Positions 1 through 64,000 of a stretch of DNA of 64,000 bases are shown piece after piece. The notes below the pieces were generated by a model, which searched no databases, was not told where the DNA came from, and saw only the letters and a program-made list of their open reading frames with translations. This DNA comes from Caldicoprobacterales bacterium (GTDB lineage Bacteria > Bacillota > Clostridia > Caldicoprobacterales > UBA3941): assembly GCA_050949255.1 (NCBI GenBank), contig JBMNFJ010000016.1:12665-76664 (forward strand), given 5' to 3'. The position numbers and the translations under genes were made by a program. The stretch's first letter is position 1. The number at the start of each line of letters is the position of its first letter.

Positions 1-1
1 G

Positions 2-1252
2 GAAGAATTGGTAGAGTCCCTGGAACGACCCAGACGGATAATGTTAATGATAAAAGCGGGTTCGCCAGTGGATTCCACCATTACATCACTATTGCCACTA
101 CTGGAAGAAGGGGATATAATAATAGATGGCGGTAATTCCTATTTTAAGGATACCGTTAGGAGGATTTCGGAATTAGAACAAAAGGGAATTCATTATTTAG
201 GTGCGGGCGTTTCAGGGGGAGAGGAAGGAGCCCTGGAAGGTCCCAGTATTATGCCAGGCGGAAGTAGGGAGGCCTGGGAAAGCGTCAAGGAAATACTAAA
301 GGATATATCCGCAAAAGTAGAAGGCAATATTCCATGTTGTGACTATATCGGTCCCGGTGGTTCCGGCCATTATGTAAAGATGGTACATAACGGTATCGAA
401 TACGGAGATATGCAGCTTATTAGCGAGGCCTATTATTTTATGAAGGAATACCTTGGTATGTCGGCTCTCGAAATGAAAGACGTATTTGAGGAATGGAACA
501 AGGGAGAATTGAACTCTTATCTGATTGAGATAACTGCACATATATTGGGGAAAGTGGACGAGGAAACCGGGAAGCCTTTGGTAGACGTTATCTTAGATAA
601 GGCAGGTAATAAAGGGACTGGCAAATGGACATCCCAGGAAGCCTTGGAGTTAGGTGCAGTCGCCCCTACAATTGCCGATGCCGTGTTCGCAAGATATCTG
701 TCAGCCCTTAAAGAGGAGCGGGTAAAAGCCTCCAAGGTGTTAGAAGGTCCACAACCGAGTTTAGATGGTACACCTACTGATAAAGAACAATTGATTCGGG
801 ATTTAGGCGGAGCCCTCTTAGCATCTAAAATCTGTTCCTATGCACAAGGGTTTCAACTGCTGAAAAATGCATCGGATACTTATGAATGGGAGCTAAAACT
901 AGGTGATATTGCCCTACTATGGAGGGAAGGGTGTATCATAAGGGCCCAATTCTTAAACAAGATAAAGGAGGCCTACGATAGAAATCCAGATTTAGAGAAT
1001 CTAATGCTTGACTCCTATTTCAGTGAGGTCTTACATAGAGCGCAGAAGGGATGGAGAAGGGTTATTGGCCTGGCGGTTGAAAACGGTATACCTGTATCAT
1101 CCTTTAGTTCGGCGCTGGCCTATTTCGATGGATATAGAAGAGAGACCCTGCCTGCTAATATGATTCAGGCACAGAGGGATTATTTTGGTGCCCATACCTA
1201 TGAACGCATTGATAAGGAAGGCATATTCCATACAGATTGGTTAAAAGCCTAG
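2..1252 (+). CDS. gnd: 6-phosphogluconate dehydrogenase (decarboxylating); 5' end cut by window edge
   Basis: The frame stays open to base 2 with no start codon. The translation ([62 protein letters not shown]) is the classic 6PGDH pattern. Confidence 0.95.
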
Positions 1253-1303
1253 GAATATAACTTTTTCACCGTAATACGATTATGACATCAAAGGGGTGTA
1301 AGG

Positions 1304-2746
1304 TTGAATATTCTTGCATTAGAGGCGAGCACTTCATCAGCTAAAGCTGTTATCTATTCAGATACTAAAGGAATTATTGCAGCCCGGGATCGGGCATATG
1401 ATCCAAATATAAGTAATGTGGTAACCCAGGATCCGGACGGTATATACAGGGCGCTGTTGGATTGTGGCGGCTCCCTGTTAGAATCCCACGGTAAGGATAT
1501 CCAAGGGGAAATCGATGCCATAGCTCTTTGCAGCACATGGCACAGCCTGTTAATTACCGATAAACAGGGTAAACCTGTTGATAGGATTCTCACTTGGGCT
1601 GACAACCGTTCAGCGGATATTGTTAACAGGTACAAGAAGGATACTGGGTTGGTAAATGATATCTATAAAAGGACAGGGTGTCCGGCCCATACCAATTTTC
1701 CCCTTTGGAAATGGATGCACTTTAAAGAAAATTGCGATATAGATACTACCTCCCTCCGTCTATCGTCCCAGTCTGATTACATATTCAAACGCATGACCGG
1801 AGATTGGGGGGTGTCACGTAGTGTAGCATCAGGCAGCGGTTTTTTGAACATCCATACTTTAGATTGGGATGAACATATTCTGGAATTTGCAGGTTTGGCC
1901 GCAGAGCAATTAGCTCCCTTACAGGATCCGGAATATACGGCTCCATTAGGGGCAGAAGCGGCCGAAGCGTTAAACGTAAGGGAAGGGATACCCGTGGTTA
2001 TTACCGGCCCTGACGGAGCGCTAAATCAGGTAGGCGCAGGGGCCATGGGTGAAGGGGTCATGACCATGTCTGTAGGTACCAGCGGGGCAATCCGAATGGC
2101 CACAGACAACCCTATATTGCCCGAGGTGCCATCAACCTGGTGCTACTATATTGCAGAGGGAAAAAGGCTGGCAGGGGCTGCTACATCCGGTGCCGGAAAT
2201 TGTGTCAACTGGTTCGTTAAAACCTTAAATAAAAATAAGTATAGCTATGATGACTTAGAGAGTTTCATAGACGAGACAAGGCTCATGGATGCACCAGTAT
2301 TTCTCCCATTTATGTTTGGGGAGCGTTCTCCAGGTTGGGAAGGCTCCAGACTGGGGGGATTTACACAACTTAGCGGCGACCATGGATTGGGACAGCTTTA
2401 TTATGCCGTTTTGGAAGGCATTTTGTTAAACATCTATCAATGCTATGAAATACTTACCCAAGTTGGTGGAGTTCCCCATGATATTAGGATCTCCGGGGGC
2501 ATAGAAAACTCCAAGTTTTGGCTCCAGATGGCAGCGGATATCTTCCAAAGAGAAATACAGACCTTTGATCTGGAGCACTCGTCTACCATGGGTGCCATAG
2601 CCATGGCACTTAAGGTCCTGGGGAGTATGAATTCCCTACAGGAGTTTAAACTAAAACCCAGGGAGACAATTGTCCCAAATAGGGATAAGGCCAAATTCTA
2701 CGAACACAGATTCCAAAAATATTTGGAATGGTACCATAGAGCCTGA
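1304..2746 (+). CDS. gntK: FGGY-family carbohydrate kinase, probable gluconokinase
   Basis: 480-aa ORF with a TTG start just after AAAGGGGTG. FGGY kinase pattern: N-terminal LALEASTSSAKA and C-terminal ISGGIENSKFWLQMAADIF. It lies 51 nt after gnd with no hairpin between, followed by eda and kdgK. Confidence 0.75.
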   Translation: MNILALEASTSSAKAVIYSDTKGIIAARDRAYDPNISNVVTQDPDGIYRALLDCGGSLLESHGKDIQGEIDAIALCSTWHSLLITDKQGKPVDRILTWADNRSADIVNRYKKDTGLVNDIYKRTGCPAHTNFPLWKWMHFKENCDIDTTSLRLSSQSDYIFKRMTGDWGVSRSVASGSGFLNIHTLDWDEHILEFAGLAAEQLAPLQDPEYTAPLGAEAAEALNVREGIPVVITGPDGALNQVGAGAMGEGVMTMSVGTSGAIRMATDNPILPEVPSTWCYYIAEGKRLAGAATSGAGNCVNWFVKTLNKNKYSYDDLESFIDETRLMDAPVFLPFMFGERSPGWEGSRLGGFTQLSGDHGLGQLYYAVLEGILLNIYQCYEILTQVGGVPHDIRISGGIENSKFWLQMAADIFQREIQTFDLEHSSTMGAIAMALKVLGSMNSLQEFKLKPRETIVPNRDKAKFYEHRFQKYLEWYHRA

Positions 2747-2853
2747 GTAGAATAGATAATGGTTTAAGGCTACAGGTATGTCCTATGGTAATGGACCATA
2801 CCGGAGGGCTTTATGATAAACAAAACATCTATTTAGCGAAAGGAGGAGCGGAC

Positions 2854-3498
2854 ATGGATAAGGAACAAATTATAACAAAAATAACCGAAGGTGGTTTAGT
2901 AGCAGTAGTTAGGGCCGAATCCAGTGAGCAAGCCTTTAGGATTACCGAGGCATGTATAAAAGGTGGGGTGGTTGGAATTGAAATCACCTTTACTGTACCT
3001 GGGGCAGATAAACTCATATGGGACCTATCCAACGTATACAAAAACGGCGAGATTGTAATAGGTGCTGGTACGGTAATGGATCCAGAGACGGCCAGAATAG
3101 CTATACTGGCAGGAGCCCAGTATATAGTCAGCCCATACTTAAATCTGGATACCGTGAAACTTTGCAATAGGTATCGCATTCCTTGTATGCCAGGTGCTAT
3201 GTCCATCAAGGAAGTAGTAGAAGCTATGGAAGCAGGGGCCGATATAATTAAGATATTCCCTGGTCAAATTCTAGGGCCAAAGGCCATCGGGGCTATTTTA
3301 GGTCCCATTCCCTATGCCAAGCTAATGCCTACCGGAGGGGTAGATCTGGATAACGTCGCCGATTGGATCAAGGCCGGTGCGGTAGCTGTTGGTGCGGGCG
3401 GATCTCTAACCCGTGGCGCTAAGACCGGGGATTATGATGCCATTGTCGAAACAGCCAAACAATTTATTGCAAAAATAAACGAGGCCAGGGGCTTGTAA
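2854..3498 (+). CDS. eda: KDPG/KHG aldolase
   Basis: ATG 2854 is preceded by AGGAGG (2841-2846); the upstream in-frame ATG 2785 has no RBS. Motifs GGLVAVVRA, GIEITFTVPGA, IKIFPG and MPTGGV are typical of Eda. Confidence 0.9.
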   Translation: MDKEQIITKITEGGLVAVVRAESSEQAFRITEACIKGGVVGIEITFTVPGADKLIWDLSNVYKNGEIVIGAGTVMDPETARIAILAGAQYIVSPYLNLDTVKLCNRYRIPCMPGAMSIKEVVEAMEAGADIIKIFPGQILGPKAIGAILGPIPYAKLMPTGGVDLDNVADWIKAGAVAVGAGGSLTRGAKTGDYDAIVETAKQFIAKINEARGL

Positions 3499-3599
3499 TC
3501 GGTATAGGATATTACTTCCCTTAATGTCTCTAACATGACCAATGAGCTTTTGTAAGAATTTATGCTAATCATATCTTAATATAAAAGAGGGGGATATTT

Positions 3600-4625
3600 A
3601 TGCCTAAAAGAGTTGTTACTTTTGGAGAAATCATGCTTCGACTATCACCACCGGAATATCAGCGTTTTGTGCAAGCAGATACCTTTGAAGTCGTCTACGG
3701 CGGCGGTGAAGCCAATGTAGCTGTATCCCTTGCCAACTTTGGATTGGATGCGGCCTATGTAACAAAACTACCCGATAATCCTATCGGAGACGCAGCTGTT
3801 AACGAATTGAGAAGGTATGGTGTGGATACCAGGTTTATTGCCAGGGGCGGTGACCGGATAGGGATCTATTATTGTGAGAAGGGCGCCTCGGTAAGGCCGT
3901 CAAAGGTTGTGTACGATAGGGCTCATTCCTCAATCGCCGAAGCCAAGCCCGGAGATATCGACTGGAGAGGAGCCTTTGAAGGGGCTGAATGGTTCCACTT
4001 CACCGGAATTACCCCTGCCCTTGGAGATAATGTAGCAGAGCTGACAGAGGAAGCCTGTAAAATTGCAAAGGAGATGGGGTTAACCATTAGTTGCGACCTG
4101 AATTACAGGAAAAAGCTATGGTCCACCGAGAAGGCCGGTAAGGTAATGGGTAAGCTGATGGAATATGTAGACATCGTTGTTGCCAATGAAGAGGATGCAG
4201 AAAAGGTATTTGGAATTAAGGCTGCCGATACCGATGTCACAACCGGTGAATTGGATTTGGCAGGATACAAGTACGTTGCAAAAGAATTGATGGAACGGTT
4301 TAACCTTGAGATTGTTACCATTACCTTGAGGGAGAGCCTATCGGCTTCAGACAATAACTGGTCAGCAATGCTCTACGATGGAAACGAATATCTATTCTCA
4401 AAGAAATATGAACTGCATATAGTGGATAGGGTCGGAGGAGGGGACTCCTTCGGAGCAGGACTTATCTATTCACTAATAACCGGAAAAGATAACAGGGATG
4501 CATTGGAATTTGCAGTTGCTGCTTCAGCACTTAAACACACCATAATTGGCGACGCAAACCATGTGTCCGTTGATGAAGTCGAAACCCTAAAGGGCGGCGA
4601 CGCATCAGGAAGGGTACAGAGGTAA
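3600..4625 (+). CDS. kdgK: 2-dehydro-3-deoxygluconokinase (PfkB family)
   Basis: VVTFGEIMLRLSP N-terminus, GGGEANVAVSLA, and the C-terminal VDRVGGGDSFGAGLIY ribokinase-like signature. RBS is AGAGGGGG. Confidence 0.9.
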   Translation: MPKRVVTFGEIMLRLSPPEYQRFVQADTFEVVYGGGEANVAVSLANFGLDAAYVTKLPDNPIGDAAVNELRRYGVDTRFIARGGDRIGIYYCEKGASVRPSKVVYDRAHSSIAEAKPGDIDWRGAFEGAEWFHFTGITPALGDNVAELTEEACKIAKEMGLTISCDLNYRKKLWSTEKAGKVMGKLMEYVDIVVANEEDAEKVFGIKAADTDVTTGELDLAGYKYVAKELMERFNLEIVTITLRESLSASDNNWSAMLYDGNEYLFSKKYELHIVDRVGGGDSFGAGLIYSLITGKDNRDALEFAVAASALKHTIIGDANHVSVDEVETLKGGDASGRVQR

Positions 4626-4664
4626 GTCATAATAGAAAATTAAATTATTCTATTGTGGTGGGTC

Positions 4665-4730
4665 GGGGGATATCTCTCGCTATTATATGCGGTGAGTGCC
4701 GATTATTTAATAGGAGATGGGGTATCCCCC
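4665..4730 (+). repeat. Extended imperfect hairpin (about 65 nt) in the kdgK-SDR spacer
   Basis: Read directly: GGGGGATA-TCTC...GAGA-tgggg-TATCCCCC closing stem, with inner CTATTA/TAATAG and CGG/CCG pairs. No U-tract follows. Confidence 0.6.
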
Positions 4731-4782
4731 TTACCTAGTTGAAACTTTCATATAGCGATTTTCTATATGTTTTAGGCCTTGG

Positions 4783-4840
4783 AAGAAAACCTGGTATGAC
4801 GGACCCCTAAAACTTTTTTAGGAGTAATACCGGTTTTCTT
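4783..4840 (+). repeat. Second extended hairpin in the same spacer
   Basis: AAGAAAACCtGGTAT pairs with ATACCGGTTTTCTT. The inner pair is CCTAAAA/TTTTAGG. Read directly. Confidence 0.6.
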
Positions 4841-5105
4841 GTCATGACTGGTTAATTTCAACGGTTGTGATAATGAATATAAACCCATATCAAACAAGAT
4901 CAAATTGGAGTGTTTAATAGCCTATTAGTATTACTATTAGCTGAGAATGAAGGTTCTTTTTATCAACGTCAATGAAACTATCCTAAGATTCTATTCCATA
5001 ACTTAACACAAGGGACTAAACCGGTAGTATAGATTTTGTAGATACAAGTCATATTTAATACTGATTCTAAGTGCTATTTATAAGTATTGAGAGGGGGACA
5101 TCAAA

Positions 5106-5915
5106 ATGTCAGTAAAAAAGGCGTTTGTGACGGGAGGAAGCAGGGGTATTGGCAGAGGAATTGCATGGGTATTGGCAAAGGCAGGTTATGATGTAGCTAT
5201 AACCTATAACTCTCAAAAGGAAGAAGCACAGTCCTTGGCGGCAGAAATAGAAGCCATGGGGAGAAAATGTTTCTATTACCAGGCCAGCCTGGAAAGGGCA
5301 GACGTACCGGAGGCTGTTACAGCTAAGGCTATAGAGGATCTGGGGGGCATAGATCTGCTGGTTTGCAACGCCGGCTTAACCAGAAAACACAGCTTGCTGA
5401 CCATGAGTGCCGACCAAATAGATTTTCTCTATGGACTCAATTATAGGAGCTACTTATTATGCTCCAAGGTTGCGGCAAACTATATGGTGGAAAACAAGAT
5501 CAAGGGTAATATCATCTTTATTGCTTCTACGAGGGGTATACGCTCCTATCCCGATGATTCCATCTATGGTTCGTTAAAGGCAGCGCTTATCCGTGGGGTC
5601 GAATCCCTGGCCTTGGAGATGTCTCAATACGGCATAAGGGTTAACTGTGTTGCACCGGGTGCTACCGCTATTCGAGGGAACTTTACCCATGAGGAACTGA
5701 CCTCAAGCAATGTTGCCAAGAAGATACCCTTGGGTAGGTTTGGTACTCCTAAAGAGGTAGGATATCTGGTTGAATTTTTAGCTTCTACCAAAGCGGACTA
5801 TATAACCGGTGCTACCATTAAAATCGATGGCGGCCTTATCCTGCCGGGTATGCCCGAGGACAATTCCGAGGATGCCGGCTATGGCTGGTCAAGGATGAGA
5901 AGAACCGTTTGGTAG
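5106..5915 (+). CDS. Short-chain dehydrogenase/reductase (SDR) family oxidoreductase
   Basis: TGGSRGIGRGIA cofactor motif, NAG, and the YGSLK (YxxxK) catalytic motif. RBS is GAGGGGG. Confidence 0.85.
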   Translation: MSVKKAFVTGGSRGIGRGIAWVLAKAGYDVAITYNSQKEEAQSLAAEIEAMGRKCFYYQASLERADVPEAVTAKAIEDLGGIDLLVCNAGLTRKHSLLTMSADQIDFLYGLNYRSYLLCSKVAANYMVENKIKGNIIFIASTRGIRSYPDDSIYGSLKAALIRGVESLALEMSQYGIRVNCVAPGATAIRGNFTHEELTSSNVAKKIPLGRFGTPKEVGYLVEFLASTKADYITGATIKIDGGLILPGMPEDNSEDAGYGWSRMRRTVW

Positions 5916-5930
5916 AAAGGGGATACAGGC

Positions 5931-6710
5931 ATGAGAGGGTTGCTAAGGAGATTCAAGCAGTCCTTAAGGGATGGAGAGTGTGTTATTGGTCCCTTTATGA
6001 AAACATGTGATCCGGCCTTCGTAGAAGTGGCGGGTTACGCAGGGTTTGACTTTGCCATTCTGGATATGGAACATGGTCCTATATCCGTAAAGGAAATGGA
6101 AAATAATATTCGCGCCGCCATAATATCCGAACTTGTTCCCATAGTAAGGGTACCGGATTCCAGCGAGACCAGTATTGGAAAAGCTCTGGATATTGGTGCC
6201 ATGGGGGTACAAGTACCCCAGATACAGAATGCCCGGCAGGCGGGGGAAGTTATCCAAAGGGCTAAGTTCTCTCCCAAAGGCGAACGAGGCCTATGCCGCT
6301 TCGTTAGGGCAGCAAACTACTCTGCTCTAGATCGATATGAGTACTTTGAAACAGCTAATGAGACCTTGGTTATTCTGCAGTTGGAGGGACAGGAGGCCAT
6401 GGATAACCTGGATGAGATCCTGGAGGTAGAGGGAATAGACGTCCTGTTTATCGGGCCCTATGACCTATCCCAATCCCTGGGTATCCCCGGGGATGTTACA
6501 AATCCCAAGGTAATAGAACAGATGGAATACATTGTAAATAAAGCCAAAGCAAATGGTATAGTGGTGGGTACTTTTATTGACGAACCGGATTCGGTGGATT
6601 TTTGGAAGCAGGGCGGAGTACAATACTTCTCCTATTCGGTAGATGTAGGTATATTTTTAGACGCATGTAAAAATATCGTAGGATATTTGCGACCCAAAGA
6701 GGAGGTATAA
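5931..6710 (+). CDS. HpcH/HpaI-family 2-keto-3-deoxy-sugar-acid aldolase
   Basis: FVEVAGYAGFDFAILDMEHGP, RVP, and the QVPQI...FSPKGERG pattern of class II HpcH/HpaI aldolases. It starts 15 nt after the SDR gene. Confidence 0.8.
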   Translation: MRGLLRRFKQSLRDGECVIGPFMKTCDPAFVEVAGYAGFDFAILDMEHGPISVKEMENNIRAAIISELVPIVRVPDSSETSIGKALDIGAMGVQVPQIQNARQAGEVIQRAKFSPKGERGLCRFVRAANYSALDRYEYFETANETLVILQLEGQEAMDNLDEILEVEGIDVLFIGPYDLSQSLGIPGDVTNPKVIEQMEYIVNKAKANGIVVGTFIDEPDSVDFWKQGGVQYFSYSVDVGIFLDACKNIVGYLRPKEEV

Positions 6711-6712
6711 TT

Positions 6713-7915
6713 ATGTCCAAAATAACAATAAGAAATGTAAAAGCGATACTAACGGCGCCGGCTGGTATCAATCTGATAGTCGTGAAGGTAGAAACCAGCG
6801 AACCGGGACTATATGGGCTTGGATGTGCTACTTTTGCCTATAGAGAGAAGCTGGTAGCATCTATGGTAGAGGACTATTTGGATCCCCTGTTAAAGGGCAG
6901 GGATGTCTCTAACATAGAGGATCTATGGCATCTGATGAACAACAACTCCTACTGGAGAAACGGACCGGTAACCAACAATGCAATTTCAGGGGTCGATATG
7001 GCCTTATGGGATATCAAGGGTAAATTGGCCAATATGCCCCTCTATGATCTTTTAGGTGGTAAATCAAGGGAAGGCGTTGCAGTCTATCGTCATGCAGACG
7101 GTAAAGATCTTGATACCATTACTGAGAATGTTCAAAAATTTATGGATCAGAATATCAGGCACATAAGGATACAATGGGGCGGATACGGTGGAGATGCAAA
7201 AGCCCTTAACAAGCCGGCAGGTGCTCCGGATGGCATATACTATTGTCCTGATCAGTACATAAGGAATACCATAAAGCTCTTTGAGCATGTCCGAGGCAAG
7301 TTGGGAGACCAGGTTGAACTGTTGCACGATGTTCATGAAAGGATCCCGCCCATCGATGCAATCAGATTAGCTAAGGCTCTGGAACCTTATAGGCTGTTTT
7401 TCTTAGAGGACGTACTATCTCCTGAGCAGGGAGACTGGCTTAAAATATTGCGTCAACAGAGTTGCACTCCCATTGCAATAGGTGAGCTTTACAACAACCC
7501 CAAAGAGTGGGATTATTTAATATACAATAGACTTATAGATTTTATCAGGGTTCATATCAGTCAGATAGGCGGAATAACCCCTGCCAGAAAACTGGCCATC
7601 TTCTGTGAACAATTCGGCATAAGAACCGCCTGGCATGGTCCGGGAGACGTTTCACCGGTGGGTCATGCAGCCAACGTACATTTAGATCTGGTATCCCATA
7701 ACTTTGGTATTCAAGAGTGGGCCGGTATATCCGAGACCCTCCACGAAGTCTTCCCCGGCAGTCCGATTCTCAAAGACGGATATGTTTATGCCAATGATAA
7801 GCCGGGATTGGGAATTGACATTAATGAGGAATTAGCTGCTAAGTATCCATGTCAGACAAGGGTAACCCAATGGACCCAGACTAGATTGCCCGACGGAACT
7901 CTCTATACTCCTTAA
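6713..7915 (+). CDS. Enolase-superfamily sugar-acid dehydratase, D-mannonate dehydratase (ManD/RspA) subgroup
   Basis: N-terminus LIVVKVETSEPGLYGLGCATF...YWRNGPVTNNAISGVDMALWDIKGKLANMPLYDLLGG closely follows the ManD/RspA pattern. It starts 2 nt after the aldolase stop. Confidence 0.85.
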   Translation: MSKITIRNVKAILTAPAGINLIVVKVETSEPGLYGLGCATFAYREKLVASMVEDYLDPLLKGRDVSNIEDLWHLMNNNSYWRNGPVTNNAISGVDMALWDIKGKLANMPLYDLLGGKSREGVAVYRHADGKDLDTITENVQKFMDQNIRHIRIQWGGYGGDAKALNKPAGAPDGIYYCPDQYIRNTIKLFEHVRGKLGDQVELLHDVHERIPPIDAIRLAKALEPYRLFFLEDVLSPEQGDWLKILRQQSCTPIAIGELYNNPKEWDYLIYNRLIDFIRVHISQIGGITPARKLAIFCEQFGIRTAWHGPGDVSPVGHAANVHLDLVSHNFGIQEWAGISETLHEVFPGSPILKDGYVYANDKPGLGIDINEELAAKYPCQTRVTQWTQTRLPDGTLYTP

Positions 7916-7940
7916 TATTAATCTTGTGGAGGCGATGACT

Positions 7941-8936
7941 ATGAAAATTCTAGTCACAATGCCAAAATCTGGAGTCAGGGACGGTTTCTTTCCTTCCCGG
8001 GTAGTAAAAAAGTTAGAATCAATTGGAGAAGTTAAGTGGAATGAGACTTCGAATAATTTCAGCCCTGGGGAATTAAAGGAAAGGATTAAAGATGTAGAAG
8101 TCTGCATAGCTGGGTGGGGCAGTGCCAGATTTGATGAAGAAGTATTAAAAGATGCCAACAGGCTTAAGGTCATTGCCTATACCGGTGGATCCGTAGCCAA
8201 CATCGTAAGCGATTATCTCTATGATAAGGGTATTACCGTACTAAGCGGAAATGAAATCTATGCGGAATCGGTAGCTGAGGGTGTTCTCACTTATATCCTC
8301 ACCTCCTTGAGAAGGGTAATCTACTTTCAGAACCAGATCTTAGAGGGGAATTGGCCCCCGACGGAAGCATGGGACGAAGGAATTTTGGATCAAAGCATTG
8401 GGCTTATAGGATTTGGAGCGGTAGCAAGATATCTTGTAAGAATGCTGGAGCCCTTTAGGGTAAAGATATACGCCTATGACCCTTATGTGGACGATGAAGT
8501 CCTTCATAGCTATGGGGTGGAAAGGGCCAGCATGGATGAGATCTTTTCAAATTGCAAGATAATATCCGTCCATGCCGCCAAGACTCCTGAGACCTATCAT
8601 TTAGTAGGTAAGAAACACCTGGAATCCATCCAGGATGGGGGACTTTTTGTCAATACAGCCAGGGCCAGCATTGTTGATACTGAAGCCCTTATAGGAGAGC
8701 TTAAGAAAAACAGATTTAATGCGGTAATAGATGTATTTGACGAAGAACCACTACCACCGGATAGTCCATTAATCGGCTTACCCAACGTACTTTTGCAACC
8801 CCATCGGGGGGGACCAACAACCGATAGATGGGAAATTGTCACCTTAAGCCTAATAGAGGATGTCTTAAAGGTATTGGCCGGGGAGAAGGCCCGGCTGGAG
8901 ATAAAAAAAGAATATGCCATGGCCATGACCCAGTAG
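7941..8936 (+). CDS. D-isomer-specific 2-hydroxyacid dehydrogenase family protein
   Basis: GLIGFGAVARYL NAD-binding fold and LLQPHRGGPT catalytic-His region. ATG 7941 sits 8 nt after GGAGG (7928-7932). The ORF-track start at 7926 is too close to, or inside, the RBS. Confidence 0.8.
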   Translation: MKILVTMPKSGVRDGFFPSRVVKKLESIGEVKWNETSNNFSPGELKERIKDVEVCIAGWGSARFDEEVLKDANRLKVIAYTGGSVANIVSDYLYDKGITVLSGNEIYAESVAEGVLTYILTSLRRVIYFQNQILEGNWPPTEAWDEGILDQSIGLIGFGAVARYLVRMLEPFRVKIYAYDPYVDDEVLHSYGVERASMDEIFSNCKIISVHAAKTPETYHLVGKKHLESIQDGGLFVNTARASIVDTEALIGELKKNRFNAVIDVFDEEPLPPDSPLIGLPNVLLQPHRGGPTTDRWEIVTLSLIEDVLKVLAGEKARLEIKKEYAMAMTQ

Positions 8937-8972
8937 TTGGTTCATGGGATTTGTGTTTCCCGATCAGCAATT

Positions 8973-9023
8973 AAAAAGGAGCTGTAGCAAACTGGTTAAT
9001 CAGTCTGGCAACAGCTCCTTTTT
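8973..9023 (+). terminator. Rho-independent terminator after the sugar-acid cluster
   Basis: AAAAAGGAGCTGT ... ACAGCTCCTTTTT: 8-bp GC-containing stem core, large loop, flanking A/T runs. Confidence 0.65.
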
Positions 9024-9203
9024 ATATGGCTTCTATAACTGGGATAACCAGTATTAAAGGGTTAACATAACCAATTGTGTCAGTTCATAATCTTAGGTAA
9101 TGAGCTATTGACAAGCGGATGACTTCATTGATTTGGTTAAGAAAACTTGGCTTATGGAATATAGAAAAGCCTTAGTTTTCTCCAAAGTGATTTCGGAAGT
9201 AGG

Positions 9204-9272
9204 GAAGTTTCAAAAAATACATTACCATTAACCTTTGTTATTTAAAAACTATAATAGATTTTTTGAAACTTC
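9204..9272. repeat. Perfect 15-bp inverted repeat with a 39-nt spacer
   Basis: GAAGTTTCAAAAAAT (9204-9218) and ATTTTTTGAAACTTC (9258-9272), read directly. It lies in the spacer between convergent genes. Confidence 0.7.
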
Positions 9273-9388
9273 AGTATACAGTTACTCTTACGATGTTACA
9301 GAGCGGTCAATAGTCATTAACGGCATATGATTGACTGGCACAACGCGTTAATTTATGAAAGATTTATTCGCTAATAAGAAGTTCCCGC

Positions 9389-10456
9389 TCAGCAGAATCT
9401 TGGCATTGGATTTTGTTCATGACAAAGATTTATAACATGTATTTGTTGTTTAACCTGCTGGGGCGTAACTATAAGGGGTGTCCCTTCTGTCAGATGACCA
9501 TAGATGTTATCATAGAACCGTTTTACCGCATGGTTAAATACACCGGGATCCTCTACACTCCATGTTTCCTCGGCCCAGTATAGTGTTTCGCTGCAATACA
9601 TAGGCAGACCCTGTTCGTCTTTGAGGGGTGTCTTTATCAGTTCCCGCCTTGGAGCCACCCTTTCGTCATAATACCTCCACTTAATATGGGTCATACTTCC
9701 TTCAAGGCCGCCCCTAGTACCCTGGACCTTATAGGTATATGTAGGATAAGCATCACAGGAGGAAATCTCTATGTCTATCAACGGGCGGTCTGGAGCTGTA
9801 AGGATTAACTTTACATAGTCCTCTGCATCCCCGAAGGTGTTGGCCCTATCCATTTTGCAAAATACCTGGGGCATACCGTCATAGTAATCGAGGAGATTAA
9901 GGGCTTGATCCAAAGGGTGTGGGCCTGTGTTATAGAGGCTGCCGGCAACGAATTCCTGACAACATTGCCAGTCCCACCTTCTGGCGAAGCCGTTGAAGTT
10001 AATGCTTATCTGTACGATCCTGCCAAGGATTCCGGAGTTTATTACATCCTTGACCTTTTCAAAGTAAGGCGCAAACCTGGACTGCTGAAAGATAGCAAAC
10101 ATCCGCTTATTTGCCTTTGCTGCATCTATCATTGCCTGGACCTCTTCCGGGGTCCTGGCACAGGGCTTTTCCGTTAGAACGTTGAACCCATTATTTAATA
10201 AGTCAATAGTGGTGTGAGCATGCATATGGCTGAAGGATGCGTTAACTACGAGGTCAATGTCGGATCTTCCAAAGAGTTCCTGGTAGTTTTCATAGGTGTC
10301 ACACCCATATTCCTCTGCTGCCCTGTTTCGCCGATCCTCCAATGCCTCTACAACTGCTACCACTTTAAATCTATCCGGATCCGTTAAGAAGTATTTGCCG
10401 TGTATATCCCTCCCGCTACGTCCCTGTCCAATGATAGCCAGATTTAGCTTTTTCAT
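9389..10456 (-). CDS. Gfo/Idh/MocA-family NAD(P)-dependent oxidoreductase
   Basis: MKKLNLAIIGQGRSGRD Rossmann N-terminus. Start CAT is at 10454-10456 with GGGAGG about 10 nt upstream on the minus strand. The longer ORF-track start (10549) has no RBS. Confidence 0.85.
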   Translation of the reverse strand: MKKLNLAIIGQGRSGRDIHGKYFLTDPDRFKVVAVVEALEDRRNRAAEEYGCDTYENYQELFGRSDIDLVVNASFSHMHAHTTIDLLNNGFNVLTEKPCARTPEEVQAMIDAAKANKRMFAIFQQSRFAPYFEKVKDVINSGILGRIVQISINFNGFARRWDWQCCQEFVAGSLYNTGPHPLDQALNLLDYYDGMPQVFCKMDRANTFGDAEDYVKLILTAPDRPLIDIEISSCDAYPTYTYKVQGTRGGLEGSMTHIKWRYYDERVAPRRELIKTPLKDEQGLPMYCSETLYWAEETWSVEDPGVFNHAVKRFYDNIYGHLTEGTPLIVTPQQVKQQIHVINLCHEQNPMPRFC

Positions 10457-10650
10457 ATATCGATAACCTCCCTTGGATATGTTTAGTAAATAATGGTCCC
10501 CTTCATTTGTATGTAGCGTTGATGTTAACAATATGATATATGTCCCCATAGGTTATTGTCAATTATTTTCAGAATATGATATGATTGTATTACTGGGATT
10601 CAGCCTTTAGCGTTGAATCAGGCAATTCCCGGTGTGATTTGAAAGAGAAA

Positions 10651-10677
10651 TGGACTTAAGTCATTTTCCTATATAAT
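10651..10677 (+). promoter_or_regulatory. Candidate promoter (-10 TATAAT at 10672-10677) with an overlapping 10-bp palindrome GACTTAAGTC (10653-10662)
   Basis: Read directly, 65 nt upstream of the LarA-like start. The -35 is weak. The palindrome is perfect. Confidence 0.35.
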
Positions 10678-10741
10678 GCGGACATGTTATTAGATATGGT
10701 TCCTGTTGCAAATTTACGATAATTAAGTCGAGGTGAGAGCG

Positions 10742-12019
10742 ATGATTAGACTTAGCATTACTTCAGATGATGGCCAAGGTCTTCATGAAAAAAGCATTAG
10801 GGAAGCCTTGGACCAATCTTTGCAAGAGCAAAGGGCAAGCTTAAGAAAGGTTTTATTAATCCCACCGGATTTAACCAGGGCACATTCCGGGGCTGGGGAT
10901 ATTACCAGGATGTACTACCAGCTTCTTAAGGATGTTTGTAAGGTGGATATTATGCCCGCATTGGGGACCCATATGCCTATGACTCATGATGAAATAGATC
11001 TGTTTTTTGGGGAGGAAATTCCAAAAGAATCTTTCATAGTACACAACTGGAGGACGGATGTAGTCAAAGTCGGTCAGGTGCCTGGTCAGTATATATCTGA
11101 AATATCCGAAGGGCTTGTGAATGAGCCCATAGATGTGGAGATCAATAAGAGGCTGCTTGATAAAAGCTACGACCTAATCATCTCCATAGGGCAGGTAGTG
11201 CCCCATGAAGTGGTGGGCATGGCCAACTACAGCAAGAATATATTTGTGGGCTGCGGTGGTATGGACATAATAAACAAGAGCCATATGCTAGGTGCGATTT
11301 ACGGAATGGAGAAGATCATGGGAAGGGATCATTCTCCGGTTCGAAAGGTATTTGACTATTGCCAGGAACACTTTACCAAGGAGATACCCCTCATGTATGT
11401 ATTGACGGTGACCACTGCCAAAGAAGACAAGGTGGATATCCATGGATTGTTTATTGGCAACGATAGATCCCTGTTTGAGGAGGCTGTAAAGCTAAGCCAG
11501 GAAAAGAATCTGGAATATGTGGACAGACCCTTTAAAAAGGTCGTGGTTTACTTGGATGGAAGGGAATTTAAGAGTACCTGGCTGGGAAATAAATCCGTCT
11601 ACAGGACCCGGATGGCCATTGAGGACGGTGGGCAGCTTATCGTCCTGGCTCCCGGAGTCAGGCAGTTTGGCGAAGACCAAGAAAACGACAGACTAATACG
11701 AAAGTATGGTTATGCAGGCAGGTTAAAGGTATTGGAACTGTTTAAGGAGAATCAGGATCTTCAGGAAAATCAATCCGTGGCAGCCCATCTTATCCATGGA
11801 TCATCCGATGACAGGTTCTCAATCACCTATGCTCCGGGCCATCTGACCCGGGAAGAGGTGGAAGAGGTCAACTACAACTATATGCCCTTAAAAGAAGCTT
11901 TAGTAAAATATGATCCGAAAAAATTAAAGGATGGATACAATATTCTTGAAGACGGAGAGGAGATCTTTTATATAAGTAATCCGGCTCTGGGGTTATGGGC
12001 CGATAGAAGCAAATTTTGA
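10742..12019 (+). CDS. LarA-superfamily (DUF2088-type) protein; putative nickel-pincer-cofactor-dependent 2-hydroxyacid/sugar-acid epimerase
   Basis: ATG 10742 follows GAGGTGAG. Segments PPDLTRAHS, ALGTHMPMTHDE and PHEVVGMANYSKNIFVGCGGMDIINKSH parallel LarA SSDHTRPVPS, ATGFHRPSTHEE and SH174-x9-K184-x15-H200, with identical spacing. The LarA sequence is from memory. Confidence 0.65.
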   Translation: MIRLSITSDDGQGLHEKSIREALDQSLQEQRASLRKVLLIPPDLTRAHSGAGDITRMYYQLLKDVCKVDIMPALGTHMPMTHDEIDLFFGEEIPKESFIVHNWRTDVVKVGQVPGQYISEISEGLVNEPIDVEINKRLLDKSYDLIISIGQVVPHEVVGMANYSKNIFVGCGGMDIINKSHMLGAIYGMEKIMGRDHSPVRKVFDYCQEHFTKEIPLMYVLTVTTAKEDKVDIHGLFIGNDRSLFEEAVKLSQEKNLEYVDRPFKKVVVYLDGREFKSTWLGNKSVYRTRMAIEDGGQLIVLAPGVRQFGEDQENDRLIRKYGYAGRLKVLELFKENQDLQENQSVAAHLIHGSSDDRFSITYAPGHLTREEVEEVNYNYMPLKEALVKYDPKKLKDGYNILEDGEEIFYISNPALGLWADRSKF

Positions 12020-12032
12020 GGGGGTTTTAGGC

Positions 12033-13559
12033 GTGAAAAGGCTCAATAGGCGGCTACTTGAGGAGGGGTTGAACCTTCCCAGGGATGTAGAAGTTGGCAA
12101 TCTTGAAACGATGCCAGAGCGGATTATACAGTTTGGTGAGGGTAACTTTTTAAGGGCTTTCATCGACTGGATGGTAGACGAGATGAACAGGCAAGGCCTA
12201 TTTCTGGGTAGAACTATTGTAGTTCAACCTATACCCCATGGCCTGGTAGATGCCCTAAATCAACAGGATGGCCTTTATACCCTGCTCCTTAGGGGATTAA
12301 TTGAGGGCAAGATAAAGGAAGAAAAACGGATAATTACATCCGTCAGCAGGGGCATCAACCCCTATGAGGATTGGCAGGGGTTCTTAAAATGCGCTGCCCA
12401 ACCGGAGTTACGGTTTATGGTATCTAATACCACAGAGGCAGGGATCGCATACGTAAAAGAGGACATGCCCATAGACACTTGCCCTGAATCATTTCCGGCA
12501 AAGGTAACTTCCTTTTTGTATGCAAGGTTTAAGGCCTTTGACGGATCTTCGGACAGAGGTATGATAATCCTTCCCTGCGAACTCATCGACAGGAATGGGG
12601 ATTCCCTGAAGGAGATTGTATTAAGGTACGCAGAAGAGTGGGCACTGGGTAGCGAATTCAGTAATTGGATCAAAGAACATAACCATTTCTTAAACACCTT
12701 GGTGGACCGCATTGTAACCGGCTATCCCGGGGATGAAATAGAGGAACTGAATAGGGAGTTGGGTTACGAGGACAGGCTGCTTGATACGGGTGAGCCTTTT
12801 CACCTTTGGGTCATCGAAGGGGATAAAAGCCTTTCCAAGGAGATACCTTTGACCGAGGCAGGCCTTAACGTGGTTTGGACGGATGACCTAACGCCCTATA
12901 GGACAAGAAAGGTCAGGATTTTAAACGGAACCCATACCATGACTGCACTTATGGCATATCTATATGGTCTCGATACAGTCAGGCAATGCATAGAGGATGA
13001 TGTGGTACTATCCTATATGAAAAAGGGATTGTACGAAGAAATATTACCTATTCTCGACTTTCCCCAGGAGGATAAGCAGGGGTTCGCAGATGCTGTACTG
13101 GAACGATTTAAAAATCCTTTTATAGAACATAACCTACTTAGCATCTCCTTGAACTCCGTATCCAAATGGAAGGTAAGAGTTCTGCCTTCACTGCTGGAAA
13201 ACCTTAGTTTAATGGATAGTCTGCCAGAAGTATTGACCTTTTCTCTGGCTTCTTTGTTGATCTTCTATAGGGGGGCTCAAATTCAGGATGAGGCTCTTAT
13301 AGGGGAAAGGATGGGCAACCAGTATAGGATTCAAGACGATAGGGATGTGCTGGAATTTTTTCAAGACTTATGGACCGACTATGACAAAGGCGGGGACCTG
13401 GTTCTATTATGCACAAAAGCCCTGGGGCAAAAGGATTTTTGGGATATGGATCTCAATGAGCTGCCCGGCATGACCCAAAAGGTTAGTGAGTATCTGGAAA
13501 GGATTTTGAACATGGGTATGGAAAATACCGTCAAGGATCTTGTTGGAATCCAAGGATAA
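12033..13559 (+). CDS. uxaB: Tagaturonate reductase (altronate oxidoreductase), mannitol dehydrogenase family
   Basis: ERIIQFGEGNFLRAFIDWMVDEMN and LNQQDGLYTLLLRG match the UxaB N-terminus. GTG start lies 8 nt after GAGGGGG and 13 nt after the previous stop. Confidence 0.9.
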   Translation: MKRLNRRLLEEGLNLPRDVEVGNLETMPERIIQFGEGNFLRAFIDWMVDEMNRQGLFLGRTIVVQPIPHGLVDALNQQDGLYTLLLRGLIEGKIKEEKRIITSVSRGINPYEDWQGFLKCAAQPELRFMVSNTTEAGIAYVKEDMPIDTCPESFPAKVTSFLYARFKAFDGSSDRGMIILPCELIDRNGDSLKEIVLRYAEEWALGSEFSNWIKEHNHFLNTLVDRIVTGYPGDEIEELNRELGYEDRLLDTGEPFHLWVIEGDKSLSKEIPLTEAGLNVVWTDDLTPYRTRKVRILNGTHTMTALMAYLYGLDTVRQCIEDDVVLSYMKKGLYEEILPILDFPQEDKQGFADAVLERFKNPFIEHNLLSISLNSVSKWKVRVLPSLLENLSLMDSLPEVLTFSLASLLIFYRGAQIQDEALIGERMGNQYRIQDDRDVLEFFQDLWTDYDKGGDLVLLCTKALGQKDFWDMDLNELPGMTQKVSEYLERILNMGMENTVKDLVGIQG

Positions 13560-13619
13560 TGAATATATAAGAGGGCGGTAAAATGGTCCCTTATTCGAAT
13601 TAATACGTAGGGGAGTGGG

Positions 13620-15140
13620 ATGGGTAGCATGCCGAAAAATCGCATATTAAGGATTCACAAAAGTGACAGTGTAGCAGTTGTTCTTAGACCTATAAATAAA
13701 GGACAGGTATTGGATATAGGCAATAGTAAAATCAAGGCAACAGAAGATATCGGGGTAGGACATAAGATGGCTGTCCGAGATATAGCAAAGGGAGAGGATA
13801 TCATCAAATATGGGGCGTCCATTGGACACGCCACCATGCCTATAAGGATGGGTAGCCTGGTGCATACCCATAATTTAACTACCAATTTATCCGGTCTGCT
13901 TGATTACACCTATGAACCCCAATTCCAAACCTTACCGGAATCTGAAAACGATAATATTCCTACTTTTAGTGGATATTTGAGGCCTAATGGGGACGTAGGG
14001 ATAAGGAATGAAGTATGGATAATAAACACCGTCGGATGTGTAAACAAGGTTACCGAAAGGTTGACTCATTCTGCCAGGCAGCATTTTAAAGGTCGAAAGG
14101 TAGATGGCATACACTTTTTTTCTCATCCCTATGGATGTTCCCAGTTGGGAGACGATCATAAAAATACCCAAAACATTCTGGCGGGTTTAGTAGACCATCC
14201 CAACGCTGGTGGAGTGTTGGTGTTGGGATTGGGATGTGAAAACAACAACATAGAAGAATTTAAAAAGGTATTAAAAAAGCGGGGCTCTATTGATACAAAC
14301 AGGATTAAGTTTTTAAACACCCAGGATGTAGAGGACGAACAAGAAGTAGGTATGGAAATTCTCGAAGATCTGGTTTCCTACGCTGAAGGCTTTTTTAGGG
14401 AGGAAATCCCCATATCCAAACTTAAGATAGGGTTAAAATGCGGAGGTTCCGATGCTTTTTCCGGAATCACCGGTAATCCGTTATTGGGTGCTTTTTCTGA
14501 TGCCCTGGTATCTCAGGGGGGTACCACCATATTGACAGAGGTACCCGAGATGTTTGGGGCAGAAACCATATTGATGAATCGTTGTGTAACAAAAGAGGTA
14601 TTTGAAAAATGCGTTACAATGATAAACAATTTTAAAGAGTACTTTATCCGCCACGATCAGGTTATATACGAGAACCCTTCCCCGGGAAACAAAGAAGGGG
14701 GTATCACCACTCTGGAGGAGAAGTCCTTAGGCTGCACTCAGAAGGGTGGGACCGGGCAAGTAGTGGATGTAGTGGGATATGGAGAACCGGTGACCGTACC
14801 CGGTCTTAACCTTTTGGACGGCCCGGGAAACGATATTGTGGCGGTAACAGCCTTGGTGGCCAGCGGTGCGCATATGGTGTTATTTACCACGGGAAGGGGG
14901 ACACCCCTGGGTGGGCCGGTACCCACAGTCAAGGTTTCTACCAATAGTGAGCTGGCCAAAAAGAAGAAGCATTGGATTGATTTTGACGCTGGTATACTCT
15001 TGGAAGATGGGGAGATGGGAAGTGTATCAAGGGAGTTTTTCCAGTACATTATCGATGTAGCTTCCGGTAGAATACTGGCTAAGAATGAGGAGCAGGATTT
15101 TCGAGAGATTGCTATATTTAAGGATGGGGTTACACTATGA
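13620..15140 (+). CDS. uxaA: Altronate dehydratase
   Basis: SAF-like N-terminus (IHKSDSVAVVL...GHKMA...IIKYGASIGHAT...VHTHN) plus a large UxaA/GarD C-terminal domain. The alternative start ATG 13629 is equally plausible. Confidence 0.9.
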   Translation: MGSMPKNRILRIHKSDSVAVVLRPINKGQVLDIGNSKIKATEDIGVGHKMAVRDIAKGEDIIKYGASIGHATMPIRMGSLVHTHNLTTNLSGLLDYTYEPQFQTLPESENDNIPTFSGYLRPNGDVGIRNEVWIINTVGCVNKVTERLTHSARQHFKGRKVDGIHFFSHPYGCSQLGDDHKNTQNILAGLVDHPNAGGVLVLGLGCENNNIEEFKKVLKKRGSIDTNRIKFLNTQDVEDEQEVGMEILEDLVSYAEGFFREEIPISKLKIGLKCGGSDAFSGITGNPLLGAFSDALVSQGGTTILTEVPEMFGAETILMNRCVTKEVFEKCVTMINNFKEYFIRHDQVIYENPSPGNKEGGITTLEEKSLGCTQKGGTGQVVDVVGYGEPVTVPGLNLLDGPGNDIVAVTALVASGAHMVLFTTGRGTPLGGPVPTVKVSTNSELAKKKKHWIDFDAGILLEDGEMGSVSREFFQYIIDVASGRILAKNEEQDFREIAIFKDGVTL

Positions 15141-15161
15141 TTTCAAAGGGGGGACTTAATC

Positions 15162-16403
15162 ATGGAGCAATTAACTTCCAGGGAGAGGGTGAGGATATCT
15201 CTCAACCATCAGGAGCCTGACAGATTACCAATTGATTTTGGTGCCATGAGGTCGACGGGTATAAATGCCATTGCCTATAATAGGCTAAAGAAGTATTTAG
15301 GGATGAAAAATACCGAAACAAAGGTCTACGATATATATCAGCAACTGGCAGAACCGGAAGAGGCAATAATGAAGATTATGGGTGCAGATGTTGTCCAGCT
15401 GCATAGATACAGGCCGGCTTTTGGGATTGACATTGCTAACTGGAAGCCGGGAAAGCTGATGGATGGGTCCGACTGTTTAGTCCCCAGGGATTTTAATCCT
15501 GTAGAAAACTCCAGAGGCGATCTGGATGTTATTAAAGATGATAAGGTCATTGCCAGAATGCCCAAAGGAGGATATTATTTTGATCCCATGTACCACCCAT
15601 ATGCAAATGTCAAAAGTATGGGGGATATAGATAAGATACCCGTTTCTGAGATTACCCATGAGGAGCTCTCCTACTTAAGGGAAAAGGCCAAGGAACTATA
15701 TGAGAAAACGGATTATGCCATCCTGGGTAGCTTTGGCGGCAATATTTTGGAAGCCGGCCAATCGGATTGGGGATATGAACGTTTTTTTATAGAGATGGCT
15801 CTTAACCCCGATATGGTCCACTACTATCTCGAGAGGAAAATCCAGGTTTACCTTAGGGATTTGGAAAAATATCTTAATGCCGTAGGGGAGTATATTGATG
15901 TTATTCAATTTGGGGATGATCTCGGAACCCAGGAAAACACTCAAATATCGATTCAGATGTATAGGGATATGATCAAGCCGTACCATACAAGGTTGTATCA
16001 ATATGTTAGAAATAATTTTCCCAATGTTAAAGTCTTTTTACATTCCTGTGGGGCTATCTATGATTTAATCCCAGATCTTATAGACGCAGGAGTTGAGATT
16101 TTAAACCCAGTTCAATTGTCTGCACGCAATATGGATCCAATTAAGTTAAAAAGGGAATTTGGCAACCATCTAACCTTTTGGGGCGGTGGATGCGATACCC
16201 AAACCACCTTGACCTTTGGGAGCCTTGAGGATATTAGAAATGAGGTAGAAGAGCTCATAGGGATATTTGCTCCCGGAGGCGGATTTGTGTTTACCCAGGT
16301 ACATAACATCCAGGCCGATATATCCCCTGAAAAAATTATGGAGTTATACAACACTGCAAATAGGGTAGGACGCCAGGTATACGCCACTGCACGGCAAATC
16401 TAA
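15162..16403 (+). CDS. Uroporphyrinogen decarboxylase (URO-D)/MtaA-CmuA-family protein, function unknown
   Basis: 413 aa. N-terminus SRERVRISLNHQEPDRLPIDFG is typical of non-HemE URO-D-like proteins, and there is an LHSCG motif. It starts 21 nt after uxaA, with RBS AAGGGGGG. Confidence 0.7.
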   Translation: MEQLTSRERVRISLNHQEPDRLPIDFGAMRSTGINAIAYNRLKKYLGMKNTETKVYDIYQQLAEPEEAIMKIMGADVVQLHRYRPAFGIDIANWKPGKLMDGSDCLVPRDFNPVENSRGDLDVIKDDKVIARMPKGGYYFDPMYHPYANVKSMGDIDKIPVSEITHEELSYLREKAKELYEKTDYAILGSFGGNILEAGQSDWGYERFFIEMALNPDMVHYYLERKIQVYLRDLEKYLNAVGEYIDVIQFGDDLGTQENTQISIQMYRDMIKPYHTRLYQYVRNNFPNVKVFLHSCGAIYDLIPDLIDAGVEILNPVQLSARNMDPIKLKREFGNHLTFWGGGCDTQTTLTFGSLEDIRNEVEELIGIFAPGGGFVFTQVHNIQADISPEKIMELYNTANRVGRQVYATARQI

Positions 16404-16449
16404 AAGGGGATTATTATAGAGTATCTTGGTATTAGGGAGGAGAATTAAA

Positions 16450-17721
16450 ATGATAAATACTTACAAATGGAACACTTGGGCAACTAATGAACTTCAATCC
16501 CCTGAATTTTACAGGGATTCAGTCCATGGTGAAGACGTATTAAAGATCGCGTCAGGTGGAAAGTATTCTTATGGTAAGTGGTACTGCGATATTGATGATA
16601 TAGAGGAAAATACCGCCTATAGGTTTAAAGTGAAATATTACAGCGAAAATGTACCGATTGAAAAAACCAGTATAAGCGCTGTATTTACCTGGATCAAAGA
16701 GGATGGGGAATGGTTGGAACGGGGGTATATAGATGAAATAGCCATCTTGGAGGATGGATGGAGGAACTTGAGTAGGATTATTAAAGCACCCCGGGATGCA
16801 GCTTCCCTAAAGATTGAGTTAGGCTTGAGATGGCCGGGATCTAATGGTTATGTACTATGGAAGGAACCCTGTCTGGAAAGAGTAGATGATCCGGGCAGAA
16901 GGATTGTACGGGTGGCTACTACCTATATCGACCCCCGCATAGATACAGACACGGATATGGAGAGAAGGCTCGCCAGGATCTGCAAGGTTGTTGACGAAGC
17001 AGGTAACCAGGGAGCAGATATCATCTGCCTGAGCGAAACCATAAATGAAAGACTATTACCCCTGAATCTTGAGGAGAGGGCTCTACCCATTGATTGCTCC
17101 TTTACCCGGAAGATGAAGGAGAAGGCAAGGCAGTACAAGACTTATATAATATATTGCTTTTATGAAAGAGAAGATAGCTATACCTACAACACGGCGGTTT
17201 TGGTCAATAGAGAAGGCGAGATTGTTGGAAAATACCGGAAAACCCATCTACCCATGACCGAGGCGGAGGAAGGGGTAATACCGGGGACCGAATATCCTGT
17301 TTTTGATACGGATTTTGGGAAAATTGGAATACTTATATGCTGGGACCAGATGTTTCCCGAGCCGTCGAAGATATTGGCATTAAAGGGAGCAGAAATAATC
17401 TTTGTACCCACAGCCGGTGACGGACCGATACATACAGCAGCCCGTGCAGCGGAAAATGGCATATATATGGTGATATCCGGCATAGACAGGCAGGAGAATT
17501 CGCCCTGGATGCCCAGTAGGATCATTAACCCCATGGGGGAGGTTATAGGCCAGGTCGAGGAGAAAGACGAGGGCGTCTGTGTTACGGAGATAGATCTAAA
17601 CAAGAAATTCTACGCATATTGGCTATCTGCAGGTCCCTGTTACAGCGAGCCAAGAAATATTTATTTAAAAGAGCGTATGAATGGGACATATGATGAGGTT
17701 GTCCACGATAAGTACCAATAA
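16450..17721 (+). CDS. Carbon-nitrogen hydrolase (nitrilase superfamily) with an N-terminal extension of about 160 aa
   Basis: E-K-C triad context is ADIICLSE, YRKTHLP, GILICWDQMFPE. ATG 16450 follows GGGAGGAG. The N-terminal region has no recognisable catalytic motif and looks beta-sandwich/CBM-like. Confidence 0.75.
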   Translation: MINTYKWNTWATNELQSPEFYRDSVHGEDVLKIASGGKYSYGKWYCDIDDIEENTAYRFKVKYYSENVPIEKTSISAVFTWIKEDGEWLERGYIDEIAILEDGWRNLSRIIKAPRDAASLKIELGLRWPGSNGYVLWKEPCLERVDDPGRRIVRVATTYIDPRIDTDTDMERRLARICKVVDEAGNQGADIICLSETINERLLPLNLEERALPIDCSFTRKMKEKARQYKTYIIYCFYEREDSYTYNTAVLVNREGEIVGKYRKTHLPMTEAEEGVIPGTEYPVFDTDFGKIGILICWDQMFPEPSKILALKGAEIIFVPTAGDGPIHTAARAAENGIYMVISGIDRQENSPWMPSRIINPMGEVIGQVEEKDEGVCVTEIDLNKKFYAYWLSAGPCYSEPRNIYLKERMNGTYDEVVHDKYQ

Positions 17722-17820
17722 GATAGCCATAGAGTAACGCTCAATTTGCGCCTATAAAATAGAATAAATGTGTGGCGATAATAGCCGTGTATTTTACTAA
17801 GGGAGGAGCAGTCTTGTCAA

Positions 17821-18855
17821 ATGAATAGTATATTGCGTAAACGAAAGCCCGATTTCACCAATCTCCAAAAGGTATTGGAGTGTAAAAAGCCGGATAGACC
17901 GACCCTCTTCGAATTATTCATGAACGATTCCCTATACGAGATATTGACAGGTAGAAAAAGACCGAATAGGGAGGACGAACTTGAGCATTTAAAATTCGTT
18001 GTGGATGCCTTTGAAGCTGCTGGATATGATTATGCCACTACTCATGGATCAAAGTTTATGTTCATCGAGGGGCAGGAGAAACACAAGGAGACTATTTCCC
18101 TGAATGCCCGCGAGATAATATTTGATGAGAAGAGCTTTAGTGATTTTAAATGGGAGGATCCGGAAGACTATGACTATTCCAAGCTGGAGAAGATAGGGGA
18201 TTATCTCCCTCATGGGATGAAACTTGCAGTCATGGGACCGGGCGGCGTGTTGGAGAATGTAATATCCTTGACAGGCTATGACAATCTCTGCTACATGCTG
18301 TATGATGACCCCGAGCTATTAAAACAGGTATTTGACAATGTGGGACAAAGGCTGGTTAAATATTATGAAATAGCTGCTCAACACGATAGCGTTGGGCTGA
18401 TAATATCCAACGATGATTGGGGTTTTAACACCCAAACCTTCTTACCCCCCTGGGCTATGAGTGAATATGTTTACCCCTGGCACAAGAAAATAGTGGATAC
18501 GGCCCATAGGTATAATAAGCCTGTTATATTGCATTCATGTGGATATTATTTAGATACCATGGAGGTATTGATCACTGATCTTAATTACGATGGCAAACAT
18601 TCCTTTGAAGATAATATCCTCAGGGTAGAGGACTCATATGACAGGTGGAAGGGCAGAATAGCTATTCTGGGCGGTATGGATGTTAACTTTGTAATTGAGG
18701 CCTCGGAGGAGGATATAAAGAGAAGATCCCGTAATATGATAGAGAAGAGCCTGGACTGTGGCGGGTATGCCTTGGGCACAGGAAACAGTGTCCCTGAGTA
18801 TATACCCGTAGAAAAATATCTGGCCATGATTTCAGTTATCCATGATGTATATTAG
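17821..18855 (+). CDS. Second, divergent URO-D/MtaA-CmuA-family protein
   Basis: 344 aa, with KPDRPTLFELFMND N-terminus, an ILHSCG motif and GGMD. RBS is GGGAGGAG. Confidence 0.65.
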   Translation: MNSILRKRKPDFTNLQKVLECKKPDRPTLFELFMNDSLYEILTGRKRPNREDELEHLKFVVDAFEAAGYDYATTHGSKFMFIEGQEKHKETISLNAREIIFDEKSFSDFKWEDPEDYDYSKLEKIGDYLPHGMKLAVMGPGGVLENVISLTGYDNLCYMLYDDPELLKQVFDNVGQRLVKYYEIAAQHDSVGLIISNDDWGFNTQTFLPPWAMSEYVYPWHKKIVDTAHRYNKPVILHSCGYYLDTMEVLITDLNYDGKHSFEDNILRVEDSYDRWKGRIAILGGMDVNFVIEASEEDIKRRSRNMIEKSLDCGGYALGTGNSVPEYIPVEKYLAMISVIHDVY

Positions 18856-18964
18856 GAATAAACAACTCCAACCATAATATTCATCATCTATAGATAGATT
18901 TATTTTCCGTATTGTTTATCCATAGATGAGGATGGGACTTTCTTATAGATTTGCCGAGAATACT

Positions 18965-19013
18965 CATGAATTCATTCGTGAGATGAATCGACAAAGAATT
19001 GAATGAATTCATG
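18965..19013. promoter_or_regulatory. Two copies of the palindrome ATGAATTCAT inside a 13-bp inverted repeat; candidate operator
   Basis: CATGAATTCATTC (18965-18977) and GAATGAATTCATG (19001-19013). A third half-site ATGAATC lies between them. The element sits immediately upstream of a TATAAT at 19043-19048. Confidence 0.45.
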
Positions 19014-19265
19014 AAATACTAGTTCTTTAATATAAAATGGTATATAATTAAGGCAGAACAACACCCGGCACAAGGGGGTGAAATCTATGGAATCTTCGCC
19101 CATAGGTATATTCTGCGGTAGCTCTAAGTCCTTATTGCCTAGTGAAAAACCCGGCTAGACTCAGACAGCCGACCCGGGGTAGAAGCGATTTGGACACCCC
19201 TTGGCTGGAAGCGACAGAATCTCGTGACTTTAGTCATGGGAGGATCAATGAAAGGAGTATGTATC

Positions 19266-20228
19266 ATGGACGTTTTAGAACGAATAGGTAAAATCGGTTT
19301 GGTTCCGGTGGTTGTTTTGGAAAAGGCTTCAGATGGTCCGCCAGTTGCTGCGGCTCTTTGTGACGGCGGGATTCCCATTATGGAGATCACCATGCGTACA
19401 GATGCCGGAATTGATGCCATCAAAGCGGTGAAGGCGTCGAATCCCGAGGTTTTGGTTGGGGCAGGAACGGTTCTTACGCTGGATAAGTGTAAGGAATCGG
19501 TTGATGCCGGGGCGGAGTTCATTGTAAGCCCGGGATTTAATCCCAAAATTGTCGATTGGTGCGTAAAAAATGACGTTCCGATAACTCCCGGATGCGTTAC
19601 CCCGACCGAAATCGAAATGGCGTTGGATAAGGGCCTTCGGGTTCTTAAGTATTTCCCGGCAGGCGTCTATGGCGGCATAAAGGGTTGCACTGCTTTGCAG
19701 GGTCCCTATAAGTCCATGGGTCTTAAGTTTATTCCTACCGGCGGAATTAGTTTGAAAAATCTCGATGAATATTCCGATAAAGAATTCATCCACGCCATTG
19801 GTGGCGGTTGGTTGAGTAATCCGAAGGATATTGCGTCGGGCAACTTTGATGCGATTCGTGAGACGGCAAAGCTATCGATAGCTCAGCTCTTGGGCTTCGA
19901 GTTTGCCCATGTTGGAATCAACACGGCTGATGATGACGATTCTAAAAAAGTCGCCGAGGAATTTGATGCGGTATTCGGTTTTGGTGTTAAATATGGCAAC
20001 AGTTCAAACTTTGCCGGAAGTGGCATTGAAGTCATGAAAGGCGCGGGTCTTGGTAAAAATGGGCATCTTGCAGTAAAGACCAACAATGTTGGACGCGCCA
20101 TCCACTATCTCGAGAGCAAGGGCTTTACCGTTGACATGGAATCTGCAAAATATAAGGGCGACACCATGGTTGCCGTATACCTCAAAGAAGAGATCGGCGG
20201 ATTTGCGGTTCACCTGCTTCAAAAATAA
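19266..20228 (+). CDS. KDPG/KHG aldolase fused to a C-terminal VOC (glyoxalase-like) domain
   Basis: ATG 19266 lies 8 nt after AAAGGAG. The N-terminal ~205 aa is Eda-like (GLVPVVVL, IMEITMRT, LKYFPA, IPTGGI). The C-terminal ~110 aa (FAHVGINT...GHLAVKTNNVGRAIHYLESKGF...GGFAVHLLQ) follows the VOC pattern. Confidence 0.75.
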   Translation: MDVLERIGKIGLVPVVVLEKASDGPPVAAALCDGGIPIMEITMRTDAGIDAIKAVKASNPEVLVGAGTVLTLDKCKESVDAGAEFIVSPGFNPKIVDWCVKNDVPITPGCVTPTEIEMALDKGLRVLKYFPAGVYGGIKGCTALQGPYKSMGLKFIPTGGISLKNLDEYSDKEFIHAIGGGWLSNPKDIASGNFDAIRETAKLSIAQLLGFEFAHVGINTADDDDSKKVAEEFDAVFGFGVKYGNSSNFAGSGIEVMKGAGLGKNGHLAVKTNNVGRAIHYLESKGFTVDMESAKYKGDTMVAVYLKEEIGGFAVHLLQK

Positions 20229-20358
20229 AGTATCTAGTCATGATTTCGGTTATTTATGATGTGTATTAGGAAGGGATCAGGTGCCCAACGCAAAGTTATC
20301 AAGTTGGGATAATGACCAGATTATACATAAAATCCCGTCCATGTCTATAGAATTTAGT

Positions 20359-20382
20359 AAGAGGCCTATGGCCTCTTTTTTT
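20359..20382 (+). terminator. Rho-independent terminator
   Basis: AAGAGGCC-tat-GGCCTCTT followed by TTTTT. Confidence 0.85.
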
Positions 20383-20583
20383 CTGCCGGTCTGTGGGAGA
20401 GGTTGATCGCCTGCTCTATTAGTTTTGTTCCGCATATATGGTGTAATAATATTCACTCATAACCCCCAGATAATTGTAATTTCTATACAATTTATGATAA
20501 AATAAAATCACGGGCTGAATGATGATATCCGTAACGAGACTATACCAACAGTAGGGGAAACATGAAAGTGGGGGCTTTGTTTC

Positions 20584-23500
20584 ATGAGTTTAAGGTTGAT
20601 CTACGGCAGATCCGGAACTGGGAAGAGCCATTTTTGCATGCAGGAAATTCGGAATATTTTGGAAGAACAATTAAGGGGACAGCCCAAAAGGCCACTTATC
20701 CTTCTTGTGCCCGAGCAGTATTCCATGCAGGCAGAAAGAGCTCTGGTCCAAACAGCACCAAGGGGAGGGGCCATAGATGCTCAGGTTCTTAGTTTTAGAC
20801 GGATGGCATACAGGGTATTCAATGAGGTAGGTGGATTTACCAGAAGGCATATAAGTCCTTCGGGCAGGTCCATGCTCATTTATCGTATAATTCAGGAGCT
20901 AAAGGATAATCTCAATTATTTTGGGAAGGTGGCAGGACAATCCGGTTTCGTAAGTACCATATCGGAACTTATCTCTGAACTAAAGAGATATAATATCACC
21001 CCTGATTCCATTGAAGAGCTGCACACTAGGATTGAAGACGAAGCATTAAAGGAAAAACTCAAAGAGATCGGTGCCATATACCGCAGGTTTGAGGAGACAT
21101 TACATTTAAGATACATAGACGCTGACGATGATCTTACCCTAATGGCTGAAAAACTGCCTGAATCTACTCAGTTTGATGGGGCTGAGATTTGGATCGATGA
21201 ATTTTCAGGGTTTACCCCTCAAGAGTATAGCGTTATAGAGGAGCTGCTTAAGAAATCCAAACGGGTCAATGTATGCCTATGTACCGACTATCTGTTCGAT
21301 GAGATACCCTTTTCTAGCGGAGATGTTTTTACTCCGGTACGAAATACAGCCTTGAAACTAAGGGAGCTGGCGCAAAAAAATCAAATTGCTATTGAGAAGG
21401 CCGTAACCTTCAAAGAGGAGCCCTTCTACAGGTATAAGGACAGTCCGGAACTGGCCCATCTGGAGGGCTACTTTTTTACCTATCCCTATAAAAGATATAC
21501 TAAACCAACCAAGGATATAGAAATATTTACTGCCAGCAATATTTATACCGAGATAGAAGAGGCAGCGCGAAGCATTCAATCCCTTTGCATGGAAAAGGGC
21601 ATCAGATTTAAGGATATAGCGGTGGTCACGAGGAATTTGGCAGAATACGAAGGCCTTATATCAGCCATATTTCCTCAATACTCCATTCCCTTTTTCATAG
21701 ACAGGAAAAAGCCCGTTGACAGCCATCCCCTGGTTACTCTGGTATTATCCATGATGGATATCTTCGTGCATAATTGGTCCTATGAGTCGGTGTTCAGGTA
21801 TTTAAAGACAGGTCTGACCGGGATAGCCAGGGAGGAAATAGACATCCTGGAGAACTATGTCCTGGCAAATGGCATAAGGGGGAACCAATGGACAAGGGAG
21901 GAGGACTGGGATTACAGGCCGGATTCGGGGTTTTATTCAGGAGAAATGACGGAGCGGGAGCTTTCCATAATAGACAGAGTGAACCGTACCCGCCGGAATG
22001 TTCTAAAGCCCCTTATGGATTTTCGAAAGAAAACCAGGGGACGCACCCCAGTACGGGATATGTGCAGTGCGGTCTATGAGTTTTTATGTGAATTAGAAAT
22101 ACCTGAGTTAATAGAAGAACGCATTGATGACTTAAGGGAAGCAGGCTCCCTAAGCCTGGCCAACGAGTATGGACAGATCTGGAATATTGTAATGGAAGTA
22201 CTGGATCAGACGGTAGAAGCCATGGGAGAGGAAAGCATGGGGATCGAGAGATTCCGGGAAGTTTTGTCCATAGGCTTTAGCGAGCATAAGATCGGCCTTA
22301 TTCCTCCTTCTCTTGATCAGGTGTTGGTAGGAAGTGTAGAGAGATCCAGGAGCCATGAGATTAAGGCCTTATTTATTCTGGGAGTGAATGATGGGGTCTT
22401 TCCGGCACCACCGGGAGAAGAAGGGATACTTTCCGACGGGGATAGGAATGTCCTTCGGAATATGGGGGTGGAACTGGCCCAGGACACCAGGACCCGGGCA
22501 TATGAGGAACAGTTTATAATCTATTCTACCCTATCCACCACCGGAGGCAGCCTATTTATAAGTTATCCCATTGCAGATCATGAAGGCAGGACCATGAGAC
22601 CTTCCATCATAATCTCAAGGCTAAAAAAGCTCTTTCCCAGGATAAGGGAGCGCAACAACCTGTCGGAGACAAACAAACCGGAGGAAATATTCAATATGGT
22701 CTCTGCACCGCTTCCCACCTTCAATCAACTTATCTCTGCTGTAAGGCAGGGTATATTGGGTCATGGGGTTAATCCCATGTGGAAACATGTAAGAGATTGG
22801 TATGTAAGCCAAGATTCCTGGAAGGAAAGGGTAGACAGGGTAGTAGAGTGGATGGACTATACCAATCAAGTAGAAAAGGTGGGAGCAAAAAGGGCGGCTA
22901 TGCTCTACGGATCGCCTATGTATTCCAGCATATCAAGGCTGGAGCAATATGCATCCTGTCCGTTTTCCTACTACTTAAGGTATGGGCTCGGGGCCAGGGA
23001 GAGAAGGGTTTATAGGCTTACACCACCGGACATGGGCAGCTTTATGCACGATTGTATAGATGCATTCTCTTCCAGGATAAAGGATGCCGGTATAGGCTGG
23101 GAAGATTTTGATAGGGAATGGTGCCGTCAGGAGATTTCTATCATCGTGGATGAGCTGTTGGAAAAGAGGATGGGTTGGCTGATAAATAATAGTGATCGCT
23201 ATAGATATTTAGTCGTTCGCTTAAAGCGGGTTGTAGCCAGGGCTATTTGGGTCATAAGGGAGCATATTATAAGAAGTGGCTTTGAGCCCATAGGATATGA
23301 GGTGTCCTTTGGCGATTCTAAAAATGATATGTTTCCCCCCATCGTTCTTGAACTACCTTCCGGTGAGCAGGTTCACCTGGTTGGCAGAATCGACAGGGTC
23401 GATGCCCTTAAGGCTGATGAGGGGACCTACATCCGGATCATTGATTATAAATCAGGCAGCAGATCCTTTAAGTTGTCCGATGTCTATTATGGCCTTCAAA

Positions 23501-24054
23501 TACAGTTGGTCACCTACCTGGGGGCAGTAATGGATAATGGCAGGGGAATATTGGGGGACAAGATTTTGCCCGCCGGGATGTTATATTTTAAGATAGATGA
23601 TCCACTAATCCGGTTGACCGGTGAAGTAGATGAGGGAGATATAGAGAAAGCCATAATGAAGAAGCTTAAGATGGATGGATTGGTATTGGCGGATGTAAAT
23701 CTTATAAGGGAAATGGATCGGGATATCGACGGGGCATCCCTAATCGTACCGGCACGGATCAATAAGAACGGTAAGCTTGGAAAATCTTCCGCAGCCAGCA
23801 TGGAACAGTTCGATAATCTTTGCAGATACAGTAAGGACCTGCTAATCCGTATGGCTCAGGAGATAATAGAAGGCAATGCCTATATAAATCCCTATAGGGA
23901 TAAGAAGACGACGGCATGTAAGTATTGCCCCTATTCATCGGTTTGTCAATTCGATCCCTCATTTCAGGATAACCGTTATCGCTTTATAAAGGATATGAAA
24001 GAGGAAGAGGTCTGGGATAATATGAAGGACGGGAGGGATGGTAGTGGCCGGTAA
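20584..24054 (+). CDS. addB: Helicase-nuclease AddAB, subunit B
   Basis: N-terminal GRSGTGKS P-loop, C-terminal RecB-type nuclease, and Fe-S cysteines (CPFSYYL ... CKYCPYSSVC). 1156 aa. Confidence 0.95.
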   Translation: MSLRLIYGRSGTGKSHFCMQEIRNILEEQLRGQPKRPLILLVPEQYSMQAERALVQTAPRGGAIDAQVLSFRRMAYRVFNEVGGFTRRHISPSGRSMLIYRIIQELKDNLNYFGKVAGQSGFVSTISELISELKRYNITPDSIEELHTRIEDEALKEKLKEIGAIYRRFEETLHLRYIDADDDLTLMAEKLPESTQFDGAEIWIDEFSGFTPQEYSVIEELLKKSKRVNVCLCTDYLFDEIPFSSGDVFTPVRNTALKLRELAQKNQIAIEKAVTFKEEPFYRYKDSPELAHLEGYFFTYPYKRYTKPTKDIEIFTASNIYTEIEEAARSIQSLCMEKGIRFKDIAVVTRNLAEYEGLISAIFPQYSIPFFIDRKKPVDSHPLVTLVLSMMDIFVHNWSYESVFRYLKTGLTGIAREEIDILENYVLANGIRGNQWTREEDWDYRPDSGFYSGEMTERELSIIDRVNRTRRNVLKPLMDFRKKTRGRTPVRDMCSAVYEFLCELEIPELIEERIDDLREAGSLSLANEYGQIWNIVMEVLDQTVEAMGEESMGIERFREVLSIGFSEHKIGLIPPSLDQVLVGSVERSRSHEIKALFILGVNDGVFPAPPGEEGILSDGDRNVLRNMGVELAQDTRTRAYEEQFIIYSTLSTTGGSLFISYPIADHEGRTMRPSIIISRLKKLFPRIRERNNLSETNKPEEIFNMVSAPLPTFNQLISAVRQGILGHGVNPMWKHVRDWYVSQDSWKERVDRVVEWMDYTNQVEKVGAKRAAMLYGSPMYSSISRLEQYASCPFSYYLRYGLGARERRVYRLTPPDMGSFMHDCIDAFSSRIKDAGIGWEDFDREWCRQEISIIVDELLEKRMGWLINNSDRYRYLVVRLKRVVARAIWVIREHIIRSGFEPIGYEVSFGDSKNDMFPPIVLELPSGEQVHLVGRIDRVDALKADEGTYIRIIDYKSGSRSFKLSDVYYGLQIQLVTYLGAVMDNGRGILGDKILPAGMLYFKIDDPLIRLTGEVDEGDIEKAIMKKLKMDGLVLADVNLIREMDRDIDGASLIVPARINKNGKLGKSSAASMEQFDNLCRYSKDLLIRMAQEIIEGNAYINPYRDKKTTACKYCPYSSVCQFDPSFQDNRYRFIKDMKEEEVWDNMKDGRDGSGR

Positions 24055-27000
24055 AATAAAGTGGACAAGGGAGCAATTGGATGCCGTAAGGGTTAAGGGT
24101 AGTAATCTTTTGGTAGCGGCCGCCGCGGGAGCAGGAAAAACGGCGGTTTTGGTAGAGAGAATAATTCAAAGGATTATGGATCCAAAGGACTCGGTGGACA
24201 TAGACCGATTGTTGGTGGTTACCTTTACTAATGCAGCTGCCACGGAGATGAAAGAGAGAATAGGGGATGCTCTTTCCGACGCTTTGGAGAACGATCCCGA
24301 ATCTGAAGTTTTACAGCGCCAGCTGGCTCTTTTAAATAGGGCCAGTATAACCACCATACACTCCTTCTGTCTGGAGGTTATAAAGAATAATTTCCATCAA
24401 TTGGACATTGATCCCAACTTCCGAATAGCCAATGAAACCGAAGGGCTTCTTTTAAAGTTGGAGGCTTTGGAGGAGCTTTTTGAAGATAGGTACCTACAAG
24501 ACGAGATGGACGAGGATTTCCTGGATTTGGTAGAAAGTTACAGCAGCAATCGGGATGATAAAAGGCTTCAGGATATGGTATTGGGGCTCTATGATTTTGT
24601 ACAAAGCCATCCATGGCCTGAGGAATGGCTCCACAACCATAGCCGTGCTTTTAATATCCCATACGGTACCGATCTGGGCAATACTCCATGGGGCAAGGAA
24701 CTTCTTGAAAGCACAAGAGTAGAAGTAATGGGGCTGGCAGAATCCATGGCCCAGGCTATTGATATAATAAAAGGGGATCCGGGATTGCAGCCATATCTTA
24801 AAAACTTTGTGGAGGAGCATTCCGCTATAGAGGCTATCCTAAAGGGCTTTCATGAAGGCTGGGAAAGCGTCCATGATTATGTATCAAAAGTGGATTTCAA
24901 AAGGCTGCCCAGATACGGCAAGGATGCGGACAAGGATAAACAGGAGCAGGTAAAGAAGATACGGGACAATGTTAAGGCCGGCATAAAGAGAATTCAAGAC
25001 AGATTATTCGCTATAGAACCGGATCAGGTAATAAGGGATCTAAGGAGCCTTTATCCCAGGATGAAGTGCCTTATCGATCTGGTTTTGGAGCTGGGAGAGA
25101 GGTACCAGGCGAAGAAGAGGGACAAGGGACTGGTAGACTTTAACGATCTGGAGCATATGTGCCTTGAAATCTTGCTGGATGAGGATGAGAACGGCGAAAG
25201 AATCCCCTCAGAGATCGCTCTAAACCTTCGTGAAAGATACGAAGAGGTTCTGGTGGATGAATATCAGGACAGCAATCTGGTGCAGGAGGTGATCCTTAGC
25301 ACCATTTCCAGAAAGTATGACCAAAGGCCCAATATGTTTATGGTGGGGGATGTGAAGCAGAGTATCTATCGCTTCCGTCAAGCAAGGCCGGATCTATTTC
25401 TGGAAAAGTATTTCTCTTATTCCTTGAAGCCGGGATCCAGAGACCGAAAGATTCAACTCTTTAAGAATTTCAGAAGTCGAAAGAGTATTATCGACGGGGT
25501 CAACTTCATTTTCAGTCAGATAATGTCCAAAAACGTAGGAGAACTGGATTATGATGATGAGGAAGCACTAAATCTCGGTGCAGTCTTTAAGGAGGGGGCA
25601 CATGGTGAACCGCCGGAGGGCGAGCCCATAGAATTTCATATAATCGATATGAAAGACGATGCTTCCCCTGAAGATGCAGAGCCCTACCAAAATACGAGCT
25701 CTGACTATGGGGACCTCGGCGAGGATGACGAAGATGGTGAAGACGGCGATGAAGGGGCAAGGGGAGAACCCCTGGATATTATCCAGACCGAGGCCAGAAT
25801 AATTGCCCGCAGGATATTGGAGCTGGTTTCACCGGAAGGCAAGGGGAAGCCCGCCAGGATCTTTGATAAAGCCAAAGGCGATTATCGGAAGGCAGAATTC
25901 AGGGATATAGTCATACTACTTAGAACTACCGTCAATTGGGCGGATACTTTTCAGGAGGAATTATCCTTACAGGGAATACCGGTATACTCTGACAGTGGTA
26001 CCGGCTACTTTAAAACCATTGAGGTACAGACCATGCTATCCCTGCTTCAGATAATTGACAACCCTATGCAGGACATCCCATTGCTGGCGGTATTAAGATC
26101 CCCCATAGAATCGTGGAGCCCTGAGGAGCTTATCGATGTCAGGCTTGTGGACCGGGAATCTACCTTCTACGAAGCCCTTGTCAAAAAGGCCCAGGAAGGG
26201 GAGGACAGGCTCGCCCAAAAGGCCCGGGCGTTTATTGACAAATTAAATAGATGGCGGGATATATCCCAGTATATGTCCACCGATGAGCTCATATGGTATC
26301 TTTACGGAGAAACAGGATATTACAGCTGTGTTGGGGCCCTTCCCGGCGGGGTGCAGCGCCAGGCAAACCTTAGAATCCTGTTTGAGAGAGCACGCCAATA
26401 CGAGGAAACCAGTTACAAGGGGTTATTTAACTTTATCCTCTATATTGACAGGCTAAAAACCGGCCAGGGGGATATGGGCAGCGCTAAGATTCTAGGGGAA
26501 AATGAAAATGTGGTCAGGATAATGAGTATACACAAGAGTAAGGGTCTGGAATTCCCCATAGTGTTTGTGGCTGGATGTGGGAAACAGTTCAATCTTATGG
26601 ATACTACAAGAAACATCCTATTTCACCATGACTTAGGATTAGGGCCGGATTATGTGGACTATGACAGGAGGATAATATATTCCACATTGGCCAAAGAAAG
26701 CCTTAAGCACAGGATTACCTTGGAGACCCTTTCAGAGGAGATGCGGATCCTATATGTTGCTTTGACCAGGGCAAGGGAGAGGCTGATCATAACCGGTGCT
26801 GTTAAAGATTTAAGGCGGGAAGTCAGCAGGTGGGCAGATGCCCTTGCAATTGAGGATTTAAAACTTCCCGAATACGAAACAATGAGGGCAAGGAGATTTC
26901 TGGACTGGATAGGCCCAGCTATAATCAGACATAAGGATGGATTGCCTTTAAGGCAGATTCTTGATCCAGAGGGAATGGATACGGATAGGCTTATAGCTCA

Positions 27001-27847
27001 TGATTCCAGATGGAAATTATCCCTTTATGGTAAGGCGGATGCCATGGGCGTTGAAATTTTGCAGGATAGTTCTATAAAATCCGGGGATCTCCTATGGGAG
27101 ATAGGCGAAGAAGATGAGATATCCCTAAGGGATGAGGTTATAAATAGATTGAGCTGGAAGTATCCACATGACCAGGCCAGCAGGCTGCCTGTAAAGGTAT
27201 CGGTAACGGAATTAAAAAGGCATTTGGATACGGAATTTTCAGAGGAAATCCCCGCTATGTCTCTAGCAATGCCCACCCTTATAAGAAGACCGTCCTTTTT
27301 AGAGGAAGAGGCCAGGGGTCTGACATCCGCAGAATGGGGCAGCTTACTCCACTTTGTTTTACAGCATTTAGATTTTAAAAGGGCGACATCCGAAGATGCC
27401 ATAAGGGCTCAGATAGAAGATATGGTCAAAATTCAGCTCATTACCAAGGAACAGGCCCAGGTGGTTGATATCCTTAGGATAGGTAGATTCCTGCGTTCTC
27501 CCTTAGGAACCAGAATGCTAAAGGCAGAGAAAATCTTCAAGGAGGTTCCCTTCACCATTGAACTGCCCAGCATCAGGCTCTATCCCGAACTATCCGGATC
27601 GATCTGTGAAAACGATGGGATCATACTTCAGGGGATTGTGGATTGCTATTTTGAGGAACCGGAGGGGATTGTTCTTGTAGATTATAAGACGGATTATGTT
27701 GAACCTAAGGGAGGACTCGAAGCAATTCGTGACAGATATAAAGCCCAGATTGATTACTATGCCTATGCCTTGGAAGAAATCACGGATAAAAAGGTCATAG
27801 GTAGGTATATATATCTATTTTGGAATGGACAGATCTTGGAATTCTAA
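24038..27847 (+). CDS. addA: Helicase-nuclease AddAB, subunit A
   Basis: UvrD-type helicase motifs (AAAGAGKT, VDEYQDSN, SIHKSKGLEF) plus a C-terminal nuclease (GIVDCYF...VDYKTD). Overlaps the addB stop by 17 nt. Confidence 0.95.
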   Translation: MVVAGKIKWTREQLDAVRVKGSNLLVAAAAGAGKTAVLVERIIQRIMDPKDSVDIDRLLVVTFTNAAATEMKERIGDALSDALENDPESEVLQRQLALLNRASITTIHSFCLEVIKNNFHQLDIDPNFRIANETEGLLLKLEALEELFEDRYLQDEMDEDFLDLVESYSSNRDDKRLQDMVLGLYDFVQSHPWPEEWLHNHSRAFNIPYGTDLGNTPWGKELLESTRVEVMGLAESMAQAIDIIKGDPGLQPYLKNFVEEHSAIEAILKGFHEGWESVHDYVSKVDFKRLPRYGKDADKDKQEQVKKIRDNVKAGIKRIQDRLFAIEPDQVIRDLRSLYPRMKCLIDLVLELGERYQAKKRDKGLVDFNDLEHMCLEILLDEDENGERIPSEIALNLRERYEEVLVDEYQDSNLVQEVILSTISRKYDQRPNMFMVGDVKQSIYRFRQARPDLFLEKYFSYSLKPGSRDRKIQLFKNFRSRKSIIDGVNFIFSQIMSKNVGELDYDDEEALNLGAVFKEGAHGEPPEGEPIEFHIIDMKDDASPEDAEPYQNTSSDYGDLGEDDEDGEDGDEGARGEPLDIIQTEARIIARRILELVSPEGKGKPARIFDKAKGDYRKAEFRDIVILLRTTVNWADTFQEELSLQGIPVYSDSGTGYFKTIEVQTMLSLLQIIDNPMQDIPLLAVLRSPIESWSPEELIDVRLVDRESTFYEALVKKAQEGEDRLAQKARAFIDKLNRWRDISQYMSTDELIWYLYGETGYYSCVGALPGGVQRQANLRILFERARQYEETSYKGLFNFILYIDRLKTGQGDMGSAKILGENENVVRIMSIHKSKGLEFPIVFVAGCGKQFNLMDTTRNILFHHDLGLGPDYVDYDRRIIYSTLAKESLKHRITLETLSEEMRILYVALTRARERLIITGAVKDLRREVSRWADALAIEDLKLPEYETMRARRFLDWIGPAIIRHKDGLPLRQILDPEGMDTDRLIAHDSRWKLSLYGKADAMGVEILQDSSIKSGDLLWEIGEEDEISLRDEVINRLSWKYPHDQASRLPVKVSVTELKRHLDTEFSEEIPAMSLAMPTLIRRPSFLEEEARGLTSAEWGSLLHFVLQHLDFKRATSEDAIRAQIEDMVKIQLITKEQAQVVDILRIGRFLRSPLGTRMLKAEKIFKEVPFTIELPSIRLYPELSGSICENDGIILQGIVDCYFEEPEGIVLVDYKTDYVEPKGGLEAIRDRYKAQIDYYAYALEEITDKKVIGRYIYLFWNGQILEF

Positions 27848-27896
27848 TTAAGTTTAATCTCTAACTTATAAAAATAAAGAAGAAGGAGATGATAGG

Positions 27897-28751
27897 ATGT
27901 CAAGGTTTAGCATTGGTGTTATGGTGGATTCCTTTAGGTTACCCCTGGAGGAGGGTATAGCGAAGGCTAAAGAGGTGGGTGCTACCGGTATACAGATCTA
28001 TGCGACTTCAGGTGAAATGGCTCCGGAAAATCTTTCGCCGGCAAGAAGGAAGGAAATTCTGGACCTCATTAGATCCCATGGTCTGGTGGTCTCTGCCCTT
28101 TGTGGGGATCTAGGCGGGCATGGATTTGCCATAGCCGAGGACAACCCCGAAAGGATCAATAGATCTAAGATGATAATGGATCTGGCCAAAGATCTGGATA
28201 CCAAGGTCGTAACTACACACATCGGCGTAATTCCGGAAGATCCCAATCATCCCAGGTACAAGATCCTGCAGGATGCCTGCGAGGAATTGGGAGAATACGG
28301 TGATGAACTGGGGGCATATTTCGCTATAGAGACCGGTCCGGAGACAGCCGCTGTCCTTAAAGACTTCTTGGATTCCCTTAGGAGCAGGGGTGTGAGGGTT
28401 AACTTTGATCCTGCCAACTTTGTTATGGTGACAGGGGATGATCCGGTTAAGGGTGTATATACTTTGAAGGACTACATAGTTCATACCCATGCCAAGGATG
28501 GTATTATGAAACAAAAGAGTGATCCGGAAAGGATTTATACATTCTTTGCAGAGGGCGGTATAGAGGATCTTCGTTTGGAGGATTATTTCCTGGAGACACC
28601 CCTTGGTGAAGGGCATGTAGACTTCCCCAATTGGTTAAAAGCATTGGAGGACATAGGATACAATGGATTTTTAACCATTGAAAGAGAAGTGGGAAAAAAT
28701 CCCGAGCAGGATATAAGAGAGGCCGTAAGGTTCTTAAAAGGGCTAATATAA
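27897..28751 (+). CDS. Sugar phosphate isomerase/epimerase (xylose-isomerase-like TIM barrel)
   Basis: 284 aa with the AP-endonuclease-2/xylose-isomerase-like TIM pattern (VVTTHIG, AIETGPE, NFDPANF, HAKD). RBS GAAGGAG. No terminator after addA. Confidence 0.7.
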   Translation: MSRFSIGVMVDSFRLPLEEGIAKAKEVGATGIQIYATSGEMAPENLSPARRKEILDLIRSHGLVVSALCGDLGGHGFAIAEDNPERINRSKMIMDLAKDLDTKVVTTHIGVIPEDPNHPRYKILQDACEELGEYGDELGAYFAIETGPETAAVLKDFLDSLRSRGVRVNFDPANFVMVTGDDPVKGVYTLKDYIVHTHAKDGIMKQKSDPERIYTFFAEGGIEDLRLEDYFLETPLGEGHVDFPNWLKALEDIGYNGFLTIEREVGKNPEQDIREAVRFLKGLI

Positions 28752-28765
28752 GAATTGTATGATTC

Positions 28766-28806
28766 AGAAAGAAAGATCCTAGTTTATGGGATCTTTCTTT
28801 TTTATT
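28766..28806. terminator. Bidirectional rho-independent terminator between convergent genes
   Basis: AGAAAGAAAGATCC-loop-GGATCTTTCTTT, flanked by an A-run and a T-run. It overlaps the last codons of the minus-strand gene. Confidence 0.8.
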
Positions 28807-29519
28807 TTAAATATACCCCTCACCAGGCAATCCCTGGAGTTTTTCCAAGGTTCATTTGTATATTCATAGTTAAATTTTTTTATAAACCATTTCAAATCTT
28901 CATTTAGCCGCTTCATACTCTGAATTTGGACATAGAAACTGGTATCCAGGAAATTTTTGAGTTCTTTACCCTCCAAAATATTTGGAGCCATTTCGGTGGT
29001 TGAATAAAAGTGTTTGAGGCAAAATCCCTGACTATTATAGTACAAAGCCCTAAAATGAAGATCTTCCCCCCAAAGCTGTATCAAGGTAGCCATATAATCC
29101 GACTCCTTTTCATCCAAATGGGTACACAGAGCACATCTATTAGCTGGCGGTTCCTCATATGTTTTTACAGGAGCCGCAGATAAGAATCTTTCAAGAAGCT
29201 TTTGAAGAGGGCCTTTTTTATCAGGGATAGGGTAACTTTTTATACTTGTGGACTCCAAATCAGCCATTTCATAGGTGATTAGCTGATTTAGTAACAGGGC
29301 CAGGCCAAATTTATCCCTATACTCCATTAAACAAGCGAAATGACTATCACAAAAGGAATTACTCCGCAGATGCTGTATGAAGTCTTTATCAGTTGTCATA
29401 TTGCGAAACATACTGGAGATATAGGATCTTTGGGTTTCTTCCAATATCTCGCAAAAAGGGCATTCGGATCTTGATTCGATTCTGTCCCATAACGGAAAGG
29501 TGTGTATTTGCTGCTTCAT
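28779..29519 (-). CDS. Uncharacterised cysteine-rich protein with a duplicated CxxC...CxxH module
   Basis: Start CAT 29517-29519 with GGAGG 7 nt upstream on the minus strand. CPFC-x33-CDSH and CALC-x34-CLKH were seen in the translation. I recognise no family. Confidence 0.6.
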   Translation of the reverse strand: MKQQIHTFPLWDRIESRSECPFCEILEETQRSYISSMFRNMTTDKDFIQHLRSNSFCDSHFACLMEYRDKFGLALLLNQLITYEMADLESTSIKSYPIPDKKGPLQKLLERFLSAAPVKTYEEPPANRCALCTHLDEKESDYMATLIQLWGEDLHFRALYYNSQGFCLKHFYSTTEMAPNILEGKELKNFLDTSFYVQIQSMKRLNEDLKWFIKKFNYEYTNEPWKNSRDCLVRGIFKIKKKDPIN

Positions 29520-29654
29520 TGTAATCCTCCTAAAACTTCTACTCTCCCTATCATTTTCTTCTACTGTCAACATATTATACATAGTAAAATCATTGCTATA
29601 TAGCAGTTCTGACTATGTAATATGAAAAGTGTCACCTTATTTATGAAAAAAGTG

Positions 29655-29683
29655 TTGACTTTAACAAAAAAAGGATTTATAAT
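29655..29683 (+). promoter_or_regulatory. Near-consensus sigma-A promoter
   Basis: TTGACT (29655-29660), 17-nt spacer, TATAAT (29678-29683). Confidence 0.7.
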
Positions 29684-29687
29684 TGTT

Positions 29688-29703
29688 ATGAAACCGGTTT
29701 CAT
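29688..29703. promoter_or_regulatory. Perfect 16-bp palindrome ATGAAACCGGTTTCAT; LacI-family operator and/or cre site
   Basis: It lies 5 nt downstream of the -10. The inner 14-mer TGAAACCGGTTTCA satisfies the cre consensus TGWAANCGNTNWCA at every position. Confidence 0.65.
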
Positions 29704-30112
29704 ATGCTTGATAAGTAACATCTCAACTTCTTATTTCATCCAATCGGCATAGAATATATTAACCGAATTTTAATTTTCACACATTTTAAGCGACCGAACT
29801 GTTTATTAAGACGAGATAGTCAGATTAATCTATAGGACACATATGTTAGGTAAAAGACCTGGCATTGTAAAGTCGGTTAACCCATCTGATTTAGTGCTAG
29901 ACCAATGCATTGTTGACAACATATAAATCAATACATATTTAACGACATTAAAGCAATGTTCCAATCTACATTCATACTATGGCATTATTAACCAGCTCAA
30001 GAAGTAAAACTGCACTGGTAATATCAATTCCTATCGACTTCAAGCCCCTATCTTTAACTTCGTTGGAAGACACCAATTAAGGGTAGTTAAATTCTAGGGA
30101 AGGAGAATTCAT

Positions 30113-31099
30113 ATGGAAGTCAAAGCGGCAAAGGTCAAAGCTGCTACCATCGATCAGAAAATCTCTCATAGAAAGCAGAAAAGCCAGTCATCTTTTCTTA
30201 AAAAGGTAAAGAAAAACAAAACTCTTTTATTGATGACCCTTCCGGTGATAATTTTCTTCTTTATATTCAGCTATCTGCCAATGCCTGGGATTTATTTGGC
30301 CTTCATAAAATATAATTATGGCGACGGAATTCTAAAAAGCCCCTTTGTGGGATTTGAGAACTTTAGATTTCTAGCACGATCCGGACAACTGGCAACAATT
30401 ACTATTAACACCGTCCTATATAATATTGCCTTCATTTTATTGGGAAATAGCCTGCAAATCCTTGTTGCGGTATTACTGAACGAAGTAAATAGCAATAAAT
30501 TCAAGAAAGTAACCCAAACTATCATGTTTTTACCCTATTTTATATCTGCTGTTATTGTAGGTCTTTTGGTTTATAACATTTTAAATTATGACTATGGCTA
30601 TTTGAATGCAGTATTGAAAAATCTCAATATGGAGCCGGTATCAGCTTATTCTACCCCTGGTGCCTGGCCTTTTATCATTGTTTTGACAAACCTATGGCAA
30701 GGGGTTGGCTATGGTTCAATCGTATATTTTGCACAAATCACCAGCATAGATGCAGAGATGATTGAATCTGCTGAAATAGATGGTGTCAATGCCTTTCAAA
30801 AGATCAGATATGTTATTTTACCCATGTTAAAGCCAACCTTTGTAATATTGCTCCTCTTCTCCCTAGGCGGCGTTTTAAAGGGGAATTTTGGACTGTTCTA
30901 CAATCTGGTAGGCAACAATTCTGTACTGCTGCCAACGACGGATATAATTGAAACCTTTACTTTTAGGGCGCTCATGATTAATTTTAATTTTTCTCAAAGT
31001 TCAGCGGTCAGTTTGTATCAATCCGTGTTTGGTTTTGTATTGGTACTGTTTTGTAACTGGCTGGTAAGAAGAATTGAACCCGACTATTCATTATTCTAG
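30113..31099 (+). CDS. Sugar ABC transporter permease (LplB/polysaccharide-type)
   Basis: Multi-pass membrane protein with the long basic N-terminus typical of LplB-type permeases. RBS GAAGGAG. Confidence 0.85.
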   Translation: MEVKAAKVKAATIDQKISHRKQKSQSSFLKKVKKNKTLLLMTLPVIIFFFIFSYLPMPGIYLAFIKYNYGDGILKSPFVGFENFRFLARSGQLATITINTVLYNIAFILLGNSLQILVAVLLNEVNSNKFKKVTQTIMFLPYFISAVIVGLLVYNILNYDYGYLNAVLKNLNMEPVSAYSTPGAWPFIIVLTNLWQGVGYGSIVYFAQITSIDAEMIESAEIDGVNAFQKIRYVILPMLKPTFVILLLFSLGGVLKGNFGLFYNLVGNNSVLLPTTDIIETFTFRALMINFNFSQSSAVSLYQSVFGFVLVLFCNWLVRRIEPDYSLF

Positions 31100-31115
31100 A
31101 AAGAGGGTAAATAAT

Positions 31116-32015
31116 ATGGCTAGAGCTAGCATAAAACAGGATGCATCGTCTTACTTTGTCAAGGGTTTTGCCTACATTTTTATATCCTTTTTGGCTATAT
31201 CATGCTTAATTCCTTTTTTGCTGATGATAGGGACATCATTTACCAACGAAAATACCATAAGGGAGTTTGGATTTAATATCTGGCCCAAAAAGTTCGATCT
31301 CCTTGCATACAGGTTGGTGTTTGAAAACCCGGATCTGGTTATCGGATCCTATTTGGTGACAATAGTCATGACAATATGTGGTACCGCCCTTGGCCTATTT
31401 CTTATAACTATGACGGGTTATGCCCTTCAAAGGCCCGATTTTGAATTCAGAAACCAGATATCCTTTTATATATATTTTACAACCTTGTTCTCCGGGGGCT
31501 TGGTTCCCTTTTATCTTCTCATAGTAAAGGTATTGGGGCTTAAAAACAACTATCTGGCAGTTTTCCTGCCGGGTCTTATGTCACCTTGGCTGATAATACT
31601 AATGAAGAACTTTACCAAATCCATTCCCTTTGCCATAACCGAATCTGCCAAGATAGACGGAGCCAACGACTTTAGAATATTTCTGAATATAATCCTGCCT
31701 ATGTCAAAACCTGCCTTGGCAACTGTAGGACTGTTTCTTGCCCTGTCTTATTGGAATGAATGGTACAATTCCATGCTGTTTTTAGAAGCCAACGTAAAAT
31801 ACAGACCCCTGCAACTGTTTCTTTATAATGTGGTCAACAAAGCAGAATACATAAGAAATTCAGCTGCCAGTTCCAATATACCACCAATAGATGTTCCTCA
31901 GGAGTCAATGAAGATGGCCACTGCTATAGTAGCCATAGGGCCTATAATGCTGGTCTACCCCTTTATTCAGAAGTATTTTATTAAAGGGATAACAATAGGT
32001 GCGGTCAAAGGATGA
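31116..32015 (+). CDS. Sugar ABC transporter permease (LplC-type)
   Basis: ATG 31116 follows AGAGGG. Carries the EAA-like loop ESAKIDGANDFRIF. The ORF-track start at 31074 overlaps the upstream gene and lacks an RBS. Confidence 0.85.
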   Translation: MARASIKQDASSYFVKGFAYIFISFLAISCLIPFLLMIGTSFTNENTIREFGFNIWPKKFDLLAYRLVFENPDLVIGSYLVTIVMTICGTALGLFLITMTGYALQRPDFEFRNQISFYIYFTTLFSGGLVPFYLLIVKVLGLKNNYLAVFLPGLMSPWLIILMKNFTKSIPFAITESAKIDGANDFRIFLNIILPMSKPALATVGLFLALSYWNEWYNSMLFLEANVKYRPLQLFLYNVVNKAEYIRNSAASSNIPPIDVPQESMKMATAIVAIGPIMLVYPFIQKYFIKGITIGAVKG

Positions 32016-32080
32016 TACTTTGCATAAGACCCCTGGTGTAGGGTTTTATAGAAAAGCATAAAATAAAGGAGGTTATTAGA

Positions 32081-33703
32081 TTGGGTAAACTAAAGGGCAT
32101 TATTGCTATGCTGCTTGTCATGTTGCTGGCTCTATCCGTCATTACTGCCTGTGGTCAGAAACCCAGCGAAGAAGCGGATAAACAGTCAGACCAAGAGGTA
32201 GAGGTAGAGGATAAGGACAAGGAAGATGACAAAGAGGATGCTCCGGAACAGGAGGAAGATTTAGACATCGATACATCCAAATTTGTTGAAGTGGTTTGGT
32301 ATCATCTGGGAGATCCACCAACCAATGATCAGCTAAATTTAGCTGCTGAGGAGTGGAACAAGATACTGGAGGAAAAGGTCAATGCCCACTTGAAGATAAA
32401 CTTTATCGAATGGGCGGATTATCTGACAAAGTATAATTTGATGTTAGCGTCAAGAGAAGTATTGGACATGATCAACACCGCGTCTGACTGGCTGGATATG
32501 TGGCCTAATGCTGCAAAAGGAGCCTTTATGGATATAACAGACCTATTGCCCAAGTATGCGCCACAGACATGGTCTGAGGTACCGGAAGAGCATTGGGACC
32601 AATGCAAATTCAATGGTAGGATAATCACAATACCTGAGGATCAATACACACAGTGGGTAAACCATGGATTCTATTATCGTGGTGATTGGGCCAGGGAGTT
32701 CGGTATTACTGAACCCATTCGCCATTGGGATACCCTGGGTGAGTACCTACAAAAGGTTAAAGACGTGAAGGGTGTTATCCCCTACGATGTAGCAGGAAGC
32801 AAGGCCAATGAAATCCTTGACTACTGGATGGCTGCGTATACAGATTCAATTTGTTTGGAGATCCCGGGAAACATCTTTTATTCCAAGTCCTATGATGATC
32901 TCTATACAGTGTATTCCCCCATATTTGACGACACTATGGTAGAAATGGCCAAAAAGATGAAGGAATGGGGAGATGCAGGCTATTGGAGGAATGATGTATT
33001 AAACTACACCGGGGATACCCGTGAGGCCCTTAAAGCAGGTCAAACCGGTTTAGACGGACACCACACCCAAACATATGCAAGCTTAAGGGTGGATATGGAT
33101 GAGAAACAACCCGGATCCGATCTGCAGATGTTTCCAATGCATCTACAGGGTGGCAAAAATCTTATAGAAATGTCTATAACCCATGGTGCCCAATCTGTAG
33201 CAGCATCTTCGGAAAACCCCGAGAGAGCTCTGATGGTTTATGATCTTATGAGAAACGATGAAACCCTATATAGGCTTCTTAACTTTGGGAGAGAGGGTGT
33301 AAACTACGAAATTGTAGATGGAAAACGAACAAGACCCGCTAATTTTGATGAGACTGAGCATAGCTTCTATTCTAACTTCTGGGGCGGCCGTATGGATAAA
33401 TTTGAAATGGCCCTTCCTTCGGACAGGGTATATGATAAGATTGGAGATCTATATGCTATATACGATCAATACAAGAAACCGTATCCCTATGCAGGGTTTG
33501 TATTTGACAAGACACCCGTGGAAACCGAGCTTGCAGCATTAAACGATGTCAAATCAAGGCATCAGGGACCAATAGCCTTTGGTAAGGCGGGTGATCCTGT
33601 AGCTGCCGTTGAAAAATTCCGAGAGGAATTGATGAGTGCCGGCTACGATATAGTGCTTGCAGAGGTTCAAAGACAGATTGACGAATGGAAGGCATCAAGA
33701 TAA
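32081..33703 (+). CDS. Extracellular solute-binding lipoprotein (LplA-type, ~540 aa)
   Basis: TTG start after AAAGGAGG. Signal peptide ends in the lipobox VITAC. An acidic D/E-rich tether is followed by a large SBP domain. Confidence 0.85.
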   Translation: MGKLKGIIAMLLVMLLALSVITACGQKPSEEADKQSDQEVEVEDKDKEDDKEDAPEQEEDLDIDTSKFVEVVWYHLGDPPTNDQLNLAAEEWNKILEEKVNAHLKINFIEWADYLTKYNLMLASREVLDMINTASDWLDMWPNAAKGAFMDITDLLPKYAPQTWSEVPEEHWDQCKFNGRIITIPEDQYTQWVNHGFYYRGDWAREFGITEPIRHWDTLGEYLQKVKDVKGVIPYDVAGSKANEILDYWMAAYTDSICLEIPGNIFYSKSYDDLYTVYSPIFDDTMVEMAKKMKEWGDAGYWRNDVLNYTGDTREALKAGQTGLDGHHTQTYASLRVDMDEKQPGSDLQMFPMHLQGGKNLIEMSITHGAQSVAASSENPERALMVYDLMRNDETLYRLLNFGREGVNYEIVDGKRTRPANFDETEHSFYSNFWGGRMDKFEMALPSDRVYDKIGDLYAIYDQYKKPYPYAGFVFDKTPVETELAALNDVKSRHQGPIAFGKAGDPVAAVEKFREELMSAGYDIVLAEVQRQIDEWKASR

Positions 33704-33732
33704 TTTAATAAGAATTGAGTATATAGGCTCTT

Positions 33733-33760
33733 GGGCTGCCTATCCCGGCAGCCCTTTTTT
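33733..33760 (+). terminator. Intra-operon terminator/attenuator after the binding-protein gene
   Basis: GGGCTGCC-tatccc-GGCAGCCC followed by TTTTTT, 58 nt before the GH2 start. Confidence 0.8.
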
Positions 33761-33817
33761 ACGAAACCGGATTATACACCTATTTTCGAAGAGGATGAAT
33801 TGCGTAGGAGGGAAGCC

Positions 33818-36217
33818 ATGGAGAAGACTGATGCAAGGGCGGTTTTAAACATAAATCTGGGATGGAAATTCCATCTGGGAGATGAACCAAGGGCATGGCA
33901 GAAGGGTTTTGATGACGGGGAATGGGACTGTATTGATCTACCCCACGATTGGGCTGTTCAGTATCCTTTTGACAAGAGATATTCCAGTGGAACCGGGTAT
34001 TTACCCGGGGGAATTGGTTTTTATAGAAAGGTTTTCTATCTGGGAGAAGAACTGAAAGGTAAAAGAATTTATCTTAAATTTGACGGTGTATACAAGAACA
34101 GCATGGTCTGGTGTAACAGTTATTACCTGGGTAAAAGGCCTTCCGGTTATACGGAGTTTATATATGATATAACCGACTTTGCCTGTTTTGGTGAGACGTC
34201 AAATGTTATAGCGGTCAGGGTCGACCATAGCCATGTGGCAGATTCCCGCTGGTATACTGGTTCGGGAATCTATAGAAAGGTAACCCTGGTAATCAAGGAC
34301 AGGATATCCATCGACAATTATGGATTATTTGTTAGCACTAGAGAGATCAATGAAAGAGGAGCGGAATTGGAGGTTCAGACCTCAATATCAAATACTACAG
34401 ATGAGGATGCAGAGATCGAAGTTAACTACTATGTTGTAGATCATAATGGGGACCTAGCAGCATCAGGAAGTGGTGCGCATGAGATCCGGGCTCAGAATAA
34501 TGCCCGGGCTAATGCAACCTTGTTGGTAGAAGGCCCCAGGCTATGGTCAACAAAATCCCCTTATCTATACGATTTTATCGCTGAAATTGTAAAGGATGGA
34601 AGGGTTATAGATAGAGAAGTGGTAAAGATAGGGATTCGTACCTTTGAATTTGATGCAGACGGTGGCTTCTTCTTGAACGGAGAAGGCATGAAGATTAAGG
34701 GGGTATGCGTCCACCACGATGCAGGTTGTTTAGGTGCTGCTGTTAGAAAAAAGGTTTGGGAAAGACGGCTTATGATCTTGAAGGAGATGGGCTGCAACGC
34801 AATACGAATGAGCCATAATCCACATATGCCTGAATTATATGACCTATGTGATTCCATGGGATTTTTAGTTATGGATGAGGCCTTCGACGAATGGGAGGGT
34901 GTAAAAAACAAGTGGGTATATGGGCACAATGTGTACCCGCCGGCTCATTACGGATATTATGAAGATTTCCCGGAATGGCATGAGAGGGACTTGACAAATA
35001 TGGTGCTGAGGGGTAGGAATCATCCCTCCATTATCCTCTGGAGCATTGGCAACGAGATAGATTATCCCAACGACCCTTATGGGCATCCGCTTTTCCAAAA
35101 CGTGACCGGCAATAACGATGCCAACAAACCTGCCTCAGAGCGCATCTACGACGCAAATAAGCCTAATGCCGAGAGACTGGTTCCCATAGCCAAAAGATTG
35201 GTATCCATTGTCAAAAGATATGATCTAACCAGGCCTGTCACCGCGGCCTTGGCCCTGCCCGAGCTTTCAAATATCACGGGTTTGGCTGATTGTCTGGATG
35301 TTGTTGGATACAATTATAAGGAGCATCTCTACAAGGAGGATCATAAGAGGTGGCCCAATAGGGTGCTTCTTGGAAGCGAGAATGGTAAAGAACTTAGCCA
35401 ATGGCTTGCTGCAAAAAATAATGATTTTATATCAGGACAGTTCCTATGGACTGGTATTGATTTTCTTGGCGAAACAAGGGGATGGCCCTCCCATGGCTCG
35501 GAAGCAGGACTTTTGGATGTTGCCGGCTTTAAGAAGCCCAGCTTTTATTTCAGAAAGAGTTTATGGTCGGATAGACCTATGGTAAAACTCTTCGCCGGTT
35601 ATGCCAATCAGTTGCTTGATGGGAGAAAATATATCCTGTATAATAAAAACTTGAAATCCTCATGGAACTTTGTGGATGGTAGTGAGGTTGAGGTCATCTG
35701 CCTGACCAACTGTACCGCAACTGAACTCTTCTTAAATGGAAAATCCCTGGGAGTAAAAAAACTGGCCGATCATACAGAGGCTTACTTAACTTGGAAGATA
35801 CCCTTTGAAAAGGGAGAACTAAAAGCACTTTCCATTGATGATGAGGGTAGGGTATATGAAGATATTTTGAAAACCACCAAAGGAGCAGCCGGTATAAAAC
35901 TAAGCAGCATGGACAAGAGTATTGCCGCCAACGGTTTGGATATGACCCATGTGATATTGGAGATTATCGATACCGATGGAAATCCTATTGATAATGCCCA
36001 TGATTTGATAAGGGTCTCTCTTGAAGGGCCTGGCAGAATTTTAGGCCTTGAGAACGGCAATCTGGAGGACACAACACCTTATGGGCTGTCATATAGGAGG
36101 GCCTATAGGGGAAGACTGTTAATCTACATAGGGTCATCTCCTGAGAGGGGAGTAATTAAGGTCAAGGCTGAGGCAGAGGGACTAAGCCCTTGCCAAATAA
36201 GTATCATATGCGAATAA
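33818..36217 (+). CDS. Glycoside hydrolase family 2 (beta-galactosidase/beta-glucuronidase-like)
   Basis: ATG 33818 follows AGGAGGG. GH2 pattern present: WKFHLGD, LPHDW, NAIRMSHNP, and WSIGNE (acid/base region). The ORF-track start at 33731 lies inside the terminator. Confidence 0.85.
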   Translation: MEKTDARAVLNINLGWKFHLGDEPRAWQKGFDDGEWDCIDLPHDWAVQYPFDKRYSSGTGYLPGGIGFYRKVFYLGEELKGKRIYLKFDGVYKNSMVWCNSYYLGKRPSGYTEFIYDITDFACFGETSNVIAVRVDHSHVADSRWYTGSGIYRKVTLVIKDRISIDNYGLFVSTREINERGAELEVQTSISNTTDEDAEIEVNYYVVDHNGDLAASGSGAHEIRAQNNARANATLLVEGPRLWSTKSPYLYDFIAEIVKDGRVIDREVVKIGIRTFEFDADGGFFLNGEGMKIKGVCVHHDAGCLGAAVRKKVWERRLMILKEMGCNAIRMSHNPHMPELYDLCDSMGFLVMDEAFDEWEGVKNKWVYGHNVYPPAHYGYYEDFPEWHERDLTNMVLRGRNHPSIILWSIGNEIDYPNDPYGHPLFQNVTGNNDANKPASERIYDANKPNAERLVPIAKRLVSIVKRYDLTRPVTAALALPELSNITGLADCLDVVGYNYKEHLYKEDHKRWPNRVLLGSENGKELSQWLAAKNNDFISGQFLWTGIDFLGETRGWPSHGSEAGLLDVAGFKKPSFYFRKSLWSDRPMVKLFAGYANQLLDGRKYILYNKNLKSSWNFVDGSEVEVICLTNCTATELFLNGKSLGVKKLADHTEAYLTWKIPFEKGELKALSIDDEGRVYEDILKTTKGAAGIKLSSMDKSIAANGLDMTHVILEIIDTDGNPIDNAHDLIRVSLEGPGRILGLENGNLEDTTPYGLSYRRAYRGRLLIYIGSSPERGVIKVKAEAEGLSPCQISIICE

Positions 36218-36443
36218 AATCAATGAATTTTGTATGTCCGTTAATGATCCCTCACAGACGGGACTTGTAAGGCAGCTTCCCGATGTAATTTGGAAGCTAC
36301 CGGAATAAACCATCCTCCTATACAGAGAAGCAACTTAGTGTTCAATAGTTATTCCTAAATTTATTAACTAGTACGAGACATTATGCTATCTTTGATTAAT
36401 GATAAATGAATTAATAAAACAAGTATAAAACAGGTGGTCACCC

Positions 36444-37490
36444 ATGAAAAAAAACATAACTATATATACTATAGCAGAAGAGGCTGGGGTATCTGCAGCA
36501 ACTGTGTCCAGGTTTCTGACCGGTAAAGCCAAAGTAAATGAGAGTAAACGAAAAAGGATAGATGAGATCATAAAAAAATACAACTATAGGCCAAATGCTA
36601 TTGCGCGCAACCTCTCTAATCAAGCAACCAAGACCTTGGGCTTTATTATGCCGGATGTCACCGCGCCTTTTTATGGCACCGTCTTCCTGGAGGCAGAAAG
36701 AGTGGCCCTGGAAATGGGCTATAGCATATTGCTATGCAATACCATGAATGATAACGTTCTTACCAACACAAACGTGGAGATGAATTATATAGATTTTATC
36801 CTGGAAAAGCAGGTTGATGGATTGATTATCATGGGTGGCCATATCGATAACCTACGTACAGCTCCGGAATATTTGGAAAGGATAAATGCATTGACCAATC
36901 AGGTTCCTCTGGTTATGATCAATGGTGAGATCAGGGGATTGGACTGCTACAATATAAGAAGCGATAGCAAAGTTGGGATAAACCAGTTGGTGGACTACTT
37001 AGTATCCTTAAATCATGAAAAGATAGCTTTTATTGGCGGCTATATGGATATACAACCTACCATGAGAAGACTTGAAATAATTCAAGAATCCCTTGCCAGA
37101 TACGGAATAGGATTTAACGACAAATGGTTTATTGAAGACGATTTTAGCGTACAGGCAGGTAAGGATAGCATGGAAAAGCTGCTAAAGATGAATGATAGAC
37201 CTACCGCTGTTATATGTGTTAATGATATGGTGGCAGTTGGGGCCCTCCATACTGCGATGAAAATGGGGGTTAAGGTTCCTGAAGAAATGTCAATTGCCGG
37301 TTTCGATAATACTTACCTGACGGAGTGCGTTGTTCCGGAGATAACAACCGTAGATCTACAGCCGAAAAAACTTGCAAAAACTGCCATAGAGACAATGATT
37401 AAACACCTTGAAGGAGACATGACGGACAAGAAGGAGATTATAATAAAAACCCAATTGGTATTGCGGGATTCCTGTTCCATAGCAAGATAG
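36444..37490 (+). CDS. LacI-family transcriptional regulator
   Basis: HTH N-terminus ITIYTIAEEAGVSAATVSRFL plus a periplasmic-binding-protein-like core. Confidence 0.9.
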   Translation: MKKNITIYTIAEEAGVSAATVSRFLTGKAKVNESKRKRIDEIIKKYNYRPNAIARNLSNQATKTLGFIMPDVTAPFYGTVFLEAERVALEMGYSILLCNTMNDNVLTNTNVEMNYIDFILEKQVDGLIIMGGHIDNLRTAPEYLERINALTNQVPLVMINGEIRGLDCYNIRSDSKVGINQLVDYLVSLNHEKIAFIGGYMDIQPTMRRLEIIQESLARYGIGFNDKWFIEDDFSVQAGKDSMEKLLKMNDRPTAVICVNDMVAVGALHTAMKMGVKVPEEMSIAGFDNTYLTECVVPEITTVDLQPKKLAKTAIETMIKHLEGDMTDKKEIIIKTQLVLRDSCSIAR

Positions 37491-37551
37491 ATTTGATTTT
37501 CTCGCTATTAACCGAATATAATATACTCAGAAAAAAATGTATTGCATTTTT

Positions 37552-37580
37552 TTATTTTAATGTATATAATTGTTATTGTG
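37552..37580 (+). promoter_or_regulatory. Sigma-A promoter for the leader/ABC-exporter transcript
   Basis: TTGCAT (37552-37557), 17-nt spacer, TATAAT (37575-37580). Confidence 0.6.
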
Positions 37581-37623
37581 CTTTAAACCATACAATCTCT
37601 ATCAGGGAAAGGGGGGCCGGAAC

Positions 37624-37743
37624 ATGATTGTTAAGAAAAGGAACGGTGTAAATAATATCTGTGGATTTTTTATCAGCAGTTTAGTACTGGATGATCATGG
37701 CCTGCCTATACCTTTGGGGATTGGGGAGAAACTGCCTTTTTGA
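37624..37743 (+). CDS. 39-codon leader ORF (MIVKKRNGVNNICGFFISSLVLDDHGLPIPLGIGEKLPF)
   Basis: Below the ORF-track size cutoff. ATG follows GGGAAAGGGGGG. It sits between the promoter and two terminator-like hairpins upstream of the ABC exporter genes. Confidence 0.5.
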   Translation: MIVKKRNGVNNICGFFISSLVLDDHGLPIPLGIGEKLPF

Positions 37744-37764
37744 TAGGTTTGTTTATTAGCTAGG

Positions 37765-37799
37765 CCATGGGTAATATAATATGCCTGTGGTTTTTATTT
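37765..37799 (+). terminator. Weak terminator-like hairpin in the leader
   Basis: CCATGGG/CCTGTGG (two G-U pairs) followed by TTTTTATTT. Confidence 0.35.
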
Positions 37800-37833
37800 G
37801 TATAGATTTAACGTATTGAAACTCAGTAACCGC

Positions 37834-37859
37834 AGGCTTGAGGTCTGCGTTTTTTTATG
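37834..37859 (+). terminator. Leader terminator (attenuator) 32 nt before the ABC exporter start
   Basis: CGCAGGC-ttgag-GTCTGCG followed by TTTTTTT. Confidence 0.7.
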
Positions 37860-37891
37860 GTTGGATTCTTCGTTAGAAAAGGAGTGAAACC

Positions 37892-39700
37892 ATGGAGGAT
37901 AAGAATTGGGGTTATCTATGGAAAGTTTCGAAGGGTAACCGTATGCTCTATGTAGGGGCGATCATCAGCATGGCCCTGACGGCGGTATTGTCCTTGTTGC
38001 CTCCATTAGTAATAAGCATCACGGTTGATTCAATAATAGGAGACGAACCGTTTTCAGGCTCTCCGATAGTTGTATCAATGATACAAAGATTAGGAGGGAA
38101 AAGTGTACTGGCACAGAACCTGTGGATCTGTGGGTTGGCTCTGGTTATACTAAATATCTTTATTGGACTTTTTAATTTTACCAGAGGAAAATGGTCAGCC
38201 CAAGCGGCAGAAGGTATCGCGAGGAATATTAGGAATAACCTATACGATCATCTTCAGCGTCTTCCCTATGACGAGCATGTAAAGGCTGAGACGGGGGATC
38301 TAATTCAGCGCTGTACATCGGATGTGGAAACGGTACGTAGGTTCCTGGCTATGCAACTGGTAGAAATGGGAAGGGCCATAGTGCTGTTGGCAGCTTCTTT
38401 GTACTTTATGTTATCCTTAAGCGTAAAGATGACCTTTGTATCCATAGCTGTGGTACCTATTATCTTCCTTTTCTCCTTTATTTTCTTCAGTAAAATAAAG
38501 AAGGCCTTTAAGGAGGCCGATGAGGCAGAGGGCAGATTATCAACCGTTCTGCAGGAAAATCTAACTGGTATCAGGGTGGTTAGAGCCTTCGGAAGGCAAG
38601 CCTATGAAGCCCGTAAGTTTGATGAAAAAAATACTGAGTACACAAATCTATGGTATAGATTGAACGCGATAATGGCTTTGTATTGGTCATCCTCTGATTT
38701 GCTGGCAATGGGTCAGATAGGGGCGGTATTGGTGTTGGGGGTCTACTGGGCGGCACAGGGCGAAATTACCCTGGGTACCCTTATGGCTTTTATGAGCTAC
38801 GAGTGGATGCTGTTATGGCCGGTACGTCAACTGGGAAGAATCCTTTCGGATATGGGTAGAACTCAGGTTTCACTGGGCAGGATTAAGGAAATATTGGAAA
38901 AACCCCTTGAGGATATGAACGAAGGTGGATTAACCCCTCCAATGGACGGGGATATAGAATTCAAGAATGTTTACTTTGAATATGAAAAGGGTAAGCCTGT
39001 TTTGAAGGATGTTTCATTTAAGGTAAAGGGTGGCCAGACCGTGGCTATACTAGGAGCCACCGGTTCAGGTAAATCTTCCCTTGTCCATCTACTCCAGGGA
39101 CTATATGACTACAATAAAGGATCTATAACTATTGGTGGGGTAGAATTAAGGGATATAGATAAGAGATATTTAAGAAGACAGGTTGGAATCGTACTTCAGG
39201 AACCCTTCCTCTTCTCCAAGACCATAAAGGACAACATTGCTTTGGCAAAGTTGGATGCGTCGGATAAAGACATATACAAAGCAGCAAGTATAGCAGCTGT
39301 CCATGACGTAATAAAGGAGTTTGAGCAAGGCTACGATACAACAGTAGGTGAGAGGGGAGTAACCCTGTCCGGTGGTCAAAAGCAGAGGGTAGCTATGGCC
39401 AGGACCTTGATTCTGGATAGCTCTATCCTGATCTTCGATGACTCATTAAGCGCTGTGGATACCGAAACCGACAATGCTATCAGACAGGCCTTAAGTGAAC
39501 ACAGCAAGGGTGTGACGACATTTATTATCTCTCATAGGATCACTACCATATCCCAAGCAGATATTATACTTGTAATGGAGGATGGACGAATAGTGCAATC
39601 TGGAACCCATGAAGAACTATTATCCCAGGAGGGAATGTATCGTCGCATCTGGTCTATACAGAACGCTTTGGAAGAAGAATTGGAAAAGAACCTGGCATAA
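37892..39700 (+). CDS. Heterodimeric ABC exporter subunit (TMD-NBD) with degenerate Walker B (BmrC/LmrC-like)
   Basis: Walker A GATGSGKSS, canonical signature LSGGQKQR, but Walker B ILIFDDS (Asp in place of the catalytic Glu). Confidence 0.85.
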   Translation: MEDKNWGYLWKVSKGNRMLYVGAIISMALTAVLSLLPPLVISITVDSIIGDEPFSGSPIVVSMIQRLGGKSVLAQNLWICGLALVILNIFIGLFNFTRGKWSAQAAEGIARNIRNNLYDHLQRLPYDEHVKAETGDLIQRCTSDVETVRRFLAMQLVEMGRAIVLLAASLYFMLSLSVKMTFVSIAVVPIIFLFSFIFFSKIKKAFKEADEAEGRLSTVLQENLTGIRVVRAFGRQAYEARKFDEKNTEYTNLWYRLNAIMALYWSSSDLLAMGQIGAVLVLGVYWAAQGEITLGTLMAFMSYEWMLLWPVRQLGRILSDMGRTQVSLGRIKEILEKPLEDMNEGGLTPPMDGDIEFKNVYFEYEKGKPVLKDVSFKVKGGQTVAILGATGSGKSSLVHLLQGLYDYNKGSITIGGVELRDIDKRYLRRQVGIVLQEPFLFSKTIKDNIALAKLDASDKDIYKAASIAAVHDVIKEFEQGYDTTVGERGVTLSGGQKQRVAMARTLILDSSILIFDDSLSAVDTETDNAIRQALSEHSKGVTTFIISHRITTISQADIILVMEDGRIVQSGTHEELLSQEGMYRRIWSIQNALEEELEKNLA

Positions 39701-39794
39701 AGCAAATGGTTGCTAATCGAGACTTTATAGGGCATTAATTAATCGGTATAATGCCATTTTGAGTAGGACGGGATGCTAAAGGGAGGGAACAAAA

Positions 39795-41621
39795 TTGAGT
39801 GCATTGAAGGAGCAGGAATACAACAAATCCATTGATTTTAGGCTGTGGAAGGATTTGTTTAGGTATATAAAGCCCTATAGAAATAGAATTATCGCCCTTA
39901 TAGTAGTGATGATGGGATCCGGGGGTATAGATGTCATATTTCCTCTGATGAACAGATACGCTATAGATAACTTCATTGTCACGGGAAGACTTGGGGGATT
40001 ATGGGTATTTGCCGGAATCTATGCGGGACTGGTAGCTCTACAGGCCATTAACGTGTACTTCTTTATCTATATTGCAGGCCGTATAGAAATGAGCCTAAGC
40101 TACGATATCAGGAAGGCAGGATTTAAAAGGCTGCAGGAGCTGTCCTTTTCTTATTATGATAAAACATCGGTAGGTTGGTTGATGGCTCGCATGACTTCCG
40201 ATGTGGAGCGCTTAGGGGCAACCATAGCCTGGAGTTTGGTGGATTTGACCTGGGGTGGTACTGCCATGATTGGCGGATTGATAGCCATGCTCTATATGAA
40301 TTGGAAATTGGCTTTAGTTTCCCTTGCTGTGGTACCCTTTCTAGGTGTTATAAGCATCTACTTTCAAAAGAGAATTCTCGGTTCCTACCGTATTGTAAGG
40401 AGAACCAATTCCAGGATAACCGGTGCTTTTAATGAGGGCATTATGGGTGCCAAGACCACCAAGACACTGGTGCGTGAGGAAGAAAACCTGAAAGAATTCA
40501 AGGCTCTAACAGGTGAAATGTACAACTCGTCGGTAAGAGCAGCGGTCTTCTCGTCCATCTACTTCCCCATAGTTATTGCCATGGGAAGCATAGGGACTGC
40601 TCTGGCCCTGTGGTTTGGTGGCAGGGGGGTTCTGCTACAGACAATAGGATTCGGTACCTTATCTGCCTTTATATCCTATGTAACACAGTTCTTTGGTCCA
40701 ATCAATGAGCTGGCCAGGATCATTGCCGAATTCCAAAATGCTCAGGCTTCTGCTGAAAGGGTTATGGCTATGATAAATACCGAACCCGATATTGTGGATA
40801 GGACTGAGGTAATAGAGAAGTACGGCACAGAGTTTGAACCCAAGTATGAAAACTGGGAAGATATTAAGGGGGATATCACCTTCAAAAATGTATCCTTTTC
40901 CTATAAGGAAGGTGAGGAGGTCCTGGAAAACTTCAATCTGGAAGTAAAAAGAGGCGAGTCTATTGCCTTGGTAGGTGAGACCGGGTCCGGGAAGAGCACC
41001 ATAGTAAACCTGCTCTGTCGTTTTTATGAACCGGTAGAAGGCCAAATTCTGATAGACGGCGTTGATTATCGGGAGAGGTCCCAGCTATGGCTTCAATCCA
41101 ACATCGGCTATGTACTTCAGACCCCACATCTTTTCAGCGGAACCATAAGAGACAATATTCGCTATGGAAGACTGGATGCCACGGACGAGGAGATAATAGA
41201 AGCTGCTAAATTAGTCAACGCCCATGATTTTATTATGAAGATGGAAGATGGTTATGACTCGGAGGTGGGCGAGGGCGGCAGTATGCTCTCAACCGGTGAG
41301 AAGCAACTTATCTCCTTTGCCAGGGCTATTTTAGCGGATCCTAAAATTTTGGTCCTGGATGAGGCCACTTCCTCCATAGACACCGAAACCGAGCAGATGA
41401 TACAATATGCCATCAACAAGCTATTGGAAGGCAGAACCAGCTTTATTATTGCCCACCGGCTTTCCACCATACGCTCTGCAGATAGGATACTGGTAATTAA
41501 GGATGGCCAAATGATTGAGGAGGGCAATCACAGAGAATTGATGAGGCAGGGCGGATACTATTACAGGCTCTATACCAATCAATTTAGAGAAGAACAAGAA
41601 TTAAGCCTTCTAAATGCATAG
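39795..41621 (+). CDS. Heterodimeric ABC exporter subunit (TMD-NBD) with consensus Walker B (BmrD/LmrD-like)
   Basis: TTG start after AAGGGAGGG. Walker A GETGSGKST, Walker B ILVLDEAT, and a degenerate signature LSTGEKQ. Confidence 0.85.
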   Translation: MSALKEQEYNKSIDFRLWKDLFRYIKPYRNRIIALIVVMMGSGGIDVIFPLMNRYAIDNFIVTGRLGGLWVFAGIYAGLVALQAINVYFFIYIAGRIEMSLSYDIRKAGFKRLQELSFSYYDKTSVGWLMARMTSDVERLGATIAWSLVDLTWGGTAMIGGLIAMLYMNWKLALVSLAVVPFLGVISIYFQKRILGSYRIVRRTNSRITGAFNEGIMGAKTTKTLVREEENLKEFKALTGEMYNSSVRAAVFSSIYFPIVIAMGSIGTALALWFGGRGVLLQTIGFGTLSAFISYVTQFFGPINELARIIAEFQNAQASAERVMAMINTEPDIVDRTEVIEKYGTEFEPKYENWEDIKGDITFKNVSFSYKEGEEVLENFNLEVKRGESIALVGETGSGKSTIVNLLCRFYEPVEGQILIDGVDYRERSQLWLQSNIGYVLQTPHLFSGTIRDNIRYGRLDATDEEIIEAAKLVNAHDFIMKMEDGYDSEVGEGGSMLSTGEKQLISFARAILADPKILVLDEATSSIDTETEQMIQYAINKLLEGRTSFIIAHRLSTIRSADRILVIKDGQMIEEGNHRELMRQGGYYYRLYTNQFREEQELSLLNA

Positions 41622-41630
41622 AGATATATA

Positions 41631-41660
41631 AACCCGGGAATTGTTTTCTCGGGTTTTCTT
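41631..41660 (+). terminator. Rho-independent terminator
   Basis: AACCCGGG...CTCGGGTT followed by a T-rich tail. Confidence 0.6.
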
Positions 41661-41752
41661 ATGTTGCTTTTTAAGTGTCCTTACATTAGAATGTAATTGT
41701 TGCCAAGGAAGAAAAGTATACACAACGTAATTTTGCAGGAGGATGAAATTTA

Positions 41753-42295
41753 GTGAAAGAGCTTTTGGAATTATTTGGCGTTTTTTTTAGGATAGGCGCT
41801 TTTACCTTTGGAGGAGGCTATGCTATGCTTCCTATTATCCAGAGAGAGGTAGTGGAGAAAAGGGGATGGGCCTCGGATGAGGAAGTGATAGATTACTATG
41901 CCATCGGCCAGTCAACCCCCGGTATTATCGCCGTAAACACCGCAACCTTCATTGGATTTAAGAACAAGGGGATTATGGGAGCTATTTTTGCTACTTTGGG
42001 GATGATATCACCTTCCCTGGTGATTATTACAATCATAGCCAGTTCCTTTATGCACTTTAAGGATATCCAGATAGTTCAACATGCCTTTGCAGGTATTAGG
42101 GTCGCCGTAGTTGCCCTGGTTGTAAATGCCGTGGTTAGAATGTGGAAGACAACGGTTAAGGATTCCCTTGGGGTAATCTTGTTTATCCTGGCATTTTTAG
42201 TCGTAACTCTTACCCAGATTTCCCCTATTATTATAATACTTGTTTCGGCAACTACGGGAATTGTAGTGACCTACAGAAAGGCGGTAAATAGATGA
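41753..42295 (+). CDS. chrA: Chromate transporter (CHR) family, half-size subunit
   Basis: 180 aa with the FTFGGGYAMLPII motif. GTG start after GGAGGA. Confidence 0.8.
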   Translation: MKELLELFGVFFRIGAFTFGGGYAMLPIIQREVVEKRGWASDEEVIDYYAIGQSTPGIIAVNTATFIGFKNKGIMGAIFATLGMISPSLVIITIIASSFMHFKDIQIVQHAFAGIRVAVVALVVNAVVRMWKTTVKDSLGVILFILAFLVVTLTQISPIIIILVSATTGIVVTYRKAVNR

Positions 42296-42858
42296 TCTAT
42301 CTATGTCTTTTCTATGAATACTTCAAGATAGGACTTTTTGCTATAGGTGGAGGGCTCGCAACCATACCATTTCTTCAAAAATTGATACAAAAAACCGGAT
42401 GGGCAACGCCCAAGGATTTGGTGGATATGATTGCTATATCGGAATCAACTCCAGGTCCCATCGGAGTCAATATGGCCACCTATGTGGGTTTTCAAACAGC
42501 CGGTATAGGTGGAGCGGTAATAGCTACTCTTGGCTTGGTTACTCCATCGGTTATAATAATTGTAATAATAGCTCATTATTTTATGCGATTTGCTGAGGAG
42601 CCATTGGTAAAGGCGGGGTTTTACGGGCTAAGGCCTGCGGTTACCGGGCTGATTGCTGCAGCGGGTTTTGAGGTTGCCAGGGTCTCGTTATTCAATTTGC
42701 AAAGGTACTTGGATACAAGGAAGATTCTGGACATATTTGACCTAAAGGCTATAGTACTCTTTGGTATACTGATGTATGTTACCAATAAGTATAAAAAACA
42801 TCCAATAATATATATCATTGCCGCGGGTGTGATAGGGGTAATATTTAAATTTGGGTGA
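42292..42858 (+). CDS. chrA: Chromate transporter (CHR) family, second half-size subunit
   Basis: 188 aa with the FAIGGGLATIPFL motif. ATGA start/stop overlap with the upstream half. Confidence 0.8.
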   Translation: MIYLCLFYEYFKIGLFAIGGGLATIPFLQKLIQKTGWATPKDLVDMIAISESTPGPIGVNMATYVGFQTAGIGGAVIATLGLVTPSVIIIVIIAHYFMRFAEEPLVKAGFYGLRPAVTGLIAAAGFEVARVSLFNLQRYLDTRKILDIFDLKAIVLFGILMYVTNKYKKHPIIYIIAAGVIGVIFKFG

Positions 42859-42918
42859 TGCCTACATTGTTTAACCCAATAGCTAGAATAAATATTTTAT
42901 AGGAGGAAGGTGAAATTC

Positions 42919-43563
42919 ATGATTAAGGTCTGCAGATGGAAGCGCTTTAGGGATAGCGAGGTTAGTCCGACTATTTGGGAACGAATAGATCCTGTTATAA
43001 TCGATAATTATCCATGGGATGAAAACGGATACAAACCAAAGGTCGAAGTAAGGTTTTTCTATACCGAATCCCGGCTTTATCTTCATTTTATGTCCTATGA
43101 GAGTGAAATCAGGGCAGTTTATAGGAATATGAATGAGCCGGTATATACGGACAGCTGTGTAGAATTCTTCTTTAATCCGGATCCTGACAAGGATGACAGG
43201 TACTTCAATTTTGAAATAAACGCTATTGGAACATTACTACTGGAACTGGGTAGCGGCAGGAATAACAGGCTGATGATTCAGGATGTTTCTCAAACTATCT
43301 TTAACATAAAGTCTTCCATTAGTCCAGACAGTGTAGAAGAATACAGAGGTGACGCTTGGACCCTGGAATTCTCTATACCCTACTCCTTTATTGAGAAATA
43401 TTACGGTAAGCAGGATTTTTCATCGGGGAAGAGGATGAAAGGCAATTTTCAAAAATGTGGTGATAAGACCAAATTCCCTCACTATGGAAGTTGGAACAGG
43501 ATAGACACCCCAGAGCCAGACTTTCACAGGCCGGAGTACTTTGGGGATCTGATATTGGAATAG
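42919..43563 (+). CDS. Carbohydrate-binding family 9-like domain protein (cytoplasmic, no signal peptide)
   Basis: ATG 42919 follows AGGAGGAAGG. The pattern RFFYTESRLYLHF...VYTDSCVEFFFNP...YFNFEINAIG resembles CBM9/DOMON-like domains. Confidence 0.5.
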   Translation: MIKVCRWKRFRDSEVSPTIWERIDPVIIDNYPWDENGYKPKVEVRFFYTESRLYLHFMSYESEIRAVYRNMNEPVYTDSCVEFFFNPDPDKDDRYFNFEINAIGTLLLELGSGRNNRLMIQDVSQTIFNIKSSISPDSVEEYRGDAWTLEFSIPYSFIEKYYGKQDFSSGKRMKGNFQKCGDKTKFPHYGSWNRIDTPEPDFHRPEYFGDLILE

Positions 43564-43664
43564 TCCGGATAATTAACACAGTATGTAGGCTATATACCAA
43601 TTCCCGGGTTAGCTACTGCCTTTTATAGGAAATGATGATGTCAAACAGAATGGGGTGTCCAAAA

Positions 43665-44219
43665 TTAACTGACTATTTTGGTATATCTGTTGGCATAGCA
43701 ACTGGCGGCGTAGCTCTCGGGCTTTATTTTTGGTTCAAATCCAGTGCCGTTGGCCATAGCCACCATCTCATTAATCAACTCACGAGTAGGGCCTACTGTG
43801 CCCACATCAATGTGAAATTCAAAGTGTATGTCGCCCGGGCGCCCCATGGTGGTCAGGATACACTCCACCAATCTATCCATCCTTTCAGAAGTAAACCAGG
43901 CGGCCAGTTCCAAGGTTTTACTGGTTTCATAATAGATCTTTTCCCTCAGACTAAATAAAGGCCTGGGGAGAACCTGTGTTGTAAAAAAACCGGTTGCGCC
44001 TTTGCCTATCTTATGGAGGTGTATGGCTGTTACAAACACCGTTTCATTTGTCCCGACCTGGGAATCAGTTCCAATGGATAGGCGATATTCATTATGGGGG
44101 GCTTGTTTTAAAAAACTCACGAGCATTTCGTATACCTGGTCCAAAGTTAAATCCTTATGTCTTGAATTTCTAAACAAAGAATTCTTAATTTTAACCACTT
44201 CCCTAGGATTTGAGATCAT
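43665..44219 (-). CDS. YkuK/DUF458-family RNase H-like protein
   Basis: The YRLSIGTDSQV...VFVTAIHLHKIGKGATGFF pattern matches the ykuK family as I remember it. Confidence 0.6.
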   Translation of the reverse strand: MISNPREVVKIKNSLFRNSRHKDLTLDQVYEMLVSFLKQAPHNEYRLSIGTDSQVGTNETVFVTAIHLHKIGKGATGFFTTQVLPRPLFSLREKIYYETSKTLELAAWFTSERMDRLVECILTTMGRPGDIHFEFHIDVGTVGPTRELINEMVAMANGTGFEPKIKPESYAASCYANRYTKIVS

Positions 44220-44599
44220 ATTTGGCTTTTCTCAACTTATTATATATTATCTCCTGATAATTCGCAATTTTCCATAGCTATCGTTATAATGGAAGTTAAT
44301 ATATATTATGATTCTTTCTGGTGTTTGATAAAAGATATGGCAGGAGACCTAGTGTTTTTTATAAACTGTTGGCATAGAAGGCCGGTGGTTATTTATTCTA
44401 TTAAATCAAAACTGGATAGTATATATTAAAATAATCCGCACCTATAAAGAGGATATTCGTCAAAGATGTAGAATATGAAGATATTATGCCTACAATAACT
44501 TGTCCTGGGGTGGAAAACTTATAATATATTTCCTTTGGTACTCCTGGGATGTTTTATGTAGGTTGAGGTGTACAGCATAGGAAGAAGGACGTGATGTGA

Positions 44600-45773
44600 A
44601 TGCGCCGATATATAGTAAGTATAGCTATGGTTCTTTGTTTTTGTTTGACTTTTTTGACATCCTGTTCATATTTTATGGAGGATAAAATAGATGAGCCCAG
44701 GCCGAAGGATCCGGCACCCATCCAGGAGGATACCATCGACAGTCCGATTGAGGGAGAAGAACCCGAAGACAGGGATGATAATGAAGGTGATATGGGACCC
44801 GTAGAGGAAGAACCCGTAGAAGAACCTATAGAGGAAGAACCACCGGAGGATATAGTAATCACTATTTCCCTGGCGGGTGACTGTACAATAGGTACAGATG
44901 AAACCTTTACATATACCAACTCCTTTCCGGATCGCCTAAACAAGGTTGGACGGCGATTGGAAATATTTTTTTGCCGGAGTCAGGGATATATTTGAAAATG
45001 ACGATCTAACTTTGGTGAATCTTGAAACTACCTTTACAAAGGCCACTAAAAAGGCAAATAAGAGATTTAGATTCAAAGGAGACCCATCGTATGTAAACAT
45101 CTTAAAAGAGGGTAGCATAGAGATGGTAAACATATCAAACAACCACATCTATGACTACCTGCAACAGGGTTTTGACGATACATTGGAAACCCTGGACAAT
45201 GCGGGGTTACTCTATTCCGGCGAGGGTTATAAGGCCTTTTATGAATCACAGGGCATCACCATGGCAAGTCTGGGATATCAGGGCTGGAATACCGATATTA
45301 AAGATCAGGTAAAAAGTGATATAGAAGAGGTCAGGGACCAAGCCGATATAGTTATAGTCTCCTTCCATTGGGGAATAGAAACAAAAAATTATCCCAATGA
45401 CGTACAGTTAGAACTAGGGAGATTTGCCATTGATGCGGGTGCCGATGTTGTAGCCGGTCATCACCCCCATGTAATTCAAGGCATTGATAAGTATAATGGT
45501 AAATATATAGTCTACAGCTTGGGAAATTTTTGCTTTGGAGGCAATCGAAATCCCAAAGACAAGGATACCTTTATATTCCAAAATCAATTTACATTTAGCG
45601 ACGGGGAGTTAATAGATAGTCATGGCATTATCATTCCATGCAGCATCTCCTCCAGAAAGGATGTAAATGATTATCAACCAACCGTACTGGAAGGTGAAGA
45701 AGCCGAAAGGGTAATGAATCGTATACTAAAATATAGCAGTAGTCTGAAATACGGGATTGGAAAAGATACGTGA
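44600..45773 (+). pseudogene. CapA/PgsA-family metallophosphatase-like lipoprotein gene interrupted by a +1 frameshift near 44948
   Basis: Frame 1 encodes signal peptide, lipobox (FLTSC), acidic linker and ISLAGDCTIG...SFPDRLNKV. The homology continues in the next frame as DGDWKYFFAGVRDIFENDDLTLVNLETTF. Deleting one G in the GGTTGGAC run restores a single ORF. Confidence 0.65.
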
Positions 45774-45859
45774 AATAAGGTGATTAACTAGTTGAGAGCG
45801 TTAATTTAGCCCGCTGTTACAACTCGATTTATCATGAGTCAATGAAGTTGGGGGAGAAT

Positions 45860-48232
45860 ATGGGACCGTATGTAAAGCGTCCTGTTATATGGATAACAAT
45901 ATCCTATATAATTGGGGTGCTAATTGAAGGTTTTATAAAATGGAAATTTGCTTATCCATACATAGCCCTTGTGGTACTGGCTATATTTGCTGGACTTTTG
46001 ATTTTAAGAAGGAGGGACTTGTATCTACCCCTTGTCTTGATTATATTCGCCTTGGCAGGCGTACTCAACGCATATATACATAGCATACCGAACACGGATT
46101 TAGACGAGTTCGTCGGACAAGTCCCCCTAACCTATGGACAAGTACTGGAAAAGATAAAGGAAAGTGACTCCAAGTCGTCTTTTGTTATGGAAGTACACAG
46201 GATTGACCACAATAATACCCAATATAAGGTCAAATGTAAAATTAGGATGACGGTCTATGCTGATACGGATGAAGGAGATTATCCCAGAATAGATATCGGA
46301 GATTGGTTGGAACTGAAAGGGACAATAGAAAGGCCGCAAGGTCGCAGAAACCCAAAAGGGTTCGATTATAGAGAGTATCTTGCTCGTAGGGGGATTTATT
46401 ATACGGTTGGGGTTCCCAGCCGGAGCATTCTGTCTGTAGAGACCGGAAGTTTTCCCTGGCCGAAATCCTGGTTAAAATCTGCAGCTGGCTTCATGGCAGA
46501 GGTGTTTGATAAATACGTTGGAGGTAGGGAATCCGGACTTGTTAAGGCCATGCTCATAGGGGAAAAATGGGCAATGCCGGATCAGGTTGTAGAGGAATTT
46601 AGGGACACGGGAATTGCTCATATTTTGGCTATATCCGGATTGCATATAGGCTTTATTATACTGTTTTTTTCCTGGCTAACCAATATCCTAAAATTATCAC
46701 CCAAGGCCGCCTTCCTTGTTCAGGGGATGGTCCTTGGGTTTTATTGTTTATTGGTTGGAGGTAGTCCATCGGTAATCAGGGCCTCAATCATGGGCATAAT
46801 AATCCTGGGTGGAAGGGTAGTCGGAAGGAAATCTGAACCAATAAACAGCTTGTTTTTGGCTGCATTTATTGTTCTTATTATTAATCCCATGGATTTATAC
46901 GAGATAGGATTTCAGCTTTCCTTTAGCGCAGCGGCAGGTATCATACTGTATGCTAAACCAATAAGCCTTAAGCTGGGATTCATGCCCAAGGCCGTTGCCA
47001 ATTCCCTGGCCGTCACTCTATCAGCCCAGATAGGTACATGGCCCCTATTGGCATATCATTTTAATGTATTTTCGCCTATAGGTATTGTAACCAACCTCAT
47101 TCTGGTGCCCATAGCCGGCATGATCGTTGTATTAGGCTCGATGCTGCTGATAGCCGCGGCAATATTACCTATTTTAGCGAAGTTTTTAGGCTGGTGGCTA
47201 TGGATAATCTGTCATATTCTTATTGATGCTAACTCCTGGTTTTCAAATTTTTCATGGTCTGTTCTTAGGGTGATATCCCCTGGGGCTTTATTTCTCCTCG
47301 TATATTATGCCATATTTATCATATTGTCTGAGGAATGTCCCAGGTGGATCAAGAGGCCTGTAGTCCTATGTGGAGCATTAGCCCTTGTTGCATTTGTACT
47401 TATATTTATGAGTTCCATTTTCGACAATGACCTGAAGATTGTCTTTGTGGATGTAGGCCAGGGGGATTGTATATATATAAAATCCCCCGATGGAAAGCAT
47501 ATATTGGTGGATGGTGGTGGGATGCCGGCAGAGATGGGCGATTATGATATTGGCTCCCAGGTAGTTGTCCCATTTTTACTGAAAAATGGTGTTAAAAAGC
47601 TTGATGCGGTGATTATGTCCCATGCCCATGATGATCATATTGGAGGGTTGATACCGGTTGTAGATGATCTTAAAGTGGGCGCCTTTATGGAGTATCCACC
47701 AAGGGAGCAATCGACACAATATCAGACCCTAAGGGATTTAGTAGACAATAAGGGTATTGAGCGAATAGTAGCAATGAATGGACAAACTTACAAAATAGGC
47801 AAGGAGATGTTTTTAGATATTATATATCCTGTCACAGATACAGAAATATTAAATAGACTATACAAGCAGAATGAAAATAATTTATCACTGGTAATTAGAG
47901 TACGCTGCCAGGACACCAGCATTCTACTCACCGGGGATATAGAGGGGGATGTGGAATCTTACCTATCGGACGTTTGGAACGAAAGTGTTTCGTTGCTTAA
48001 GGTGGCTCATCACGGAAGCAAGACCTCATCCGCCGAAGAGTGGATTAATGTACTGGAACCTAGTATTGCAGTAATCCAATGTGGCAAAAACAATTTTGGG
48101 CATCCGGATCCTACTGTTGTACAAAGGTTTGAAGGGCGTGGAACCCAAGTGTTTAGAAATGATAAAGATGGTGCAATTACCCTTAGATATAAAGAAGGGA
48201 AATGGTATATATCTACCATAGTAAAAGATTGA
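45860..48232 (+). CDS. comEC: DNA internalisation competence protein ComEC/Rec2
   Basis: Multi-pass competence domain plus a C-terminal metallo-beta-lactamase motif MSHAHDDHIGG. ATG 45860 follows GGGGGAG. Confidence 0.9.
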   Translation: MGPYVKRPVIWITISYIIGVLIEGFIKWKFAYPYIALVVLAIFAGLLILRRRDLYLPLVLIIFALAGVLNAYIHSIPNTDLDEFVGQVPLTYGQVLEKIKESDSKSSFVMEVHRIDHNNTQYKVKCKIRMTVYADTDEGDYPRIDIGDWLELKGTIERPQGRRNPKGFDYREYLARRGIYYTVGVPSRSILSVETGSFPWPKSWLKSAAGFMAEVFDKYVGGRESGLVKAMLIGEKWAMPDQVVEEFRDTGIAHILAISGLHIGFIILFFSWLTNILKLSPKAAFLVQGMVLGFYCLLVGGSPSVIRASIMGIIILGGRVVGRKSEPINSLFLAAFIVLIINPMDLYEIGFQLSFSAAAGIILYAKPISLKLGFMPKAVANSLAVTLSAQIGTWPLLAYHFNVFSPIGIVTNLILVPIAGMIVVLGSMLLIAAAILPILAKFLGWWLWIICHILIDANSWFSNFSWSVLRVISPGALFLLVYYAIFIILSEECPRWIKRPVVLCGALALVAFVLIFMSSIFDNDLKIVFVDVGQGDCIYIKSPDGKHILVDGGGMPAEMGDYDIGSQVVVPFLLKNGVKKLDAVIMSHAHDDHIGGLIPVVDDLKVGAFMEYPPREQSTQYQTLRDLVDNKGIERIVAMNGQTYKIGKEMFLDIIYPVTDTEILNRLYKQNENNLSLVIRVRCQDTSILLTGDIEGDVESYLSDVWNESVSLLKVAHHGSKTSSAEEWINVLEPSIAVIQCGKNNFGHPDPTVVQRFEGRGTQVFRNDKDGAITLRYKEGKWYISTIVKD

Positions 48233-48462
48233 AAATCGAAAAATGTCGTGGAATATATTATATTGTTATGATAGAATGGTTTTTGTAGCTTTGGAGTTTC
48301 AAGAGAACGCATTTTCAATAGGTATGGATATGTGTTTGTCTAATAAAGGAGTTGCTTCCAACTCCGAAACTCCAATTAATTGTTTTTTGCAATGCATTAT
48401 ATAGTTTTGGAAAGGGGTTTATAGTAGTGAAAAGGTTTCAGGATAAAAACTGGAAAGAAAAA

Positions 48463-49860
48463 ATGAGAATAACCTTTGATTATAATAATATGATGTCCGA
48501 ATTTGTAGGCGATGAGGGAATAGAGTGGAGCCAGCTTGAGGCTTTGGAGCCCACCCTTAAAAAGGCGTCTTTGGCCATGAACGAGAAAAGGAAGGCAGGG
48601 CAGATGAGGTGGAGGGAACTGCCCTATAATCAGGATGAAATTGTTCAGGATATTCTGGAAACCGCCGATGGTATAAAGAAGAGATTTGATAACTTCGTAG
48701 TTCTTGGTATCGGAGGTTCTGCATTGGGACCAATAGCAGTACAGCAGGCCTTAAACCACATGTATTATAACGAACTGTCAAAAGAGGAAAGAGGGGGCTG
48801 CCCCAGATTATATGTTATTGACAACGTCGACCCTCAGCGTATGAAAGAGCTGTTTGACGTAATTGATATAGAGAAAACGATGTTTAACGTCATTACAAAA
48901 TCCGGCAGTACCTCGGAAACCATGGCTCAATTCCTTATAGTAACGAGTCTGCTTAAGGAAAAGGTGGGAGACAGCTATAGGGATCACATCATAGCTACAA
49001 CGGATCGGGAGAAAGGCAGTTTGATAAAAATTGCCCGGGATGAAGGATTCAAGACCTATTACGTTCCCGAAGGGGTGGGCGGAAGGTTTTCAGAGCTGTC
49101 CCCTGTAGGACTATTGGCAGCGGCGGTTTGTGGTATCGATATAGAGGAGATGCTAGCCGGAGCCGCTTATATGGACGAAATTGCCAGCCAACCTGATCCC
49201 TATAAAAATCCTGCTTATATGGCAGCGACCTTGCAGTATCTGGCCATGAAGGCAGGTAAGAATATCTCGGTTATGATGCCCTATGTAGACTCTCTTAAGT
49301 ATATGGCCGATTGGTATGCACAACTATGGGCTGAAAGTCTGGGAAAGAGATATGATTTAGAAGGTAACGAAGTTTTTGTAGGACAAACACCAGTTAAAGC
49401 TTTGGGAGTTACGGACCAACATTCCCAGGTACAGCTTTATACCGAGGGTCCCTTTGATAAGGTAATTACCTTCCTTGGGGTTAAGGAGTATAAGTGCACA
49501 GTGGAAATTCCCAACGGATATCAGGATCATCCTGCCGTATCTTTCCTGGCCGGTCATACTCTAAATGAGCTAATCCATGCCGAGCAGATGGCTACTGAGT
49601 ATGCCCTGCTGAAGGCGAAGCGGCTGAATAGGACCATTACCCTACCGGAGGTTAATCCCTTTACCGTAGGCCAGCTCCTGTACTTTTTAGAGGTGGAGAC
49701 GGCTTTTGCAGGAGAACTGTTGGGTATTGATGCCTTCGATCAACCTGGGGTAGAGGAAGGCAAGAACGCTACCTATGCACTTTTGGGTAGGTCCGGATAC
49801 GAAGAAAAGAAGGAGGAACTGGATTCAAGGCCGAAGAAGAATAGTAAATATATATTATAG
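48463..49860 (+). CDS. pgi: Glucose-6-phosphate isomerase
   Basis: MRITFDYNNM N-terminus and GIGGSALGP, following the Firmicute ~450-aa PGI pattern. The upstream ORF extension to 48352 contains a hairpin and no homology. Confidence 0.9.
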   Translation: MRITFDYNNMMSEFVGDEGIEWSQLEALEPTLKKASLAMNEKRKAGQMRWRELPYNQDEIVQDILETADGIKKRFDNFVVLGIGGSALGPIAVQQALNHMYYNELSKEERGGCPRLYVIDNVDPQRMKELFDVIDIEKTMFNVITKSGSTSETMAQFLIVTSLLKEKVGDSYRDHIIATTDREKGSLIKIARDEGFKTYYVPEGVGGRFSELSPVGLLAAAVCGIDIEEMLAGAAYMDEIASQPDPYKNPAYMAATLQYLAMKAGKNISVMMPYVDSLKYMADWYAQLWAESLGKRYDLEGNEVFVGQTPVKALGVTDQHSQVQLYTEGPFDKVITFLGVKEYKCTVEIPNGYQDHPAVSFLAGHTLNELIHAEQMATEYALLKAKRLNRTITLPEVNPFTVGQLLYFLEVETAFAGELLGIDAFDQPGVEEGKNATYALLGRSGYEEKKEELDSRPKKNSKYIL

Positions 49861-49878
49861 TACAGGAGGAGATAGGAA

Positions 49879-51009
49879 TTGAAGGAATTTGGGATAGGTA
49901 TTATTGGATACGGTTTCATGGGCAAAGCCCATACCTATGCCTACAGGACCATGCCCCTTTATTATGAGGATTTGCCCTTTCGTATTCGATTGGTAGGGAT
50001 TTGTAATCGAACTTTGGAGAAAGCCCAAAGGGCCAAGGAGGATCTGGGCTTTGAATTTGCTACAGATGATCCAAATGAATTGTTTGCAGCAGACAATATC
50101 GATATTATCAATGTTTGTACACCTAACAATCTGCACAAGGATCATGTTATCGGTGCGCTGAAGGCAGGCAAACATGTATATTGCGACAAGCCCTTAACCG
50201 CTACCTACGAGGAATCGGAGGAGATTTTAAAGGTGCTGGGCTCTACTAAGGCCATTACCCAAATGGCATTTCAGAACAGATTCTTCCCTGCTACCATGCG
50301 GGCAAAGGAGCTAATAGAGGCCGGCTTTCTAGGGGAAGTCCTTTCCTTCAGGGCATCCTATCTACATTCGGGATCCGTGGATCCCGAAAGGCCCATGGGA
50401 TGGAAACTGGAGAAATCTGCAGGTGGCGGTGTTTTGGCAGATTTAGGTTCCCACGTTTTGGATCTTATTTATCATCTTCTGGGCAGATATAAGGAAGTAT
50501 TTGCCTATAACAGAATATTATACCCCAAGCGACTACATCCATCGGGTAAGATGGTGGATGTAGAGGCTGAGGATCTATCCTTGCTTATAGTAAAGATGGA
50601 AAATGGCAGCGTTGGTACCATAGAATCGTCTAAGATAGCTACCGGGACCAATGATGAGCTCATTTTTGAAATTCATGGGACTAAGGGAGCTATGAGGTTT
50701 AACATGATGGACCCCAATTGGCTCGAAGTCTATGATAATACTTTACCTGAAACGGATTTGGGCGGCGATAGGGGATTTAAAAAGATTGAATGTGTCCAGC
50801 GCTATAAAAGTCCGGGAGGAAAGTTTGTTGCACCTAAGGCACCTATAGGTTGGATACGCTCTCATGTTCATTCGCTGTATAATTTCCTGGATAATGTATA
50901 TAACCTTAGGCCTTCTGTTCCGTCCATCGAGGACGGGGCTTATATCCAATATGTCATAGAAATGGCTCACAGATCCCATCGCACAAAGCAATGGGTTACC
51001 CTTGATTGA
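49879..51009 (+). CDS. Gfo/Idh/MocA-family oxidoreductase
   Basis: FGIGIIGYGFMGKAH Rossmann N-terminus. TTG start after AGGAGGAG, 18 nt after pgi. Confidence 0.85.
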   Translation: MKEFGIGIIGYGFMGKAHTYAYRTMPLYYEDLPFRIRLVGICNRTLEKAQRAKEDLGFEFATDDPNELFAADNIDIINVCTPNNLHKDHVIGALKAGKHVYCDKPLTATYEESEEILKVLGSTKAITQMAFQNRFFPATMRAKELIEAGFLGEVLSFRASYLHSGSVDPERPMGWKLEKSAGGGVLADLGSHVLDLIYHLLGRYKEVFAYNRILYPKRLHPSGKMVDVEAEDLSLLIVKMENGSVGTIESSKIATGTNDELIFEIHGTKGAMRFNMMDPNWLEVYDNTLPETDLGGDRGFKKIECVQRYKSPGGKFVAPKAPIGWIRSHVHSLYNFLDNVYNLRPSVPSIEDGAYIQYVIEMAHRSHRTKQWVTLD

Positions 51010-51210
51010 GGTATGAAATAACGCTCCCATGAGTTGATTGAACCTATAGTATTATTATTGTTCAATCCAGTAAATGTTGCCCTTAGAAACTATATCCGAT
51101 TCACCCCATTCTATATTATAAATTCTGGTGTTACGAAGTGAAGGACCATCATATATATTAAATAACGCAACTGTACATTGTAGAATTTAATTTACATGGG
51201 GTGAGTAAGT

Positions 51211-51474
51211 GTGGAAGTCTATCAAGTAGCGATTATTCCCCTTATTGTAGGGGTTGTGGAGCTGTTTAAAAGCCTGGGTCTGCCCAAGAAATTTAGCGCC
51301 CTTACAGCATCACTTCTGGGTATATTAATAGGGGTATTCTATGTATACCCCAGGGATGTACCAAGGGGTATTTTGGTGGGACTATCCTTCGGATTGGCCG
51401 CATCGGGTTTGTATTCAGGTACTAAAAACACTGTTCAAGGCGTTAAAGAGATGAGAGTAGCTCGAAAAAAGTAA
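51211..51474 (+). CDS. Small three-TM holin-like membrane protein
   Basis: 87 aa with three hydrophobic segments and a basic tail (KEMRVARKK). IPLIVGVVELFKSLGLPKKF...LLGILIGV resembles A118-type phage holins as I remember them. GTG start after GGGGTGAG. Confidence 0.45.
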   Translation: MEVYQVAIIPLIVGVVELFKSLGLPKKFSALTASLLGILIGVFYVYPRDVPRGILVGLSFGLAASGLYSGTKNTVQGVKEMRVARKK

Positions 51475-51513
51475 AAAATAAGAAGTCCTATTGGAGAGGA
51501 CTTCTTATTTTTT
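51474..51513 (+). terminator. Strong rho-independent terminator
   Basis: AATAAGAAGTCCT-attggag-AGGACTTCTTATT followed by TTTT. Confidence 0.85.
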
Positions 51514-51708
51514 CTCCTGGAAGTTTACCTTTAGGTATTAAAATTAACTTACCTTGCCCATTGTCAATAAATGAATCAGCTTTATATACTTTTCTTTTTG
51601 TCTTAAGTAATGCGCTATGGATTAGCGGATGTGTAGCATTCAATAGCCATTACCTATTTACATGTTTAAATAGGACAACTCCTTAATCGGGCAAACTCGG
51701 TACAAATA

Positions 51709-52302
51709 TTAATATGCTTCTTTAAACAATTGGAAATGGGGTTGTTTATGGAGACATGTGGGGCAAATCTCCGGGGCCTTTTCACCTTTGTGTATGTATC
51801 CGCATTTCCTGCATATCCATTCAGTGGGTTCGTCTTTCTTAAAGACCTTTCCATCCCTTACATTATCGGCCAGTTTATTAAATCTTGTTTCATGATTAAC
51901 TTCGGCTTTTGCGATCATTGTAAAGGCAGTTGCTACTTCTGGGAAACCCTCTTCCTTGGCTACCTGAGCAAATGCCGGGTAAAGATCCGACCATTCCTCA
52001 TGCTCGCCAGCAGCTGCTGCTTTTAGATTTTCCAAGGTGTTACCCAAGGCAACGGGATAATCTGCATTAATTTCTACACTGGTGGGTAGCTCGTCACCGA
52101 AACCTTCTACCAGGAACTTGAAGAATCTGTTGGCGTGGATTCTTTCGTTGTCAGCCGTTTCGAGGAAAATTTCTTCGATTTGTTTATATCCCTCTTTTCC
52201 TGCGACACTAGCATACATGAAATACCGATTGCGGGCCTGGGATTCTCCGGCAAAGGCCTTCATTAAGTTTTCTGCAGTTCTTGTACCTTTTAAGCTTTTC
52301 AT
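51709..52302 (-). CDS. rbr: Rubrerythrin
   Basis: Ferritin-like diiron N-domain (TAENLMKAFAGESQARNRY) plus a C-terminal rubredoxin-like CRKCG...CPTC. Confidence 0.9.
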   Translation of the reverse strand: MKSLKGTRTAENLMKAFAGESQARNRYFMYASVAGKEGYKQIEEIFLETADNERIHANRFFKFLVEGFGDELPTSVEINADYPVALGNTLENLKAAAAGEHEEWSDLYPAFAQVAKEEGFPEVATAFTMIAKAEVNHETRFNKLADNVRDGKVFKKDEPTEWICRKCGYIHKGEKAPEICPTCLHKQPHFQLFKEAY

Positions 52303-52481
52303 ACCTATATTCCTCCATTTAAATTATTCCTAATATAGATAATACCCATTTTGGACAAAATGAAACAGGCAGCTTGGCCGATTGATAAAAATGATTTTGT
52401 CGGTAAATGCTATTTCCCTTGATTTTATGCGGTTCTACGGTTACACTAGAAAAATAGGAAAGTGGGAGGGGAAGGTAGATC

Positions 52482-53960
52482 ATGGACTATACCGGAGATA
52501 TGAAGAGGATTTTAAAGACGTACTTTGGACACAATAGCTTTCTTATGGGACAAAAAGAAGTCATTGAAAGCATTTTAGAGGGTAGGAATACAATTGCAAT
52601 ATTCCCTACCGGAGGAGGAAAATCCCTATGTTATCAGTTACCCGCCCTTATTTTCCCCGGTACCACTATTGTTATTTCACCCCTTATATCCCTTATGAAG
52701 GACCAAGTGGACGAGTTAACAAAGCTAAATATCAATGCTGCGTATATCAGTAGCATCTTATCGGATAGACAGGTGACAAGGACCATAAGGGATATGAAAC
52801 GGGGTAAGTATAAAATAGTCTACATTGCCCCTGAAAGGTTTTATTCGGAGGATTTTTTGTCAGCCTTGCAGGAGATCCACGTGCCCCTTGTGGCTGTAGA
52901 CGAAGCCCATTGTATATCCCAATGGGGGCATAATTTTCGGCCTGCATATCTAAAGATAAAGAATCTTATAGAGCACATAGGCAACCCCATTTTGGCAGCC
53001 TTTACCGCAACAGCTACCAAAAGGGTACAAAATGATATTGTAAATCTACTTGGTATGAAGGAAAATTGCAATGTTTTTGTTGAGAGTTTCGACAGACCCA
53101 ATCTGGAGTTTAAGGTGGAAAGATGTGAGGATAAATGGAGCTATATCCTAAAGCATATCCAGAAAAACAGGCATAAGCCCGGAATCATTTATGCAGCCAC
53201 CCGGGCTAAGGTAGAGGAGATCCATCTTATGTTGAGGGAGAGGGGTGTAGCTACCGGGATGTATCATGCAGGCTTGAATAGAGTGACCAGGAATAATACC
53301 CAGGAAGCTTTTCTAAACGATGAGATAACGATTATGGTGGCTACCAATGCCTTCGGGATGGGTATTGACAAAAGCGATGTCAGATATATTATACATTGGA
53401 ATATGCCCAAAAGCCTGGAGAACTACTACCAGGAGGCGGGACGGGCTGGCCGTGACGGTTTGGCGTCCAGTTGTATACTCCTACACTCTGAAGATGATTA
53501 TAGGCTCAATCGTTTCATGATAGAGGGGAATTACCCTCCTATTAAACTGGTGGAAGGCCTATACAAGCGGATTAAGGCCAAAGAACATGAGGGGATCCCT
53601 CAAGAGGTCCTGTTAAGAAGCAGGTCAGTAGATAAGCATACTCTCCATAGTGCCCTGAAAAAGCTGTTAGAATACAACTATGCCAGGCTAAACGATGGCC
53701 TTGTGTATCCAATGTATAGCCGGGAATTTGACTTAACTCAGGAGGAAATCGACTGGCATAAAGAAGTAGAGATAAATAGATTGGAGAAGATGGAGGAATA
53801 CTGCAAAGGGGGAAAGTGTCTCAGACGGTTTATTTTGGAGTATTTCGATGAGCATGTTAAATCCAATAATTGTGGCAACTGCAGCGTATGCAATAAGGGA
53901 AGGAAAACCAGGCTTAGCCAATGGGACTTAGACAAACTTGTTAGGGATATATTTAGCTAG
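52482..53960 (+). CDS. recQ: RecQ-family DNA helicase, short form (RecS-like, no HRDC)
   Basis: FPTGGGKSLCYQLPA, DEAHCISQWGHNFRP, and a C-terminal Zn cluster C..C...CGNCSVC. 492 aa. Confidence 0.85.
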   Translation: MDYTGDMKRILKTYFGHNSFLMGQKEVIESILEGRNTIAIFPTGGGKSLCYQLPALIFPGTTIVISPLISLMKDQVDELTKLNINAAYISSILSDRQVTRTIRDMKRGKYKIVYIAPERFYSEDFLSALQEIHVPLVAVDEAHCISQWGHNFRPAYLKIKNLIEHIGNPILAAFTATATKRVQNDIVNLLGMKENCNVFVESFDRPNLEFKVERCEDKWSYILKHIQKNRHKPGIIYAATRAKVEEIHLMLRERGVATGMYHAGLNRVTRNNTQEAFLNDEITIMVATNAFGMGIDKSDVRYIIHWNMPKSLENYYQEAGRAGRDGLASSCILLHSEDDYRLNRFMIEGNYPPIKLVEGLYKRIKAKEHEGIPQEVLLRSRSVDKHTLHSALKKLLEYNYARLNDGLVYPMYSREFDLTQEEIDWHKEVEINRLEKMEEYCKGGKCLRRFILEYFDEHVKSNNCGNCSVCNKGRKTRLSQWDLDKLVRDIFS

Positions 53961-54013
53961 CCTTCTTAGGTTGGGACTCGGTACAGGTCCTATACCTATA
54001 ATAATGTAGATAA

Positions 54014-54046
54014 GCTGCTACACTCGGCTGTTGGGAGCGTAGCAGC
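54014..54046. terminator. Hairpin between convergent genes
   Basis: GCTGCTAC-17 nt-GTAGCAGC. Confidence 0.5.
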
Positions 54047-54075
54047 CAAATATAAGGAACATCGTCATAAGCAGT

Positions 54076-55752
54076 CTAGATCTCTATACTCTTGTAGCGA
54101 AAGTTGGCCAGGGAAAACAATCCATATATAGAAGGCACCAGTAATACTACAATAATTAAGGCCAGGATTCCATAAACCCAAAATTCACCGATCTGGGCGG
54201 ATATAAGGATGATAGAAGCAATAGCTATTACAGTAATAACTAGGAGAGCTATCAATAGGCTGAAAAATGCATTGAGGTTTTGCTTTATGGCCTCCTGGGG
54301 ATCATTCCATGATAGCTTTGGTCGTAGGAGATCAACTATAAGACCTAGCACATTAATAAGTCCAGTGGCCAAGAACCCCAATATGATTAGGATCGTCAAA
54401 TGCAGTAATGGGATGGCTACAACTATAAAAAGGGGTATAGCAACTATAATTAGTCCCAATAATGATAAGATGCTGCTATGGATGAGTTTTGCCAGGACCT
54501 GATCTTTTGGAGGTGTCGGTATAACCTTAGAAATCCAAAAAGTAGCACCCTCTCTGGAAATTGACGTACAGGAGACCATGTTTATACTGGAAGTAAACAG
54601 CATTATGCCAAGGGAGATCAGTATGACTATAAGGGAATATTCAGGATCCCTTGCATAGTTAAGGACCTGAGTCAATTCCTCGGAATTGGCTATTAAGGGC
54701 ATAAACATGAAGATCGGCACCATGATCATGCCCGCCAAGCCGTTCATCACATAGACGGGGGTGCGCATGAATAGTTTCCACTCCCTTTTCAGAAGAGCGA
54801 GGATGGGTGAGGAGGTTCTATTAATATGTTTTTGAATATCCCCTTTTGAAATAGCCGTGTTCTTACGTCTAATCTCCTGGCCTGTCAGGTAACCCTTATA
54901 GAAGAAGTAGTTGCCTATCCAATAGAGTAAAACTACCAATAATAGCGAGAGGCCAACAAAGAGCAGGAAGTAGCCCCACCCTTGCCATTCCCGGTAGGTT
55001 AAGGCCAAGGTAGCCCATATGCTGGGAGGGAATTTGTTGCCGATAGCTTCGATAAGTCCGGTATTGCTCTCTATCATGTGCCTTATGACCTCTTCTTCGC
55101 TACCCTGAGGAAGGTTCAGAGAAAAGAAGTTTATTCCCAAACCCACCATGAGCGCCAAAAGGCTCCCGATTATTACCATGATATCCTTGCCTTTTCGAAT
55201 ATTTATAAAACGCATTAGCAGAACAACGATCAGGGCGGCAATAACCAAGGGTAGTATAGGTGCCATAAGTATCAGAATTGATCCCTTAAGCCAGTATAGT
55301 ATACCCTGCCAGGAGCCTGCACCATATATAATAAATGCGGGAAGAAGCATTGGAAGGGCTATTAGATACTCGCTTAGCAAAATGGTAATAAACTTCACCC
55401 CTAGGACTTCTCCAGGTTTTATGGGCAGAGGGATAAGGATGCTCATATCGTTGGAAAAATAAAAAACCGATATAATGTAGAATATACCAAAGATCAGTAT
55501 GATCAACTGTGATGCTACAAAGGAAAGGGTGATGACTATCTCAGGATGGCCCAGTGACTGTCCTGCCATAAAAACGGCCAGAAGAAAGAAGCTATACATA
55601 GCTAAGATGCTGCCGCCTCCTACTAATATGGCAATAATTATGGCAATAGGTTCCCAGAGGCGGTTTTTTTCCTTTGTAAAGCGATATTTTAGGGAAGAGA
55701 TACCAAAATGGACATTGAGATTTGCTTTTAAAAGGGAAATAAAGGTTCTCAT
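54076..55752 (-). CDS. Large multi-pass membrane protein, putative ABC exporter permease
   Basis: 558 aa and highly hydrophobic. ATGA overlap with the upstream ATPase gene. Confidence 0.65.
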   Translation of the reverse strand: MRTFISLLKANLNVHFGISSLKYRFTKEKNRLWEPIAIIIAILVGGGSILAMYSFFLLAVFMAGQSLGHPEIVITLSFVASQLIILIFGIFYIISVFYFSNDMSILIPLPIKPGEVLGVKFITILLSEYLIALPMLLPAFIIYGAGSWQGILYWLKGSILILMAPILPLVIAALIVVLLMRFINIRKGKDIMVIIGSLLALMVGLGINFFSLNLPQGSEEEVIRHMIESNTGLIEAIGNKFPPSIWATLALTYREWQGWGYFLLFVGLSLLLVVLLYWIGNYFFYKGYLTGQEIRRKNTAISKGDIQKHINRTSSPILALLKREWKLFMRTPVYVMNGLAGMIMVPIFMFMPLIANSEELTQVLNYARDPEYSLIVILISLGIMLFTSSINMVSCTSISREGATFWISKVIPTPPKDQVLAKLIHSSILSLLGLIIVAIPLFIVVAIPLLHLTILIILGFLATGLINVLGLIVDLLRPKLSWNDPQEAIKQNLNAFFSLLIALLVITVIAIASIILISAQIGEFWVYGILALIIVVLLVPSIYGLFSLANFRYKSIEI

Positions 55753-56471
55753 TGCTCTGTCAACTCCAAAAAGATATTCTCAAGAGAGCCGGCCTGATCG
55801 CCATGCCTTAGCTCATCCATACTCCCTATTGCTATCAGCTTGCCCTTATTAATGATACCGATCCGATCGCATAGCCTTTCGGCTACTTCTAATATATGAG
55901 TAGAAAAGAAGACCGTGTTACCGCGATCACAGTGTTTCCTCATATACTCCTTTAGAAGATGGGAAGATTTTGGGTCCAGTCCTACCATAGGTTCATCCAA
56001 TATCCATACGGCGGGATTATGAAGTAATGCCCCCGTCAAGACTATCTTTTGCTTCATACCATGAGAATAGCTCTTAATAAGATCCCCTACTGCATCGGTC
56101 AGATTGAACATATCGAGAAAATAATTAATACGTTCCCGTCTGTCCTCTACGGAAACCTTGTATACATCGGCCATTAAGTTAAGATACTCCATACCGGTTA
56201 ACCGATCATATACATCAGGGTTATCCGGTACATACCCAATATTTTGTTTGGCCTCCAATGGGTTTTTGGCGTTATCATATCCTGCGATACTTATAGTTCC
56301 TTTGTCAGGTATCAAGAGCCCCACCATCATTTTGATGGTCGTTGTCTTGCCAGCGCCGTTAGGACCCAAAAAACCAAATATCTCCCCGGGCTTAACATGG
56401 AGGTTCAGATCTTCTACTGCCTTAACCGCACCCTTGTTGTAGCTCTTGGAAAGGTTCTTAATCTCTATCAT
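55749..56471 (-). CDS. ABC transporter ATP-binding protein (ABC-2 type)
   Basis: GPNGAGKTT, YSHGMKQK, WILDEPMVGLD. Confidence 0.9.
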   Translation of the reverse strand: MIEIKNLSKSYNKGAVKAVEDLNLHVKPGEIFGFLGPNGAGKTTTIKMMVGLLIPDKGTISIAGYDNAKNPLEAKQNIGYVPDNPDVYDRLTGMEYLNLMADVYKVSVEDRRERINYFLDMFNLTDAVGDLIKSYSHGMKQKIVLTGALLHNPAVWILDEPMVGLDPKSSHLLKEYMRKHCDRGNTVFFSTHILEVAERLCDRIGIINKGKLIAIGSMDELRHGDQAGSLENIFLELTEQ

Positions 56472-56544
56472 GTCATCACTCCCTTAACTTTAGTAATTTT
56501 ATCATAGTTTTATACAAATTTCACCAGCGGATTTTTGGATTTAA

Positions 56545-56574
56545 TTGAAGGCTGAGTCTCTAGTATGCTATAAT
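56545..56574 (+). promoter_or_regulatory. Candidate galU promoter with extended -10
   Basis: TTGAAG, 18-nt spacer, TGcTATAAT (TATAAT at 56569-56574). Confidence 0.45.
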
Positions 56575-56620
56575 CGATAGTGTATAGAAAAATGTAAATT
56601 TTTTGATTGGAGTGTTTAAG

Positions 56621-57508
56621 TTGAGGATACGAAAGGCTATAATTCCGGCAGCTGGCCTGGGAACCCGGTTTCTGCCGGCAACCAAAGCACAACCCAAGGA
56701 GATGTTGCCGATAGTGGACAAGCCAACTATCCAATACATAATTGAAGAAGCGATTGATTCTGGAATTGAGAGCATAATAATAGTTACAGGGCGAAACAAA
56801 AGGTCCATCGAGGATCATTTCGATAGGTCTCTGGAATTGGAGGAAGCCCTGAAAAAAAGCAAGAACGAAGATTTGCTCAAGCTGGTTGACGATATATCCA
56901 ATATGGTAGATATCCATTATATCAGACAAAAAGAGCCTAAAGGTCTGGGACATGCCATAAGTTGTGCCAGTGCTTTTATTGGGAATGAGCCTTTCGCCGT
57001 ATTGCTGGGGGATGATATTGTGCATTCCGAGGTCCCCTGTTTAAAACAATTGATAGAGGTCTATGAGAAACATAAGGCTACCATAATAGGCTGTCAATTC
57101 GTAGACCATAATCAAGTGGACAAATATGGCATAGTAGACGGAATATCCGTAGAGAAAGATCTATATAAGGTGAAGCATTTGGTGGAGAAGCCAAGGATAG
57201 AAGAGGCGCCCTCAAACCTTGCAATCCTGGGCAGGTACATAATTAGCCCCAACATTTTTAAACATCTGGAGGAGACCCAACCTGGTGCCGGTGGGGAGAT
57301 CCAACTCACCGATGCATTGAGAGCTTTAGCCATGGAGGAGGATATGTACGCCTTTAATTTCCAGGGCAAACGCTATGATGTGGGTAATAAGCTGGGATAC
57401 TTGCAAGCTACTATGGAATTCGCTCTGCGTAATCCGGAGTTGAGGGATGATTTTAAGGCTTATATCCAAGACTTAATAGATACTGATCTGTTTATCAGAG
57501 GAGAATAG
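56621..57508 (+). CDS. galU: UTP-glucose-1-phosphate uridylyltransferase
   Basis: RKAIIPAAGLGTRFLPATKAQPKEMLPIVDKP signature. TTG 56621 lies 9 nt after GGAG. Confidence 0.9.
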   Translation: MRIRKAIIPAAGLGTRFLPATKAQPKEMLPIVDKPTIQYIIEEAIDSGIESIIIVTGRNKRSIEDHFDRSLELEEALKKSKNEDLLKLVDDISNMVDIHYIRQKEPKGLGHAISCASAFIGNEPFAVLLGDDIVHSEVPCLKQLIEVYEKHKATIIGCQFVDHNQVDKYGIVDGISVEKDLYKVKHLVEKPRIEEAPSNLAILGRYIISPNIFKHLEETQPGAGGEIQLTDALRALAMEEDMYAFNFQGKRYDVGNKLGYLQATMEFALRNPELRDDFKAYIQDLIDTDLFIRGE

Positions 57509-57537
57509 CATATAATCTATTTTAACGAGGTGAAGCT

Positions 57538-59268
57538 ATGGAATTTAAGTTAAGATATCAACGGTGGCTTGATAGCCCCATAATTGATAATGAAACAAAA
57601 GAGGAATTAAGATCTATTTCCGGCAACGAGAAGGAGATCGAGGATCGTTTTTATAAAAATCTGGAGTTTGGAACCGGTGGATTGCGGGGTGTGATAGGTG
57701 CAGGATCCAATCGGATGAACTTATATACCGTGGGAATGGCAACTCAAGGCTTTGCCAACTATATCAAGGAACAAGGCAAGGATGCTATGAACAGGGGCGT
57801 AGTAATCGCCTATGATTCCAGAAGGATGTCACGGGAATTTGCAGAAAGGGTAGCCTTGGTACTAAACGGTAATGGAATTAAGACCTTCCTGTACAGTGAA
57901 CTTCAGCCTACCCCCATATTATCCTTTTCAGTAAGGGAGCTGGGTGCAATTGCCGGGGTGGTTATAACCGCCAGCCACAACCCGCCGGAGTATAACGGCT
58001 ACAAGGTCTATTGGGAAGATGGAGCCCAGATAACCCTTGGGCGAGCCAACGATATAATTCAGGAGATCGACAAGATACAGGATTTTGATGAGATTAAGGA
58101 TATACCCAGGGAAGTGGCATTAAAGGAAGGCCTCCTTAATATAATAGGTGAGGAAGTCCTGGAAAAGTATTTTGATAAGGTGAAGAACCTGATCCACAAC
58201 CCCTCTCTAATAGAGAAAATGGACGACAGCATTAGTATCATATATACCCCCCTTCATGGGTCCGGAAATAAACCTGTTCGCAGGGCGTTGAAAATGGCAG
58301 GGTTTAAAAATGTCACCGTTGTAACTGAACAAGAATTACCGGATCCCGAGTTCTCTACAGTAGGCTATCCAAACCCTGAGGAAGAGCGGGTCTTCGAGTT
58401 AGCCATAGGGATGGCCAAGGCCCGGAACAATGAGACCGATATAATCATAGGTACCGATCCGGATTGTGACAGGGTAGGCGTGGTAGCTAAGAATGCATCA
58501 GGGGAATATGTGATGTTGACAGGCAACCAGATAGGTGCCTTGTTGACGGATTACATATTAGGAGCCAGGAAACGGGCAGACAAGTTACCGCAGAACGGTA
58601 CCATTATAAAGACCATTGTAACCAGTAGGATGGGCGAAAGAATAGCTCAGGCTTACGGTGTAGGCGTTATTGATACTCTTACGGGTTTTAAATTCATAGG
58701 CGAAAAGATCAAAGAATTTGAAGAGACTGGCAGCCATACATATCTGTTTGGGTACGAAGAAAGTTATGGGTACCTGGCGGGTGACTTTGTCAGGGACAAG
58801 GATGGGGTTTCTTCTTCCATGCTTATCTGTGAAATGGCAGCCTATTACAAGTCCAAGGGTATGACCCTGCATGATGCATTAATTGACCTATGGAACAAAT
58901 ATGGATATTTCTATGAGGAACTTAGATCCATTGAGATGGAAGGTAAAGAGGGGATGGAACGGATCCAGGAATTGATGGGTGATTTTAGAAATGATCCACC
59001 CAAGGAGCTGGCTGGGATCAGGATATCCGTTATTGATGATTATATGGACAGCAAAAGCTATAATCTAAAAACGGAAACCACATCTACTATAGAGTTACCT
59101 GTTTCCGATGTCTTGAGATATACCCTGGAGGATGGGTCTTGGTTTGCCATTCGTCCCTCCGGAACCGAACCAAAGGTAAAGTTATATTTCTCTACTATCG
59201 GTAGTGATATGGAAGAGGCCAAGGACAAGATGAGGAACCTGGTGGATGCCGTTTATGCCAGAATATAA
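57538..59268 (+). CDS. pgcA: Phosphoglucomutase/phosphomannomutase (PgcA-type)
   Basis: Active-site loop TASHNPPEYNGYK. 576 aa. Confidence 0.9.
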   Translation: MEFKLRYQRWLDSPIIDNETKEELRSISGNEKEIEDRFYKNLEFGTGGLRGVIGAGSNRMNLYTVGMATQGFANYIKEQGKDAMNRGVVIAYDSRRMSREFAERVALVLNGNGIKTFLYSELQPTPILSFSVRELGAIAGVVITASHNPPEYNGYKVYWEDGAQITLGRANDIIQEIDKIQDFDEIKDIPREVALKEGLLNIIGEEVLEKYFDKVKNLIHNPSLIEKMDDSISIIYTPLHGSGNKPVRRALKMAGFKNVTVVTEQELPDPEFSTVGYPNPEEERVFELAIGMAKARNNETDIIIGTDPDCDRVGVVAKNASGEYVMLTGNQIGALLTDYILGARKRADKLPQNGTIIKTIVTSRMGERIAQAYGVGVIDTLTGFKFIGEKIKEFEETGSHTYLFGYEESYGYLAGDFVRDKDGVSSSMLICEMAAYYKSKGMTLHDALIDLWNKYGYFYEELRSIEMEGKEGMERIQELMGDFRNDPPKELAGIRISVIDDYMDSKSYNLKTETTSTIELPVSDVLRYTLEDGSWFAIRPSGTEPKVKLYFSTIGSDMEEAKDKMRNLVDAVYARI

Positions 59269-59304
59269 TGCCGTATACTTAAAACTAGAGCGGAGGCGAC
59301 AGCT

Positions 59305-60021
59305 ATGCGTGACACTTTTTTGTTTGACCTGGACGGAACATTGCTGCCCTTTGATATAGATGAGTTTATCCAGATCTATTTTAGGGAGATGGGCAAGCAC
59401 TTTCATGATATGATAGATGGAGAATTGCTGGCAGAGTATATAATGACATCTACAGAGGCTATGATAAAAAACCTTGAGCCATTGTCCAATGAGGAAAAAT
59501 TCATGTTGCACTTTTCAAAACTCGTTGGGGAGGATGATTTGGCGGTATATAAGTCCAGGTTTGACCAATTCTATGATGATAAATTTGACCTGGTCAGAGA
59601 ATGTGTAGTCCATGTTCCGGAAATTGTGGAAAGCATAGAAGTATTAAAGGATAAGGGATATGAGTTGGTAGTCGCTACCAACCCCATATTCCCTGTTAAG
59701 GCCATACATAAGCGAATAGAATGGGCTGGTCTTGATATCGATGACTTTTCCTATATCTCCTGTTATGAAAAAAATACCTTTTGCAAGCCCAATATACAAT
59801 TCTACCAGGAAGTACTGGATGCTATCGGAAAGGGACCGGAGAATTGTTATATGGTGGGCAATGATGTACAGGAGGACCTAATAGCCGGTGAGCTGGGTAT
59901 AGAAACCTATTTGATAACAGACTATTTAATAGATAGAAATAATGGTGATATTGAAAGTACCTATAAGGGTAACTACCAGGATTTTTATGAATTCGTTAAA
60001 GGTTTAGAGGCAATTGCCTGA
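59305..60021 (+). CDS. HAD-superfamily hydrolase
   Basis: FLFDLDGTLL (DxDGT) motif I and a late GNDVQED motif. Confidence 0.8.
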   Translation: MRDTFLFDLDGTLLPFDIDEFIQIYFREMGKHFHDMIDGELLAEYIMTSTEAMIKNLEPLSNEEKFMLHFSKLVGEDDLAVYKSRFDQFYDDKFDLVRECVVHVPEIVESIEVLKDKGYELVVATNPIFPVKAIHKRIEWAGLDIDDFSYISCYEKNTFCKPNIQFYQEVLDAIGKGPENCYMVGNDVQEDLIAGELGIETYLITDYLIDRNNGDIESTYKGNYQDFYEFVKGLEAIA

Positions 60022-60070
60022 CTCACAGCAAATCAGGTCTATAGAGACCGGAAAAAGGGAGGGGGAACGG

Positions 60071-61549
60071 ATGAGTACATTGGACTTACTGGCCTTTGAT
60101 CTTGGTGCCAGCAGCGGAAGAGGTATTTTGGGAAGGTTTGACGGTAAGAAACTTATTATGGAGGAACTCCATAGGTTTTCCAACGACCCTGTTGAAGTAG
60201 GGGGACGTCTCTATTGGGATGTATTAAGACTTTTTTGGAATATGCAAAATACCCTTCTAAAGTATAGAACCCAGGAAAAGGGCAGCCTTTCATCTCTGGG
60301 TATCGATACCTGGGGCGTGGATTATGGGTTATTGGATAAGGACGGAGATCTGTTGGGCAACCCATATCACTATAGGGATAACCGTACAGAGGGGATGATG
60401 GAGGAAGCCTTTAGCAGAATGCCAAGGGAGGAGATTTTTCAAAAAACAGGTATCGCCTTTCAAAAGTTTAATACCCTTTATCAATTGTTGTCTATGGTAA
60501 GCCAAAAGCCGGATATGTTGGACAGAGCAGAGACACTGCTCTTTATGCCTGATCTTTTGGCTTATTTTCTATCCGGAGAGAAGGCTACCGAGTTTACCGA
60601 AGCCAGTACAGGACAACTGTTGGATGCAAGGACTGGTGATTGGTGTGATGAACTCTTGAAGGCTATGTCAATACCCAGGGAAATTTTTACACATATCCAG
60701 CAACCTGGCAGTTTAAGGGGCATGATAAGGCCAGAACTGGCACGAAACCTCGGGATTGACAGTATACCTATCATTGCAGTTGCAACTCATGATACCGGCT
60801 CTGCGGTGGCAGCCATTCCCAATACGGGAGAGAGCTATGCCTATTTAAGCAGCGGCACCTGGTCTCTTATGGGAGTAGAAGTTGATAAGCCCATTATAAA
60901 CAAGAAGACCCTTGAATGGAACTATACAAATGAAGGAGGTGTAGACGGTACCTATAGGCTCCTCAAAAACATCATGGGCCTCTGGATCATTCAAGAATGT
61001 AAAAGGGAGTGGGATCGCAGAGGTGAAGTCTACAGCTATGATCAGATGGCGGAAATGGCATCAACGGCTGTACCCTTTAGAGCCTTTATCGATCCGGATC
61101 ATGACAGCTTCTATAGCCCGGGGGATATGCCTAAAAAGATTCAAGAGTTCTGCAGGGATACAGGACAACAGGTTCCCGAATCCAAAGATCAGATAATAAG
61201 ATGCGTATTTGAAAGCCTGGCTATGAAATACCGCTGGTCCTTGGAAAAACTGGAGGGGATCATTGGTAAGAGGCTGGATGTTCTCCATATCGTGGGGGGA
61301 GGCGCCCAGAACAAACTCTTGAATCAGTTAACCGCCAACGCTATTTCCAGGCCGGTTATATGCGGTCCTGTTGAGGCAACCGCTATTGGCAATCTCATGG
61401 TTCAGGCCATGGCCTTAGGCGAGGTATCCAACCTGGGCGAAATACGTCAAGTGGTTAAAAGCTCCTTTCCTGCGGAGGATTATATGCCTCTGGACACTCA
61501 GATATGGGACAGTGCCTATGAGGAATTCCTAAAGTACAATCAGGAATAA
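60071..61549 (+). CDS. rhaB: Rhamnulokinase (FGGY family)
   Basis: FDLGASSGR, GIDTWGVDYGLLD, YRDNRT, FNTLYQL, SSGTWSLMG, TNEGG...YRLLKNIMGLW and HIVGGGAQNKLLNQ track E. coli RhaB closely. ATG 60071 follows AGGGAGGGGG. Confidence 0.85.
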   Translation: MSTLDLLAFDLGASSGRGILGRFDGKKLIMEELHRFSNDPVEVGGRLYWDVLRLFWNMQNTLLKYRTQEKGSLSSLGIDTWGVDYGLLDKDGDLLGNPYHYRDNRTEGMMEEAFSRMPREEIFQKTGIAFQKFNTLYQLLSMVSQKPDMLDRAETLLFMPDLLAYFLSGEKATEFTEASTGQLLDARTGDWCDELLKAMSIPREIFTHIQQPGSLRGMIRPELARNLGIDSIPIIAVATHDTGSAVAAIPNTGESYAYLSSGTWSLMGVEVDKPIINKKTLEWNYTNEGGVDGTYRLLKNIMGLWIIQECKREWDRRGEVYSYDQMAEMASTAVPFRAFIDPDHDSFYSPGDMPKKIQEFCRDTGQQVPESKDQIIRCVFESLAMKYRWSLEKLEGIIGKRLDVLHIVGGGAQNKLLNQLTANAISRPVICGPVEATAIGNLMVQAMALGEVSNLGEIRQVVKSSFPAEDYMPLDTQIWDSAYEEFLKYNQE

Positions 61550-61706
61550 CCTTATGTAAGAGCCACATATCATAAGAATTTTATATATAAGGGAAATGGT
61601 TTGTGCGTTGGGATCAATGGCGTTTGTCACCTTAAATCCATTGCTTGTATAGCTTGAGTTAATAAAATAGAACCCATTCATTGAAGTAATAAGAAAGGGT
61701 GGTAAA

Positions 61707-62090
61707 ATGGAAAATATACAGCCAGGCGGAGAGCGAATCTGGTATATACCAGATTGCTACTATCCGGAAAAGACTACCCAGGGACACTATGTAAGTCATG
61801 AGGCCATATGTGTTTTAAATACCGGCAAAGAAGATGCCAAGCTTGATATAATCCTATACTTTGAAGACCGGGAGCCAATGAAGGACTTTAAGGCAGAATG
61901 CAGGGCAGAGCGTACAAACCATATCCGCTTGGACGAAATAAGGGATGAAAAAGGTAACGGGATCCCCAAAGGGGTGCCATATGCAGTTATGGTTAAGAGC
62001 AATGTGCCCGTAATAGTGCAATACAGCCGGTTGGATACCACCCAGGCTGAACTGGGGTTGATGACGACCATGGCCTATCCTCTTAGATAG
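61707..62090 (+). CDS. ASRT-family protein (sensory rhodopsin transducer-like beta-sandwich)
   Basis: SHEAICVLNTGKEDAKLDIILYFEDREP...RTNHIRLDE...SNVPVIVQYSRLDTTQAE parallels Anabaena ASRT (SHETVCILNAGDEDAHVEITIYYSDKEP...SNVPIVVQHTRLDSRQAE) as I remember it. Confidence 0.7.
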   Translation: MENIQPGGERIWYIPDCYYPEKTTQGHYVSHEAICVLNTGKEDAKLDIILYFEDREPMKDFKAECRAERTNHIRLDEIRDEKGNGIPKGVPYAVMVKSNVPVIVQYSRLDTTQAELGLMTTMAYPLR

Positions 62091-62236
62091 GGTAAGTTAG
62101 TATAGTAAACATTACTGGTCAGTATGAATCAGGGGGAAGTAAGGTGTTTCGTATATTCCAATAGGATATGGAACACCAGACAAAATGGAAGATATTGGGG
62201 CGAGCATCATAGGGGTTGATACTCGCCCTTATTATG

Positions 62237-62896
62237 TTAGAATTCACGATTCTTGTATATACTCAAGGAGATTGAGTATGAAAATGATAGAAGTATCAAT
62301 GCTATGGCAGCCAGCATTGAAGCAATCTGCCAATCAGACCATGACGATAATTTCCTTATGATGTCATCGATGGCCGTACTGTACTCAGGATTTTTTAACA
62401 AGCTGACCACCCCCATCGGTATAAAAAAGAACAATAAAAATAGGACCATGTTGAACATCTTTGCCCTAAGATACCCAATCCTGAAGATTATTGGCAGATA
62501 GATGGAACTCATGAGGGATACCAGAAGAAGGCTTATGGTTATACCTTGTAGACTAAGAAATTCCACCCTTATAGGAATCTTTATGGCTGATACCAGGAGG
62601 GTGGCAACCATATAGGCCAGTACAGCGAGACCTAAGTACACAAATATGGATAAGTATTTGGCCAGGACTATTTCCTTTCTGGAAACAGGAAGGCTGTTAA
62701 GCATGATATCGGATTTATTCTTGTCTTCATATGCGAAGGAATACTGGATCAAAAGGTAGACTACAGCCGTTGTTGCGGCGACAGGAGTTACCCCCTCCAT
62801 GGTTTGAAAGGCAAAAACTAAGAAAAAACAGTAGCCCAGGGCAAAGAGTAAGGTTTTTTTCTGTACTAATATATCCTTAATGATTAGATTGAGCAT
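62237..62896 (-). CDS. ABC-2 type transporter permease
   Basis: Start CAT at 62894-62896 after GGGGGA on the minus strand. Six hydrophobic segments. 20-nt overlap with the upstream ATPase gene. Confidence 0.75.
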   Translation of the reverse strand: MLNLIIKDILVQKKTLLFALGYCFFLVFAFQTMEGVTPVAATTAVVYLLIQYSFAYEDKNKSDIMLNSLPVSRKEIVLAKYLSIFVYLGLAVLAYMVATLLVSAIKIPIRVEFLSLQGITISLLLVSLMSSIYLPIIFRIGYLRAKMFNMVLFLLFFFIPMGVVSLLKNPEYSTAIDDIIRKLSSWSDWQIASMLAAIALILLSFSYSISLSIYKNREF

Positions 62897-63755
62897 ATTG
62901 ATTCCCCCTAACTGTATATAGCATGATATCCTCAAGACTGGGTTTATCTATGACTATATTATCCTTGAACAGGTTGCGGGCTTTGTCCCTGTCGTCAACC
63001 AATCCTTCAAATCCGAAATTGTTTTTACGGATACCTATAAAGGCTTTTTGGGTATATTCATTCAATAAATCCGTGCCCCCTTTTACGATACCGTAATTGT
63101 CCAGGATGTCATCTTTAGCAGCCGACAGGATTATTGATCCATCGTGGATAAAGGTTACATAGTCTGCCACCTTATCTAGATCTGAAGTTATATGGGTGGA
63201 AAAGAACACGCTTTTATTTTCATCCTGTATCAAATCACTCAATATATCCAATAGCTCGCTGCGAACGATGGGATCGAGTCCGGAAGTCGGCTCATCCATA
63301 ATAAGGAGTTCCGGATCATGAGATAGGGCTATGGTCAGGGAATATTTCATTTTCATTCCTTTTGACAGCTCTTTTATCCTTTTATTGGCAGGGAGTTTAA
63401 AGATCTTCATATATTTATCAAATAGTTTATCGCTCCACGATTTGTAGAAAGGGGCTATGATGTACTTCATTTCATGGAGGGTTAATTCCTCATAGAAATG
63501 GTTTTCATCATATACAAAACCAATACGATTCTTGATTTCCTTTTCATGCTTGATATGGTCCTTACCAAAGATATTGATCTGTCCGCCCTCCTTTTTTAGT
63601 AAATTCATGATTAGCTTTATGGTGGTGCTCTTTCCAGCACCATTGGGACCTATAAATCCCATGATATAGCCTCTGGGAAGCGTGAAGCTTATATCGTTCA
63701 GGGTAAAGTTCTTAAAACTTTTCTGCAGTTTTTTCACTTCTAAAATGTTTTTCAT
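62877..63755 (-). CDS. ABC transporter ATP-binding protein (YtrB-like)
   Basis: GPNGAGKST, LSKGMKMK, LIMDEPTSGLD. Confidence 0.9.
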   Translation of the reverse strand: MKNILEVKKLQKSFKNFTLNDISFTLPRGYIMGFIGPNGAGKSTTIKLIMNLLKKEGGQINIFGKDHIKHEKEIKNRIGFVYDENHFYEELTLHEMKYIIAPFYKSWSDKLFDKYMKIFKLPANKRIKELSKGMKMKYSLTIALSHDPELLIMDEPTSGLDPIVRSELLDILSDLIQDENKSVFFSTHITSDLDKVADYVTFIHDGSIILSAAKDDILDNYGIVKGGTDLLNEYTQKAFIGIRKNNFGFEGLVDDRDKARNLFKDNIVIDKPSLEDIMLYTVRGNQYAQSNH

Positions 63756-63757
63756 AC

Positions 63758-64000
63758 TTAAGCCTCCTTGTACAATTGATGCAGCAGCTTACTTAGTTCT
63801 TCACAGGAAATGTCCAAGGATTTGGCCGTTAAAACTGCTTCTGCAAGTTTTTCTTCTACGATGGCCAATCCTTTTTTTCTCAATAACTCCCTATTTTGAA
63901 CAGCAACAAAGGAACCCCTACCGGGCGCCGTCTCAATGAAACCCTCTCTTTCCAATTCTTCATAGGCCCTTTTAGTCGTAATGACGCTTATATGAAGTTC
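63758..64000 (-). CDS. GntR-family (YtrA-subfamily) transcriptional regulator; N-terminus beyond window edge
   Basis: The frame stays open to base 64000. It encodes ...TTKRAYEELEREGFIETAPGRGSFV plus a short C-terminal helix region, directly upstream of the ABC ATPase/permease pair. Confidence 0.8.
   Translation of the reverse strand, partial: ELHISVITTKRAYEELEREGFIETAPGRGSFVAVQNRELLRKKGLAIVEEKLAEAVLTAKSLDISCEELSKLLHQLYKEA

Follow-up and report, generated by a model that had tools for sequence, protein, structure and literature searches.

The larAH18 gene and its junction with uxaB

The locus raises the question of whether a LarA-type enzyme encoded directly upstream of uxaB and uxaA takes part in the catabolism of galacturonate. 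In a sequence-only reading of the window (the whole stretch of 64 kb that was analyzed), the gene was proposed to provide an unrecognized step that delivers altronate or tagaturonate to UxaB/UxaA. The evidence set out below points, with a probability of about 0.7, to another role, namely that of a GntE-type C2-epimerase of LarAH group 18 that likely converts D-mannonate to D-gluconate, the adjacency of uxaBA not implying an altronate or tagaturonate substrate. The gene, here called larAH18, and the elements downstream of it are as follows.

10742..12019, + strand: larAH18, predicted hexonate 2-epimerase dependent on the nickel-pincer nucleotide (NPN), of LarAH group 18 (GntE branch), 425 aa
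12033..13559, + strand: uxaB, tagaturonate reductase (altronate oxidoreductase), 508 aa; NF002969, 666 bits (cut-off 359)
13620..15140, + strand: uxaA, altronate dehydratase, 506 aa; SAF, GD_AH_second and GD_AH_C domains
15162-16403, + strand: URO-D/MtaA-like gene of the apparent larAH18-uxaBA transcription unit
16426-17721, + strand: carbon-nitrogen hydrolase gene of the same apparent unit
17821-18855, + strand: second URO-D/MtaA-like gene of the same apparent unit
19266..20228, + strand: KDPG/KHG aldolase (eda family) with a C-terminal extension of ~110 aa; TIGR01182, 215 bits (cut-off 156)
20359..20377, + strand: best plus-strand terminator-like hairpin, with 8 pairs and a T run behind them, where the unit likely ends

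The ATG start codon of larAH18 is preceded at 5-6 nt by the ribosome-binding site GAGGTGA. Its TGA stop codon occupies positions 12017-12019 and is separated by 13 nt from the GTG of uxaB at 12033, itself preceded by a GAGGGGG site. This GTG start is supported because residues 1-504 of the product align with residues 1-483 of E. coli UxaB. A terminator-like hairpin was not found between larAH18 and uxaB, nor does the plus strand contain a site comparable to 20359..20377 between 10742 and 15140. Both the coordinates and the hairpin search agree with the sequence-only reading, which had described a 13-nt gap free of hairpins and a tight larAH-uxaB-uxaA unit led by larAH; the latter description is correct for this genome. 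The three genes are predicted to be co-transcribed.

As for the downstream pair, the UxaB of the window shows 47% identity to E. coli UxaB vs 27% to UxuB. Over 500 aa, the window UxaA is 54% identical to its E. coli counterpart, and on the galactarate dehydratase model it reaches only 283 bits, the cut-off being 731. On these scores, the pair is assigned to the UxaB and UxaA families and not to UxuB or GarD. A URO-D-like gene is located 3' of uxaA in the relative L091 as well.

Upstream region

The leader of larAH18 was searched for regulatory elements. No known RNA in Rfam, riboswitches included, gave a credible match within the leader or the operon, and two DNA elements were detected.

10556..10585, + strand: promoter-like site, TTGTCA and TATGAT separated by an 18-nt spacer, with a TG preceding the latter (10 of 12 matches, extended -10)
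10647..10668, strand not assigned: 22-bp near-palindrome GAAATGGACTTAAGTCATTTTC, 83% complementary

The first element lies within the 192-nt gap that separates larAH18 from a divergent GFO/MocA gene. Its TTGTCAATTATTTTCAG(A/G)ATATGATAT block is kept in L091 (87% identity), upstream of an MFS-larAH18-uxaB-uxaA cluster, and the site is predicted to act as a promoter. The near-palindrome is a possible operator.

Family membership, catalytic residues and fold

According to profile-HMM analysis, the larAH18 product matches Pfam Lar_N (PF09861; E 4.6e-16) and, over profile positions 3-410 of 411, NCBIfam NF052594 (E 2e-201; 669 bits, cut-off 500), which bears out the earlier assignment to the LarA superfamily. 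NF052594, named "nickel-dependent putative hexonate epimerase", corresponds to LarAH group 18 of Desguin et al. 2020 (PMC7583248). With this model, group-18 sequences from the literature reach 547-622 bits, and homologues linked to gnd also match it, with equal scores. Among solved structures, sequence matches were obtained with PDB 4NAR (E 7e-38) and with LarA (5HUQ; E 4e-5). The AlphaFold2 model of the product (pLDDT 89.6) has 4NAR, which is GntE2, as its best PDB match (TM-score 0.82), and its top 18 PDB matches are all LarA-family structures (TM-scores 0.50-0.82).

The residue correspondence with LarA and the spacing H174-x9-K184-x15-H200, both noted earlier by eye, were confirmed by the phmmer alignment to 5HUQ, which has no gaps across the motifs in question. 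In this alignment, D43/R46 correspond to D72/R75 of LarA, H77 to H108, H155 to H174, K165 to K184 and H181 to H200; the product has the spacing H-x9-K-x15-H. K284 corresponds to K298 in the published signature register. R46, K165 and H181 are also the equivalents of R41, K164 and H180 of GntE2. All cofactor-binding and catalytic residues, including D43, H77, H155 and K284, are invariant across 30 homologues, which points to purifying selection on function. The 20-residue signature D R H H E V K H V W L N K S A A L I H S (DRHHEVKHVWLNKSAALIHS) is identical to the group-18 consensus at 20/20 positions. The same 20 residues are found in homologues that are linked to gnd and not to uxaBA, and these positions, examined for a change in specificity within the clade linked to uxaBA, showed none. 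Judged by these features, the product is an intact-looking nickel-cofactor sugar-acid epimerase of an already curated family.

GntE2 (TM0442, PDB 4NAR) of Thermotoga maritima, a member of LarAH group 20, is a confirmed gluconate 2-epimerase that links mannonate to gluconate kinase and Gnd. Its catalytic and NPN-binding residues are all in register with those of the larAH18 product, although the two proteins belong to different LarAH groups and share 25% identity over the structural alignment. They differ in the specificity loop (E-S in GntE2, E-V here) and in the residue before the catalytic Lys (G in GntE2, N here).

Functional evidence also comes from LarAH15 of Phytophthora nicotianae (Urdiain-Arraiza et al. 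2024; PMC11770544), a GntE with a kcat of 111 per s and a KM of 9.4 mM for D-mannonate. The cloning primer of LarAH15 encodes M-A-TLLFAE-(G), which corresponds to MTLLFAEG of P. infestans PITG_09435, a listed group-18 member. A search for the full LarAH15 sequence with a 43-aa fragment returned only a 67-aa fragment. LarAH15 is very likely a group-18 enzyme, as judged by this primer and ortholog match rather than by its full sequence, and it would then share its group and its predicted chemistry with the larAH18 product; it differs in being eukaryotic and in having no operon context.

Genomic neighborhood of larAH18 and its homologues

A Pfam scan of the window covered 44 ORFs of at least 150 aa; four more of this length lie antisense to longer annotated genes, which they overlap. 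The following genes upstream of larAH18 bear on its role.

8..2746, + strand: gnd, truncated at the window edge (6-phosphogluconate dehydrogenase), and, at 1304-2746, an FGGY kinase gene, ~9 kb upstream of larAH18
2785-3498, + strand: KDPG aldolase of the lower isomerase pathway served by UxaB/UxaA
3600-4625, + strand: PfkB KDG-kinase-like gene of the same lower pathway

The score of gnd is 659 bits (cut-off 413). The FGGY kinase has gntK_FGGY as its best match, at 248 bits and below the cut-off of 649, and is most like gluconokinase. These two genes are partners conserved across the family, displaced by ~9 kb in this genome. None of the 44 ORFs gave a Pfam match to UxaC, LarB (AIRC) or LarC (DUF111) or a LarE-like match, and a tblastn search of the window with E. 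coli UxaC gave no hit, in line with the sequence-only reading, which had listed uxaC, larB, larC and larE as missing. The window also contains no recognizable D-mannonate oxidoreductase.

The conservation of the neighborhood was assessed in a tblastn-based census of 80 loci from other species, encoding proteins with 56-70% identity to the larAH18 product. The gnd gene is present in 57 of these loci, and in 56 of the 57 it lies on the same strand at a distance of at most 3 kb. A PfkB kinase gene is present in 37/80, an SDR gene in 29/80 and uxaC in 15/80, whereas uxaA and uxaB are present in none. In all four loci tested, the adjacent SDR scores 437-448 bits with NF006132 (cut-off 281), the model for D-mannonate oxidoreductase. 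The gene order in Clostridium sp. SYSU_GA19001 is uxaC-SDR-lacI-FGGY-gnd-larAH18, and its FGGY kinase scores 617 bits with the gluconokinase model. Such a census supports a coherent module of UxaC, SDR-type mannonate oxidoreductase, LarAH18, kinase and Gnd, which would turn glucuronate into ribulose-5-phosphate at no net redox cost. The module would be relevant to the anaerobic fermentation of pectin and glucuronoxylan, and also to the activities of a mannonate kinase and of a 6-phosphomannonate epimerase that have been reported for lactobacilli.

A conserved pairing of LarA-like genes with uxaBA was not seen beyond close relatives: adjacency of larAH18 and uxaBA was found only in relatives with at least 83% identity, comprising three lineages (83-100%). 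The 83%-identity relative has gnd-FGGY kinase-larAH18-uxaB-uxaA-PfkB kinase as one operon, while relatives at 80%, 79% and 74% identity have gnd(-FGGY)-larAH18 without uxaBA. In the relatives with at least 83% identity, uxaBA looks like an addition to a gnd-kinase-larAH operon. The gene 3' of larAH18 in the relative L095 was checked as a possible truncated uxaB, which it is not.

Compared with group 18 as published, the larAH18 product has the same 20-residue signature and a full-length match above the model cut-off, and the conserved partners of the group, gnd and a kinase, occur in this genome region. The difference is the location of the gene directly 5' of uxaB-uxaA in this genome and in two close lineages, an arrangement seen in 0/80 loci of other species. 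In the published context table (PMC7583248), altronate dehydratase is given only for group 5 and not for group 18, and group 19 is the only one listed with COG0246, the mannitol/altronate dehydrogenase family. The juxtaposition of larAH18 and uxaBA is a lineage-level operon rearrangement in a few close relatives and is no evidence of a new pathway.

Substrate and proposed role

According to the published grouping (PMC7583248), the enzymes of LarAH groups 19 and 20 are gluconate 2-epimerases and those of group 18 are predicted hexonate epimerases. NPN-dependent epimerization of D-mannonate to D-gluconate has been measured only for GntE1, GntE2, LarAH10 and LarAH15. The best reading is that larAH18, a member of a known curated family, likely encodes a GntE-type enzyme that brings hexuronate-derived mannonate to 6-phosphogluconate. 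We infer the substrate, the direction of flux and the supply of cofactor.

By analogy with LarA, the C2 hydroxyl of the hexonate would be oxidized transiently to a 2-keto acid, with a hydride passing to NPN, and the hydride would then be handed back to the opposite face of the 2-keto acid. H77 and H155 would act as the acid/base pair, and the NPN cofactor would be tethered through Lys of the larAH18 product. In the proposed route, glucuronate would be converted to fructuronate by UxaC, fructuronate to mannonate by D-mannonate oxidoreductase, mannonate to gluconate by the larAH18 epimerase, gluconate to 6-phosphogluconate by the kinase, and the latter to ribulose-5-phosphate by Gnd. The mannonate-to-gluconate route would be a redox-neutral alternative to KDG-forming dehydration. 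Since the window contains no recognizable D-mannonate oxidoreductase or UxaC, the local source of mannonate is not seen. The gene adjoining the epimerase gene is uxaB, whose product forms altronate, in the Caldicoprobacterales lineage and a mannonate-forming SDR gene elsewhere. In this lineage, the epimerase gene would have become co-transcribed with uxaB-uxaA of the altronate branch for galacturonate because a combined operon (gnd-kinase-larAH18-uxaB-uxaA-kinase) formed and was later split.

The KM of characterized GntEs for free D-mannonate is high (9.4 to 120 mM), so the native substrate could be a related molecule. One such molecule is 6-phospho-D-mannonate, in which case the adjacent kinase would act on mannonate first and the epimerase product would feed Gnd directly. 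This alternative is unlikely, although it agrees with the high KM in every assayed GntE, with the kinase of the conserved neighborhood being mostly PfkB and not a canonical gluconokinase, and with the score of the window FGGY kinase far under the gluconokinase cut-off (248 against 649 bits). Free D-mannonate is nevertheless turned over by LarAH15 and GntE2 at 111 to 197 per s; the FGGY kinase of the Clostridium sp. operon, with 617 bits against 649, comes close to a gluconokinase equivalog, and no phosphate-binding feature was identified in the enzyme. Phosphorylated hexonates, as well as altronate and allonate, are outside the published substrate panels. The phosphorylated-substrate alternative equates LarAH18 with the orphan 6-phosphomannonate 2-epimerase seen in extracts of Lactobacillus suebicus.

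An epimerase acting within the galacturonate branch, for example on D-altronate to give D-allonate or on tagaturonate at C5, and supplying or drawing from UxaB/UxaA, is quite improbable. The tight coupling to uxaB across a terminator-free gap of 13 nt and the retention of uxaBA adjacency in three lineages (83-100% identity) would fit such a role, as would the position of UxaB, which there takes the place beside the epimerase that the mannonate-forming SDR has elsewhere. In addition, altronate and allonate appear to lie outside every LarAH substrate test; the word "altronate" is absent from the main text of both LarAH papers, and no paper containing both NPN-enzyme and altronate terms was found in the literature searched. 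Against this, the 20/20 signature residues are the same as in gnd-linked homologues, uxaA and uxaB are absent from the 80 loci of other species, and in the relative L089 the epimerase gene is still directly 3' of gnd-FGGY. UxaB, UxaA, KDG kinase and KDPG aldolase make up a full pathway without any epimerase, and no downstream route for D-allonate is known here. The claim of a step feeding altronate or tagaturonate to UxaB/UxaA is thus not sustained: the enzyme is an ordinary NF052594 member with the signature of homologues unlinked to uxaBA, its partners across the family are gnd, kinase, SDR and uxaC instead, and an oomycete enzyme, very likely of group 18, is a confirmed D-mannonate/D-gluconate 2-epimerase.

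A further version, in which the enzyme of the uxaBA-linked lineages may epimerize D-altronate, the product of UxaB, to D-allonate, or may act on a phosphorylated hexonate, is highly improbable. If true, altronate epimerization would be a new reaction of the LarA family and a new branch of hexuronate catabolism; together with the kinase and Gnd, it would take galacturonate to ribulose-5-phosphate in a redox-neutral way and dispense with UxaE. The latter (Rodionova et al. 2012, cited via PMC6978723) is reportedly a tagaturonate/fructuronate epimerase whose target in the keto-uronate is C3, the position adjacent to the carbonyl. Like the larAH18 product, it is an epimerase that re-routes hexuronate catabolism; however, it belongs to an unrelated protein family and acts on C3 of a keto-uronate and not on C2 of a hexonate. 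No UxaE homologue was noted in the window.

That the larAH18 product is catalytically idle in a genome devoid of the NPN-biosynthesis genes larB, larC and larE is extremely improbable: these genes are indeed missing from the 64-kb window and from the Pfam-annotated flanks of close relatives, but the cofactor-binding and catalytic residues are invariant across the 30 homologues, and lar genes are typically not beside larAH in group 18, which gives their absence from the window little weight.

Annotation of the larAH18 product

The practical value of these results lies mostly in annotation. The larAH18 product and many listed homologues are labeled "nickel-dependent lactate racemase" by JGI and "lactate racemase domain-containing protein" by NCBI. 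LarA of Lactiplantibacillus plantarum (PDB 5HUQ) shares with the product its fold and the equivalents of D72, R75, H108, H174, K184, H200 and K298, but the identity is only ~16%, and the LarA pocket residues F175/F176, Y294/Q295 and W358 are replaced by E/V, W/L and L, respectively. The larAH18 product is not regarded as a lactate racemase, whatever its name in some source annotations (JGI). Proteins so labeled are much more likely to be sugar-acid epimerases than lactate racemases.

Assignment of the larAH18 product

The gene under study, larAH18, and the promoter-like and terminator-like sites around it are located as follows.

10742-12019 (+): larAH18 ORF, 425 aa on translation
10556-10585: promoter-like element TTGTCA-18-TG-TATGAT, in the 192-nt gap 5' of larAH18
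20359-20377 (+): best plus-strand terminator-like site, 3' of a KDPG aldolase gene

The larAH18 product matches NCBIfam NF052594 with 669 bits (cut-off 500, E 2e-201). NF052594 is an existing equivalog model named [quoted passage not shown], where "18" denotes LarAH group 18 of Desguin et al. 2020 (PMC7583248). Group-18 sequences from the literature match it as well (ACP_2683, 622 bits; AciPR4_3673, 547 bits), and the published 20-position signature DRHHEVKHVWLNKSAALIHS is present in the larAH18 product with 0 deviations. Groups 18, 19 and 20 were put together on common active-site features, and epimerisation of D-mannonate to D-gluconate was demonstrated for groups 19 and 20 (PMC7583248). Since Pfam Lar_N (E 4.6e-16) and PDB 4NAR (GntE2 of T. 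maritima; E 7e-38) were matched in addition to NF052594, the likeness to the LarA family is, at the sequence level, far above chance, and the sequence-only reading was right in its superfamily assignment. The AlphaFold model, built from 30 homologues (pLDDT 89.6), has a TM-score of 0.82 with 4NAR; the significant PDB matches ranked under 4NAR are LarA-family structures only.

In the phmmer alignment with L. plantarum LarA (5HUQ/6C1W), the motifs quoted in that reading are free of gaps, with D43/R46, H77 and H155/K165/H181 aligned with D72/R75, H108 and H174/K184/H200, respectively, and the H-x9-K-x15-H spacing is the same, as had been proposed. The larAH18 product is a further member of a known, curated family, whose operon arrangement here is lineage-restricted. 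An identical protein is found on many metagenomic contigs, and the source organism, a Caldicoprobacterales bacterium, is known from metagenome-assembled genomes. Annotation labels conflict across the family: "nickel-dependent lactate racemase" (JGI), "nickel-dependent putative hexonate epimerase" (newer PGAP), and, at NCBI, "lactate racemase domain-containing protein" and "DUF2088 domain-containing protein". Of these names, lactate racemase is very probably a misnomer.

An experimental anchor is provided by Phytophthora nicotianae LarAH15, a specific D-gluconate/D-mannonate 2-epimerase (kcat 111 per s, KM 9.4 mM); every eukaryotic LarAH was placed in the GntE (D-mannonate/D-gluconate 2-epimerase) branch (Urdiain-Arraiza et al. 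2024, PMC11770544). Residues M-A-T-L-L-F-A-E-(G), as encoded by the forward primer for LarAH15, match MTLLFAEGSKTAELS where the LarA-like part begins in P. infestans PITG_09435, a group 18 protein in Desguin's table (PMC7583248). This N-terminal match strongly suggests that LarAH15 belongs to group 18.

Conserved gene neighbourhood

Flanks of 80 loci from species-representative genomes, encoding homologues with 56-70% identity, were surveyed by tblastn; with short contigs in many cases, each count is a minimum.

Genes near larAH18 homologues (tblastn census, lower bounds)
gnd (6-phosphogluconate dehydrogenase): 57/80; 56 on the same strand within 3 kb
PfkB-family kinase: 37/80
KduD-like SDR: 29/80
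uxaC: 15/80
FGGY kinase: 6/80
uxaA: 0/80
uxaB: 0/80

In all four loci tested, the SDR adjoining the epimerase is NF006132 "D-mannonate oxidoreductase" (437-448 bits, cut-off 281), and Clostridium sp. SYSU_GA19001 (74% identity) carries the full set uxaC-SDR-lacI-FGGY-gnd-larAH18, its FGGY kinase scoring 617 bits on the gluconokinase model, slightly below the 649 cut-off. Accordingly, the conserved module is read as a route that would lead from glucuronate via fructuronate to D-mannonate, then by LarAH18 to D-gluconate, and on through 6-phosphogluconate to ribulose-5-P. The same GntE logic was proposed for Thermotoga and demonstrated later for GntE2.

The combination of PfkB kinase, gnd, SDR and larAH18, in some loci with uxaC, recurs across L005-L084; examples are L006 6337-11269, L013 7599-13806 and L096 1604-9281. 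The module PfkB shares just 23-30% identity with the KDG-kinase-like PfkB of the window in 34 of 37 loci. It may act as a non-canonical kinase on gluconate or mannonate, and this bears on the mannonate kinase activity of L. suebicus, an orphan so far. Phosphorylation of mannonate before epimerisation is unlikely; in its favour, free-mannonate KM is high for every assayed GntE and the kinase of most modules is a PfkB protein, not a canonical gluconokinase.

Origin of the link with uxaB-uxaA

The genes 3' of larAH18 are indeed uxaB and uxaA: the UxaB product matches NF002969 with 666 bits and is 47% identical to E. coli UxaB versus 27% to UxuB, and the UxaA product is 54% identical to its E. coli counterpart. 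The absence of uxaC, larB, larC and larE from the window also held: none was found among the scanned ORFs of at least 150 aa (four ORFs, each overlapping a longer annotated gene on the opposite strand, were left out), and tblastn with E. coli UxaC gave no match in the window.

Gene order by identity to the larAH18 product
74%: gnd-larAH18
79% and 80%: gnd-FGGY-larAH18, then unrelated genes
83%: gnd-FGGY-larAH18-uxaB-uxaA-PfkB, closely spaced
87% (L091): MFS transporter-larAH18-uxaB-uxaA-URO-D-like ... KDPG aldolase-addB
100% (window): larAH18-uxaB-uxaA-...; gnd-FGGY-KDPG aldolase-KDG kinase ~9 kb upstream

The simplest history is that uxaB-uxaA(-kinase) joined a gnd-kinase-larAH18 operon, so that the lower-pathway genes for both hexuronates would have stood in one operon, and that this operon split afterwards. 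Specificity signatures of uxaBA-linked and gnd-linked homologues match exactly, so there is no sign of substrate change.

The link with uxaBA is not a conserved functional coupling, given the zero counts above. The sequence-only reading had suggested an unrecognised step, with the epimerase feeding altronate or tagaturonate into UxaB/UxaA; this suggestion is not supported. Altronate and allonate have apparently never been given to any LarAH, and UxaB here takes the place of the mannonate-forming SDR of other lineages; however, the unchanged signature and the lack of uxaA and uxaB in all 80 loci disfavour the new step and make this role very unlikely. Equally improbable is the most novel of the surviving readings, in which the enzyme would epimerise altronate or a phospho-hexonate and so open a new redox-neutral route for galacturonate.

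Transcription unit and other window genes

The larAH18 stop TGA (12017-12019) lies 13 nt before the uxaB GTG, as had been read; the larAH18 ATG has GAGGTGA just upstream and the uxaB start its own GAGGGGG site. Since no plus-strand terminator-like site was found from larAH18 to uxaA, in agreement with the reported lack of a hairpin, larAH18 is likely co-transcribed with uxaBA. The promoter-like element is also kept in the 87% relative, 5' of the MFS gene. No known RNA families were detected in the window transcription unit. A possible operator, the 22-bp near-palindrome GAAATGGACTTAAGTCATTTTC (10647-10668), stands 3' of the promoter-like site and 5' of the larAH18 ribosome-binding site; the genes next to it do not include a regulator.

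In L091, an MFS_2 (GPH-family) transporter gene (1317-2591) separates larAH18 from the conserved promoter region. The counterpart interval of the window (10550-10741) is without it; the transporter of the unit was therefore recently gained or lost.

Other genes of the window were as follows.

15162-18855 (+): URO-D/MtaA-CmuA-like proteins (413 and 344 aa) on either side of a carbon-nitrogen hydrolase extended N-terminally by ~160 aa; between uxaA and KDPG aldolase, same apparent operon
19266-20228 (+): eda-family KDPG/KHG aldolase, 320 aa, with the domain at residues 6-206 only and a C-terminal extension of ~110 aa
2785-3498: second KDPG aldolase, normal length
5106-8936 (+): SDR (NCBIfam matches include L-rhamnose 1-dehydrogenase), HpcH/2-keto-3-deoxy-sugar-acid aldolase, ManD-family dehydratase (415 bits, under the ManD cut-off of 550) and D-2-hydroxyacid dehydrogenase
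9389-10549: divergent GFO/MocA oxidoreductase
28779-29582 (-): DUF6062 protein, 267 aa, E 4e-62
36444-37490: LacI regulator, with the sugar ABC transporter/GH2 cluster

A URO-D-like gene also lies 3' of uxaA in the 87% relative. Such proteins are not known to play a part in hexuronate catabolism; that they demethylate 4-O-methylglucuronate is pure speculation. The 5106-8936 cluster looks like a non-phosphorylative sugar-acid pathway. The DUF6062 gene adjoins a xylose-isomerase-like TIM-barrel gene and the sugar ABC transporter/GH2 cluster (30113-36217).

Follow-up and report, generated by a model that had tools for sequence, protein, structure and literature searches.

A URO-D-superfamily and C-N hydrolase gene trio behind uxaA in a Caldicoprobacterales lineage: a local arrangement of widespread, uncharacterised subfamilies

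The UroD superfamily includes corrinoid-dependent MT-I enzymes that demethylate O-, S- and halide substrates, with zinc in some cases but not in others (PMC10418091, PMC13222342); the known ones have aromatic methyl ethers or halomethanes as substrates. MtaA of Methanosarcina (PDB 4AY7) is a TIM barrel of this superfamily, to which we assign two proteins encoded in a 64-kb caldicoprobacterial window, that is, the whole stretch of DNA analysed here. The gene between them encodes a C-N hydrolase that shares its catalytic domain and Glu-Lys-Cys triad with nitrilase-superfamily amidases (PH0642, AguB/CPA, the Nit2 omega-amidase and beta-ureidopropionase). The three genes follow uxaA. In our preferred reading, to which we give a probability of about 0.4, sugar substituents are stripped by methyl- or alkyl-transferase-type enzymes and an amidase that were recruited here beside a sugar-acid operon.

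The trio is co-directional, on the plus strand, behind larA-like, uxaB and uxaA genes. The string opens with a LarA homologue (10733..12019; NCBIfam, Pfam Lar_N), which scored 668.9 bits against the NCBIfam model NF052594, 'nickel-dependent putative hexonate epimerase' (cut-off 500), and is preceded by a promoter-like site at 10556-10585. It continues with uxaB for tagaturonate reductase (12033..13559; NCBIfam NF002969, 665.9 bits, cut-off 359) and with uxaA of the altronate dehydratase family (13620..15140; Pfam SAF, GD_AH_second and GD_AH_C, 341 bits), whose product is labelled altronate hydrolase/dehydratase in public sources. Then come the genes for a 413-aa URO-D-superfamily protein (15162..16403), a two-domain C-N hydrolase of 423 aa (16450..17721) and a second URO-D-superfamily protein, MtaA-sized with 344 aa (17821..18855). 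The 413-aa ORF starts 21 nt 3′ of the uxaA end with the RBS AAAGGGGGGA; the next gaps are 46 and 99 nt, and the RBSs are strong. For the C-N hydrolase the likeliest start is the ATG at 16450, with the RBS AGGGAGGAG ahead, on which public gene calls concur; the mechanical ORF, from a TTG at 16426, has 431 aa. The preliminary description had placed three ORFs right after uxaA across a 21-nt gap without a hairpin, and its positions proved exact. A terminator scan found no terminator within the trio, and intergenic folds were not better than shuffles. Judged from this layout, the trio is probably co-transcribed with the larA-like gene, uxaB and uxaA in this Caldicoprobacterales lineage.

Just 3′ of the 344-aa gene an AT-rich hairpin (18881..18932, plus strand; inverted repeat of 16 nt, 88% complementary) appears in the minimum-free-energy fold of a region whose z-score is only -1.37; transcription of the unit may end weakly here. 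The KDPG/KHG aldolase gene eda (19224..20228, plus strand), which probably has its own promoter, encodes a Pfam Aldolase domain (192 bits over residues 20-212; TIGR01182, 214.6 bits) and a C-terminal extension of ~110 aa. The inverted-repeat scan also found a perfect 14-nt repeat, TCATGAATTCATTC / GAATGAATTCATGA (18964..19014), which is operator-like and overlaps a promoter-like site at 19011-19038 upstream of eda. The region's only strong terminator lies 3′ of eda, at 20359-20377. The trio proteins recur under consecutive accession numbers in three NCBI MAGs, and also on contigs of up to 2.6 Mb; the arrangement is not an assembly artefact.

The locus had been called a hexuronate operon. In it uxaC is missing and a LarA-type 'hexonate epimerase' comes first, so the label is uncertain. 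The whole region from 1 to 20 kb is a sugar-acid island with a ManD-like dehydratase, a KDG-type kinase, two Eda aldolases and a 2-hydroxyacid dehydrogenase. Such a setting, the tight co-directional packing behind uxaA with no terminator and a gene order stable over several MAGs of the lineage would all suit a dedicated module that frees a modified uronic or aldonic acid (e.g. xylan 4-O-methyl-glucuronate) of its methyl ether/ester or amide group before UxaB/UxaA act. Against this, Pfam scans of the ORFs found no uronate transporter, uxaC or alpha-glucuronidase near the trio and, together with the contexts in relatives described below, they make a dedicated module of this kind unlikely.

Both URO-D-like proteins belong to the UroD superfamily by Pfam score. 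The match to PF01208 (cut-off 23.9) is confined to the C-terminal two thirds of both the 413-aa protein (70.9 bits, residues 150-401) and the 344-aa protein (71.5 bits, residues 139-342); hhalign related the two families with a probability of 99.3, but solely across their last 250 residues. For the 413-aa protein the fold supports the assignment as well: its AF2 model (pLDDT 93, pTM 0.91) is a UroD-type TIM barrel into which a beta-rich segment is inserted at ~residues 85-150, and the HemE, MtaA and MetE barrels are its leading structural matches. HemE 2inf tops the Foldseek list (E=3.6e-14, TM 0.74 on target), marginally ahead of MtaA 4ay7 (E=7e-13), at ~16-18% identity. The profile of the 344-aa family found MtaA 4ay7 as its best solved match (E=6.9e-7), with the His-x-Cys motif aligned. 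Both proteins miss the cut-offs of the MtaA/CmuA family, with scores about one seventh of them (TIGR01463, 31.7 bits for the 413-aa and 36.7 for the 344-aa protein, cut-off 235.4; PRK06252, 41.6 and 49.9, cut-off 244). The two families are large, with >7,900 homologs found for the 413-aa and >4,000 for the 344-aa protein.

The preliminary description had pointed to an MtaA-type zinc motif. Its His-x-Cys part stood: LHSCG in both proteins ('flHScG' and 'iLHScG' in the profiles) aligns to the zinc ligands in 'LHICG' of MtaA, whereas these positions are Lys and Gly in E. coli HemE (F-T-K-G-G). In the family alignments H294 and H381 of the 413-aa protein and H238 and N322 of the 344-aa protein are invariant, and C296 and C240, respectively, are at least 90% conserved. 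The third ligand of MtaA, the Cys of 'APGCGI', did not stand; it aligns to Asn322 in the 344-aa family and, via the 344-aa-family and HemE registers, to His381 in the 413-aa family, although the local HMM register puts it at Gly373 instead. The MtaA zinc site is incomplete in both proteins, the Cys that is its third ligand being replaced; H294-x-C296 plus H381 is a candidate metal site of the 413-aa protein.

H381 also aligns with the catalytic His of HemE ('NLGHGI'), and this, the first rank of HemE in Foldseek and the lack of a corrinoid protein in most contexts argue for cofactor-independent decarboxylases with HemE chemistry, or for other non-methyl-transfer TIM-barrel enzymes, acting on a sugar-derived acid. 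We consider this quite improbable: the sequence similarity to HemE reaches only E ~0.1 (3e-4 with a profile), the His-x-Cys motif absent in HemE is kept in both families, the catalytic His is Asn in the 344-aa family, and acid-sugar genes are missing from most homolog loci. Arg30 of the 413-aa protein is invariant in the family alignment and lies in 'MRSTG', which by a manual motif pairing resembles the carboxylate-binding 'MRQAGR' of HemE; such a residue might also serve a module that processes uronic or aldonic acids. Public annotation as 'uroporphyrinogen decarboxylase' would make the two genes ordinary hemE paralogs of the heme pathway. This is hardly credible: no HemE model in NCBIfam was matched within an E of 0.01, PDB HemE chains match at E=0.08-0.5, identity to HemE structures is ~12-18%, there are no heme genes nearby, and the N-terminal substrate-binding half did not align by hhalign, which gave no equivalents for the active-site Asp and the 'MRQAGR' arginines of HemE. 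In place of a heme context, the locus holds two divergent URO-D copies among sugar-acid genes.

The absence of heme, corrinoid and pterin genes nearby, as first described, extends to the whole window: a tblastn search with a corrinoid protein had no match better than E=1.8, and Pfam found no B12-binding, heme or pterin-methyltransferase gene in essentially all ORFs of at least 150 aa. Neither a reductive activator nor a riboswitch, cobalamin type included, was found in the 64 kb. Among relatives, B12-binding proteins adjoin the gene in two of nine 413-aa family contexts (Dethiobacter, with two copies, and C. estertheticum), and the other seven have no B12-binding gene within 10 kb; at locus L093 one lies directly 3′ of a 36%-identical homolog.

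The assignment of the middle gene to the C-N hydrolases was borne out by Pfam (PF00795, 144.6 bits, cut-off 23.2), as was its intact triad: none of E196, K264 and C297 varies among 26 homologs, and CLSE, YRKTHL and LICWD are all present, on invariant or nearly invariant columns. The AF2 model (pLDDT 91.5) has an N-terminal beta-sandwich of ~150 aa (residues 1-146 are all-beta) followed by a nitrilase-superfamily amidase domain. Its best solved relatives are the Pyrococcus amidase PH0642, N-carbamoylputrescine amidohydrolase and Nit2; the amidases of this superfamily show 25-32% identity to it, with Foldseek E ~1e-22. Ten NCBIfam models matched, all far under their cut-offs, and by the AguB model (TIGR03381; 115.1 bits, cut-off 410) the protein is not a member of that family. 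The N-terminal CBM4/9-like beta-sandwich is extra, occurring in no solved homolog, and one N-domain homolog scores as CBM_4_9. Where N-domain matches of larger architecture had a Pfam assignment in that region, a CN_hydrolase domain was always present as well, and the remaining N-domain matches are mostly ~410-470 aa, like the two-domain family. The window protein has no signal peptide; relatives from other phyla have N-terminal hydrophobic leaders that, judged by eye, are signal-peptide-like.

The idea of an accessory module failed on co-occurrence in relatives. The trio-uxaBA order was found only in assemblies of at least 90% identity, a Caldicoprobacterales MAG lineage, and UxaA/UxaB linkage was missing from homolog contexts outside it. 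Apart from the window, a UxaA homolog within 10 kb occurred in 0/8 contexts of the 413-aa family, in 0/2 of the 344-aa family and in 1/83 of the C-N hydrolase family (one of 80 genome loci with homologs); in the nine independent 413-aa family contexts (window included; homologs of 63-79% identity), uxaA/uxaB or a C-N hydrolase was found near the family member in the window only. With relatives lacking this link, the position of the trio beside uxaBA is therefore a local feature, and the three genes are no conserved uronate module. A ManD-like dehydratase adjoins the C-N hydrolase homolog in 3/80 loci, which, like the single UxaA neighbour, would favour processing ahead of UxaB/UxaA. The 413-aa homologs at 63-79% identity likely share its function, but their loci concern mannose, N-glycans, nucleosides or unknown sugars. 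Sugar ABC transporters occur in 7/9 of these contexts, adjacent ROK regulators in 4/9 and glycoside hydrolases (GH38, GH29, GH2) in three, with a DUF4185/F5_F8_type_C protein in a fourth; one holds PfkB, mannitol dehydrogenase and D-lyxose isomerase. A 73%-identical 344-aa homolog in another Caldicoprobacterales MAG neighbours a sugar ABC transporter, an ADP-ribosylglycohydrolase, LacI and a nucleoside hydrolase. Mannose/lyxose isomerase, nucleoside hydrolase and ROK/LacI regulators are among the genes around the nearest URO-D homologs outside the lineage (65-79% identity for the 413-aa and 73% for the 344-aa protein).

Outside the lineage the nearest C-N hydrolase homologs (29-50% identity) occupy varied loci without uxaA/uxaB; closer ones adjoin CUT1 sugar ABC transporters and GH4, and neighbours are highly mixed, any one family accounting for at most 4 of 114 flanking genes. 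Some homologs have housekeeping contexts (L008/L009 and, for the C-N hydrolase, L090). That C-N hydrolase homologs stand alone in housekeeping regions, that the gene families have separate, mostly non-overlapping distributions, and that the 344-aa gene follows a 99-nt gap with a weak promoter-like match ahead of it (17665-17694) would fit functionally unrelated neighbours with no shared substrate logic, with separate promoters either for the 344-aa gene alone or for all three genes. We regard this as doubtful, although a serious alternative, as URO-D paralogs occur together in 5/9 of the 413-aa family contexts, a URO-D homolog lies within 10 kb, and indeed within 5 kb, of the C-N hydrolase in 3/80 genome loci, and the order is stable within the lineage.

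Each trio member represents a large, widespread, uncharacterised subfamily present in many carbohydrate-utilisation loci; the literature searched offered neither papers nor biochemical data on either subfamily. For the preferred reading, recruitment of substituent-stripping enzymes beside a sugar-acid operon, we propose the following. The two URO-D-like proteins, as UroD-superfamily barrels that keep the MtaA/MetE-type His-x-Cys metal motif, would be alkyl (methyl) transferases rather than decarboxylases, and their likeliest role would be the oxygen-independent removal of O-methyl groups from sugars. The corrinoid protein, encoded by a neighbour in some genomes, may here be encoded elsewhere or be dispensable. 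The C-N hydrolase, presumably of the amidase/decarbamoylase type rather than a true nitrilase and fused to its CBM4/9-like beta-sandwich, would cut an amide, N-acyl or carbamoyl substituent off a carbohydrate-derived substrate. Methyl-transfer chemistry, metal binding, substrates and coupling to UxaB/UxaA are all inferred.

Compared with MtaA, the 344-aa protein matches in size, but identity to the window proteins is only ~16%, the N-terminal halves show no sequence relationship, and the third zinc ligand, Cys in MtaA, is His in the 413-aa and Asn in the 344-aa protein. The cognate corrinoid protein that goes with the MtaA/CmuA family is not encoded in the 64 kb. Nor would CoM metabolism be expected in this lineage of Clostridia. 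Removal of a methyl ether to enable ordinary sugar catabolism has a possible analogy in the cytochrome P450 sugar O-demethylases of marine bacteria (6-O-methyl-galactose; PMC6292453), which are oxygen-dependent and unrelated to the URO-D-like proteins in fold and chemistry. The MT-I O-demethylases OdmB, VdmB, MtvB and MtoB and the chloromethane enzyme CdmB (PDB 9RUI; PMC13222342) share the superfamily of the window proteins. CdmB (429 aa) is described as a barrel with extensions among the first strands (PMC13222342), as in the 413-aa model, and is touched weakly (E=0.007) by the 344-aa family profile only. Corrinoid-dependent MT-I enzymes remove methyl groups without oxygen, and some 413-aa homologs are encoded next to corrinoid proteins. 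Known MT-I enzymes lie in MT-I/CP/MT-II/activator clusters, of which there is none at the trio; the neighbourhoods here consist instead of sugar transporters, regulators and glycosidases.

The LarA homolog (10733-12019; 669 bits to NCBIfam NF052594 'nickel-dependent putative hexonate epimerase', cut-off 500) opens a co-directional string on the + strand, which continues with uxaB (12033-13559) and uxaA (13620-15140). Three further genes follow on the same strand, the trio considered here: a 413-aa URO-D-superfamily protein (15162-16403), a C-N hydrolase (16450-17721) and a 344-aa URO-D-superfamily protein (17821-18855). Beyond a 410-nt gap lies a KDPG aldolase gene (eda, 19224-20228, + strand), and no terminator in the area other than that at 20359-20377 is convincing. 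The trio gaps measure 21, 46 and 99 nt, a strong Shine-Dalgarno sequence stands ahead of every trio gene, and intergenic RNA folding in the region was no better than in shuffled controls. The hydrolase starts at ATG 16450, giving 423 aa, in agreement with both the preliminary description and public gene calls; the motifs quoted in that description were all present, on conserved alignment columns. Since the identical gene order recurs, with consecutive protein accessions, in at least three NCBI assemblies and on contigs of up to 2.6 Mb, an assembly artefact is ruled out. The trio genes are genuine and, in this Caldicoprobacterales MAG lineage (Clostridia), probably expressed together with the upstream sugar-acid genes. 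To judge by accession prefixes, several matching sequences presumably stem from biogas-reactor metagenomes.

In the gap upstream of eda, two 14-nt arms, TCATGAATTCATTC / GAATGAATTCATGA, form a perfect inverted repeat around a 23-nt spacer (18964-19014). The repeat overlaps a promoter-like site (19011-19038) and looks like a repressor operator, so that a separate, regulated promoter is probable for eda. The KDPG/KHG aldolase encoded by this gene, the second in the window, has 334 aa; its aldolase domain is confined to residues 20-212, and a C-terminal extension of about 110 aa had no Pfam match. The first Eda (237 aa, 2785-3498) belongs to a dense sugar-acid island (1-10549), from which transporter and regulator are absent. 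The island also encodes a 6-phosphogluconate dehydrogenase, an FGGY kinase, a PfkB kinase, an SDR, an HpcH/HpaI aldolase, a ManD-like dehydratase (415 bits, just below the 550/430 cut-offs), a D-2-hydroxyacid dehydrogenase and a divergent GFO/IDH/MocA oxidoreductase. A CUT1 ABC transporter (DUF3502 binding protein), a GH2 and a LacI regulator occupy 30113-37490; a DUF6062 protein (28779-29582, - strand) and a stand-alone 217-aa CBM9_2 protein (42910-43563, + strand) have no obvious partner adjoining.

No uxaC-type isomerase was found among the annotated ORFs of positions 1-64000. Because uxaC is missing and a LarA-type epimerase is present, the operon may take in a hexonate, not a hexuronate; larA-like/uxaB/uxaA may process, for example, a C2 epimer of altronate and not serve galacturonate uptake. 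The trio had been proposed as an accessory module of a hexuronate operon, stripping a substituent from a modified sugar acid ahead of UxaB/UxaA. Among nine independent contexts of the 413-aa family (the window included, features scored within 10 kb), uxaA/uxaB or a CN hydrolase occurred in the window only. Across 80 genome loci of CN hydrolase homologs (29-44% identity, the source genome's close relatives not among them), UxaA was present within 10 kb in one, URO-D homologs in three and ManD-like dehydratases in three. Synteny with uxaBA is thus not kept in the contexts examined, which refutes the module hypothesis as far as available relatives allow. The trio is not a conserved module, its association with uxaBA is a lineage-specific juxtaposition, and the finding therefore adds little to uronate biology. 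Pre-processing of a uronate by the trio is consequently unlikely: xylan-derived 4-O-methyl-glucuronate would be a plausible substrate, but comparative support is nil. A somewhat better prospect, still well short of even, is that the three genes are functionally unrelated neighbours; this is partly compatible with the methyl-transfer reading that we prefer for the URO-D-like proteins.

In both of these proteins the Pfam URO-D match covers the C-terminal two thirds only, similarity to solved HemE or MtaA sequences is marginal, and the MtaA/CmuA models gave 32-50 bits against cut-offs of 235-244. Relatedness between the two families is confined to the C-terminal 250 residues (hhalign probability 99.3). 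The confident AlphaFold model of the 413-aa protein (pLDDT 93, pTM 0.91) shows a barrel of UroD type into which a beta-rich segment is inserted at about residues 85-150, and Foldseek matched it to HemE (2inf, E=3.6e-14), MtaA (4ay7, E=7e-13) and then MetE. Profile alignments place the LHSCG motif of both families onto the zinc-binding 'LHICG' of MtaA, a position at which E. coli HemE has 'FTKGG'. The third MtaA ligand, the Cys of 'APGCGI', corresponds to an invariant Asn322 in the 344-aa family and, by the registers of the family alignments (A3 for the 413-aa, A4 for the 344-aa protein) and of HemE, to an invariant His381 in the 413-aa family, where it coincides with the catalytic His of HemE. 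Half of the earlier argument for an MtaA-type zinc site therefore stands: MtaA has a homologous His-x-Cys, but its full site differs. These residues suggest that both proteins could bind a metal. Matched by hand, 'MRSTG' of the 413-aa protein may correspond to 'MRQAGR' of HemE; a MAFFT alignment of its N-terminus with E. coli HemE was uninformative. Membership of MtaA/CmuA proper was rejected by the family cut-offs and the altered third zinc ligand. A reading as ordinary hemE genes can be dismissed: plain hemE paralogy was rejected on the NCBIfam models, the marginal HemE sequence matches and Foldseek.

Both subfamilies are large: their members number in the thousands and are spread over anaerobic Firmicutes, Spirochaetes and other groups. 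The 413-aa family has more than 7,900 matches; examined members (Mahella, Clostridium, Dethiobacter) are 63-79% identical, and further listed matches are annotated Bacilli, Izimaplasma and Oligoflexales. For the 344-aa family there are more than 4,000 matches of 54-83% identity, including Treponema, Oscillospiraceae and Armatimonadota. Examined homologs of the two subfamilies keep 63-83% identity across orders and phyla. The families recur by monosaccharide-type ABC transporters, sugar regulators, glycosidases and sugar kinases/isomerases, and tend to co-occur as several paralogs. In the nine 413-aa contexts we counted a sugar ABC transporter in seven, an adjacent ROK regulator in four, a GH38 (twice), GH29, GH2 or DUF4185/F5_F8_type_C protein in four, further URO-D paralogs in five and a B12-binding protein in two (Dethiobacter, two copies; C. 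estertheticum). A metagenome scan with the 413-aa protein yielded only three loci. The locus of the 79%-identical homolog (L092) carries, in order, a ribose-type ABC transporter, URO-D, ROK, PfkB, a mannitol-dehydrogenase family protein, D-lyxose isomerase and URO-D; in another (L093) a corrinoid protein directly follows a 36%-identical homolog. A 73% homolog of the 344-aa protein, in another Caldicoprobacterales MAG, sits among a CUT1 ABC transporter, ADP-ribosylglycohydrolase, LacI, nucleoside hydrolase, two more URO-D-like genes and a ribokinase-type kinase, and an Oscillospiraceae homolog lies beside a GntR/LacI-type regulator and solute-binding proteins.

Individual loci show further arrangements. 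In Dethiobacter alkaliphilus (L005, 8355-20487), a 65%-identical 413-aa homolog is flanked by two near-identical MtaC-type corrinoid proteins. The locus also encodes two xylose-isomerase-like TIM barrels, a 429-aa protein without Pfam match, a GFO oxidoreductase and a ribose-type ABC transporter, and as a whole it resembles a corrinoid-dependent system that would serve an imported sugar or cyclitol. Clostridium estertheticum (L101, 1-11227) and C. sediminicola (L003, 7548-18526) each have a cluster in which four URO-D paralogs are interleaved with a ribose-type ABC transporter and LacI and ROK regulators, with almost no other catabolic enzymes; a small B12-binding protein adjoins the end of the C. 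estertheticum cluster. On unrelated contigs (L006/L007 and L098-L100), a GH38 alpha-mannosidase directly adjoins 413-aa-family homologs, so that a mannose theme recurs, with GH38 in two contigs and the D-lyxose/mannose isomerase in L092. Another Caldicoprobacterales MAG (L095/L096, 12824-21032) has, in order, a solute-binding protein, permeases, inosine-uridine nucleoside hydrolase, a URO-D-like protein (371 aa), a weak URO-D-like protein (365 aa), a ribokinase-type PfkB and ADP-ribosylglycohydrolase. It is of nucleoside or ribose type and, as pure speculation, compatible with handling of a modified (e.g. 2'-O-methyl) ribose.

The C-N hydrolase has a catalytic domain with a family-invariant Glu-Lys-Cys triad. 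Its nearest branches are PH0642 amidase, N-carbamoylputrescine amidohydrolase, Nit2, beta-ureidopropionase and D-carbamoylase, and it reached no NCBIfam equivalog cut-off. Residues 1-146 are confidently predicted as a beta-sandwich that is absent from every solved homolog and scores as CBM_4_9 in one homolog (Pfam). An exhaustive search with this domain alone returned 107 representatives, most of about 410-470 aa like the two-domain family. Among ten larger or atypical matches run through Pfam, seven have it directly before a CN_hydrolase domain, in architectures that include fusions with M14 peptidase, PKD and NHL domains; two non-conforming matches are low-complexity or multi-stretch. Independent use of the domain, for example on glycosidases, was rejected: in the larger architectures covered, CN_hydrolase follows in every case in which Pfam recognised any domain there. 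By eye, signal-peptide-like hydrophobic leaders are present in aligned Acidobacteriota, Planctomycetota and Verrucomicrobiota relatives and lacking in Firmicutes hydrolases, including that of the window. A fixed partner gene was likewise rejected: in a Pfam census of 74 loci, no family occurred in more than 4 of 114 immediate neighbour genes. Homologs of higher identity (46-50%) have CUT1 sugar transporters and a GH4 as neighbours, or else occupy a housekeeping region. In a plasmid collection, tblastn gave only two distant matches (27-29% identity, one in an unannotated record). Tandem two-domain paralogs, two or three each, occur in MAGs of Planctomycetota and Victivallaceae (L059, 700-5256; L065, 8504-11080). 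In one of the 80 loci (L058, Bryobacteraceae) a corrinoid-binding protein (7279-8031; E=1e-58 to the Dethiobacter protein) is encoded 2 kb upstream of the homolog. Our preferred reading of the enzyme is an amidase or decarbamoylase that would recognise a carbohydrate via its CBM-like domain.

What chemistry the URO-D-like proteins perform can be approached from their superfamily, whose known members include corrinoid-dependent methyltransferases for O-, S- and halide demethylation, some of them with zinc and others without (PMC10418091, PMC13222342). Given this precedent, the sugar-gene contexts, the paralog groups, the conserved MtaA/MetE-type His-x-Cys and the sometimes adjacent MtaC-type corrinoid proteins, methyl (alkyl) transfer from substituted sugars would be the most economical reading, to which we assign a probability of about 0.4. 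Counting against it are the lack of a corrinoid protein in most contexts, the atypical zinc site and the equal structural closeness of HemE. Decarboxylation or other non-methyl-transfer chemistry seems rather improbable. The window itself contains no corrinoid protein by tblastn with a genuine MtaC-type query from a homolog's neighbourhood, no B12-binding domain, corrinoid activator, pterin methyltransferase or heme gene by Pfam over essentially all ORFs of at least 150 aa, and no riboswitch, cobalamin type included, by Rfam. The absence of heme, corrinoid and pterin genes noted earlier thus extends over all 64 kb, and a hidden corrinoid protein or cobalamin riboswitch was rejected. Under methyl transfer, the substrate-side enzyme would be the 413-aa protein, which shares its enlargement with MT-I enzymes such as CdmB, and the 344-aa protein, of MtaA size, would serve as a second transferase. 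A long shot goes further: both subfamilies might be the missing oxygen-independent sugar O-demethylases, metal-dependent and passing methyl to a corrinoid. In this genome the CBM-fused amidase would then be their partner, the joint substrate would be a substituted hexuronate or hexonate (e.g. 4-O-methyl-glucuronate of xylan), and the product would be delivered to LarA-like/UxaB/UxaA.

The system is not of a new kind; its proteins join, as new members, uncharacterised subfamilies within superfamilies that are both well known. Anaerobes repeatedly carry, in their loci for carbohydrate use, members of two URO-D subfamilies, both very large and well conserved, and of a CBM-fused amidase family. 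A full-text literature search found no published characterisation of either subfamily or of the two-domain amidase. To our knowledge, no anaerobic route is established for the disposal of sugar methyl ethers such as 4-O-methyl-glucuronate, 2-O-methyl-fucose/-xylose, 3-O-methyl-mannose and 2'-O-methyl-ribose. With their conserved His-x-Cys and occasional corrinoid-protein neighbours, the URO-D-like families are, on contextual evidence, testable candidates for this role. Neither spelling of 4-O-methyl-glucuronate appeared in the literature found on its catabolism or demethylation, where demethylation was oxygen-dependent only; sugar and nucleoside O-demethylation there proceeds by P450 or dioxygenase routes (PMC6292453, PMC12709175). 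The wider question is whether, in anaerobes, the abundant URO-D subfamilies take the place of these oxygen-dependent sugar/nucleoside O-demethylases.
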